DNA from: Eledone cirrhosa
Taxonomy: Eukaryota
DNA length: 64,000 bases
Assembly (NCBI GenBank): GCA_964016885.1
Contig: OZ024745.1
Location: 79,670,001 to 79,734,000, forward strand
Direction: 5' to 3'
The notes under the pieces: generated by a model
What the model saw: only the letters and a program-made list of their open reading frames with translations
What the model was told of the DNA's origin: nothing
Database searches by the model: none
In this document: piece by piece, positions 1-64,000 of the stretch
Layout: each line of letters begins with the position of its first letter
Position numbering within the stretch: the first letter of the stretch is position 1
Program-made: the position numbers and the translations under genes

Positions 1-478
1 AATAAGATAAGATACAATAAAATGAAGAAGCAAAAAAATATGAAGAAGCAAAAAAAAAAACAAATAAATAAATAAAGTAGAATAAAATGCATGTTTGTTA
101 TAGCCAATATCAAATATCCAAGAAGAATAAAGTGCGCGTGTGTTATAGCCAATATTAAAGTTTGAAAGATTTGGAAAATATTTCATTATCTGTTTGGCAC
201 CCCCTCACCACGTGTAAGGGTGGTAGGATTGATGCAAATTATGGTGCGCTTTCATCAGATAAAATATAATATAGATCAGTTTTATAAACAAATATTGACA
301 TACCCTTAAAAGAATGCGACCATGTCTGTTGGAAGCTCCCGGATAGTGGGGTTACTAATTTTATTATTGGTCTATTATGCAAATTAGTGTCAGAGAGGTT
401 TAAATCCCATACATTTAAATTAAGCCGTTGGAATAGGGGAAAAAGAAAAAGAGAAAGAAAGAGCAAACCCAAAGAAGG

Positions 479-627
479 AAAAGAAAAGAAAAGAAAAGAA
501 AAGAAAAGAAAAGAAAAGAAAAGAAAAGAAAAGAAAAGAAAAGAAAAGAAAAGAAAAGAAAAGAAAAGAAAAGAAAAGAAAAGAAAAGAAAAGAAAAGAA
601 AAGAAAAGAAAAGAAAAGAAAAGAAAA
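479..627 (+). repeat. (GAAAA)n pentanucleotide microsatellite
   Basis: Direct reading; it explains ORFs 239..685 and 387..689. Confidence 0.95.
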
Positions 628-2053
628 TAAAAGAAAAAGGAATAGGAAAAAAGAAAAGAAGAAAGAGAAAGAGAGAAAACCCCAAGTGAGAGAGTGTTGT
701 ATTAACGTAGTTTTATGAGATGAAGCGAAAAAATAAATATATAGTGGGTGAGTTAGCGTGTATAGATAAATAAATAAATAAATAGATAGTAGTAACCGGA
801 GAAATTTATCTAATCTTTAAATTTGATTAAATTATTGAGATCTATATATTATTAAAAGAATATATATATATACACACACACACACATATATATATATATC
901 CCATCAAAAAATATTATTAAAATATATGTTATTATTACATAACCTTACATAAATTTATTATTAATCATCAACCAACAATTAATTATTAATTTTTCAATTA
1001 ACAATAAAACTTATAAGAAATAACAAAATATATGTTTAAAATGTAGGAATGTTCAGAGATTTTACTGAAGAAAAACTCTTCTTAGTAATAGCAATACAGC
1101 GTGAGGGAAAAATTAATTGATTTATTTGTAATTTAGATAGTTCTAATGATTAAATGTTATAAAAGTTAAGATGATAAAAAAAGTTAAGATTATAAGAGAA
1201 CCTTATATTACTTTATAGTAAGTTATAAAATTTATATATTTTATAGATCCACCTGTTATATAGTTGTGACTGTTAAAATATAAGTTTGTTTACTATAACG
1301 TCTTAATGTTTAAAGTTTTTCTTAAGAAGTTTTTCTTAAGAAGTTTTTCTTAAGAATTTTTTTAAAGCATAAACCGTAAAAAAAACCTTTTTACATGAGT
1401 TCATTCATAGAATGTATTCAAATTATACATTTCGATATACATAGACTCACATATACATAGACATACATACATGGATACAGACGCATATATACACACATAT
1501 ATATATATATACATATACATACATATACACACATACATATACACATATACATATATATATATAAATACAAAATACATACTATAAAATAAAATATGAGTTA
1601 TAATTTTAAAAAGGATTATAATTTTTAAAGGAATTACAATTTTTAAAAAGGAATTACAATTTCTAAAAAAAATATAATTATATAATTTTAAAAGGAATTA
1701 TATTTTCAAGCAATGTAATTTTTAAGCAATATAATTCTAAAAATATGTAACTTTTAAAAAATATATATAAAAATATATAGAAAAACACAGTATAAAATAT
1801 GAATTATAACTTTTTATATATCCATCAGAGAAATTAACCAAAAAACCCTTTTTTTTTAGAAACTTTCAGAATGTTTATCTTAATTTTTTATATATCCATT
1901 TTTTAAAAAAACTTGTTTATCTAGAAGAATTTTCTAGGAAAATTTTTTCTTCATTTAAGAGAGATTTGGCAGTCGTACGAAGGAATCTAGCGATTTATCG
2001 ATAGGTTTAATAAGATGAGTTATATATTACATTTTAAATTTATATTTAAACGT

Positions 2054-3750
2054 TTAATTTAATCTATGTTTACAGCAACTGAAAAGATTGTTCCTTAGAT
2101 TCACAGAATTTTTGCTCTTTAATATAAAGAATATTTCCTCTATACAAAGAGCACAATTTTCGGAAGAAGAAATGAATGGAGGAGCTTTGGAGATAATATT
2201 CCAAAGTAAAGAATAGTTAATGTTCTTTAATTTTAGGTCCCATAGTAAGCTAGATAGAGAAGTTGAAGATTTTTTATTTATATTCGTAAAAGAGCATTTA
2301 TGGTTATTAAAACGAGATTTGAAGTCTGTGGAAGTAGAACCTACATAATTAAATGAATTTAAATTAGTTTTTACATTACAATTATATACTATATTTTTAG
2401 CTAAACAATTGTTATTTAACGGACAGTTATATTTGTTTCTACAGTTACATTTATTAAAATTCAAGTTACTAGGAGCCGTGTTATTAAATTGGATATTGCT
2501 GGTGTTGTTAATGGTATTCTGGTTAGGTTTTAAGTTTCTATTATTAATTCTATTAATATTCTGCGCTAAATTACTGGTGGTTGAATAAATTAATTTTATA
2601 GTATGTCTATTAAATATTGAGTAATATCTATGTGTTCTACGGAAGCATTTGTCAAGAGCTTTAAAGAATAGTTTAGCTATAGGAGTTTTAATATTTAATG
2701 AGAAAGGAGGAGCGAACCATAATATATTCCTAGTTCTATTTCTTTTTTTGTTTATCGAATTATTGTAAGGTTTTCTATTATAGTTGTTAAAATTATGGTT
2801 AGTTGTTATATTATTATTATCAATGTATTTAATTTTATTACTATATCCAGCTCTACCTAACGCTTCGTTGTAATATTGTGCTTTATCATCAAAAATATCC
2901 TTATGAACTGAAATTCTAGAAATGCATTGCTGTACAGAATTTACTATAGTATTTTTAACGGATCTGGGGTGATTGGAGTTAAAATTAACGTAGTTTAAGT
3001 TCTCGTTTAATTTGTGAAATGGATAAGGAAGACATGTGTTAAGGTCTAAGGTTACATCTAGAAAGTTAATTATTTTATAATTATTCTCTATTTCTAATTT
3101 AAGATTAAGGTAATTAAAAAATTGTATAATTTTTTTTCTTTTCCTATTTAATTCACAGTTATTATTTTCGATAACTAAGAGTATATCGTCGCGATATAAA
3201 CCCCCGGTCATCTCCGGTATTTTTCTGTGTAGAGTATTATTTATAAAAAGCCCCACAAGATCCGTTACCTGGGCGGAATCCGATGACCCCATAGTGACAT
3301 CGAAATTATTATCTCTATCCAATTGAATAAACTTATTATTATAATTATATTTAATGTCTTTAAACCATTCGATAACTTCGTTAGTTCCTTTCCATAATTT
3401 TAAATAAGATAATTCCTTAATTTGTGGTATTATTCTGTCTAAAATGTTCTTGCTAAGTATGCCAAGGTCCGATTTAGATGGTGCAATTAATCTAACTGGT
3501 AAGTCAATTTCAAAGTTCCTTTTGTGGTCCTTCATATTAATTTTTGGTTTCCTTGGCATGAAGGGTTGTGTCCTATTTTCAATGCCTAAATCCTGCATTA
3601 TGTAAGAAGCGTCTGTATTCAATTTTTCAAGGTCGTCATTAGTTGTTATTTTGTATTTCTTCCTTAATTCTTTTAATATAAGATCGTTATAAATATCCTT
3701 CTGCATTCCATAAAGATTATTGGTTTTGTCCGACTTGACTAGAATTTTTT
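2054..3750 (-). pseudogene. PLE reverse transcriptase + C-terminal GIY-YIG endonuclease (Naiad-like), 5'-truncated, with an internal deletion
   Basis: Motifs KSDKTNNLY (upstream of the listed Met), KDHK..F, RLIAPSKSDLG, FDVTMGSSDSAQVTDLVG, GLYRDD, FLDVTLDL, SNHP, CNCRNKYNCPLNNNCL, IVY..YVGST, FKSRFNNH, CALC..CCKH. The RT segment between 'QLD' and 'FDVTMG' appears to be missing. Confidence 0.85.
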
Positions 3751-3942
3751 CCGTTTTCTTTCTCCTTTTCTTTTTTCCCTATTCCAACGGCTTAATTTAA
3801 ATGTATGGGATTTAAACCTCTTCGACACTAATTTGTATAATAGACCAATAATAAAATTAGTAACCTCACTATCCGGGAGCTTCCAACAGACATGGTCGCA
3901 TTCTTTTAAGGGTATGTCAATATTTGTTTATAAAACTGATCT

Positions 3943-4018
3943 ATATTATATTTTATCTGATGAAAGCGCACCATCATTTGCTTTAGTGTCCTTGAAATAT
4001 GTATAATGAAATAAATAT
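3943..4018 (+). ncRNA. Type I minimal hammerhead ribozyme
   Basis: Stem I atattatattttat/atgaaataaatat; CTGATGA 3957-3963; stem II aagcgcac/gtgtcctt; GAAA 3994-3997; t-atgt-a; predicted cleavage after AUA at 4005. Confidence 0.75.
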
Positions 4019-4142
4019 GGTTTTATAAATATAGTTTCCATTTATTAATATATTGTATTTTTACTCCAAAAATTTGTTGAGTGCTTTATATCAGTTATAA
4101 AAATATTTGCTTGTTGTATCCCAACAAATTAAATATAACTTC

Positions 4143-4284
<142 letters not shown>

Positions 4285-4294
4285 TATTTATCTA

Positions 4295-4629
4295 TGCACG
4301 AGGAGATGGAAAGACCCCCTAGTTAGGATATCATTCTAGAAGAAAGAATATTCCAATGTAAAACCTCGGACTTGATGGCAGCTAATGATGTTGACCTCTT
4401 CTTTTGGGATTCTTGCCTCCATTTGTTCAGAAAGTGCAAAGCCTTCCTTCACTTATAAAGCTTCAAGCACAGGCGTTCCTTAATCTAAACAACGTTCTTT
4501 TTTCTTTCGCTGCAACATATGCAGAAATGAATCCATTTCCTTGAAGGGCTAAAAAAATCATATTCGTGACACCCATATATAAGAAAAAGATCAAGGAATG
4601 GCAATTCTCGAAACCGAGATGCAGCCACT
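4295..4629 (+). mobile_element. Fragment of a short non-autonomous repeat (possibly RTE-derived), related to 13703-14310
   Basis: Shares ctag.agaa..aa.a.tc and aatgatgttgac blocks and the 3' end ctcgaaa.cgag..gcagccac followed by (ATGT)n. Confidence 0.45.
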
Positions 4630-4661
4630 ATGTATGTATATGTGTATGTATGGTTGTATGC

Positions 4662-4728
<67 letters not shown>

Positions 4729-4822
4729 CATATGTGTGTGTGTGTGTATATAAATGTGTTTCTATATTTGAATATATATATGTTTGTATGTATATACATG
4801 CACACATTCATATATATGTGTG

Positions 4823-4894
<72 letters not shown>

Positions 4895-4916
4895 AATATA
4901 TATATATAAACAGACT

Positions 4917-5220
4917 AAATAAAGATGGCGTAGAAAATACAATGTAACGGGAGGAAACAATAGCACCACTGACGATGTTGCAGATGTGCAACGAAAGATT
5001 TATGATAAACTATATATATGTGTTTGTGTCTATATTGTATCTGTATTATTTTTGACTGTTGGTCAGTCAATGGCAACATTGAGGACCGAATCAATTAGAT
5101 TACCGATATAAAAGACACAGAAGCGAAAAGCGAAAACCAACCAAACAGTGATTGTGTTCTGTTATTAATTCTGGCAATATTACACAAATATGACCCTCCC
5201 CAAGTATAACAATATACAAA
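4917..5220 (+). mobile_element. Diverged PLE 3'-end fragment with hammerhead motif (4965-5006); same family as 27606-28064 and 53410-53735
   Basis: Shared aagatggcgtag and atgaccctccc.aagtataacaata blocks; CTGACGA-t-gttgca-gatg-tgcaac-GAAA-gatt-TA. Confidence 0.6.
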
Positions 5221-5226
5221 TATATG

Positions 5227-5302
<76 letters not shown>

Positions 5303-5696
5303 AATATAAATTTAGCGAGAATCGCATTTCGGCGGGTAGAAATTAGCGAAACGCAACTTCCGTAACGTGTAAAACAAGCGCTCCATGGATATGAAGAAGA
5401 TACCAGAGCTATAAACATAAGTTAAAAAGGTCATACAAACTGAGACGATGGTTAAGAAGCCATTAACCACCTTAGCCAAATAAGTAAACAAGCTAAACGG
5501 GTCAAACAAAATAAGATATGATTGAAATAGTTACCCAGACCCTCGGGGAAGATAGAATACTCCGAATTTGGGTTTTTGCCACACCTAAATCAATAATACT
5601 GTCTGCTTATTAAGAATAAGCTTTTGGTATAATGATCGAACAAGGCATCGCTTTCTCAATACCGCCTTTGGAAGCACCATAGATACCATTATACAC

Positions 5697-5747
<51 letters not shown>

Positions 5748-5755
<8 letters not shown>

Positions 5756-6942
5756 TCTTTAAGTCGTTTGGAAGCCTCAACAATGCAAATGGGTAAATCT
5801 CCGGGTAACAAGATCCGGTGGTGGAAAGGGAGATGTAAGAGTGGGTGTACGTTGAGATGCGTGGTGTGTAAAGATGTGTAAATGTGTAGAAGAAAGAAGG
5901 GAAGAGTATAAAGGATAAAATTAAAATAACAACACAAGAGAGAGCTACCTTGGGAGAGATTTAATAGTCCCTATATATTTCGGATTCACATCCATCAACT
6001 GGGGTTTTTTTCCGGGGTAAAGGTTGTCTGTCGGACAGGTGCGAAACGCGTCCTCCACTGTTTGTTGTTTTGAATATCTGAGGTATTCGGCAGAGCGCGC
6101 GTGCGCGTGAAATGGGGTCGGTCGGGCAGAGGTCAGCGGCCGAATGAGGGAGTGGGGTGGCGCTAGCTGTCAGTCCATTCTCTGTCTGTTTGTTAAATGT
6201 TACTGTCTGTGTGTGTGCGTGTGTTGTTGTCTCGCTTGAGTGTGTGTGTGTGTGCGTGTGTAGTTGCCTTGTTCCTCTGTATTGGCAGTGTAGTATGTTC
6301 GTATAGTGGAATGCTACACACACACACACACACAGTAGCATTCCACCATACGAACATACTACACTGCCAATACAGAGGAACAAGGCAACTACACACGCAC
6401 ACACACACACACACTCAACCGAGACAACAACACACGCACACACACACACAGTAACATTTAACAAACAGGCAGAGAATGGACTGACAGCTAGCGCCACCCC
6501 ATTCCCTCATTCGGCCGCTGACCTCTGCCCGACCGACCCTATTTCACGCGCACGCGCGCTCTGCCGAATACCTCAGATATTCAAAACAACAAACAGTGGA
6601 GGAGGCGTTTCGCACCTGTCCGACAGACAACCTTTACCCCGGAAAAAAACCCCAGTTGATGGATGTGAATCCGAAATATATAGGGACTATTAAATCTCTC
6701 CCAAGGTAACTCTCTCTTCTGTTGTTATTTTAATTCTATCCTTTATACTCTTCCCTTCTTTTTTCTACACATTTAATCATCTTTACACACCACGCATCTC
6801 AACGTACACCCACTTACATCTCCCTTTCCACCACCGGATCTTGTTACCCGGAGATTTACCCATTTGCATTGTCGAGGCTTCCAAACGACTTAAAGATATT
6901 TATTTATTATTCCACAATGCTTCAAGCAAACTTCAATACTCT

Positions 6943-6945
<3 letters not shown>
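5748..6945. mobile_element. Asymmetric palindromic element in (TA)n: arms ~5748-6317 / ~6335-6903, tail 6904-6945
   Basis: Arms are near-perfect reverse complements around a (CA)n centre; (TA)n on both flanks. Confidence 0.85.
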
Positions 6946-6999
<54 letters not shown>

Positions 7000-8332
7000 A
7001 GATCAAAAGATGGTTAAAGGAGTTCAATATATTTTATTATGCGCATTTCAAAAACAAACATCATCAAACAATAATATTTGTGTTTTCATCAGATAAAACA
7101 GGAGAACATGATATGAAGGCTAAAAAAACACTTGTTGATAGTGCAGTTTTAAATCAACATATGAAAAGTGGTTTTAGATTGATGTGTGATATTGGGAAAA
7201 ATATTTTATTTAGAGAGGGGGGGAGAGAAAAGGATGAAAAGGGAAGGAGATGAGAGGGAGAGATGGGTGATAGAGAGAAAGAGATAGTTTTTATAACAGA
7301 GAGGAGATATATTTTATATAGAGGGGTTGAAAACCGTTGGAAGATACTGTATAAATTAAAAATTTTGAAAATTAACGAAGGGAGGATATGTGCGAGGAAA
7401 AAATATATTATATTTAGGGAGGGGTGGGGGTGGAAAGGATGAAAAAAAGGGGAGGAGATGAGAGTGAAGGTGGAAAGGGAGAGATGGGTGATAGAGAGAA
7501 AGAGATAGTTTTTATAACTGAGAAAAAGATATAATGTTTTAATATAGAGAGGTTGGGAACCGTTGGAAGATAATGTATAAATTAAAGGAATTTGAAAATT
7601 AACGAAGGGAAATTATGTATGGAGATAGAGAGAAAAAAATAACGAAGGGAGATTATGTATGGAGATAGAGAGAAAAAAAAATAATAATTGTGGGTGAATA
7701 TTCAAAAGGAGAAATGTAGGAATTTTAAAATTAGCAAAGAGAAAAAGTTTATGTATAGGATTTGAGAAAAATAATGTGAAGTTAAAGTTTTTATATTGAA
7801 TTCATATGTATTAATAATGAGTTCGTTGATGGGGAGAAAAAAATAATAATAAATTAAGGATGAAATTGAGATTAAAAAGATTTATGATAGAGAGAAAAAA
7901 TAATAATGATTGCGGATGAATACTCAAAATGTCAAAAACAAATGTTATTGTTTTACGAGGAGATATAATGAGGGTGATGAGTAAACGGGTATTATAGAGT
8001 GTATAATGCCCTTTAAAGTAAGGTAGATGGGTATATTTTAAAGAATATATGAGTATATATTAAAAAAAATATATAATAATAAATTAAGGATGAAATTGAG
8101 ATTAAAAAGATTTATGATAGAGGGAAAAAAAAATAATAATGATTGCGGATGAATATTCAAAATGTCAAAAACAAATGTTATTGTTTTACGAGAAGATAGG
8201 ATGAGGTAAATGAGTAAACGAGTACTATAGAGTGTATAATGCCCTTTAAAGTAAGGTAGATGGGTATATTTTAAAGAGGTGTATGTATATGTGCCTTTGA
8301 GAAAAGATTCTAAATTGATAAAGAATTGAATA

Positions 8333-8612
8333 TTAACTGTATACTTTGTGAAAAGTTCTATGGAATTTATGCAGGCAGATGGAAAACAAATCCGAGCGTC
8401 TATTTATTATGGATTCTAGGTTAGAGATAATGGTAAATTTTTCATTTAGGCAGAGATTACAGATTTTAGATAGAGAACTGTTCAAGTACGAGGATGCAGA
8501 AGAAATCTTTTTCCAAAAGATGGTATATTTAATGTTTTTGTCTTTCAAGGACCATATGAGTTCTGAGAGAGCAGTGTTAGTTCTTTTAAGTTTGTATTTG
8601 AAAGATGAATGA
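8333..8612 (-). pseudogene. PLE GIY-YIG C-terminal fragment
   Basis: HSSFKY..TALSELIWSLKDKNIKYTIFWK..CNLCLNEK..IINRRSDLFSICLH, homologous to the C-terminus of the 2054..3706 ORF. Confidence 0.8.
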
Positions 8613-9513
8613 TGATTATAATACCCGTTTACTCATCACCCTCATTATATCTCCTCGTAAAACAATAACATTTGTTTTTGACATTTTGAGTATTCATCCG
8701 CAATCATTATTATTTTTTCTCTCTATCATAAATCTTTTTAATCTCAATTTCATCCTTAATTTATTATTATTTTTTTCTCCCCATCAACGAACTCATTATT
8801 AATACATATGAATTCAATATAAAAACTTTAACTTCACATTATTTTTCTCAAATCCTATACATAAACTTTTTCTCTTTGCTAATTTTAAAATTCCTACATT
8901 TCTCCTTTTGAATATTCACCCACAATTATTATTTTTTTTTTCTCTCTATCTCCATACATAATCTCCCTTCGTTATTTTTTTCTCTCTATCTCCATACATA
9001 ATTTCCCTTCGTTAATTTTCAAATTCCTTTAATTTATACATTATCTTCCAACGGTTCCCAACCTCTCTATATTAAAACATTATATCTTTTTCTCAGTTAT
9101 AAAAACTATCTCTTTCTCTCTATCACCCATCTCTCCCTTTCCACCTTCACTCTCATCTCCTCCCCTTTTTTTCATCCTTTCCACCCCCACCCCTCCCTAA
9201 ATATAATATATTTTTTCCTCGCACATATCCTCCCTTCGTTAATTTTCAAAATTTTTAATTTATACAGTATCTTCCAACGGTTTTCAACCCCTCTATATAA
9301 AATATATCTCCTCTCTGTTATAAAAACTATCTCTTTCTCTCTATCACCCATCTCTCCCTCTCATCTCCTTCCCTTTTCATCCTTTTCTCTCCCCCCCTCT
9401 CTAAATAAAATATTTTTCCCAATATCACACATCAATCTAAAACCACTTTTCATATGTTGATTTAAAACTGCACTATCAACAAGTGTTTTTTTAGCCTTCA
9501 TATCATGTTCTCC

Positions 9514-9584
9514 TGTTTTATCTGATGAAAACACAAATATTATTGTTTGATGATGTTTGTTTTTGAAATGCGCATAATAAAATA
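9514..9584 (+). ncRNA. Type I hammerhead ribozyme (mirror copy at 7030-7100, minus strand)
   Basis: Stem I tgttttat/ataaaata; CTGATGA 9522-9528; ~15 bp stem II; GAAA-t-GCGC-a-TA with a palindromic loop III. Confidence 0.8.
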
Positions 9585-9708
9585 TATTGAACTCCTTTAA
9601 CCATCTTTTGATCTTATATTATGCATACTCCAGTCCCACAAACTGTAGAGTGCTTCTTATCCGATATCTGCATTGCTTTATTGTACTACAATAAAACTCA
9701 CCTCCTAC

Positions 9709-9744
<36 letters not shown>

Positions 9745-9748
<4 letters not shown>

Positions 9749-9907
9749 GTGTATAATGGTAGCTATGGTGTTTCCGTTTCCATAGGCGGCATGCCAAAAT
9801 TAGCACTCGATATTCAGCAGAGTAGAGTGTAGATAGTATAAAGAAAACGAAAAATCAGTGATGCATCTGGACTTAATTTATTGCGTGTTACAATTGTTTC
9901 GCCGGCA
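9745..9907 (-). mobile_element. PLE 3' end: 3' half of a hammerhead plus tail
   Basis: Minus strand reads GAAACAATTGTA, then the TACTC..GAGTG hairpin. Its terminus resembles 5664-5700 and the body resembles 31770-31860. Confidence 0.55.
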
Positions 9908-10007
9908 TATATATATATATGTAAAAGGTAAACAGAAATAACAACACAATCGGTACAGTATATGGAAGGTGTATATTAGGTTAACGCTTGATATAGCAGG
10001 AACAGGG

Positions 10008-10043
10008 TCTTAACGTTTCGGACGCTAGTCCTTCATCAGAAGA
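10008..10043 (-). ncRNA. Minimal hammerhead ribozyme in a PLE 3'-end fragment
   Basis: tctt-CTGATGA-a-ggac-tagc-gtcc-GAAA-cg-TT-aaga. Confidence 0.7.
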
Positions 10044-10295
10044 AAGAATGAGAAATAAAATAGATTAGGGGACGGGCGGGATGGAATTAGAAAAGTGTAT
10101 GATGGCAGGCATCTACTTGAAATCGAAAAAAAAAACGTTTAAACGTAAAAAGAGCTATACTTGAGCACGTGCGTAAGCATTTGTGTGTGTGTGTGTGTGT
10201 GTTATTATAGGTCTGTACGCAGCTAAGAAGAAATGTGTGTATATGTGAGTAAAAGAGTGTGTGTGTATGTAAGTACGAAGCTATGAGCAAACGTA

Positions 10296-10327
<32 letters not shown>

Positions 10328-10336
10328 TTCCTATAC

Positions 10337-10448
<112 letters not shown>

Positions 10449-10824
10449 TTAGACTGTTGAGAAGTGACACACGAGTTGATATATATTAGGAAAATACGAA
10501 AAAAAGTAGACAGTGCTAATGGGATTTTCTCATAGAATAACAGCAAAACATTTTTTTAAAAGTAATTTATCGTACCGGTTTCAGCCGATAGTTTTTTCGG
10601 CTTCTTCACACTACAGGAAATATGATAAAAAGTACATAATAAAATTTAGGTGTATATTAACTAGAAGAGGGTATTAGAGGTCATAGTTTACATATATATA
10701 TATATAAAGTTTACATTTTCGTTTATCTCTTTCTCTCTCTCCTCCTCGATGGTTTGGTGGTAGTATTAACTGTGATGTTGGTTTGTTCCCTGTTATTGTC
10801 TGACTGATTGTTGACTACAATTGC

Positions 10825-10868
<44 letters not shown>

Positions 10869-11060
10869 AAGAAGAAGAAGAAGAAGAAGAGGTAGTAATA
10901 ATAAGGATATAGTAAAGGAGGAAGGAGAAGAAGAAGAAGAAGAAGAAGAAGAAGAAGAAGAAGAAGAAGAAGAAGGGGTAGTAATAATAGGGATATAGTA
11001 AAGGAGGAAGGAAAAGACGAAGGAGGAGAAGAAGAAGAAGGAGAAGCAGAAGGAGACGAC
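10825..11060 (+). repeat. (AGT)n and (GAA)n trinucleotide microsatellites
   Basis: Direct reading. Confidence 0.9.
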
Positions 11061-11092
11061 AGGGAGGTGTAGTAATATTATTATTATTAGTA

Positions 11093-11292
11093 GTGGACGG
11101 TGGATTGGCAGTATCGGTAGAGAGTCGGACGCCATGCTTTCCAGCATAGTTACGTCCCTTTACGGTCTGAGTTCAAATCCCGTCGAGGTTAACTTTGCCT
11201 TTCATCCTTACGGGGTCGATAAAATAAAGTACCAGTAATATACTGGATAATTGCTGGCCTTGTGCCAAAAGTAGAAACAATTATTATTATTA
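11093..11292 (+). mobile_element. tRNA-derived SINE with a MetaSINE-like core
   Basis: B box GAGTTCAAATCC; core gcctttcatccttacggggtcgataaaataaagtaccag; (ATT)n tail; multiple copies in the window. Confidence 0.8.
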
Positions 11293-12664
11293 GTAGTAGT
11301 AATAGAAGCTGTCCGTGGGACTGACATTAATGGTAGAGTGACCTGAAATTGACCTGAAGTAGTAATTGTTTCTATCTTTCTTAGTATTTCTATAGGAAAT
11401 ACAGTCGTTCTTAATTTGTCTATCGGTGTTAGTGTTGGGTGCTTGTTGCAGTTTCATCTGTGGTGGCTCATTTAAACGGGGTTCGTATTTTGTGACAAAG
11501 TATGATTCTTTGCTCGTGCGTTGACTGTGGGTAGCGTTGTCTTCAAATTTATAGAGGGGAAAAATTCTGAAATTGGGTTGTTCATTACACCGTGTAAGAA
11601 AAACAAATTTGTTCTCTCTTCCTGGCTTGTAATCACTTTTTTGTGTTGCTTAGGTCCCAAATAAATAAAAAAGTGCTATTAAACAGTTAAAAGTTGGGGT
11701 TTGTAAAAATTCATGTAAGTTTAATTTGCTTATGTTAAATGATTTTTTTTATATATGTTTCAGGTTAAATTAAAATTATAAAATAAAGAGTAATACCTAA
11801 AGAAAATTATTAAAGTGCAATAAAGTATAAAATTGTTAAAAAGTGGATTGAAGAGATTTATTGATACTGAATTTTCGCACCCTGAATAAAGGGTAAGTTG
11901 TGTTTTAAGCATTCGTCTCCAGGATGAAGATAGACGCTTTTCACTTCGGCGAAGCCCTCATCAACTTTTTCAAATTCCACTTGGAAAGGCTGGAGTGAGA
12001 AGTGCTTCCCCCCAGAATATTTGTTAAAAGTTGGGTAAATATAGTGAGAATGGTCCGAGAGTTTGTAGGCTGGATAGTTTAGAGAGGAGAGGAGCTCCTT
12101 CCAATGGTATCTTGGTGTTTAGGGTAGTTTCGGTTGCTAAATTACCCCTGAGTGGTGCTCCCATATTCTTTATTGTTATCTGTTTTATTTGTTTAGACGT
12201 TTCAACTTGTTCAATTTTTTTTGTAAATCCCCAGTCCCCGACTTTTTCTTTCGGCCCTCGGAGCCAATAAATAAATAATAATTATTGTTATGTTTTGTTA
12301 AAGCAGTCTAACCATTCTTAGTCAGTAAATTATAAATATTTTGCTGATTACAATTTTGTCCCGCTTCTGTTTATTGTTATTTACACCGAGAAATGATTAT
12401 TCCCAGTTGTGAAAGTTGACGCCATTTGTCGAAAAGTAGTCTGTGGTGGAATGGCAGGAGAACAATTTATTTAGCTGGTGAAATGTTCTTCCTACCATCT
12501 TGAAAAAAATACCTTTGATCATACAAACGCTTTGTCAAAGCTAACCCCAAATTAATTAGCAAATCAGACATGAGGTTAGAAAGCAGCAGCAACAATGACA
12601 ACCCTATGATGTTGGAAAATCAAAAATAGACCATAGTAGTAATTGAACTCAATATGGAAAGGAA

Positions 12665-13050
12665 CGTATCAAAATAATTGTTTCTACTATAGGCACAAGG
12701 CCAGTAAGTTGAAGGGGAGGGGAAAATCGATTAAATTGACCCAAGTGCGTTACTGGAACTTTATTTTATCGATGAAAAGCAAAGCCAACCTCGGCGGGAT
12801 TTGAACTTAGAGCGTATAAAAATAATTGTTTCTACTTTTGGCACAAGGTCAGCAATTATATCAGTGTATGACTGGTACTTTATTTTATCGACCCCGTAAG
12901 GATGAAAGGCAAAGTTACCCTCGGCAGGATTTGAATTCAAACTGTAAAGGGGCGTAACTCTATGTTGCAAAGCATGGCGTTCGATCCTCTATGACTGCTA
13001 TTTATTTTAGCGTTCTGACCATTCTATTTACTATTCTGCCAACAACTAGC
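12665..13050 (-). mobile_element. Two tandem SINE copies (one partial), same family as 11093-11292
   Basis: Reverse-complement core ctggtactttattttatcgaccccgtaaggatgaaaggc and ggatttgaa B boxes. Confidence 0.75.
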
Positions 13051-13643
13051 GTTTTTGATTAAATAGTAATAAATAGTATAAAGTAACATAAAAACAACTT
13101 GTTTCTCTTTTATCAGGTCATAATTTCATTGGACATCAGGGATATCTATCTTTTATGAAGCATATTACAGAGCTTCAGTAGACTCAACATAATAGTGTTG
13201 GGCTTTGTTTTAAAAGAATAAGCTGGAAGCTTCTGCAAATAGATTTTGATTCATACATCAAAATTATTTAATATATTCTTTGATACAGACTAGCCAGTGT
13301 TTGCAGATTATGAAAATACTAGCCAGCACTATAAAACCGTACCGAATATGTGTGTCTATTGAAATTACAGTACATGTATATATATGTGTACATGATCCTC
13401 TGTGTGTCTGTTCAAGTGACCATGTGCGTAAAATTGATCATATGTTTAAAAGTATGTACAGTACAATCCACTCATATACGTACACACTTGTGTTTATGTA
13501 CGCTCATATTTGTATTCCATTATGCACCCATACCCTACAGGTATGCATACACACACAGACAGACGCCCTCCCCCCCACATATGTTTATATATATATATGT
13601 GTGTGTGTATGTATGTATGTACCAATCTATCTATCTATCTATC

Positions 13644-13679
<36 letters not shown>

Positions 13680-13702
13680 TGTTATGTATGTATGTATGTT
13701 AT

Positions 13703-14310
13703 GTCAGGTCACCAGTTGGTGCTACTGGTAACATGTATCCCAGTACAACCTGTCTCATGGTCGGGTCGTTGGCGACTAAACTGGCAACCCCACCAAGGTT
13801 TCTTGGTGAGGAGGGTGACTTTGGACATCCTGCAGGACTAAAAACAAAACCTGTCAAAGGGCAAAGGAGCTCTTAAGAGTCAATGGCCATCCAAAATCAC
13901 CGGGAGAGATGACCCCTTAGCCTTTGTCAAGGCAGAATTCTAGGAGAAGGAAAACTCTGATATAACACCTGCAACCCTGATGGTATCCAATGATGTTGAC
14001 TTGTTCTTCTTTTTGGTAAATATCATCTTGGTTAAGAGAGTGGGACTGGCTTTGTGCAGTGCCTTTGCTCACTATAAAAGCTTCACGGCACAGGCATTGC
14101 TTTATATCTGGAGATCTCTCTGCACTTGTCCTCACATGGTACCATGGGCCCAGCACTATGTGTCAATAATTGTCACAAGTGTAGTGTTTGTACCAGAGTT
14201 TTCAAGTCGCTGGCTGGACTAAAAAGTCACACTCGTTCAGCGCTTCGGTAGGGGTTCTCCTACATGGATATAAAGTAGTGGCCGTACTCGAAAACGAGTT
14301 GGCAGCCACC
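13703..14310 (+). mobile_element. Short non-autonomous repeat with an RTE-like 5' motif
   Basis: ctaggagaaggaaaactctga motif; flanked by (ATGT)n; related copy at 4295-4629. Confidence 0.45.
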
Positions 14311-14317
14311 ATGTATG

Positions 14318-14468
<151 letters not shown>

Positions 14469-14473
14469 GTATG

Positions 14474-14567
<94 letters not shown>

Positions 14568-14623
14568 TATACATATATATATATATACATACATACATAA
14601 AAATAAATGTATATATACATAGA

Positions 14624-14693
<70 letters not shown>

Positions 14694-14749
14694 CATAAAA
14701 AAGGAAAACAAAATATTTTTCTTCCTAATAATCGTCTCTTTCTCCCTGT

Positions 14750-14785
<36 letters not shown>

Positions 14786-15225
14786 CTATCTCTATCATAA
14801 GTTTACGCGTGACCAGACACAGGCATGTGGATGGAGTACAATCTTAAAACATCATCCTTTACTACCATATGTGTGTCTCACTTTTTACCACTATGTGTGT
14901 GTCTCAATTTACGTACATTTCAATATGGTCGTAAACGGTTTATCTTTTTCTTTTCTTTTTTTTTCTTCTTAATAAACACTAAACACTACTGGCATTCATG
15001 TAAGGCTAACAATTGCAAATATAAGCTACGATTATTCCCATGGGCAGATAAATGTTTGGTTTTAATTATTTCCATAGTATTTTCTTACTGATACAAATGA
15101 TTGTAGCAATGAAAGACGCAAGAATAGATCAAATACTAGACATTGTGGATTCGTTTGTTATATATATTATATGCTATACATTACTATACATACACACAAA
15201 TATACACACGCAAACGCACACCCAA

Positions 15226-15305
<80 letters not shown>

Positions 15306-15574
15306 GTATATATACGAACGAACCCGCATACTCACACAGACGCAAAATTCACGTATACACATAACGATATGCACATGTACCAGTATATATAATATTATAT
15401 ATATGCCTATAACATATACAACCAAATATACGTACGAGAAAGTATACGTACCTTCACAAAACATACAGGTAATATATACTTACCTATACAAATAAGTAAT
15501 GGTATAAACATAACATATAGTTAGCTACCACATCAAAACGTAAAATATCCGCGTAGAGTTCGTACTATTAGGGT

Positions 15575-15774
15575 ATAATGTGGGGCTGTAATACAGGAAT
15601 GTTTTGTGCAATTTATGTTTACAAGCCGAAATTGCCTCAGATATTTTGTTTAAGATGTGGTCTTTGGCGTAGAGTATTTCCAGGGCTTCAGCGGCGCAGA
15701 GGTCACATGGTCTTTTATTTCCGTTATACGATCTAGCCTTAGCAAGGATCTCCCAGTCTAACTTATATTGGGGG
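15575..15774 (-). pseudogene. Naiad-like GIY-YIG C-terminal fragment
   Basis: PQYKLDWEILAKARSYNGNKRPCDLCAAEALEIL..ILNKISEAISACKH. Confidence 0.75.
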
Positions 15775-16235
15775 GACCTTTCGGGCATAAGCCCTTCACC
15801 AGGAGAAAAGTGGGTAGAAAGAGAGTTCTGAGGGTGTGTGGGGTAGTGGTGGAAAAACATAAAAAAGGGTGGGAGAGAAAAGGGAGGAAAAACGAATTTT
15901 TTTAGAAGTACAATAACAATAAAAATAAACTTTAAAATAAACAAGTGGTGGAAGGGTATGAGGCGTGTAGGGGTGGTGGCGGGTAGAGTTAGGAGAGGGA
16001 GGCGGGGGATCCGAGCGGAGAGGGCTGAAAGTGGTGTTTGTGTATGTGTGTAGGTGTACGTGTATGTGTGTGTATGTGAATGTGAGAGTTGGAGGAAGAA
16101 CGAGGTTCCATGTTCAGGTAAAGGGGAACCGGTGTGTACATGGGGTGGGGTGTAAGTCGGTGTGTGCGTGCGTGTGGATGGAGAGGGGTCAGGGGGTGGG
16201 GGTCGTGTGGATTCAGGAGGCTGAGTGTGTGTATG
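15775..16235 (-). mobile_element. PLE 3' UTR fragment ending in a degenerate hammerhead (15775-15808)
   Basis: CTGGTGA-a-gggc-ttat-gccc-GAAA-gg-TC preceded by C/A-rich sequence. Confidence 0.5.
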
Positions 16236-16243
16236 TGGGGATA

Positions 16244-16280
<37 letters not shown>

Positions 16281-16393
16281 GGTGTCCCTCCAAAATGCAT
16301 ACACATATATATTAGAATGTTATTGAAGTGTGTATACATTTTTTGGGACATCCTATATATATATATATATTTATATGTTCATACACCCTCCCC

Positions 16394-16458
<65 letters not shown>

Positions 16459-16593
16459 CACCCGTTTTACGTGTGTTGTATTGAAGCGAATAACTATGTG
16501 TATACTCTGGGAATGTATCCTACATTACCTCTGGAGTACGCTGAGATACAACCGGTCCTGGCATTGATAAATATGCTGGGTCCGTCAACACAT

Positions 16594-16624
<31 letters not shown>

Positions 16625-17069
16625 AGTGTAATTTTCTACACAAAACGAAGGTTATAGAGAAAATTGAGGTTGGTAATGGCACATGGAATATATAAGAGAC
16701 AGAATACTTTTTTGTGAAAAAACATAATTTTATAAGGTAAAGGGTATAAAAAATGACCGGTTTCGATGGGTCTGCAAAAGCCATCTTTTCAAATGTTGAT
16801 TAATATTAAGAAAAATTAATAATACGAAGAGTTAAAATTTGAGACTTGAAAATTCAAGTATAAAATTCATTGTGGGATTTCATAGCAGTTTTCATCTAGG
16901 TAGCAACAACAGGTTGACTGCTGTGTCCCTTTCTGGTAGTGAATGAGAAGTTATTTGGGGTGTGGGTTATTTTATAAAGGTCAGATTTAGCAATAGCCAG
17001 CTGCTGGTCAGTGAGGGGGTGGAAGCAATATACACACACATACCTTCATCCACACATACATACACATAC

Positions 17070-17108
<39 letters not shown>

Positions 17109-17175
17109 CACACATACATACACACACACATATACATATACATACACACATACACACACACATATATATACACAT

Positions 17176-17230
<55 letters not shown>

Positions 17231-17261
17231 TATATATACATACACATACATCCAGATACAC

Positions 17262-17357
<96 letters not shown>

Positions 17358-17525
17358 CCCCACACATACATACACACACACATATATATATACATACACA
17401 CATACAAACATACACACACACACACACACACATATATATACACACATACACACACATATATATACACACACACACACACATGCATATATATATATATATA
17501 CACATACGCATACATCCAGATACCC

Positions 17526-17556
<31 letters not shown>

Positions 17557-17897
17557 ATACATACATCCACATGCACACACATACTCACACACACACACAC
17601 ACACATACATACACCCACACACAGAGAAATGGCCTTCAAATATATATATATATATATACATACAGACACATATATTTTTTCCATAATATAAGAAGTTGGG
17701 GCAGTGAAATTAAAATAATTCTGTGTGCGCATATATATACATAGATATACGTGTGTGCACGTGCAGGGTTTAACATGGATGTGTTGGTCACACAAAGGCA
17801 TGGTCTGTCAATGAATAAACCTGATTCTACAGAATTGGTCTCTGGTCTTTAATAGTAGTGATTCCGTGCGTATGTGTGTTTATATTTTATGAAAATT

Positions 17898-19775
17898 CTA
17901 TTGGGGTGATAACCCGTTTAGTTTTGGTTTAAATTTGTTAAGGAATAGATTTTCTTTGTTTATTCTTTGTTGTTGTGTGAACGAATCTGAGCACTTGTAG
18001 AAGGGGAAGATTTTAAAGTTGGGTAGTGTCATTCCTGCGCAGTTCGCAATATGGCTGCTCAAGGGGATTTTTCTTGTGTTAGCGTCCCGGATTTGTTGGC
18101 GGTGGATGGTCATTCTTTTGCGTAATGAGGTGCCCGTCTGTCCTATGTAGTTGTGTTTGCACCCACCGCAAGTTATTGCGTAAATCAAGTTCTCCGAGTT
18201 GCAGGTGAAATTGTTTTTTACTGTAAATGTTTGGCCATCTTTGAATGTAAATGTTTGTCCTTCAGTGAGGTAGAGGCACGTTCCACAGTTTGTTCTACCA
18301 CATTTGGTAACTGTAGGGTTGAGGATTGGTTTGGGTATATTTGGTCCAGTGAGAATGCGTTTAAGTGATTTGGGTTGTCTTTTACTTTTAAGGATCTTGT
18401 GTGTTTCAAGAATAGACTTCATTTTTACATCTTTAAGTAGGATGGGGAGGTTTTTGTGTAGGTGATCAAACATTTCGGTATTTCTGGGGTTGAAAGTGGA
18501 TACATATGGCAGGGTGTTGAGTGTGGTTTTCTGTTTTGGATTGTTAAGTTGATGGGGATTTAGGTGTTTTGCCCTGTCTATTCCATTGTTGATTATTTCA
18601 AGTGGAAAGGCTCTTAAGATAAGGGTGTCTTTTAGTTCCTTTAGTCTTTGCTCCCGTTTAGGTGGATCTGATACTATGGTACATATACGTTTGGCCAAAT
18701 TGTAAGGAATGTTAAGTTTTGTATGTTTTGGGTGACTTGATGTGAAAAAGAGGTATTGCTTGGAATCTGTGGGTTTATAGAATATATCTGTATCTAATTT
18801 CCCGTCTATTACAGAGATGAGAATATCCAAGAAGGCTAATTCCTTAGGATTGGATTCCATTGTGAATTGTATGTTATTATCTATGTTGTTTATCATGTTT
18901 TTAAACGTAGTAAGTGAGTTCATGTCTTCTTGCCATAGGATAAAGCAGTCGTCTAGATATCTTTTCCAATTGGCTTTGAGGTGTGTGTGGAAAGAGTCTC
19001 CAAATAAGAGAAGGGACTGACTGTATATTTGTTGTTCATGGAATCCCATGACTAGGTTGGCATATGTGGGTGCTACTTTCGTGCCCATTGCCGTACCTGA
19101 TACTTGTCTGTATGTTGAACCATTGAATGTGAAGTAGTTATTTTGTAGGATAAAGCGGAGTCCGTCAGTGATAAAATCTGTGTTGATGCGTGTCGGTATT
19201 TCTGATGGGTGTGTGTTAAGCCAGTATTGGACTGCTGTTATTCCATAGTTGTGAGGTATGTTTGTGTAGAGGTTTATTACGTCAAAGGAGACAAGAATTG
19301 TATTTGCACTTACTGTTTTAGGGAGGTGTTTCAGCATGTCAAGGTCATCTCGTATGTAGCTCTGTATATGTTGTAGAAAGGGTTTCAGTAGGATGTCCAG
19401 AAAGTTGCTAAGTCTGTGGGTTTCACATGTAGGGCCTGCTATAATTGGCCTGAGTTTTAGGTTTTCTGGTGGTGTTAGTTCAATGTAATTGTTGGTTGAG
19501 GTGTCACATGCATCGTTTATGGGTTTACATTTGTGAAGTTTCGGTAAGCCGTAAAAAGAGCTTGTATTGCATTTGAAGTGGCTTATATAGTTAAACTCTT
19601 TTGTGGTTAAGCTGTTGCGGTATTTATTCAGTAAGGTCAAAAGGTTCCCCATTGTTTTGGTGTGTTTGTAGTTTTCTGTTTTTTCATAGTATGTGTTGTT
19701 TTCTAAAATGTTAAGTGCGAGGGTCCTATAGTAGTCCGTATTCATAATCACAACAGTACTGCCTTTATCGGCTTC
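17898..19775 (-). CDS. PLE reverse transcriptase + Cys linker + GIY-YIG endonuclease (open frame, N-terminus lost)
   Basis: ADKG, FYGLPKLHK, RPII, SFDVINLYTNIP, GTAMGTKVAPTYANL, RYLDD, FLDI, KCGRTNCGTC, NLIYAITCGGC..YIGQT, R..H, REN-like end (KENLFL..FKPKLN). Confidence 0.9.
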   Translation of the reverse strand, partial: EADKGSTVVIMNTDYYRTLALNILENNTYYEKTENYKHTKTMGNLLTLLNKYRNSLTTKEFNYISHFKCNTSSFYGLPKLHKCKPINDACDTSTNNYIELTPPENLKLRPIIAGPTCETHRLSNFLDILLKPFLQHIQSYIRDDLDMLKHLPKTVSANTILVSFDVINLYTNIPHNYGITAVQYWLNTHPSEIPTRINTDFITDGLRFILQNNYFTFNGSTYRQVSGTAMGTKVAPTYANLVMGFHEQQIYSQSLLLFGDSFHTHLKANWKRYLDDCFILWQEDMNSLTTFKNMINNIDNNIQFTMESNPKELAFLDILISVIDGKLDTDIFYKPTDSKQYLFFTSSHPKHTKLNIPYNLAKRICTIVSDPPKREQRLKELKDTLILRAFPLEIINNGIDRAKHLNPHQLNNPKQKTTLNTLPYVSTFNPRNTEMFDHLHKNLPILLKDVKMKSILETHKILKSKRQPKSLKRILTGPNIPKPILNPTVTKCGRTNCGTCLYLTEGQTFTFKDGQTFTVKNNFTCNSENLIYAITCGGCKHNYIGQTGTSLRKRMTIHRQQIRDANTRKIPLSSHIANCAGMTLPNFKIFPFYKCSDSFTQQQRINKENLFLNKFKPKLNGLSPQ

Positions 19776-19824
19776 AACTTCCATTTAAAAAGTTGATTTG
19801 GTAGTGAAAATGTTGAGGACAGTG

Positions 19825-19861
<37 letters not shown>

Positions 19862-20133
19862 GTATGTGTATGTATGTGTGGATGAAGGTATGTGTGTGTA
19901 TATTGCTTCCACCCCCTCACTGACCAGCAGCTGGCTATTGCTAAATCTGACCTTTATAAAATAACCCACACCCCAAATAACTTCTCATTCACTACCAGAA
20001 AGGGACACAGCAGTCAACCTGTTGTTGCTACCTAGATGAAAACTGCTATGAAATCCCACAATGAATTTTATACTTGAATTTTCAAGTCTCAAATTTTAAC
20101 TCTTCGTATTATTAATTTTTCTTAATATTAATC

Positions 20134-20181
20134 AACATTTGAAAAGATGGCTTTTGCAGACCCATCGAAACCGGTCATTTT
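20134..20181 (+). ncRNA. Hammerhead motif with U3-A8 core variant (other copies 16750-16797 -, 23772-23819 -, 24109-24156 +)
   Basis: TTGAAAA-gatgg..ccatc-GAAA-CCGG-TC; stem I is weak (aacat/atttt). Confidence 0.6.
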
Positions 20182-20281
20182 TTATACCCTTTATTATTTC
20201 CTTACCTTATAAAATTATGTTTTTTCACAAAAAAGTATTCTGTCTCTTATATATTCCATGTGCCATTACCAACCTCAATTT

Positions 20282-20369
<88 letters not shown>

Positions 20370-20370
<1 letters not shown>

Positions 20371-22162
20371 GATATTAAACAAATGGAAACTATATTTATA
20401 AAACCATATTTATTTCATTATATATATTTCAGGGATACCATATTAAAAATATGGTATGCCTTCCTCAGACAAAATACAATATATAAACCGTTTTATAAAT
20501 AAATATGACATACCTAGAACAGTGCAACTTCCATTTAAAAAGTTGATTTGGTAGTGAAAATGTTGAGGACAGTTAAAAAGAGGGACGAAGAGAAAAAAGA
20601 AAAAAAAGAAAAAAAGAAGAAAAAAGAAGAAAAGAAGAAAGAAAGTGTATAGTGCTAAGGACAGTTAGAGAGGAAGATGAAGAGATGTAAGTAAAGAAAA
20701 CAACAGAGCGAGATAGAGAGAAAGAGATATGGGAGAGAGAAATATATTGAGGAAGTGAAAAATGATAGGCAGCTTGGAGACAGATGATCAGCGTACAAAT
20801 GAGATATTAAGGAGGGAAGGGGGTACTGTAATTATTTATTTATTTATTTATTTAGTTATAGTGTTAAGGATACGGAGAGAAATAAGATAAATAAAGAGAG
20901 GTAGAGAGAGATATATGTGGTGGGAGAAAAGAGGTAGATCGAGTCATATCTATCATACGAGGTGGGAGAGATACAGTTAAAAAACAGCCGATATATAAAT
21001 CCCGTCAAGTGTAGAGGAGAAAAAGAAAGAAAGATGATATATTTAAAATATTATGTCTCGTCCATTTGAATTATCAATTCATATGAATTAGGTATTACAA
21101 TGTAGATATCAATATTCATGAATGAGACATATATCAATAATGTGTGAAAAAATGAAAAAAATAATGACCCCATGTTTAGTTTAAAAATTCTTAGGTTTAT
21201 AAGCAAAATCTGAGATAAAACTTCAAAGATACTGAAATACATAAGTATATATGTATTTTCATGAAAAAAGAAAAAGAGAAAAGAGAAGGTTATCTCAAAT
21301 TCAAGTTGACAATTATGGACACGCATGTGAATTTACGTGATCGGCTCTGTAAATTCATATTTTCATGAAAAGCTTCATTGCGTTACAAAAGATTCCACCA
21401 TATATATATGTACATACATATATATATAGACATAAAGTGTACATTAATATTAATAATAATACTCTTGCCCTCACTTACATGATTATCGTTCAAGCATAGA
21501 ATAGACAACAGATATCAATATATTAAAAATATATTAAAAAATATATTAAAAATGCCAAGAATATCTTCGTCACTCCACAGAGTTACTAGGGACGCAATAA
21601 AACATAGTATGCCACGCATATCAACCACAGAAAACCACCCTTCAAATTTATTTGACAATATATTGTCAAGTTCATTAGAAGCAATCAGAATCAAAAGTAA
21701 ACTAAAATTATTCAACAAACCTTATTTAGCAGAAATCATTCAAAAAGAAAATTTTATTCTACAAATGCTCTTATATTTATTATAGAAGTTTATCTAGCTT
21801 AAAAATGTATTCAATAGATTGGGAACATCACCATTATAGGGTACTTTAATTAATCTTATTAAATTATATACTCATGCAGAAGGTTTTAAAAAATCAACTT
21901 TTTAAATGGAAGTTGCACTGTTCTAGGTATGTCATATTTATTTTATTTATAAAACGGTTTATATATTGTATTTTGTCTGAGGAAGGCATACCATATTTTT
22001 AATATGGTATCCCTGAAATATATATAATGAAATAAATATGGTTTTATAAATATAGTTTCCATTTGTTTAATATCGTAAACCTACTCCAAAACCTGTTGAG
22101 TGCTTTTATATCAGTTATAAAATATTTACTCGTTGTAACCCTACAATTTTAAATAAAACTTT

Positions 22163-22165
<3 letters not shown>
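20370..22165. mobile_element. PLE-derived element: arms 20370-20549 / 21891-22077, tail 22078-22165; related to the 3' end of the 234-4145 element
   Basis: Reverse-complement arms; hammerhead and tail similar to 3943-4145; (TA)n flanks. Confidence 0.85.
21963..22039 (+). ncRNA. Type I hammerhead ribozyme (mirror copy ~20406-20482, minus strand)
   Basis: CTGAGGA 21977-21983; stem II aggcataccatatt/aatatggtatccct; GAAA-t-ATAT-a-TA; stem I atattgtattttgt/atgaaataaatat. Confidence 0.85.
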
Positions 22166-22202
<37 letters not shown>

Positions 22203-22206
<4 letters not shown>

Positions 22207-22310
22207 GGAGGTGAGTTTTATTGTAGCACAATAAAGCAATGCAAATATATATATATAATATAAACTCAAAAGATGGTTAAAAGAGTTCCATGTATTTTAT
22301 TATGCGCATA
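22203..22310 (-). mobile_element. Fragments of the 6993-9712 family (tail and arm end)
   Basis: tgtaggaggtgagttttattgtag and aaaagatggttaaa..ttttattatgcgcat. Confidence 0.7.
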
Positions 22311-22457
22311 TATATATATGTAATGGTTAATATATCAGCAAAGCAAAATAGATTTTGATTCATACATATTTAATATATTCTTTGATACAGACTAGCCAGT
22401 GTTTGCAGATTGTGAAAATACTAGCCAGCACTATAAAACCGTACCGAATATGAGTGT

Positions 22458-22557
22458 CTAGGCCTGTAAAAGTCACTTCTATATTCATCATTATGTTTAA
22501 ACTGTACTAATGTATTGAGTACCTTACTGTGGTTACCCTCGTATGAACCCGGGAGTC
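22458..22557 (+). mobile_element. PLE tail fragment, family of 54495-54689
   Basis: atgtattgagtaccttactgtggttacc..aacccgg. Confidence 0.65.
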
Positions 22558-22594
22558 TCTGTTTCTCTCTCTCTTTCTCTCTCTCTGTCCCTCT

Positions 22595-22637
<43 letters not shown>

Positions 22638-22638
22638 A

Positions 22639-22750
<112 letters not shown>

Positions 22751-23242
22751 ATAGAATAATCGAGTATCGGAAAATCAGCTCACGAATTTACGATAAACAA
22801 ATCCGACATGAGTGGCAGAGGGCTCAATAATTCAGATAAATCAGAGCTATAACTATCGTTAAAATACCAACACACAAAGATTATGCCTAAAATCACCCAT
22901 GCAGCCGAAAAATAACGACCAGGAAGATTCGGGTCACTCAGATAAAATATCAATAAATCAATAATTTATATGAATGTAAAAACTTACCCGGACCCACTAG
23001 AAAGATGGTAAATCTAGCTTCTTGGGTTTCTGCAATTCCTTAATCCGCCCCCTATCAGCCCACATAAAAATATATAAGACTTCTAGGGAGCGGATGGACC
23101 GGAACACTTTATCAACGGGTTATGTCCAACGAATAAGGAAGTTAACTTTAGCTAGAACGCACATGGAGTCCAGCAAGGGAGATAACCTCTATATTCGCGA
23201 AAAATTATCGGTAATGTGGAAAACACATATCGAATAAGAGTG

Positions 23243-23316
<74 letters not shown>

Positions 23317-23488
23317 GTTTGAATGTGATTTTGCACATATAAACTCGATTGTCTGATGATCTATTGAGGGAGAGTAGGGTCCGGTCATTATGATTGTACC
23401 CAGAGCTGATCGATATCAAAACAATTGCAATATACCAATAAAGTTTATATATATATATGTGTTGCAACATCGACGTCGACCCTGCTTA

Positions 23489-24861
<1,373 letters not shown>

Positions 24862-24865
<4 letters not shown>

Positions 24866-24975
24866 TCCCGGGTTGAATCAGGGGTAACCACAGTAAGTGA
24901 AGTACTCAATACATTAGTAGAGTATATACACAATTTAATATAGAAATGGCTTCTACAGGACAGAACTGTTTCCTT
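24862..24975 (-). mobile_element. PLE tail plus 3' half of a hammerhead, family of 54495-54689
   Basis: Minus strand reads GAAACAG-ttctgtc-CTG-TA and TACTC..TTGAGTA. Confidence 0.7.
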
Positions 24976-25492
24976 CGTAAGACTGTGACAACCCATCCAA
25001 GACATGCCAGTGTGGAAAGTGGGCTTAAAATGAGGATGGTTAGATTTTTTAAAATTTAATGCCTGTATGTATTACTTTTCAATTCTAATTACTTGCACCA
25101 AGCCGACTTTGATAAGTAAAATTGGAGGTTTGCTATATAACGTAATTTTGTGTGTATGAGGGACTCCCCAAACCTGAAGTGCCCCGAGCTCCCAAGGTCT
25201 AAATCTGACCCTGCATGTGGGAGCGCAAGACTCCGTAACTCGAGGGAAAAAATTAAAAACTGTTGCAGTGGAATTTGCCACCGTGGAAGAGGCAACACCT
25301 CACTCCCTCATGTTTTTGAGTTTTTGAGGATCAAGGAAATGATCATCGGGCTTTCATACTGCGACCGAAGTTTTGCCTCAGTCTGAGTGTCACAAATGCC
25401 GTTCTTGATAACCTTTATCGTGGCTAGTAGCGGCTGTCATTGCCGACATCGAAGATGGATTTCTCCATACAAATGGAAAACAATCCATGGAC

Positions 25493-25548
<56 letters not shown>

Positions 25549-26362
25549 GATGCTTTTCAAACTGGTAATTATCTAGATATATCAGAAGCTCAAAAGATTG
25601 AAGTTAAAAATAAATAGAAATTATTCCAAGCAAAACAAACCCACACACATACAAAAATGTAAATAAATAAAGGATAATATAAAACTCTGCAGAATTTTCT
25701 TTCGAGTTAAATGAGTCTTAAGGAAGACCTTTGTCGTGTCCCAACTGAGTTCTGTTTGTGTCCCGGTGCTAAAATTTAAGATTATCGAAATCCGAATGAA
25801 AGCAATGTTTTGTAGCTATGAAATGTTTTTCAATACTGCATGTAAGTAGAAACACCTTAAACTGGCTATACAATGTATAATTACGAGATATAAATCTCTG
25901 AATAGATTCCTTTATGAGGTCTTTATCACAAAAGTAATAAGATAAAATTATTATTGTTAATGTTAACTCAAGGAAGAAACATTGAAGATTACAAGTACGC
26001 TTAGCGGCGGGGAGGAAATCCAGCTACTGATATACAGAAACAAAGTAATTTCGGATGTACTTCATACAGCTTTAGTCAATAGATGACACGACCATAAATT
26101 ATGCCTTAAAACCACTCGGAATGAATCTGCATTCATTCACAATTTTACGCACATGTAGATGCATTATTTAAACAAAATGTGACTTTGTCGAAATAATATA
26201 ACTTCCTCTGATCCTGAAGATATATGGCGAAATATTCTATCAGGTATTCGTTTAAAAATATGAAAGAAATGAAATACTATTGGTCGATGGCGCGCGCGCG
26301 TGTGTGTGAACATGCGTTTGTGTGTGTGTTAAAAAACACTTTACAACACTTCACATAATCAG

Positions 26363-26429
<67 letters not shown>

Positions 26430-26430
<1 letters not shown>

Positions 26431-26550
26431 CGAAGGAGTTGTGGTAAGGAACAAGATAGACCATAATGCACCAGAGTACTCAATACTTAGGGTAGTAAAT
26501 AGCCGTCGAAACGGCTTGAGCTCTGCCGTCAGGGTCATACATTACATTTT

Positions 26551-26552
<2 letters not shown>
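26430..26552. mobile_element. Short TA-embedded repeat; related copies 46062-46235 and 47054-47227
   Basis: Shared gtggtaaggaac..gcaccagagtactcaatacttagggtagta and tagccgtcgaaac. Confidence 0.75.
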
Positions 26553-26628
<76 letters not shown>

Positions 26629-26771
26629 CTAAAGAATTTACAGGGATCAAAACATTTTAGTTCGGATTTATTTGATCTACATAATTACTAAGCGTAACAA
26701 CTCACCGAGCTTTCAACTATCTAGTCAAGTCAAAACTAAGTGGATATCTCCATTTATAAATCTTAGTTACC

Positions 26772-26806
<35 letters not shown>

Positions 26807-26811
<5 letters not shown>

Positions 26812-27072
26812 GACGTAAAATAAAAAAAATTTAAAAATTAAAAATTAACTTACTTACTAAAATTTTCACTCCAACTAATTAGTTTCTGTAATGGGATAAA
26901 GATAGTTACGCAATGTAACCATCGAGAATTCATTACGTCATCTGGGAGTCTATTCTCAGCTAAGTCTCCAGGCAATGCGCGGACACTAGGGACTCATATA
27001 AAAATAATAATTCGGTGGATGGAACAGCTAGCGGGGACTAAATTCCATAGCACTGAAAAAGTTCACTGTCTC
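26807..27072 (-). mobile_element. PLE 3'-end copy with hammerhead (26868-26949); other copies 46491-46758 and 54225-54466
   Basis: actcc-CAGATGA-cgtaatg..cattaca-GAAA-ct-AATT-ag-TT-ggagt; consensus core across the copies is CTGATGA. Confidence 0.75.
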
Positions 27073-27227
27073 TGGTCAAATGGCAGATTCTAAAGAATCA
27101 ATCACGTGACACTGAGGCTAGTCAGAAGGAGTGGGATGGTATAATGACAAAAGCCTACTACCACTACAATGAATTAGTAGTGGATTTGGCAAGTTTGCTC
27201 AACAAATAAATAATTTGGAGATAAATA

Positions 27228-28064
<837 letters not shown>

Positions 28065-31000
28065 TGGGTAAGTTCCTAAGGTAGTTCTGTAGAGGGTGTG
28101 GTCAGTTGCCGGATATTTTCCATGTGATGGAGTTGATTGTGGGAACGATGGCCAATGGTGTGTAATCCGTGGTTGTGTTGGTCGGAAGAGGGGAGATGTG
28201 GGGTGCGCGCGCAACAGGAAGTGGTCAGAGGGTCAAGGCAGGAGGAGGGTAGAGGAGAATGACAGGTGGAGCGGGTTGTGTGTCTGTGTGTGTGGAGAAG
28301 TGGTCAGAGGGTCAAAGCATAACAGCAGTAGAGGAGAATGGCAGGTGGAGAAAGTCAGTGTGTCAGTGTGTGCGGAGGTGCGGTGGACAGGGGAGAGGAT
28401 GGGTAGGTGTGAAAGGTGGAGTGAGGAGGGGACCGTGCGGGGGGATGGGGTGTGTATTAATAGAGGTGTTAGTGGGATGTGTCTGTGTGTGTGTGTGTGT
28501 GAAGGGGTGTGGGTGGAGCGGGGAGAGGGAGAGAACGGTGTGGGGGACGGTGGAGGGAGTGTAGTGTACTGGTGTGTGTGTGCGTGTTTGGATGAGTGTG
28601 TGTGTGGTGAAGGGGGTGTTAGTGGGTGTTAGTATACTGGTGGTGGGGAAAAGGTTGAAAGTGGGTGTGTTAGTGGGGGTCATTGGTGGTAGAGTGTGTA
28701 GAGTGGGTAGTGTAAGTTTGTGTGGGTGGGGGTGTGTGTTCGTGTGCTTGGGGTCAGGGGGATGTTAGTGGTATTAGTTGTGGGGTGGTGGGAGTGGATG
28801 TGTGGGTGAGGGTTAGTGGTGGTAGTAGGATGTGTGGGTGAGGGTTAGTGGTGGTAGTAGGATGTGTGAGTGCGTGTATATATGTACCGGTGGGTGTGTG
28901 CGTGATAGGGGGCGGGGGGGGGTTAGTATTGTTAGTTGGGAGAGGATGGTCGGGGGTGGGGGTGTTAGTATTGTTAGTTGTAGGGTGGGCGGTGAAAAGG
29001 AGGGGTGTGTTAGTGGTGTTAGTGGGAGATATGTGTGTGCGTGTGTGTGTGTGTGGGGGGATCGAAGGCTAAAGGAATAGGGGTGGGGAGTTCAGGCCGG
29101 GGGAGTGTGGGTCTGTAGGGTGAAGATGGTGCGTTGTTCGACCTTGAGGCGGGTGGCGGGTGTTCCGTGGCATTGGAGTAGGCCACAGACTGTGAGGTGG
29201 TGTGTGGAATGTCCAGGGGAGCCAGAGTGGCGGGCGATGGGGGAACTCCCACCGAGACGAATGAGCTGCGGACGAGGAGGGTGCGGAGATTGCGTGCGCG
29301 TTTGAAGGAGGGGAGTGGTGAGGATGGGAAGATGTTGCAGGTGGAGGGGTCGGACTGGAGGCGTCGGAAGAGGCGGAGCATGGTGCGGTGGAGGGGTAAG
29401 GTGGAGGAGTAGTAGGTGATGGAGAAGGGGAGACGGTGGGTGTGCGGTGGCGTGGGGTGAGGGTGGTGGAGCGGTGGACAGCATGGGCGCGAGTGAGGGC
29501 GGTGTGGACGAGAGAGGGGGGTACCTCTGCGGATGAAATGGCTGACTAAGAGAAGGGCCTGGGACTCAAAGTCAGCATCTCGGCTGCAGAGGCGGCGGAT
29601 CCTGAGGAGTTGGGAGTAGGGAATAGAGTGTTTAGTGTGTGTAGGGTCGGAGGAGGTGAAGTCGAGGTAGGAGTGGGAGTCGGTGGGTTTGAAGAAGAGG
29701 GAGGTGACGAGGTAGTGGTGGGAGGGGTCGATGGCGACGGGGATGTCTAAGAAGTGGACATGGGTGGTGGAGATAGAGGTGGTGAAGTGGAGGGAGGGTG
29801 GGGGTGGAAGGAGCAGAAGAAGGAGAGAAAGGAGTCGAGCTGTTCTCGGGTGAGGGTCGTGGCTCCGATACAGTCGTCGATGTAACGACCGTACAGTTCG
29901 GGTGTGGGGCCGGTGTACTGGGCAAAGATTTGGGCCTCAACATGGCCAACGAAAAGGTTGGCATAGTTTGGGCCCATACTTGTGCCCATGGCTACCCCCG
30001 TGCCTGTTGGTAAAACTCACCCGAGAAGGAGAAACAGTTGAGGGTGAGGACCAGCTCGGCGAGGCGAGGAGGGTGGGGGTGGATGGGATGGGGGAGGGGC
30101 GAAGGTCGAGGTAGTGCTTGAGGACACGTAGGCCGTCGGCGTGGGGGATGACAGTATAAAGCGATTTGATATCTAGGGTGAAGAGGAAGGGCTATGGGCC
30201 AGGTTGGAAGGTGAAGGTGTCGAATAGGCGAAGGGCGTGGTTGGTGTCGGATATGGGGAAGGGGAGGGTGGTGTCGAGGGGGGCGAGGATGGAGTCAAGA
30301 AAGGCGGAGATGAATTCGGTGGGGCAGTTGCAAGCGGAGAGGATGGGGCGGCCGGGATTGTCGGGTTCGTGGAGTTTGGGGAGGAAGTAGATAGTGGGTG
30401 TGCGAGGGGTGCGGACGATGAGGTGGGAAGCGGTGGGGGAGGGGGGGGGGAGGAGACAAGGTGTTGGATGGTGGAGGAAACTTGTTGTTGGTAGAGGGGT
30501 GTGGGGTCGGAGGGTAGAGGGCGGTAGAAGAGGGGGTTACGGAGCTGCCTGAGGGCTTCAGCCGTGTAGGGGTCAGCGCGCCACACCACCACGGCACCTC
30601 CCTTGTCCGCCGGTTTGATGACGATGTCATCTCGGCTACGGAGGGAGCGGAGTGCGAGGAGTTCGCCCCGTGAGATGTTATTCCGTTTGGACCGGTGGCG
30701 GAAGTCAAAGCGATTTACGGCGCTACGGCAGGCGTCGACGAACGCGTCCAGGGTGCTAAATTGCCCTGGGGCCGGCGTCCAAGACGATGGTCGTCGGCCC
30801 AGAGCGAGAAACGGGTCTGGGGCGCTCAGAGCCGGTGGCGTTTGATCGAAATGTGCCTGTAGCTTCGTAGGTCGCACGAATCGCTCGACTTCCGTTCGGG
30901 TGCGGAACTCGTCGCTGTGCGGAGTGTGGGGTATGAAGCGAAGGCCTCTACTGATGAGTGAGCGCTCAGGTACGTAGAGGGGGAGGTCAGGGGGTATGGT

Positions 31001-31560
31001 GACAACAAGTGGTGGGGTTTGGATGTGAAGGAGGAGGGGAGGGTGTGGTGAGGGGTGAGGTGGAGGGTGGAGGTTGGGTAGGGGTGGGGGGATGGGGATG
31101 GGGTCATATGATGGGGTGGAGTGGGGGGAGGAGTGAGTGTAGCTTAAGGGCTTTGGTGGAGGTGAGGAAGGAGAAGAGGTCGTGGTTGAGGTTTTGGATG
31201 AAGAGGAGGATGGAGTGGGCGAGGAGGGGTGGAAGGCGGAGTTAAGGCGGAGGAGGGTGGGGGTCAGTTGGTAGTCAAGTTTGCGGATGGTGGAGCGGGA
31301 GGAGCGGAGGGAGTTGCGCATTAGGAAGCGCGAGGATCGGGTGAGGATACGTTGGGTGGAGGGGGAAGCGGAGGGGGAGGTGTGGAAGTGTAGACGGAAG
31401 CCGAGGAGGATAAGGTGGAGGTGGAGGCAGCGGCTGAGGAAATGGATGTGGCTGGAGTGCCGGGTTTTGGCGGAGAGAAGGTAGGGGAGGAGGGGTGGGG
31501 AAGTTTGAGGCGAGTGTGGAGTTGGTGGAGACAGATCTCAAGCTGGGCATGGTGGGCGTG
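28065..31560 (-). pseudogene. GC-rich Neptune-like PLE, frameshifted RT; GIY-YIG mostly lost
   Basis: LISRGLRFIP, DIVIKPADKGGAVVVW, LPKLH..PGRPI, AMGTSMGPNYANLFVG, RYIDD, FKPTDSHSYL, SFKRARNLRTLLVRS. Confidence 0.85.
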
Positions 31561-31601
31561 GATATATATATATATTTATAAATATATATATAAATATATA
31601 T

Positions 31602-31900
31602 CACATAAGAAACGGAGAATCAGTGGTGCGACGAATCAAATTTATTAGCCATATTACAGTCGTTTCTCTGGCGACCAGTTCGAGGCACGATCGATGCAAT
31701 GATCGAACCTGACTTGCGATTTCAGAGTCAGGTTCGATCATTGCATCGATCGTGCCTCGAGCTGGTCGCATGAGAAACGATTGTAATATGTCTAATAAAT
31801 TTTATTCGTCGCAACACTGATTCTCCGTTTCTTATGTGTAAGAGCATCGAGTGCTCAAACGGCCTACCGCTTACGGACGCTTTAAGCATCCCACACCAAT
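31602..31900. mobile_element. Diverged palindromic element: arms ~31602-31713 / ~31726-31838, tail to 31900
   Basis: Inverted repeat with several mismatches; GAAACGATTGTA resembles a hammerhead 3' half. Confidence 0.75.
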
Positions 31901-32149
31901 TATATAAATATATATATATATACACACAATCATTTATTATGGCTATTAGTGAGCTTTGTTACTCTAGTGTTTCACCTGCGCACTCACAGGATCACCAGTC
32001 TTGTCTGTTGAGTACGCAGGTGAGACTCCTGAGTAATATTCGGTATTAAGTCTTCATTCTTACGTCCGTCAATAGTACACGTACTCTCAGGTTTTGAATA
32101 ATAGTCCCAACTTATTAAAACGCTTATTAATTTGTTAGACCCCCCTCCC

Positions 32150-33384
32150 CAGTTTTTATGTCAGCCGAGGGGTGGGGGTGGGGTTGTCGTTCTGCTGCGA
32201 AAATACCTGGGTCTTGCCACACAGAAGGTACACCTGGACCCGAAGGGTCGACTGGTGGTTTTAGACGTCGACAGTGGTGAAGGTGGAGCTTTCAGGCTGG
32301 TGACAGCGTATGCCCCATCGGGGACACCGCGACCGGACTTCTTCCGACGCCTGGAGAATTTCCTGGGAACGTCTCGCTCCTTGCTTTTAGTGGGGGACTG
32401 GAATGGTATCCTGGATGCACGTTGGGACTATGTAGGGGCATGTCCCGATAGAGGGGGGTGTAACAGCCTCAAACTATTAATCGGACGATTTGATCTGGCC
32501 GATAGATATCGACTAGATTTTCCGACTGTGCCACGGTGGACGTGGAGTAATCGCAGCGGAACATCTAGGTCGTACCTAGATAGGTTCCTAGTTAGAAATA
32601 AGGATAAGGACATATTAAGCTGTTCACGAATGTTCATGGTTGACTATTCGGATCACAAGTTGGTGACCGGAGTGGTCAACCTTGATAGAACTCATAGACA
32701 GGGACCCGGTTACTGGAAGCTAAACTTGTCTTTACCAACAAACAAAGCTTACAGTAAGCGGATTAGCACACTAGTTAAGCAGCGTTTGACGGGGGCAATT
32801 GTCAACAACAGGTGGTGGGGCTCTCTCAAGAGAGAAATTAGAATGGAATCGATAGGTTTTAGTCGGGAATTAGCATCAGATAGGAATAGAACTGAAAGGT
32901 AATTAACAAATAGAGTAGAAGAAGCGATTAGGAGTGGCAACGTGGCCGGCGTGCTGGCGTCAAGAACGGCCCTAGACCAGTTCTTTGATGCGAAGCACGA
33001 GGGCTGCGTTGTCAGGAGTAAAATACGTGCTCTGGGTAACGAGGGAGCCAAAGCTGTTAGCTGGGCCCGAGTGACAGAGGCAAAAAGTGGAAACAAGTCC
33101 ACGATTCGGTCTTTGAAGGACCAGGATGGATGCGTGATCCTTGAACCTGAGCGGATGAGCGCGACCTTTCAACGGCGCTTTGCACGACTGTTCGGGAGGG
33201 GCGGCGGGCCGGGTGGGGCCATGGATTTCGGTCCATACCTCGAAGGTCTGACGCGGTCTCGGACGGGGAGGCGAAGTCCTGCGAGAGGCCGATTTCAGCC
33301 GCTGAAATAGGGGAAGCGCTGAGCCAATGCGGCAAACGCAAATCTCCGGGTCGCGATGGTCTACCATACGAACTTTATGTAGCG
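32150..33384 (+). pseudogene. LINE ORF2 N-terminal part (AP endonuclease), with a stop at 32900-32902 and a frameshift near 33255
   Basis: GRLVVLD, YAP, GDWN, TW..SYLDRF, SDH, GYWKLN; KSPGRDGLPYELY in the next frame. Confidence 0.85.
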
Positions 33385-35412
33385 ATGCCGGGCTTGTTCT
33401 CCGGTCTCCTCGAGGCGGTGTACTGCAACTGGCAACAGAACGGGAGAATTCCCAGTTCTGTGACCAACGGCGTAGTCACGCTGGTGAGGAAGGACGAGAA
33501 CAAGGGGGATGACATAGATAACTTCAGGCCCATAACTCTGCTAAATACAGAGTTAAAGATTTTGGCCAAGGTGTTAGCGAAGAGGTTGGCACTTGTCGTC
33601 GGGAACCTGCTGGGAGAAGCGCAGACATGCGCAATCCCGTCCAGGTCCATACACGACAACCTCCACCTCATGCGATACATCGTAGAGAGGGTAGGGAATG
33701 AACCCGGCTTTGGTGGGGCCCTGATCAACTTGGATCAATCTAAGGCGTTCGATAGGGTTGACCATCGGTACCTGGATGCGGTGCTCGCGGCGGCAGGCTT
33801 CGGACCCGTTTTCAGGGGCTGGATTGCTGCAATGCACAGCAGCAACACCTGCTCGAGGGTCAAGGTGAACGGCTACCTCTCGGAGCCGTTTCAAATTACG
33901 CGATCCATCCAACAGGGATGCCCTCTCTCCTCCCTCCTGTATGTGCTGGCTCTCGAGCCACTACTGCGGAAGCTGGAGCTGTTGCAGGGCATCCCCTTGG
34001 AACCGGGATTGCGGAAAGCGGTGTCGACCTACGCCGATGACGTGACAGTAATGGTGTCGTGCGCCTCGGAAATCGGGCAGATCAGCACCTTACTGGAGGA
34101 ATATGAAAGGTTCACAGGAGCCAAGCAGAACCGGGACAAGTCCGTCGGTTTGCAGCTCGGGACGTGGAGGGGCAAAACGATGCCCTCCGACGGCATCGTC
34201 GGACGCTGGACGGAGGGACTGGTGAAGCTGCTCGGGGTCTGGTTCGGACCGGACCTCCAGGTGGAGAAAAACTGGGACGAGGTAACGGGCAAGGTGTTTG
34301 CACTCGTCCAGAAGTGGGCCGAGTGCAAACTATCCCTGAAAAGTCGAGCGGAGGTGGCGAACGCTTATATAGCGTCCGTCATCTACTACCGCTTGACCGT
34401 CGTGCCTTGCCCAGAGAAAACACTCGCCAAAATGGAGCGCGCGCTCTTCCGATTTCTTTGGAAGAAGCGGGCTCCTTTGGTGAGAAGATCCATCTGCTGT
34501 CAACACCCTTCGAACGGAGGGCTGGGGATGCCGTGGCTGACGATGCGTAGACACGCATTAAGGCTACGGCACCTCCAGGTATTTCTCACCGGTCAGCCGG
34601 TGTGGGCTCTGTTTGTGAGGCGAGCCTTTCCGAGACTCGTCTCACTCACCGAGCTGCAATCTTGGGTCAAGCAAAGATCGAGAAAAGTGGGCGATTGGCA
34701 CATTGAATGTGCCCAGGCGCTCACGGCCTTCTGGCAAGCGGATCCGGCAATCAGTGGAGACTCAACCTCAACATTCTATAGAGGGTTGGTGCGCAGTAAG
34801 AGCGACAACGCTCTCGGAGAGGCTCTGGGCATGGAGGAAGACGAGCTGGCCAGTCTGTTCGGTAGGACGTTTGGCCCGGGACCGATGGACAACTTCCAAA
34901 AGTCCCTGGCTTGGCAATGTTACCGAGGAGCTCTACCCGTTCGGGACAAGCTCTACAGACACGGGCGCCCGGGTAGGGACCCCTCGAAGAAGATCTGTCC
35001 AAGATGCGTGCGTGACGAGGAAACCGTCGCACACGCATTCGTACACTGCCCGGGCGTTGCTGACCTGTGGGGCTATGTAGAACGACTACTGTCGCGGGTG
35101 GGACCAATCCGGTTGACCACCGAGAACATTGTCACGATCAAACCGCCTCCCCCTTTCAAAAACGAAGGAGAGGCGGTTTTCCTCTATGTGATAGCCATGG
35201 CGAAAGAAGTTGTATGGTGGACAAGGTTGAAAGGGCTGAGGTCAGACACCTTTCTCTCCGGCCAACAACTGGTCTTTTTTTTCAAGTACCACTTTAGAAG
35301 AAGGATCAGAATGGAAAGAGAGGTGCTCTACCCCAGCAAGTTTTATGAAAGATGGGTGAAAGTAGCGAGAATGGCCCGAGTGAATGGGCCTTCTCTCTAT
35401 ATCAGCCTGTAG
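33385..35412 (+). CDS. LINE ORF2 reverse transcriptase and C-terminal zinc-binding region
   Basis: FRPITLLN, LDQSKAFDRV, QGCPLS, YADD, CPRC..ETVAHAFVHC. Confidence 0.9.
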   Translation: MPGLFSGLLEAVYCNWQQNGRIPSSVTNGVVTLVRKDENKGDDIDNFRPITLLNTELKILAKVLAKRLALVVGNLLGEAQTCAIPSRSIHDNLHLMRYIVERVGNEPGFGGALINLDQSKAFDRVDHRYLDAVLAAAGFGPVFRGWIAAMHSSNTCSRVKVNGYLSEPFQITRSIQQGCPLSSLLYVLALEPLLRKLELLQGIPLEPGLRKAVSTYADDVTVMVSCASEIGQISTLLEEYERFTGAKQNRDKSVGLQLGTWRGKTMPSDGIVGRWTEGLVKLLGVWFGPDLQVEKNWDEVTGKVFALVQKWAECKLSLKSRAEVANAYIASVIYYRLTVVPCPEKTLAKMERALFRFLWKKRAPLVRRSICCQHPSNGGLGMPWLTMRRHALRLRHLQVFLTGQPVWALFVRRAFPRLVSLTELQSWVKQRSRKVGDWHIECAQALTAFWQADPAISGDSTSTFYRGLVRSKSDNALGEALGMEEDELASLFGRTFGPGPMDNFQKSLAWQCYRGALPVRDKLYRHGRPGRDPSKKICPRCVRDEETVAHAFVHCPGVADLWGYVERLLSRVGPIRLTTENIVTIKPPPPFKNEGEAVFLYVIAMAKEVVWWTRLKGLRSDTFLSGQQLVFFFKYHFRRRIRMEREVLYPSKFYERWVKVARMARVNGPSLYISL

Positions 35413-36023
35413 GTGAGAGAGGAGAAGCTTGAGAAGAGGAAGGAAGCACCCGCTCTTTGTGCTCCTGAAGAGGAGGGTTGCACATTTTTTCGGGGGTGTG
35501 TGCGACCCATGTCAACGCCCCTCCCTATTGAGGACATCGATTGTTAAATTTAGTTTGTTATATGTTTTTTACACGTCTTTTTAAATGTATGTAAACTCCC
35601 CCCTTTGTATTTGTCCCAATCTTTGATGCCCTGGTGGCAAATAAATAGAAATATATATCAATTAACCCCAAACTCTCCCCATCTCTATATCTACTATACG
35701 GAACTCTTTTCCAATCCCTCTCTCTATATCAATAAACATCAATCTCTCCCTCTTTCTATATCTAATATACAACACACTCTCTCAACCATCCTCTCTATAT
35801 CAATTACCACCGAACTCCCCCTCTCTCTATATCTATCTCTCCCAGCTATCTCTACATAACATGTAAATAAATTGTAGCGCATATACAAATAGATGTGTGT
35901 TTTGGTAGTTTGGGGAGAAAAATATAATTATTAGTACGTCCATTTCAGAATACTACTAAGAGCAAATAGGTATATAAGCCCATTCAATACGTGTTTCCCT
36001 GTGGTTGTTAAGATTATATACTC

Positions 36024-36068
36024 ACCTTCTGATGAGGACCCAACTAGGTTTGAAAATCGATTAAAGGT
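36024..36068 (+). ncRNA. Type I minimal hammerhead ribozyme within a probable PLE 3' end (~35655-36240)
   Basis: acctt-CTGATGA-ggacc-caacta-ggttt-GAAA-a-TCGA-t-TA-aaggt. Confidence 0.85.
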
Positions 36069-36324
36069 TTTTAGCAGTTTTTTCAATTTACAGGGAAATT
36101 TGCATTTTCTGGCATGTTCAAATATTTACATATTAGATATGTGAATATTTATATACACATTGGTGGTGTCTCAGTTACACCAACTATATACACAGATATA
36201 ACTTTATCGTACATTTCAGCTGCTTGGTTCACTTCTTAGTATATACATATATATATATGTGTGTGTGTGTGTGTGTATACATACATATATATATATATAT
36301 GTGTGAGTGTGTGTGTGTGTATAC

Positions 36325-36359
<35 letters not shown>

Positions 36360-36376
36360 CACACACACATATGTAT

Positions 36377-36407
<31 letters not shown>

Positions 36408-37109
36408 CACATATTAATGTTCTAGTAACTTGATATAGTGTTGATGTGGATTTCACATCGAAGCAAAGTGAACTTAGTTTTTTGTGGAAAAGTGATATCT
36501 GAAGACATATCGGTCAATATTCAACAATTACAATATCAGATATATAAGGTGGAACAATGACACAAATAAAACAAAGCTTTATTAGTTAAACCATTGTTTA
36601 TCCCGGTAGAATGGATGTGCTTTTTCGAAGTTAATAGTATGGAGTTGCATAATTTCTATCGATTAGTCATCACAGTGATAATTATTTTTTTGCCCTCTGA
36701 AACGACAGAAAAACAATAGATTGAACGTATAATGTGGTATTGATTTGATTTCCTACATAAACAGGAGTCCTTAGATATAGGTCTTTCCCAATGATTTTAC
36801 TGTAACTGATGTGAAATGTCACACCCATTGCTGGTGTTGTTACATGTTTTAACTCCATGTCAACATTAATACACCACTCTTATGATGAAAAGCATTCCAG
36901 TCTTGATTATTCCGTCTTTTTAGATGTATACAACATTACATTACTCAATATGTAATTTCCTTTTTTAAGACTGTATTAAGAGATTTTAGTGAAATTTGAC
37001 TCCTATTTCTAGCAAATCCAGCGACCACGAAGGGACTGTTTCGTTGGCTAGTCTTCTTAATGGTTAAGATCATTGATCGTTGAACAACGGATTTGAGGTA
37101 TTATCTGAC

Positions 37110-37272
37110 ATATATTTACTTACTGAGTTCAAATCCTGCCAAGGTAAAATATACCTTCCATCTCTATCAGAAGTAAAATAAGTACCAGTGAAATACTGGG
37201 ATTAATATAATAGTCTACAGCCATCACTCAAATTGTGTGGCCATGTCCCCAAACTATAAATCTATATTATAT
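37110..37272 (+). mobile_element. Diverged SINE copy
   Basis: gagttcaaatcc; ccttccatc..aaaataagtaccagtg. Confidence 0.6.
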
Positions 37273-37549
37273 TAAAATATAATGTGAGTAATTAGCGTTA
37301 TGAAGTAAAAAGCCACAGTTTAACTTCAACCAATTACAATTCTGTTATCTATTATCAAAATTAAAAAAACAACCAAAACGAAGCTCCAATATGCTATTTT
37401 CGTCTGTTCATGTAAACACTGCATTATACATTATCATTTCAGTGAAAATGGAAAGGCGAAATTTTCAAATCTGTTATCTCTTTTCAAGTCTTTATTTTAT
37501 TTGTCATCTTGTTTCCATATTTTAATCTTGTTATCTTGTCTTGTTATTG

Positions 37550-37599
<50 letters not shown>

Positions 37600-39149
37600 A
37601 TTTTTGCTTCATCTCCCCCTCTGCGTTTCATGTAAATCTACTTCGTCTGTGTGGCTCATCTCGATCAATTTACTCCCATTGTCAACGCTGCAAGTCTGAC
37701 TTGAACCCACTCAGATAGTATTTAAATTGTCTCACCATTACTGTTAAATCAGTAATGAAGTATTGTCATTTAAAAAATATATATATATTATTTACCATTC
37801 ATTACTACGACAGTCTTTCACATCCAATCTTACGACAGGTTTAACATCTTTTATGGTATTGATGATGATGACGATGATGATGATGATGATGAATTGTATC
37901 TGTAGATTCTGATTTACACTAATGTGTAATTTTTTCTATTCATATAGTTGTTCAAGATTACTGTTTGTGTGAAATATTTCAATTACTTCTTTTCATCGTT
38001 TCACACAATTAAATTTGTTACACGATAACAAGAGAGTATTTACTTTTTCACTTGATGGGCTCAAAGTAGCTGCCAAATCTTCTTCATATCACACCCTACC
38101 ATCATAAAAAACACTGGATAATGTAGTCTTGGCTGCATCATAGGGATTTTTAAAAGGTTGGTCATAGCTGGTATACCTTTGAAAATAAGTCTGTTCGATC
38201 AAGGTCGACAAAAAGTTCAACAAAAACATCTTATAAAAGGGTACATTGGGTAATGTAGTCTTGGGTGCATTATACCTTCCAAAAAGATATTTTAAAGGTT
38301 GGTCATAGTTAGTGTACTTTTGAAAATAAGTCTTCTCGATCAAAGTCTATAAAAAGTTAAATCAAAACAACTAAATAGTGTGCAGACGTTGGTGTGTGGT
38401 TAAGAAGTTCACTTCACAACTACATGGCTTTGTGGCTCAATACAACGGTACAATTGGCAGGAGATTTCTACATTAGTGTTAGTTTAACCAAAGCCTTATT
38501 TAGTTGACGGAAAATGTGTGGAGATCTGTTGAAAGAAACGTTCGTTTTGTAGGGCGGGTAGATTGCATATGTTGCCCAGTTTAACATCACCAACTGGCCA
38601 TTGGGTGCTTTTAGTCCATTCTGTTACAAGCATTCAGGCTAGAACACCGGCCTGATGAAAATTTCCTCCTTATCACCCACAAGTTCCTAGGCCTAGAAGA
38701 AAATAATGGATACTGACTTTACTCTTCTAAGTCAGTTTGTTACAATAGAAGAATACATAGTATGAAGTATTAAATAAAATACTAGCCTGCATTTCACACG
38801 CATCGATATAACACAAACTTTGACTGCCTTGAAGCAACGTCGCCATTTTTCAAAGAAACATCACACACTTTGCTACAGTGATCAACATCCATGCCAAAAT
38901 ATTCCTATAAAAAAAAAATGAAAGTTGACAAGAGGTCAGGTATACACATATACGTACTCATACATACATATATCTAAATGTATGGGGATAAAGCAAAGAT
39001 AAGAGTGGTATAAGTGGTGTTTATATATATGTATGTATATATATATAGAAAATATAAAAAACAAAAATTCTTGAGAGTTCCATAGACCAATAAGGAGGCA
39101 TGAAGCAACAAGGTCTTTTCGCTGAATCAACTCTCTTAAATTAATCGTA

Positions 39150-42030
39150 TTCAACAGAATTCCAGCGGACAGAATGGAGAAGGCGTTTCCTCGGAGGACG
39201 GCAAGGGAGACGTGCTGGAAAAGCCACTCCAACTCGCGGTGATCACACCTGCAGCAGGCCAGCTCAGCGTCTATGGTGGTGAGTAGGAAGGTAGCCCTAG
39301 GGCTGAGGACACCAGAAGTCTAGACTGCCAAGGGTACAACCGCAAACCTGTCGGAGAGCAACCGGTTTTGAGGAGTTTGGCCTCCTCAGCCCAACGTGCA
39401 GCAGAACCTGGGTTAATCGCAGACTGCTCCAGGTTGCGGCTGCAGAAAGTGTCGGTGCTAGTGGTATCGCAGACGAGGGGTTTGCCACCGCGGAACGGGA
39501 AGATGGTCATGCCATCTGGCCTTTTGACGTCCCCTCGGTCCAGCCGCACCGGGTCGAGCTGGGAAGGGAAGCCTGCAGCGTCCAAGCCATGCTTTATGAC
39601 CTCGTTGAGGGCAGCATGGCGTGGAAGGCACTGTGGAGACAGGAAAGCGGGTGGAGGCCGGAAGAGTCCACGGTGGATCTACAGCGACATTAGTGTGGCT
39701 CGCAGATCCGGAGACCGAGCCTCAAGGAAACGCCGATGCGCAGGCTATTGTTGTCTAGCTGCGTGCCAGTGGAGAAGGAGAGCAGGGCATGGATCCAGGC
39801 ACCACTGTGGGGTTTGGAGGCCGCACGAAAACAGGAAAAGCGGTGCTGGTCGAGCTGGCGCGTGAGCCTGTCTGAGGCCAGGCTACACTGGATGGCATCC
39901 CAAGTGCTTTGGGAGGACTTGACGTCAGCAGGGGGAGAAGGAGGAGGGACGTCTACTGGGCTAAGTCCCAGCCGGTCCCACGTCTCACAGGCGGCCTCAC
40001 GTTCTCTGAACACAGAGGGTTCTATTGTGTTTTGAAGAACCCTGCTGACGAGGACGCGGCATGAAAGAAACGCCGGCAAAGCCAGTGAGATCGGGGACCG
40101 GAGGCCAAAGCCACCATACCTGGCAGGTAATGTGGCCTATTGCCATCCAATGTCGTCAAACTTGACGTTGCATATCTCCTCGGCTGCTGCTCGGATACAA
40201 GTATCGAGGTCAGCGAGGAGAGATGCGTGGCTGTAACACGGAGCGTTGCGAAGGGTATAGAGGAGCTTCGACATGGCGAACCAGTTCCTCAACAGGAAGA
40301 GAGCTGGGTGGCCGTCGATCAAGCCCAGTCGGCTCATGAGAGTCTGGAGTTATTGAAGCCTGGACCTGATGGTAGAGCGGATGGCCGGCGGTAGGAATCC
40401 CCTTTGGGGGTCACCTGTACCTGGTGGAGAATGGACCTCACGTCCGGGTCGGAGGCTGCAAAGCTCTCAGCATCGTGGCTGACATTCACCACCTCTGACT
40501 TGGCCGAGTTGACCTGGAGGCCGATTCCCGCCAGGGCAGGAACCACCGATTGTAGGTCATGGCAGACAGTCTGTACGGGCCCGCCCAACGTAGCATCATC
40601 CAGATACCAAACGTTGAGAGGGGCGATGTGATCTATACCAAGAGCAAACAGGAGGGGCCCCAAAGGGTCGCCCTGTTGGACCCCTGTGGCCGAAGGTATG
40701 ACCGTATCAGCAGCAAGGAGCATGCTCGGGGCTCCATACGACAGGTAAGCCAGCGGGTAGGAAGAGGAGGCTCGGCTGAGGCAGGCATCGAGCAGATGGT
40801 GCCGGTGTAAGCAATTAAAGGTATTCCTCATGTCAAGCTTGACAATGAGGTGCCTGGAGTCCCTGGATGCCGATTCCGGTGGGCAGCTGTTGAAGAACTG
40901 CCTGGTTGCATGTGCGGCCCCCTCACAGCCACCGGACACGCCGGCACCCAGTTGCATCGGACTGAACTCCTCACCCAGTTCGGGTGTTATGGACCTGCAG
41001 ACTACCTTGGCAGCCAGCCTCCGGAAGACATTGCCCACAGCGATGAGGCGTATGCCACCCTCTTTCTTCCTGAGAGCGGTGAGGCTAGTCGAAAAAAAGA
41101 GGCCTTGGGCGTGAGGGTCCAGGGCGCCATGGATAAGCCTATTGGTGAGTGCCACAATTGCACTCAGAAGGCGGCGCTCGGCCTCAACGGAGAGGGAGGA
41201 TAGCAACTTCTTGAGATGACCTGGTCGGAGATCATCAGCACCTCCGCTGCTGCTAGCTTGGAAGGACTTGATGGCGGACATGATGTCTGTGTCGGAAGCC
41301 ACAAGGAGCAGGTTCGGGTCGGGTCAGGGTATGGGTCTGAGACCAGCAGGCGGCTCAGGGTGTTTGAGTCGCAGGACAGCCAGGACCTCCTCGGTAGGCT
41401 GGAAGACAGTGTCCTCTGAAGCAACCACTCTGACTGCGGCCGAGACATCACCAATGATTAATTTGGCATTTACGCGGTCACGCAAACGCTTGGCGCTGGC
41501 CTCAGGGGTGGAAGATTGGGGGTACTCGAGGGTGGGATGTGTGGCGTCCCTAGTCACGCTTGGAATGGGCGCTTGTCCAAAGGACGAAACAATGGCATTG
41601 AAGAAAGCTTCTGTCGACCGGTTGCCTCGGTCAGCACCAGAGCTAGGGAGGCGGAGGGCGAGTGGGGCGAAATAAAAGAGTCGCTCCCAGTTGCTGGAGT
41701 CCAGGGCGCTCTCAATCGAGGAAGCGAGGGCATCGGCTACCGGCACCCGGGCCGCTCTCAGGATCGTGAGTGGGATCTTCCGGAGCCGCCCGAGCCGAGC
41801 GATGTTGACCAGCGAGGCTTGGGCGTCAGGCAAGCTCGCTGTCTCATCTGATGGTGCGCCAGACGGCCGTGACTGGGCAGATGAAGGGAAGAGGCAGTTC
41901 CTGCATTTCCACGCTGCGAGGGCACTGGAAGCTCGACATGTCAAGCCAACACAGGTGAGGTGGTGGAAGCAGACGCACCCCGAACAGTTCCGGCACCTCT
42001 TCTGTTCGTGGTGCTGCAAGTGCTGCAGGT
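39150..42030 (-). mobile_element. CRE-clade non-LTR retrotransposon (PHD-like finger, RT, RLE endonuclease), frameshifted
   Basis: GIRLIAVGNVFRRLAAK, QLGAGVSGGCE, KLDMRNTFN, GVQQGDPLGPLLF, WYLDD, RPDGMTIFPFRGGKPLVCD, SLAVLRGNA; N-terminal C..C.C..HHLTC..WKCRNC. Confidence 0.85.
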
Positions 42031-42959
42031 GTAGGCTTGGGGGGATGGGGGATGGGGCGTGGGGCCAGGGACTGGGGCACCGAGCGGCATCAGGGGTGAG
42101 TGGCTGGCATGTGTGGGTGGAAAGGAAAGTGCTGGTAAGAGGGCCTCATAGCTCACCTACATCCGATATGGAGGCGTCAGAAGACAAGAGAGAAAAGAAG
42201 GGGGTGCATGGAGGGGAGCCACACAAGAAGGTAGAATGTTAGCAAATGGATGAATGAATGGATGAATGTACAAAAAAAAGGGTGGGGGAAGAAAACAGGG
42301 GCTTGTTCCCAGCGGAAAGACCCAGAGTTCAGCACGCACACATGCGAGCATGTTAGCAGTTTCTCATAGGACCTTATGGCTGAAGGTAAGTCATTCAATC
42401 CTGAAAACACGTGTTGTTGTTTTCCCTGATGCTGTCGTTGCCTTCCTCTTGTTAATGGTAGTGGTAGTGATTGCTGGTAAGATGTTGATGTATACACATA
42501 TGTGTTGTTGTTAATGTCATTGTTGCTGTCGTTGCCTTCCTCTTGTTAATGGTGGTGGTAGATGAAACTGGTACCAATTCGGGCTGCCAGGCAGTATGTT
42601 GAGGCTCGAGTGCCTCCTTTTACCGAAGTTGCGGAGTCGTTGTTATTGTCCTGTTGTTGTCGCCTTCTTGACCGGAGATGCGGGTCAGTGGCTTTCGGCA
42701 TCATTTGGCAGCACAACGGTAAATTGGAGTGACGGTGAGAAGGAGTGTATGCGTGTATACTGCAACATGTGTGTGCATATGAGTATGAAAGTGTCTGTGT
42801 GCATAGAAAACTAAATCTTGCTTCTTGTGAGACCGATGTGTCCTATGGCGTGGATATTTTCGTGTGTGGAGGCATGTATGCAGAGGTGCACATGGGTGTA
42901 GAGATGTGTGTTGGATGGTATATAAGAGTGTTGTATGAGTGTGAATGTCTGTTTGAGTG

Positions 42960-43940
42960 TGGTGTGTATGCCGTTGTGGTGTGTGCACCGTTGTGGTGTG
43001 GGTGTACCGTTGTGGTGGGTGCTGTGTTGTGGTGGGTGTGCCGTTGTGGTGTGTGTACCGTTGTGGTGGGTGTACCGTTGTGGTGTGTGTGCCGTTGTGG
43101 TGGGTGTACCGTTGTGGTGTGTTTGTGCCGTTGTGGTGTGTGTGCCGTTGTGGTGTGTGTGCCCTTGTGATGTGTGTGCCGTTGTGGTGGGTGTGCCGTT
43201 GTGGTGTGTGTACCGTTGTGGTGGGTGTACCGTTGTGGTGTGTGTGCCCTTGTGATGTGTGTGCCGTTGTGGTGGGTGTGCCGTTGTGGTGTGTGTGCCC
43301 TTGTGATATGTGTGCCGTTGTGGTGGGTGTGCCGTTGTGGTGGGTGTGCCGTTGTGGTGTGTGTGCCGTTGTGGTGTGTGTGCCGGTGTGGTGTGCGTGC
43401 CCTTGTGATGGGTGTGCCGTTGTGGTGTGTGTGCCGTTGTGGTGTGTGTGCCGTTGTGATGTGTGTGCCGTTGTGGTGTGTGTGCCGTTGTGGTGGGTGT
43501 GCCGTTGTGGTGTGTGTGCCGTTGTGGTGGGTGTGCCGTTGTGGTGTGTGTGCCCTTGTGATGTGTGTGCCCTTGTGGTGTGTGTGCCGTTGTGGTGGGT
43601 GTGCCGTTGTGGTGTGTGTGCCGTTGTGGTGTATGTGCCGTTGTGGTGTGTGTGCCGTTTAGTGGGTGTGCCGTTGTGGTGTGTGTGCCGTTGTGGTGTG
43701 TGTGCCCTTGTGATGTGTGTGCCGTTGTGGTGTGTGTGCCGTTTAGTGGGTGTGCCGTTGTGGTGTGTGTGCCGTTGTGGTGTGTGTGCCCTTGTGATGT
43801 GTGTACCGTTGTGGTGTGTTTGTGCCGTTGTGGTGTGTGTGCCGTTGTGGTGTGTGTGCCGTTGTGATGTGTGTGCCGTTGTGATGTGTGTGCCGTTGTG
43901 GTGTGTGTGCCGTTGTGGTGTGTGTGCCGTTGTGGTGTAG
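42960..43940 (+). repeat. 17-bp minisatellite, unit ~GTGTGTGCCGTTGTGGT
   Basis: Direct reading; it explains the repetitive ORFs at 42701-44134. Confidence 0.95.
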
Positions 43941-44664
43941 GTGGGTGTGTAGGAGCAAGATGCATGTGTGGGAAGTATATAAGGGTTAGATAAACTGTGT
44001 TGAGATGGTGGAAATATAAATTCTTCCATGTTTCTGAAGTGACAACATGGCGGTGTGTTGTGTAGAAGGAGGCCGGTAAGAGAGAGCTGTTGGCTGAAGT
44101 GATGGACGGTGTGGGTGCCGTTGCCAATGTCCATCCTATTTCAAATAACGCTTATACTATATAAATCATCACATCTTTCCATATTCCTTCTTTTGACTAC
44201 TACTTTCTTCTATGTAAATTAATTCCCATATTTTACTTTTTATCCCTTGTATAAATATTTTTATGTCGATTTTTTGGGGGGTGGGGATGGGTGGGGGGCG
44301 GGGGGGGGGGGGGGCGTTTTAAGTGTTGATAAACAGGACTAATCTGTTACATACATACATACCGAAGAAATACAGTACCACCAGATAAGGAATCCACAAC
44401 ACATTTTCTAAAATACAAGTAACAAAATTCTACATATCAACTTCCATTTGTCTCCAAAATAATCCTTCCCACATTCACGCTTTGACTGCGTATATGAGAA
44501 GTTATGCACACATGAGAATAATAAGTATTTTTCCAATCCTAGTCAACCTCTCGGGAAGAGAAATAAATGTATATTATTAGCATTCCACTTTTTTTTAGTA
44601 AGCTACATAATTTAGTCCTTTAGTAAAATCTAATAAGTTTATATATATACATATATATATATAC

Positions 44665-44731
<67 letters not shown>

Positions 44732-46019
44732 TATATATACGTGTGTGTATATATATACTTAAGGTAAATATTGATGCAATTCAATTCAAGCACTCAACGT
44801 ACTTTTTCCACATAGGAGTGACGGAGTATATATATCGAATAAGAAAAAGCGAAGTAGTTTTAGATGTTAAAGTCCTTTAATGATAATGCTGTGATACATA
44901 TTTCAATGACGACAGTGGCCACACGGTTCGGTGCACCCAGTGCCGTGACATCATCAGACAGCTCCTTACATAATAAGGTTATGTTTCCGAGGCAATCCAA
45001 ATTGAATCGACATGGGAACGGACAAAGCGTGTGCTCTTGAATTCTTCGCCCGTTCCCTTGTGAGTCCCAATTCACCCCCACCGGGCTGCGCAGGCGCAAG
45101 TCCGAAGGAAGTTGACCATCAACTACCCCAAAGTTCTACGAAACTCGCCTAGGCAGGTCCTCCTCTCAACCAAACAATCACCCCATCCAGGTGTAATATG
45201 ACACGATTATAGTTTATTGCTAGCCACCCTGCAGTGGCATTTGACCGATGGCTGGGGGAGAGTATGAGTTTCAATAGGTCTCAATACTACCCCTAAATTA
45301 AGCATGGACAGTAGGATTGACCATCACCCGCTAAGAGAATATATACTTATTTCTAGGTATTATGGTTTCACTGTGGAAATTATGATTGAGAATTAGAAAT
45401 TAAACCTAAAAATTAAAAATTAAAAAAATTACAAGTTAAAATCTTAATTGAAGTAAGTAAAAAAAATATATGTACATATAATAACTAATAAATAGGGATA
45501 CGTTTAAATTATAGTAAGGAGGATCAATATTACAGATATATTATCCATATATTGAACGATAGTACCGTACAGTAGAACGGAGGGTAAATTACAGTATGAA
45601 ACGTAGTAGTTAGGCAAATACATAGTTAATATCTCTATCACATGAGTCAAAACAAAAAATACAAAATATAAAATACACAAAAAATACAAAAAATACAAAA
45701 AATACATATATGCAAAATGAGATAGGAGATATATATGTAAAATGAGATAGGAGATATATATGAGACACATATACGAGGAAGGTCAACTGTATGGAAATGA
45801 GGGTATAAGGGGTTAAGATGATTGTCAATTTTGTCCATATATAAGGAAAAGAAATTGAAAATGAAACTGGAGTCTTTTAGAATATTTATTTATTTACTTT
45901 ATCGGTTTCACAGTTCTTATCATTTTCAAAAGTAAAATTGAGATGGAGGTTTTGTGTTTCTGTTGTGGTTTGTCTTGCAGCAGATGCGGGATAAACCACA
46001 ACAGAAACACCCCCCCCCC

Positions 46020-46063
<44 letters not shown>

Positions 46064-46232
46064 CAAAGGAATTGTGGTAAGGAACCAGATGGACCATAAC
46101 GCACCAGAGTACTCAATACTTAGGGTAGTAGAGTGGGAAATAGTTCTAGCCGTTTCGACGGCTGTTTCTGGACTGAGTCCACCAAATAGCCGTCGAAACA
46201 GCTAGAGCTCTGTCGTCGGAGTCATACTTTTT

Positions 46233-46278
<46 letters not shown>

Positions 46279-46282
<4 letters not shown>

Positions 46283-46472
46283 GTTATTCCGGGTTGAATC
46301 GGAGGTAACCACAGTAAGTAAGGTACTCAATACATAGCAGAGTATAACAGTTTTAATATAGATGAGATTCTACAGGACTAGAACTGTTTCATTCATTAGA
46401 AATCATCAGGAATCAGAGATTCTAATGAATGAAACAGTTCTAGTCCTGTAGAATCTCATCTATATTAAAACT
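46279..46472. mobile_element. Palindromic mini-element (arms 46349-46401 / 46420-46472) with hammerhead 46366-46414 (-); single-arm copy at 46908-47042
   Basis: gattc-CTGATGA-tttc-taat-gaat-GAAA-cag-ttctagtc-ctg-TA-gaatc. Confidence 0.85.
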
Positions 46473-46490
46473 ATATATATATATATATAT

Positions 46491-46758
46491 GAAAGACGTA
46501 AAATAAGAACATTTTAAAAAAATTAAAAATTAACTTACTTACTAAAATTTTCACTCCAACTAATTAGTTTCTGTAATGGGATAAAGATAGTTACGTAATA
46601 TAACCATCGAGAATTCATTACGTCACCAGGGAGTCTATTCTCAGCTAAGTCTCCAGGCAATGCGCGGACACTGGGGACTCATATAAAAATAATAATAATT
46701 CGGTGGATGGAACAGCTAGCGGGGACTGGATTCCATGCACTGAAAAAGTACGCTGTCT
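46491..46758 (-). mobile_element. Copy of the 26807-27072 element, hammerhead 46553-46634
   Basis: Near-identical sequence; core reads CTGGTGA in this copy. Confidence 0.8.
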
Positions 46759-46908
<150 letters not shown>

Positions 46909-47226
46909 GTTATTCCGGGTTGAATCGGAGGTAACCACAGTAAGTAAGGTACTCAATACATAGCAGAGTATAAAAGTTTTAATATAGATGAGATTCTACA
47001 GGACTAGAACTGTTTCATTCATTAGAAATCATCAGGAATCAGTTATATATATATAACAAAGGAATTGTGGTAAGGAACCAGATGGACCATAATGCACCAG
47101 AGTACTCAATACTTAGGGTAGTAGAGTGGGAAATAGTTCTAGCCGTTTCGACGGCTGTTTCTGGACTGAGTCCACCAAATAGCCGTCGAAACAGCTAGAG
47201 CTCTGTCGTCGGGTCATACTTTTTCC

Positions 47227-47354
<128 letters not shown>

Positions 47355-47359
47355 TATAT

Positions 47360-47428
<69 letters not shown>

Positions 47429-47433
47429 TATAT

Positions 47434-47496
<63 letters not shown>

Positions 47497-47506
47497 TATA
47501 TATATA

Positions 47507-49609
47507 GAAATTACATGAATCAAAGTTCAGTTTAAATCATTTATTTGCTTACAATTGTTTCCTCCAAACCGAGGTTTGGATTCTTCGGAGCAACTATTTA
47601 GTGATTTTTACATACTTGACCTCCTTTTCAACACAAGAGACATATAAAAACATATGTATATATTGACCCACAGCGGGTTGACATCCATCATAATAATATA
47701 ATAATATGGCAATTTACATACATTCATATTAAAGAACAAAATTAAAGTTAAAATTAAAATTAAAATTAAAATAAATAAAAATAAAAATAAAAATAAAAAT
47801 AAAGCATTGGCAGTTTATGAAGATTAAGCAAGAGGAAAGTTTAGAGTAGTCAGTGTACGAAACAGTCTCACGTGTGGCATGCACGCGTGTCTTATTTATA
47901 CAGTATTATAGTGCGGCAGATTGATACATGTAAAACAAGCAGTTAAAGCAGGTAATCAATAGCATTATGGGGTCTGTAAATTAAAGCATTTTTCACACAC
48001 ACCTGTACGATATATACGTGTAAGCCCGTTTGTAAAGAAACACCAAAAATATAACAAATGTAACAAATGAGAAGCAAAACATATAATTAATGTAAACTGT
48101 AGGCACTGAATTGGTTGTGATAACATTATCCTGTGCATGGAGTGCCACCATAGGATAGATAGATGATTAAGTAATTAATTCATTAATGGGGCTATATGTC
48201 CTATGTGCTGAATACAATGATTTATGTACAGACGATATATGAGTTTTGAGTATAGGTGTGGCTTGATGGCCAGATTAGTGTCTTTGTATGAGAGAATTGA
48301 ACTCTGGACCACACTGGTAATATTTAACTTTGACATGCATTCAGACATACAATGACCCGGAGCTTACCGGGAGTCATATATAGTAATAAGACCCTGCCAG
48401 GTTCTGCGGGTGGACTACAATTACAAAGATCATTGATTTGGAGGTCTGACTCTTCTTGTAGAATGTTCGGTTGTGGCACTCCATGATAGAAAGTAATCAT
48501 CCTGATACGAACACATTTAGTACTTCTTGATAGACTACACTGTAATTTATAGATAAGATACTTAAATTTAGAAGTTGTTTATAACCTTATATATTAGGGA
48601 CTCATCTCAAACACCATTAATGCACTTTAGGATAATAAATTTAACTATGAAAATCAGCTAGTTACCTCCCCTTACGCATTAACTCCCCTTAATCACACAC
48701 ACACTTCCGGAATATAATACAAGGTCATCTCTCACAACAAAAACAGCCTGATCTATGAATCGAAGTATATCATGGTTCACCGGACATCCAATATCGAATC
48801 ATCATGGATTGTATAATGGACATGTAGTATATAAATTGCGTTTCCTGGATTGTGTGAGTGGTGGTGGGTGCGAGGACAGTGGTGCTGTTTTGCTTCTCAT
48901 TTGTTACATTTGTTATATTTTTGGTGTTTCTTTACAAACGGGCTTACACGTATATATCGTACAGGTGTGTGTGAAAAATGCTTTAATTTACAGACCCCAT
49001 AATGCTATTGATTACCTGCTTTAACTGCTTGTTTTACATGTATCAATCTGCCGCACTATAATACTGTATAAATAAGACACGCGTGCATGCCACACTTGAG
49101 ACTGTTTCGTACACTGACTACTCTAAACTTTCCTCTTGCTTAATCTTCATAAACTGCCAATGCTTTATTTTTATTTTTATTTTTATTTATTTTAATTTTA
49201 ATTTTAACTTTAATTTTGTTCTTTAATATGAATGTATGTAAATTGCCATATTATTATATTATTATGATGGATGTCAACCCGCTGTGGGTCAATATATACA
49301 TATGTTTTTATATGTCTCTTGTGTTGAAAAGGAGGTCAAGTATGTAAAAATCACTAAATAGTTGCTCCGAAGAATCCAAACCTCGGTTTGGAGGAAACAA
49401 TTGTAAGCAAATAAATGATTTAAACTGAACTTTGATTCATGTAATTTCTATATAACTGCTCTGTAAAACAACTGATGTTATTACATTGAGCTATTTATCT
49501 TACTGGTAATAAGATAGTAATGAATTACTGTCTTACACTATTTAGGGTTTAAAAAATATATATAACTATATAAGGTTTTATTATATACATAACCATAAAT
49601 AGTATCCTT

Positions 49610-49615
<6 letters not shown>
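47507..49615. mobile_element. PLE-type element: arms 47507-48081 / 48886-49448, tail ~49455-49615
   Basis: Reverse-complement arms, hammerhead in both, (TA)n flanks. Confidence 0.85.
49362..49410 (+). ncRNA. Type I hammerhead with U4C core (mirror copy ~47545-47593, minus strand)
   Basis: ttgct-CCGAAGA-a-tccaaac-ctcg-gtttgga-g-GAAA-c-AATT-g-TA-agcaa. Confidence 0.75.
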
Positions 49616-49692
<77 letters not shown>

Positions 49693-49709
49693 TATACATA
49701 TATATATAT

Positions 49710-50322
49710 CTCAAAGGTATATATTGAGTTAGAAACTCAAAATAGTTACAATTAAATAGTTCAAGGAAAGAAATTTTTCCGGGCCGTGTAATATAATTGA
49801 ATATAAAAGGAAGATAAATACATATATATATACATATATATGTTCAAATCGTAAGGGATCAGATTTGCTAGGGTGAAAAAAATACTAACTATGAACAATA
49901 GGGTTTGCCACACTCAATTTAAAAGAATAAATTAAGGAAAGAAATACAAACCGATATTGCGGCAACTGCCAGACACCCAGATAGCTTTTGGTAATGCTGT
50001 TTCACAATTTTAGTGATAGGGAATTACCAATTCTTTTGCTCATCAGTGTGTGTCAAATTAGTAAACCCTTCACTTCTACGTATCTCAGAAGACTGAATAG
50101 TGTGCGTATATAAAATAACGCACATGGCATCAGAACCTAGGGCGTCTCAAAAACGTATACTACTAAAATTAGCAGCCAAGTTTACTCGACATTTAAATTA
50201 GCTCAACAAATTCAAGGAGCCGAATATATCAAACGTATATATTGAGTTAGAAACTGGTTCCTTACGATTTGAACACATATATGTATATATCTGTGTTTAT
50301 CTCTCTTTTATATTCAATTATA
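49710..50322. repeat. TA-embedded element with diverged inverted arms ~49791-49866 / ~50250-50322
   Basis: gttcaaatcgtaagg / ccttacgatttgaac and atataattgaatataaaag / cttttatattcaattatat. Confidence 0.65.
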
Positions 50323-50343
50323 TATATATATATATATATATAC

Positions 50344-51765
50344 ATCTATACATATATATAAAATTGAAATTGTTTGTGTGTGTGTGTATGTATCCCCCCT
50401 AATTTTTGCAAAGTCTATACAAATCCACATTTCTACTCCGATTGACTTCAAACTTGCATTTATATATTCCTTGTGGTCTAAAGATATTAACTGCAGCTTT
50501 TATTTTTCAATTTTCTGTTGTTAAAGGGGTGTTAGGCGCCGGTTATCGATCTTTCTGTCTTTCTTAGTCTGTCTTTTTAGATAGATACATAGCTAGAACG
50601 TCGCGCCCTTATCATATCTGTCTGTATTGTCTGCATTACGACATTATGACAAACATTGTTCTCATTGATGACGTATTTTCTTCGCTATTTTCCGTTCATT
50701 GCCAGGGAACGTCTTCACGAACGAAAATATCGTCTTCCTGTTTTCCTACGGTTGCAACGTTTTTCGAAATATTTACTTCTGCGTTCACAGATTGATTTTT
50801 TTTAGTTTCAGAAGATCCCGTTAAGGGTGAAAGCACACGTTGTAAGCAATGTCAATGTTACTGCTGCTACATAGTACTCCCATTACCACTGAACTTTCAC
50901 CTTTGCGTTCTGCATTTCCATCCGCAGGCCAGCATGGAATGGTCTTCATAGTAGTCAGTTTATTGAGGGAGAAACAGAAGGGTTTCGAATTTGCCGTCCA
51001 AAAAACCCATTGACAATAACGAAAACCGCTAACATCAACGCAAAATGATACATTGTAGTTCGCTTTAACCCGTCTTTTATTAATCAAAAAACTTCTTGCC
51101 AATAAACATTAACCCTTTGTGCGCCATTCATCTAACTGTAGACCAACGGAGCGTTGACAAGAACGATGGCGAATGAATCTTTGAGGAAAGCAGTTTCCTC
51201 CCGAGCTGTTAGTTCATGCGGGATTCTCTGCTACACCTTTTCATAATAATACCGAACAACGTACTGCTGGTCACTCCTTCCTCCAAAAGCCGTACAAAGC
51301 AGACATGTGTATCGGGCAGATGGATCGGGTGCAAATCTACATCAGGCTTACGCGAGAAATTCGCAAGGGACTGCACCGAGAGGGAGAGAGAGAAAGAGTA
51401 ACTTAGTGGAAATAGTGCGAATGAACTTTTGAGGTAAGTAGCCTACGCCTTATTGCTATGACACTGGAACCTTCTGCCAACTTAACCTGTGACTTTCTCT
51501 TTCACATTTATTCCAATAGGCCAAAACAGAGTGGAAATGCCGGTGGACAACTGTCACAGAAGGAGTATAAAAAGAAGGGGCTCAACAATATTTCTATGAA
51601 CAATGCACGTAGACAGCTAAACTGTACTTTCAACTTCTTAATTTTCTCCAAATAAAACAAGTTTCCTGTCGGTATATTTTCGTGAGTTTTTAACAGGCAC
51701 TCACAAATAAACGTTTCTCATTGGAGGTGCTATTACCAATGTTCTTACCCGTGCAACGCCGGGTT
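50344..51765 (+). mobile_element. Probable non-autonomous Helitron
   Basis: 5' a|TCTATACATATATATAAAA..gtttgtgtg..ccgattgacttcaaactt; 3' subterminal hairpin acccgtgcaacgccgggt; terminal CTAG absent. Confidence 0.55.
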
Positions 51766-53735
51766 CGTCAGATTCGGCGCAAGTTACAGATCTTGTGGGC
51801 ATTTTAAACCTTAACATGATAAATAGAAAACTGCCGGAGATTACCGGAGGTTTATATAGGGACGACATACTATTTATTGTAGAAAATAATAACAATAGTG
51901 AATTAAATAGAGTAAAGAAAGCAATTATAGAATTTTTTAAAATTATGACTTGAAATTAGAAGTAGAAAGTAATAATAAAATAGTCAATTTTTAGATGTGA
52001 CTCTAAATCTGAACCCAGGCCTTTATTATCTAAATTTAAGGAACGTTGGTATAATCATAGACATACTTTTAATAGACCAGATAAGAAATTTTCAACTTCA
52101 CTTTCGCAATTAGTATGGTCTTTAAAGGACAATAATATTAAATACTCCATTTCTTGGAGGAAATTAAAGGATGCTACTTCCGACCAGAACTCAACAATTT
52201 CAGAAATTTGCAATCTTTGCAATGAAGAGATTCTACAGATAATCACAAACTATAACAATTTAATCAACAAAAAAAAATTAATTATTTAGTAGTTGTCACC
52301 ATAAAATTGGTAAAACTTTCCAGGCAATGTACCAGTTTCAAAAAAATAATGACAATTAATAATTTAAATATATATAAATGTTGTTTTATTGAAGTATTAA
52401 TTTATTGATATTTATATGTATTGGAATAATTTCATTAAGAGTCTCTTTATCTTATGCTTTGATTAGAATAGTTCAATATTTAATTAGACATCAATTACGA
52501 TATATACAATAGATGATTTATGGCTTTTGAAATATCGCTGGACGTGAGAGTAGAGATAAGTTATAAATGCTTATACGGTGAATGAGTTATCTTCCTTTTG
52601 TTTTTTACATTGTCCGTTAAAATTTCTTTTTGACTAGCTTGTTAAAACATATTAAATATGGAATATGAAGTTTATTAATATATAGACTATCATTAAAAGG
52701 AAACAATATATCAAAATAATTAAATACAGAAGTAAATATAACCATTCATTAAATAAATGAAATAAAAGTAGAGAGTAAATATAACCACAGTTCGCTTCTA
52801 AGAAATAAATGAAAATTAAAGAATAGTAAAGCTTTTATAAAGCGAATTTCTAAATTAAAATAAATTAATTTGGGTAATAAATAAACAAAATATATTATAT
52901 GTATTGATGGGGATATATGCATGGTATTATATTTTAATACATATTTAATAATTATTTAAATACCCTTTAAAGATTAATTCTGTTGTAGTAAAATATTAAT
53001 AGAATATCTTACCTTAAAATAAAAAAATTCTAATCTATAATGAGCTAAATTAAATTATATAAATTTGTAATTAACTTAAATATGTGATAGCTATAGAAAG
53101 TACCTAATAATCTAGATATAATATAAAAGTATAATTAGCTAAAACATAATCCAGTACAAGCAATATTCATTGATATATGTGAATAGATTTTTGATTTCTT
53201 ATTTTGTCTAGCATTTGAATACAACGGTTTTTTATTCCCCTCTATTTCATATTTTCTTCTTCTTTTTCTTCGTTGTTCTTTATTCCCCTTCGTTTCCTCT
53301 TTACTCTCCCCACATCTTCCGTCTCTTTTGTCTTTATTCCTCTTTTCTTTTATATATTTCTTTTCTTCTTTTATTCATTCATCCATTTATTTATTTATTT
53401 ATTTATTCATCAAGATGGCGTAGGACAGAACAAAGGAGAGGCACAAACAAACAAAGAAAAGAATCCCCAGTCACTGAAGAGGTCACAGAATGTGTGACGA
53501 AAGAACTTTGACAATATATAAACAACCATCTGGTTGTGGAACCAACCAACCAACCGGAAATTTATAAATTCCTAAATTTATAAATTTATTATAATAAATT
53601 GAAGTGAAAGCAACTGGTGCGTGTGTTTCTTATTGGCAACATGACCCTCCCAAAGTATAACAATATCGGTTTCAACACACGTTTTCAGATAAAGAATCTT
53701 GCTAAACAAATTCAGAAACGAAATATATTTTTGCG
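51760..53735 (+). mobile_element. Decayed Naiad-like PLE: RT fragment, GIY-YIG C-terminus, long AT-rich 3' UTR, hammerhead 53470-53512, tail
   Basis: GSSDSAQVTDLVG..GGLYRDDILF (51761-52010); STSLSQLVWSLKDNNIKY..CNLCNEEI (52070-52330); hammerhead identical to 27836-27878. Confidence 0.8.
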
Positions 53736-54089
53736 TGTGTGTCATTTTAACGGCTTGACCGCATGCGTTGAACAGGAAGCGAAATATTTACTTACTATAG
53801 GGCTTGCAACCTTATGGTGTGGAAATAGGCTGTCTGAAGATTCATTTCTTTCCATTGGAAATTCTCTGGATTTCCAATCTTTTGGAATGATGAAACCGTC
53901 GGTAACAGCAATAGAACAGGTGATTATTTAAATCGTTTTTTAATTTATTTAGAGAATTGTTTGATAACCGCTTGCTCCGCTACTTTTTATATTGTTCTGG
54001 CATCTCGAATTAGTACCATTGAACCACAAATATTATAAACAACTTGCATATTTCTACAAGTACATTGTACCTGTTGAGGTATTCATCCA

Positions 54090-54125
<36 letters not shown>

Positions 54126-54130
54126 CATAC

Positions 54131-54223
<93 letters not shown>

Positions 54224-54224
54224 A

Positions 54225-54461
54225 AGAATTAGTATATGTACTAACATATATATACAGATGCATACCTATGCCAGCAAATATATAGGTTTTGTCTTAGTAA
54301 CTTTGTGGTTCAATGCATGGGGATGCAGAACAATAATATGAAAGACGTAAAATAAGAAAATTATAAAAATTAACTTACTTAATAAAATTTCACTCCAACT
54401 AATTAGTTTCTGAAAGGGAATAAACATAGTTTCCGAAAAAACGTACGGAGAAGCCTTTCGT

Positions 54462-54466
<5 letters not shown>
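54225..54466 (-). mobile_element. Diverged relative of the 26807 family with tail; hammerhead 54392-54466, 5'-clipped
   Basis: TGATGA-cgaaagg..cctttca-GAAA-ctaattag-TT-ggagt. Confidence 0.7.
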
Positions 54467-54494
<28 letters not shown>

Positions 54495-54685
54495 CGTTAT
54501 TCCGGGTTGAATCGGAGGTAACCATAGTAAGTAAGGTACTCAATACATAGCAGAGTATAAAAGTTTTAATATAGATGAGATTCTACAGGACTAGAACTGT
54601 TTCATTCATTAGAAATCATCAGGAATTCCTGATGATTTCTAATGAATGAAACAGTTCTAGTCCTGTAGAATCTCATCTATATTAA

Positions 54686-54689
<4 letters not shown>
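54495..54689. mobile_element. Zero-spacer palindromic mini-element (54562-54625 / 54626-54689) with tail 54495-54561; hammerhead on both strands
   Basis: Perfect 128-bp palindrome centred on GGAATTCC; CTGATGA at 54629-54635. Confidence 0.9.
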
Positions 54690-54724
<35 letters not shown>

Positions 54725-54783
54725 TAGATATATAGATAGATAGATATGCACGTGTGTCTGAATCTCTCTCTCTCTCTCTCACC

Positions 54784-54873
<90 letters not shown>

Positions 54874-54879
54874 ATTTTC

Positions 54880-54970
54880 TGCTCTCATTTCAAATCCCGC
54901 CAAGGTCAACTTTGTCCTTCATCCATTCGAGGTCGATAAAAAAACATACCAGTCTAGTACTGGGGATTGA
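54880..54970 (+). mobile_element. Partial SINE
   Basis: ttcaaatcccgccaaggtcaactttgtccttcatcc..ggtcgataaaa. Confidence 0.65.
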
Positions 54971-55354
54971 TTCTTCCTGTATATATTTTTCTCACTTCCT
55001 TTCTCTCACTCTCTATCCGTCTCTGGAAAAAATCTGCTGTATTCAGACCTGGAGAGGAGATGGACCCCACCAAATTTAGAAATACCCTAGAAATACCATT
55101 TGCCATTATGGTACCCCTACGACTCTCTCCGGAGTTACGGGTCCATGCTACTATACATGGGCAAGGTGTTTTTGTAGATGACCACCAGTCACCCTTGCAT
55201 TCCTGCCTCCTCTCTCCACGCCACCGATGTCGTCCAAGGGAAAAGTAAAGGCTGAAACAGCTTAACACCAGTGACATCGCAACTTATTTCTACAGCTGAA
55301 TATATATATATGTATGTATATATATATATAGCGGTATATATATATATATATAGC

Positions 55355-55447
<93 letters not shown>

Positions 55448-55505
55448 CGGTATATATATATAGCGGTATATGGTTGTGCGTTCACTTGCAGAGAGAGAGT
55501 ATGGC

Positions 55506-55539
<34 letters not shown>

Positions 55540-55554
55540 CTCATAGCCATACTC

Positions 55555-55679
<125 letters not shown>

Positions 55680-55946
55680 TATATAAACACACAATCAATG
55701 CATCAGACATCATATAATATAGTTTAAGTATTATTTCATGCGAACACAATCCACGTTGATTTAGATTTAGATAGCAACTGTCTCGTGTGATTGCATAGCT
55801 TCACTTTAGAATTAAGTTTTCACGCTGGTTGAGATAGTAACAATATGACGTCTTCTTTCAATTACCTCCTTACCTCCCCTTCCTCCTCTCTTTCTTTGCT
55901 GCTATTGTTGCAGTTGTCGTGGATGTTTGTTTTCAAACTATATTAT

Positions 55947-56488
55947 GACCACCGAGTCCATTGTCATGATCAAACCGCCACCCTCCTTCAAAAACGAAGG
56001 AGAGGCGGTTTTCCTTTGTGTGATAGCTATGGCGAAAGAGGTTGTATGGTGGACAAGGTTGAAAGGGCTGAGGTCAGACACCTTTCTCTCCGGCCAACAA
56101 CTGATTCTTTTTTTCAAATACCACTTTGGAAGAAGAATCAGGATGGAGAGAGAGGTGCTGTACCCCAGCAAGTTTTATGAAAGGTGGGTGAAAGTGGCGA
56201 GAATGGCCCGAGTGAATGGGCCTTCTCTCTATATCAGCCTGTAGATTGAGGAAAAGGAGGAGGAGAGGAAAGGAGTACAAGCTCTTCGTACTCCTGAAGA
56301 TGAGGGTTGCACATTTTTTTCGGGGGTATGTGTTACCCATATAAACTGTCTCCCTCTATTGGGGAAAATCGACTAACTTTTAAATTCCATCTGTGATAAC
56401 ATTTTACACGTTTTTATTGTATGTAAACTTCCCCCTTTGTATTTGTCCCCTTCTTTTGTGCCCCTGTGGCTAATAAAGAAATATATAT
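55947..56488 (+). mobile_element. 3' end fragment of the Tx1-like LINE
   Basis: Near-identical to 35115-35650 (KPPP.FKNEGEAVF..YISL stop, UTR, AATAAA). Confidence 0.9.
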
Positions 56489-56524
56489 TACTCTTACAAG
56501 TCAATTTTTAATCATGTGCAATCC

Positions 56525-56718
56525 TGGCAGTATCGGTAGAGGGTCGGACGCTATGCTATGATGCATAGAGTTACGGCCCTTTCCATTCTGAGTTCAAATC
56601 CCGCCGAAGTTAACTTTGCCTTTCATCCTTACGGGGTCGATAAAATAAAGTACCAGCAATGTCCTGGGTAATTGCTGGCCTTGTGCCAAAATTAGAAACA
56701 ATTATTATTATTATTATT
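56525..56718 (+). mobile_element. tRNA-derived SINE copy
   Basis: Close match to 11106-11292. Confidence 0.85.
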
Positions 56719-56859
56719 GGTTACTGAACGCCATGGTTGACAGAGGCTCGGCTCTGTAAGATATTGTAATTTTTAACCGTTGTAACGATTGTAAATTGTT
56801 TAAAACTTGCACCAAATTGTAGATAAAAACACCCTCCTCCTCGTGAGAGGGTCTTTCTG

Positions 56860-59800
56860 CCCGTTATTTGGCCCTTCGGGGTTAAATAACCAGTTATTGC
56901 GCATTTGTGCCCAATATTCATTTTAAACCGTAAAAAAACATGGCTACAAAAAAGAATTTTCACAAGTCACTCCAACTCCTTCCATCTTCTTCTTCCCCAA
57001 TTGTCATTACGTCAGAGAAAAGATTGTCTCTCTCCCTCCCTTCTTTAAATGTGATGTCGCCTCTGTCGCCTCTTTCGCAAGCGACACCATTAAAGAAAAA
57101 GAAAAATGTAGTTTCTCGTAGCGTTCTTCATCAAGAGAACGCGCGTACCGTGGAACATTTCTCCACGACGACAACAACAACGAAAGATGTGTGCGGTAAA
57201 TACGGAAAGCCATTTCATTCGTCTGACGTCATGAAGAATAGCAGCAGCAGCCGTAATAACAGCAGCAGCAACAACAGTGACGAGGAAAATACTAGTAGCA
57301 GCCGCAACAACATCAGCAGCAGCTTAAACAACAACAGCAACAGCAGCAACAACAACAACAACAACAGCAGCAGCAGCAGCAGCAACAACAACAACAACAA
57401 CAGCAGCAACAGCAGCAGCGGCGGCGGCGGTCGTAGTACCAGCAGCAACAACAAAAGTAACAGCAGCTCTGACGACAGCAACAAGAAAAACCAATCTTGT
57501 TTGCAGGTATCGCAAAGAAGCTGGAAACCTTATAACAAACGAAGAATTACAGGAAGCAAGGAAGATGGTGACGAAAACCGGACACCGAGTAATCTGCAAG
57601 GCAGCCGAAGAACTTTTCGAAATTCAACATCACTGTACGGTCACGTACCGTACAGTAAGAACGAAATCACGTAGAGCTGACAGAGCCACAGAGGCTCAAA
57701 TACAAAAAGCCTTAGGGTCTGTGTGGCAGCGGAAAACGGTAAGACTGGTAAGAATATTACAGAAAGAATATACCAACATTAAAATGAAATTCCCCAACGC
57801 AGTTGGTGATTTCAGAGATCTAGGAGTGGCACTCAACCGGAGAGTATACTCGGATATACTCATAGAAGAGCCGACGACCAGCCGAAGGAACGGTTCAACG
57901 GTCCCTTCACCAGACGATCAAGGTAAGTGACCCTTTCTCCCTTGCCCCGTTCCTCACCCAACATGGCCGGATTCAGGATCGGAAGTGTAAACGTGTGTGG
58001 CTTGAGCTCGGTTTGGAAGCAGGGTCACTTGCTTAACGACCTCAGGTCACTAAACATAGATGTGGTGGCCATCAGCGAGACGATAATTTCCGAAACGCAA
58101 GCTTTCGCACCGATCTTCGATGGTTACGAGGTGTACGCATCTCCGAGCCGTCCGGAAGCGGGGGACGGAGTGGCTGTGTTGTTTCGGAAAGGCTTGGGTC
58201 TCGTCATACGGACCATCTTCCTGAACCCAGAAGGTAAGTCGGTGGTGCTGGACGTGAATGGCACCGAAGGCAACGCTTTCAGGCTAGTAGCCGTCTATGC
58301 CCTGACAGGTGCAGGACGGCCAGATTTCTTCAGACGTCTAGAGACCTTTCTGGGAACGTCCCACTCTTTAGTGTTAGTGGGCGACTGGAACGGTATCTTG
58401 GATGCTCTGGGATTCTGTGGGACTAGTGGATAGGGGAGGAGGGTGCAAGAACCATACCAACCTGCTCAGACGTTTTGAACTGTCTGACAGGTATCAACTG
58501 GATCACCCGAATGTGCCAATGTGGACATGGACTAACCGCATCGGGTCACCCAGATCGTATCTAGATAGGGTATTCTGCAGGGAACTAGATAAGGCTAGTA
58601 TAGGTTGTCCACTATTTAAAATAGTCGATTACATGGACCACAAATTTGTGATCTGTGAGATCGACATAGACAGACTTCATAGACAAGGACCCGGTTACTG
58701 GAAGCTGAACGCGTCTTTCTCGGTGCGCAAAGCCTATAGAGACCGGATTAGCGAATTAGTTAAGCGGGCGTTGACGGGAGCGGTCGTCAACAACAGGTGG
58801 TGCTTTGCTCTGAAAAGGGCAATTAAAGTAGAGTCGATTAGGTTTAGCAAAGGAGTAGCGATAGAGGAAAATAGAGTAGAGGGAGAGCTAGTCAGAAAGC
58901 TAGAAGAGGCGTTTAGGACAGGCATCGCAACCGACGTGCTTGCGGCGAGATTAGCACTCGACCAATTCTTCAACGCAAAACACGAAGGCTGCGTTGTCAG
59001 AGTTAGAGCGCGTGCTCTGAAACACGAGGGGACGAAAGCCGTCCAATGGGCCCGGGTGGCAAAGGCGCGACGTGGCAACAAAGCCACAATTCGGTCTTTG
59101 TCTGACCAAAACGGGCGCGTGTTGCTCGAACCCGAGCAGATGCGTGAGGCTTTTCAGCAGCACTTTGCTGAACTGTTCGGGAGTAGCGGCGGCCGGATCG
59201 GGGTATGGACTTCAGTGCATACCTCGACGGACTGCCTCGGCTCTCGACGACCGCAGCACAGTGTTGCGAAAAGCCAATAACAGCCGGTCAAATACGGGAA
59301 GCGATGGCAAACTGCACGAGGGGTAAATTTCCAGGTTTGGATGGTCTACCCTAAGAGCTTTATGCATTTATGCCAGACTTGTTCGATGACCTCTTGGCAG
59401 ACGTCTATTGCAACTGGGAGCAGAACGGGAGCATTCCCAGTTTTGTGAGCCGGGGAGCGGTGGCGCTGCTGAGAAAAGACCCGAACAAGGGGGATATTAT
59501 CGATAACTTCAGGCCCATAACTCTGCTAAACGCAGAGTTCAAGATTTTGGCCAAGGTGTTAGAAACGAGGTTGGCGCTTGTCGTCGAGGATCTGGTGGGA
59601 GAGGCGCAACATGCGTCATTCCGGACAGATCCATACAAGAAAACCTTCACCTCATGCGATACATCGTAGAGAGGGTGGTTAAGGAACCATGCATGGGTGG
59701 GGCCCTGATCAAATTGGATCAATCCAAAGCATTCGATAGGGTTGACCATCGGTACCTGGCGGCGGTCCTCGAGGCAGCCGGTTTCGGGTCCGTTTTCAGG

Positions 59801-60765
59801 GGTTGGATCGCTGCGATGTACAGCGACATCTGCTCGGTTGTGAGGGTGAACGGTCACCTGTCGCAGCCGTTCAGCATCATGCGCTAGGTCCACCAGGGTT
59901 GTCCCCTCTCGTCCCTCTTGTACGTATTGGCTCTCGAGCCGTTACTGCACAAACTGTGGGCGATGAGGGGCGTCCCACGCGAACTAGGATGCGGGAAATC
60001 CGAGTCGGCTTGCGCCGACGGCGTTACAAGGGTGGTGTCGAGCACCAGAGTCGTCCAGATGCTCGGCACCGCTCTCAAGGAATACGAAGCGGTGACAGGA
60101 GCAAAGATAAACCAGGAAAAGTCGGTGGGCTTGCAACTCGGCACCTGGTGAGGCAAGTCCATGCCGTCCGACAGCGTCGTGGGGCGTTGGACGGACGGAC
60201 CGGTTAAATTGCTCGGGGTCTGGTTCGGACCGGACCTCCAGATGGAGAAAAACTGGAGCGAGGTGACAAGCAGGCTGGCCTCTCTCACCCAGAAATGGGC
60301 CGAGAGGAATCTGTCCCTTAAAGGCCGGGTGGAGGTGGCGAATGCGTACATCGCATCCGCAATCTGCTACCGCCTGACCGTCGTCCCTTGCCCCGGCCCA
60401 ACTCTCACCAAAATGGAGCGCCTTCTCTTCCGCTTTTTGTGGAAAGAACGCGCTCCCATGGTCAGACGATCCATCTGCTGTCAATACCCGTTGCGTGGAC
60501 ATGCCATGGCTGATGATGCGCAAACATGCGCTGAGGCTGCGACATCTCTGGTGTTTCCTTGACGGTGAATAGGTGTGGTCGCCGTTCGCCAGGCACGTTT
60601 TCCCACAGCTCCTCTCCTTGACGGAGCTGCAGTCCTGGGTCAGGAAAAGACCGGGGGATAGCGCTTGGAAACTGGGATGTCTCCAGGTGCTCACCGCCCT
60701 CTGCCAGCTGGGCACCAGTATCGGTGGAACATCCACCTCGGCGTTCTATAGAGGACTAGTGGAGG
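56860..60765 (+). pseudogene. Degenerate Tx1-like LINE: internally deleted ORF1 (ends 57930) and ORF2 from ATG 57963 with multiple stops and frameshifts
   Basis: IGSVNVCGL, AISET, GDWN, GYWKLN, FRPITLLN, LDQSKAFDRV; homologous to 32150-34800. Confidence 0.85.
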
Positions 60766-61467
60766 GTCATCTTGGAAGCAGGGTCACCTGCTCAACGACC
60801 TTAGGTCACTAAACATAGATGTGGTGGCCATCAGCGAGACCAGAATCTCCGAAGCACGAGCCTTCGCACCGATCTTCGGCGGCTACGATGTATACGCATC
60901 TCCCAGCCGTCCAGGATTGGAGGGGGGAGGGGGGTAGAGCTGCTGTGCTTTTTCGGGGAGGCTTGGATCTCGCCATACGGGCCAACTTCCTGGACCCAGA
61001 AGGCAAGTCGGTGGTGCTGGACGTGACCGGCAGCGAAGGCAATGCTTTTAGGCTAGTAGCAGTCTACAGGGCAGGACGGCCAGATTTCTTCAGACGTCTA
61101 GAGACCTTTCTGGGAACGTCCCGCTCCTTAGTGTTAGTGGGCGACTGGAATGGTATCTGAGATGCACGCTGGGATTATGTGGGGCTAGTAGACAGGACAG
61201 GAGGGTGTAAAAGCCTCAACAACCTGCGCAGACGTTTTGAACTGTCTGACAGGTATAGACTGGATTATCTGAATGCACCAATGTGGACATGGGCAAACCG
61301 CATCGGGTCATCCAGATCGTATTTAGATAGGGTATTCTGTAGGGAAACAGATAAAGCTAGTGTAAGTTGTCCACAATTTCAAGTAGTCGACTACACGGAC
61401 CAGAAATTCGTGATCTGTGAGGTTGACTTAGATAGACTCCATAGGCAAGGGCCCGGTTACTGGAAGC
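60766..61467 (+). pseudogene. Second AP-endonuclease fragment of the same LINE family
   Basis: Restarts at sequence homologous to ~58012 (ggaagcagggtcac) and runs to GPGYWK. Confidence 0.85.
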
Positions 61468-62156
61468 CACGTGCATTTAAGCTGCCTATTCTAAGTACGG
61501 CCATGTTGGATGAGGAGCGGGGCAAGTGAGAAAGGATCACTTACCTTGATCGTGTGGGGAAGGGACAGTAGAACCGTCTCCTCGGCTGGTCATGGGTCTC
61601 TCCAAGACGATATCTTTGTGGATTCTTTTGGAGAGGAACCCCTTGAAATCCCCAACTGCGTTGGGGAATTTTTGTTTTAATTGTTTGCAGTTTTCGAGTT
61701 CAATTTCTACAATGTTAATGTTTTTTGGTAATGTTCTTGGTGTTGGTGGTGTGTGGTAATTTACGTCTGAAATATCGGTGTGGTGTTTTATGTGTTCCAT
61801 TAGTCCTTGGTGTGCAATATTTATGGCTGTGTACCTTTTTGGGGGAGGGGTGGTTTTGTTGCTGTTGGGTTTGTGTGCTTTTTTGTGTTTGTGATGTTGG
61901 TGTTTTTGGTGATGCTGCTGGTGGTGTGGTTGCTGTTGGTGGTGATGGTGATTTTGGTCGTGTTGCTGCAAGTCACCTTACAGTCTTTATTCTTCTTTCT
62001 TTGCCTTCGCTTTTGGAGGGAGGAGCTGTGGTGTTTTTTCGTTGTTTTTTTTTGTTAACAACCGTTTTCCACACCTCAGCCGCCTCATACTCCATGTCCG
62101 ACTGTGAGAGGTCTGGAGGGGTATGAGTTCTACCCTCTCATTTGTCTTTGTTGTTG

Positions 62157-62188
<32 letters not shown>

Positions 62189-63620
62189 CGTGGTGGTCGT
62201 GGTGGTCGTGGTGGAGCCTGGTTTGCCGCTCCTGGCACAGGTGCAGCTAGTGCAACTGTTTCTGTTGCTGCAGCTGCCGTCGCTGTTTTTGTTGTCCGTG
62301 GCTTTGGTGTGGGTGCCATGGACGCTGTCTTCCTATTCTCTCTAGAAGCTCCCGACTTTTTCGCTGACTTCTCTGTTTCTGATGGCAACGGTTCCGGCGT
62401 TGGAAGGAGGGTGACTTTGGCCTTTATTATTTTCTGTGGGCAGAAAACCCTGAGGTGAGACTTTGATCCACAGTTGAAGCATTTTGGGCGCCTTCCTTCA
62501 ACAGATCTGGGAAGTTGGCATCCATTCCCGAGGTCTATTACGTCGGGAATAGCGCTGATACAGTCCTGGTCGGTTTGGATGAGCATCTCCATTCCAATAC
62601 TGGACCAGTCCTCTCTCCCCAACTTCTGTACCCGCAGAATGGTTGTTCTATCCTCGATGCCCGCTAGAACAGACACGACCAGCCAAGGCACGGGTACGTA
62701 GGGCGGGACCTGGGTTACCTTGACCTTTGCAATTTTTCCCGTAGTAAAACGGGACTAATATTATGTCATCACTCCGTAGGGTCCTCAGTGAGTGCGATTT
62801 TGCTTCCTGGGTGGTAGCAAAAAGGACGTCCACAGTAGCATATTTCTTGCCACGGGTGATGTGGGTTTTCCGTGCCTACACAGTTCCCAAAGCCTTCTGG
62901 ATTTGGGCCTCCGAGGCTTTCTCCACACGACACGATTTCGTGGCAATCGTGCGGTACAACACTGTGCGTCGCTCTTGTTCCTCCAGGACACTGAAAATTC
63001 AGTTCTGGTTACCATGTGTCTGGCGACTGCCATCTCCTCCTCTGTGATCAGGATTGTTTCTACGTTGCGAGTTACCTTTGCAAAAGAGGTGGTTTCTTTT
63101 TCAGTGGCGTCATTGTTGCCACCGCTACTGCTGCTACTGGACTTGTTGTTGGTGATGCTGTTGTTGTTGTTGCCACTGCTACAAACGGTATTGTTGGTGT
63201 TGCTGCTGCTGCCGCCGCTACTGATACCACAGGTGTTATTGTTAATACTGTCGCTGCTGCTGCTGCTGTTGCTATTGGTACCACAGGTGTTATTGTTAAT
63301 ACTGCTGCTGCTGCTGCTATCTCCCTTGTTGTCAAATGTATCAGCAGTAGCCGCGTCAAGACTGCCGTTTGGTGAAGAGGAAAGAGTGGCATTCGTCTGA
63401 CTTACTATTTGGTGAAGAAGAGGAAAAGGAAAGCGAGACTCCACGCTGACTGTTGCTAGTTTCTTTGGTGTCAAATGTATCAAATGTATCAGCAGTAGCC
63501 GCTTCACGACTGATACTTGATGGAGGGGAGAGGGGAGTGGCATTCGCTTGACTATGGGACGGTGAAGAAGACGAAAAGGAAAGCGAGACCCCACGTCGAC
63601 AGCTGGACGAAGAAAAAGAA
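61464..63620 (-). pseudogene. Tx1-like LINE ORF1 (gag-like CCHC knuckle) plus the first codons of ORF2, frameshifted
   Basis: CFNCGSKSHLRVFC; AQIQKALG; C-terminus FPNAVGDF..STVPSPHDQGK matches 57565..57930; then MAVLRIGSLNARG. Confidence 0.8.
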
Positions 63621-63714
63621 GGTTGAGAAGGATATCTTGCTGAAAGGGTAATTTGTGAGTGAATACACGGCATGGAATTGGATTTTTTGAATGACCCCCT
63701 GCAGAACGGAACGC

Positions 63715-64000
63715 ATTATCATGCATCTGTCCTACATGGGTAAAAGGACAGCAAAGGTACGCATTCCCAGCATCCCACCAGGAATGAACATATGGTGGCT
63801 GCTGGGATGCGTAATCGAAGAGGGGACAGACACTACCCTCCTGGATATCAAAAGGACAGAGAGAGAGGACTGGTCCGGAATGGATTTGGAGATTCTTCTC
63901 CAAATGAAACCGGAGGATATGAATAACATCCCGGATTTTGCCCGCCTGCAAGACGGGACAACAATCCAACTAATCATTGACGGAAGAAGGCCACGCTGCT
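63715..64000 (+). pseudogene. Another LINE ORF1 fragment running off the window
   Basis: TTLLDIKRTEREDWSGMDLEILLQ..IPD..LIIDGRRPRC is homologous to TTILRVQKLGREDWSSIGMEMLIQ..VEGRRPKC at 61987..62691. Confidence 0.7.

Follow-up and report, generated by a model that had tools for sequence, protein, structure and literature searches.

A covarying hairpin lies at a near-fixed distance from both ends of a group of Penelope-like retroelements and probably positions the start of their copying

How do Penelope-like retroelements (PLEs) choose their ends, and why is their tail found on one side only? These questions have stood since the elements were described, and the lone in vitro study found internal initiation and no conserved signal. 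An insertion in Eledone cirrhosa raises them again: it joins a short and a tailed copy of one element family (family A) head to head, and a small hairpin lies at the start of the tail (Table 1). We studied it in its surroundings, a stretch of 64,000 nucleotides (64 kb) that we call the window and whose numbering we use throughout. The host assembly measures 3.0 Gb, and the window carries abundant (TA)n and long inverted repeats.

By its sequence, the element that carries the hairpin at 9627-9651 is a young PLE. A genome search gave 40 scored copies of family A, each 100% identical across 213 nt, and in the tandem copies the repeated unit measures 3.9 kb and contains an intact ORF of 800 aa. 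We take this ORF to encode a Penelope/Poseidon-type reverse transcriptase (RT) with a GIY-YIG endonuclease, from sequence motifs and from the anatomy of pLTR, hammerhead and tail; the Penelope/Poseidon label is likewise presumed from such motifs, the RT tree containing no named reference elements. Pfam gave no match for this ORF or for the PLE ORF at 2054-3778 (-), and a comparison of solved structures with the PLE protein profile gave no match either. Of the traits of endonuclease-bearing (EN+) PLEs, pLTRs in tandem or inverted, a type I hammerhead ribozyme motif in the pLTR and an optional tail at one end are present. In the short arm of the insertion, the ORF is reduced to its last 96 codons (8336-8620), which the 3' UTR and the pLTR follow. 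The hammerhead descriptor spans 9522-9576 in the tailed arm, about 50 nt before the hairpin, and the mirrored arm holds another at 7092 (-). Descriptor matches numbered 577, against 80 in reversed sequence; Rfam made no call at E <= 1 on the window hammerheads among the matches listed (150 of 160). Families G and D have variant hammerhead cores (L139, L216, window 49390-49420), CCGAAGA and CTGAAAGA. The family A tail also contains a near-perfect 9-bp palindrome at 9689-9707, and a shorter stem lies at a similar spot in family B.

The hairpin of family A, hereafter hairpin 1, has a 4-bp stem (9627-9630 with 9648-9651), a 2-nt bulge on the 3' side (9646-9647) and an upper stem (9631-9633 with 9643-9645). 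The motif consensus is a 4-bp NYTC/GARN stem, the 2-nt 3' bulge (TT 40, TC 11, TA 6), a variable upper stem and a 3' RCT. The half-sites are separated by 4 to 37 nt, and the intervening sequence pairs with itself. Individual hairpins are thermodynamically weak, with folding z-scores from +0.7 to -3.0, and RNAalifold recovered the 4-bp lower stem alone. Our structural claim therefore rests on covariation. Pairs were counted in 59 distinct hairpins: 30 came from the E. cirrhosa genome and 29 from metagenome contigs in which only one 5' half was a candidate, 19 of the 48 metagenome anchors having been set aside because they were ambiguous or lacked pairing. At the outer position of the 4-bp stem, 38 hairpins have G-C, 14 A-T and four T-A, and the pair is Watson-Crick in 56 against 30.6 after shuffling. 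The pair above the bulge is C-G in 27 and T-A in 26 (Watson-Crick in 54 against 27.6 shuffled), and covariation extends to the next two pairs above it. Altogether, 96.2% of the cells were paired and 51 double changes were seen against 15.0 in shuffles, values neither of which was reached in any of 500 shuffles, so that the covariation claimed in the original prediction is significant. Structures slid along the sequence scored far lower than the real register. A fifth, outer pair, formed by the T of TACTC, had also been placed in the stem; it does not covary (Watson-Crick in 15 of 59, against 20 shuffled) and has to be dropped.

The kinship of the elements does not account for this covariation. 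A quick RT tree that holds 33 elements shows five changes on one side of the pair above the bulge and six on the other, but only seven when both sides are scored jointly. The counts of wobble pairs, G-T against A-C, are 10 to 4 over three pairs and 12 to 10 over four pairs, and they are no proof that folding takes place in the RNA strand.

The window holds many copies of the hairpin (Table 1). A scan for ACTC-N5-30-THGAGT found 21, against 5.1 +/- 2.7 in shuffles, and none of 100 shuffles reached 21. The 11 sites listed beforehand are all present. Most of their coordinates are exact; those at 24903 and 44792 were shifted by 1-2 nt, and the one at 9804 is better placed at 9805-9828 (-). Compensated forms had been reported in other families as well. 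The GCTC form does occur there (five in the window against 2.0 shuffled, a number reached by 4 of 100 shuffles), and the GTTC..GAAC version is hairpin 1 of family H. We also built a covariance model from 49 hairpins, several window families belonging to this training set, and it returned 21 window sites at E below 1: every site listed earlier except 16503, plus new ones.

Table 1. Hairpins and associated features of PLEs in the window
Feature	Position	Strand	Basis or remark
Long (tailed) arm, head-to-head family A insertion	8617..9713	+	Partner arm of 6992..8620
Short-ended, 5'-truncated family A copy, ends at short point	6992..8620	-	Partner arm of 8617..9713
Type I hammerhead ribozyme motif in family A pLTR, predicted cut after 9576	9517..9581	+	Descriptor match, stems I-III
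Short end point, last element base of short family A copies, 4-7 nt before stem	9619..9622	+	26/33 short ends; TA microhomology blurs
Family A tail, non-coding, ~90 nt	9623..9713	+	Closes at long end point (9711-9713), then (TA)n
Hairpin 1, family A, with 3' GCT 9652-9654	9627..9654	+	Covariation and motif scan
Hairpin 1, family B	22083..22101	+	Partner short arm ends near 20370
Hairpin 1, family B2	4063..4082	+	Beside PLE ORF 2054-3778 (-)
Hairpin 1, family C	54538..54556	-	Short palindromic copies
Hairpin 1, family C	46325..46343	-	
Hairpin 1, family C	46951..46969	-	Absent from earlier list
Hairpin 1, C-related subfamily	24904..24923	-	
Hairpin 1, family D	9805..9828	-	Register corrected; 4-7 nt after family D short end
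Hairpin 1, family E	16504..16537	+	Bulge changed in window copy
Hairpin 1, family F	44792..44827	-	
Hairpin 1, family G	49458..49491	+	G-C outer pair
Hairpin 1, family H	27382..27419	+	GTTC/GAAC form; arm halts at long point near 27495
Hairpin 1, family H	27308..27345	-	Read-through arm
Hairpin 2, family H	27191..27229	-	Behind long end point
Hairpin 1, family H	54302..54339	-	
Hairpin 1, family I	46111..46134	-	Absent from earlier list
Hairpin 1, family I	47104..47127	-	Absent from earlier list
Further hairpin	22822..22847	-	65 nt before (TA)n junction
Further hairpin, family M-like	50201..50220	-	
Further hairpin, GTTC/GAAC form	53986..54030	+	63 nt before (TA)n
Further match, weak	5374..5417	-	73 nt before (TA)n
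Neptune-like PLE, inverted arms, 36-nt tail	16594..20347		Different 5-bp stem near long end

The element ends keep a narrow distance to the hairpin. Most junctions show 1-6 nt of TA microhomology with a linker that is AT-rich and G-poor. Because this blurs the junctions, we scored each of them as an interval. The pool omits the sites I_s and B2_s, for which the reference copies are poor, and the Neptune-like site, and it detects ends at most 22 nt upstream; within it, 402 of 452 intervals (23 sites) overlap the positions 5-7 nt before the 4-bp stem, which upholds the near-fixed distance that had been proposed. The value of 2-5 nt given for the short arm holds as a maximal-match distance; unambiguous junctions peak instead at 6 nt (25, of which 24 come from one family) and 5 nt (16). 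In family F, whose long end shows no microhomology, 24 of 27 copies place this end exactly 6 nt before the stem; the long end of family A fits 3-5 nt, not 6. Among hammerhead-anchored families picked without reference to the motif, a hairpin followed the short end, by eye, in 11 of the 12 that had both a short end and a longer homologous copy. Families G and H carry longer TA runs inside their tails, and their copies continue through them.

The two kinds of end are paired with great regularity. Two terminal arms were present in 76 of the 85 head-to-head pairs met incidentally; a short arm was joined to a tailed one in 74 of the 76, and in 102 of 106 pairs in the loci fetched with a tail query. 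Within the window, the short arm stops a little before the hairpin for the sites at 9626 (arm end 6992), 22082 (~20370) and 49458 (~47505) and for the 46324/54537 family; the copy at 4062 is without an intact short arm. At the junctions themselves, (TC)n tracks the presence of TCT in the element at the start site (16/73 against 3/416, from few families), which suggests slippage at the start of synthesis, a process that would make new microsatellites. Tracts of (TC)n between element ends and (TA)n are seen at 20303-20370 and 27495-27560 of the window and in L382-L390, mainly where the start site has TCT.

A second hairpin, which the original prediction did not include, lies behind the long end. 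It is visible solely in tandem copies that read through the tail end, as 9 of 30 fetched copies of family A do, and there its outer pair is compensated from A-T to G-C. In the tandem copies of this family, hairpin 2 starts 3-5 nt past the long end, with the ORF start within ~75 nt. The distance from hairpin 2 to the start codon is 40-70 nt; both hairpins are non-coding and precede it. We sought a second hairpin in six more read-through families and found it complete in four (B, F, I, F20) and partial, with a mismatch or an odd bulge, in two (H, E). No read-through copies occurred among 66, 35 and 35 tailed copies of families C, D and G, respectively. The sole second hairpin inside the window is that of family H, and its partner arm stops at the long point. 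Non-coding tandem units of families H (530 nt) and E (~820 nt) retain both hairpins. The family H unit (L251-L280; window 27191-27509 and 54224-54465), with a hammerhead and the two hairpins, resembles a non-LTR retrozyme.

The motif extends well beyond E. cirrhosa. With a profile built from the family A protein and related proteins, we retrieved 79 metagenome loci at 28-43% protein identity. In 34 of these loci, a hammerhead was present with 90 nt of sequence or more on its 3' side. Among the 34, the motif followed the hammerhead in 30 and was present twice in 11, against 4.2 and 0.14 in shuffles; the opposite strand of the same loci gave seven and none. Applied to 49 loci outside the alignment, the covariance model gave 41 matches, 37 of them on the sense strand, and pairs spaced 59-75 nt apart in 12 loci, two of which are near-duplicates of others. 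Contigs with both a read-through and a terminal copy also gave the position of the end, in a comparison that covered repeats with the motif nearby: by maximal match it lay 3-5 nt before the stem in seven of nine informative loci, the outliers being L428 (0 nt) and L468 (-4 nt). Rows from L433 were rejected as element ends, being TA-rich chance matches. In L419, a PLE with 37% protein identity to family A, hairpin 2 (438-460) has 23 bases identical to window 9628-9650 in hairpin 1; the whole upper loop is common to the two, and the outer pair is swapped from A-T to G-C. The motif is a real, conserved RNA element within a known class of retroelements.

Not all PLEs share it. In family E hairpin 1 is present, yet none of 34 copies shows a short end; families F6, F8, F11 and F12 carry hammerheads but lack either a clear motif or a second end. 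In family F5, a matching hairpin lies 4 nt after the hammerhead cut and overlaps a hammerhead stem; short ends predicted near this cut were rejected, as none of 43 copies ends there. Tandem units of ~310 nt in L360 each contain a hammerhead, without a recognised hairpin. The Neptune-like family, whose ORF at 17898-19784 matches Pfam RVT_1 and GIY-YIG, shows two precise ends 36 nt apart and the pairing of short with long arms. Its only version of the motif is a 3-bp look-alike, broken in five tailed copies. Because this family has two ends and a weak motif, initiation at two sites does not need the motif everywhere. The window also contains what we take, from sequence motifs, to be fragments of other retroelements, at 32105-35412 (+), 56934-60745 (+), 40334-42145 (-) and 29019-31537 (-): presumably two LINE-like copies with endonuclease and RT, one further RT and one decayed Neptune-like ORF.

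What does the hairpin do? It is a covarying structure, it is duplicated, its two copies keep a fixed distance to the two ends, and short arms are paired with tailed ones. Because each copy sits 5-7 nt behind an element end, the hairpin likely tells the copying enzyme where to start, that is, it is probably a cis RNA signal that positions the RT for internal initiation just upstream. The mechanism that we infer draws on Poseidon_Ac (PAc), which in the available text of the study cleaves and extends both strands in vitro and initiates internally at two sites, between which the tail lies; RNA up to +172 is needed and a dimer is predicted (Frangieh et al. 2024, PMC11167929). By analogy, the endonuclease of the element would nick a (TA)n target on both strands. 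At hairpin 1 one RT would be held and at hairpin 2 another, possibly as a dimer on one tandem transcript, and each would use one nick as its primer, with the AT-rich linker of 5-7 nt beside the primer end. Joined head to head in the insertion, the two cDNAs would form arms of unequal length, and the difference, the tail, would equal the hairpin spacing exactly. A fuller version, which we offer tentatively, makes the twin hairpins the docking sites, on a single tandem transcript, of a telomerase-related RT that works as a dimer, with each hairpin acting as a ruler that starts a cDNA ~6 nt upstream, one per nicked strand; their spacing alone might then generate the tail and the head-to-head form, and slippage might make the microsatellites.

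Other readings of the same facts have to be weighed. The hairpin might direct a cut in the RNA 5-7 nt upstream, by a host nuclease or an element protein, and so create two RNA 3' ends for ordinary end-primed target-primed reverse transcription. Such a cut would account for the same distances and the same covariation, and RNase P-type cleavage 5' of a structure, a known route to RNA 3' ends, offers a precedent. We nevertheless consider it unlikely, since a hammerhead is already present ~50 nt upstream and since, in the available text on purified PAc, a longer RNA 3' end left the product size unchanged and synthesis depended on RNA lying 3' of the start sites (PMC11167929). The motif might also act in DNA, if the GIY-YIG endonuclease recognised the donor copy or single-stranded cDNA, cut at a fixed distance and resolved an over-long intermediate into short and tailed ends. 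The wobble counts leave the folded strand unfixed, the tail has been attributed to endonuclease-mediated resolution (Craig et al. 2021, PMC8557442, as far as the available text goes), and the Drosophila Penelope endonuclease is cited as requiring the tail for cleavage (in the available text of PMC11167929). A half-site spacer of 4-37 nt that pairs internally is, however, a poor fit to a double-stranded site, the start sites of PAc mapped in vitro agree with genomic ends according to the same text, and the association of (TC)n with template TCT is expected of synthesis that starts and slips there; action in DNA is thus quite unlikely.

Very unlikely, in our judgement, is a hairpin that binds an element protein for packaging, translation control or ribozyme folding, with ends that merely reflect the annealing of an AT-rich single-stranded stretch to a (TA)n primer. 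The microhomology at most junctions, the AT-rich, G-poor linker and the location of hairpin 2 ahead of the start codon would all suit it. Against it, the long end of family F holds its exact 6 nt with no microhomology to guide it, and the longer internal TA runs of the family G and H tails are passed over. Chance might also produce palindromes in the AT-rich ends of repeats: short stems are frequent, and many shuffles fold as well as a single hairpin does. The shuffle, slide and held-out controls reject this reading, however, and the covariation and the prediction of a second hairpin refute it, leaving it a negligible probability. Positioning of the RT by the hairpin is the reading that we prefer.

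Because the motif covaries and keeps a fixed distance to both ends, it pinpoints the bases to mutate, compensate and move, and the covariance model marks PLE ends in new genomes. If the hairpin does position the RT, it would be a template-positioning element in the closest transposon relatives of telomerase, and it would explain why both signals occur together in tandem copies only and which parts non-coding retrozyme-like units have to retain. Were the docking sites also confirmed, a portable element of 25 nt would make it possible to have any RNA copied by a PLE enzyme from an internal position of choice.

The RNA element is apparently previously undescribed. We found no description of it in the available literature on PLEs; subscription journals and the notes of Repbase and Dfam may hold an earlier mention. 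Rfam 15 has no match over the motif in the window among the matches listed (150 of 160), nor in 12 metagenome loci. The main text of the PAc study, as far as available, describes no conserved or paired motif, and places a reported start inside the loop of an AC-rich stem-loop (+111-118), not upstream of it (PMC11167929). Because that start lies in a loop and the ends reported here lie 5-7 nt 5' of a stem, our motif is not the AC-rich stem-loop as described. As far as that text goes, the two systems are alike in their two internal starts bounding the tail, AT-rich targets, priming of both strands, an upstream hammerhead and the requirement for RNA 3' of the starts. They differ in that the PAc sites are inside the ORF with a start in a loop, whereas here they are non-coding and 5-7 nt outside a stem that is, moreover, duplicated and conserved across distant elements. 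In the printed PAc template, we saw by eye a UCUC/GAGA stem from 7 nt after +118 and no second stem, which we regard as a lead only.

Published PLE tails and inverted pLTRs (Craig et al. 2021, PMC8557442; Arkhipova et al. 2013, PMC3846280) resemble ours, in the available texts, in the optional tail at one end, head-to-head arms, partial tandems and microsatellite bias. Those tails measure 30-40 nt, and ours 76-116 nt, with hairpin spacings of 59-75 nt in the metagenome loci; no sequence or structure signal is named for PLE ends in the available parts of the two papers. The hammerheads of PLEs and the non-LTR retrozymes (PMC4209133, PMC7229834, bioRxiv 10.64898/2026.07.22.740005) share with our elements the type I hammerhead in the pLTR and, with families H and E, tandem non-coding units. 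The available texts of these papers treat the ribozyme and not a downstream motif. Here, the H and E units keep both hairpins. In the R2 3' UTR, the 3' stem-loops of LINEs and SINEs, hepadnavirus epsilon and the telomerase template boundary, a small RNA structure bound by the RT sets where copying starts or stops. The hairpin described here differs from these in lying 3' of an internal start, in being omitted from the copy that it would launch, and in being paired to set two ends.
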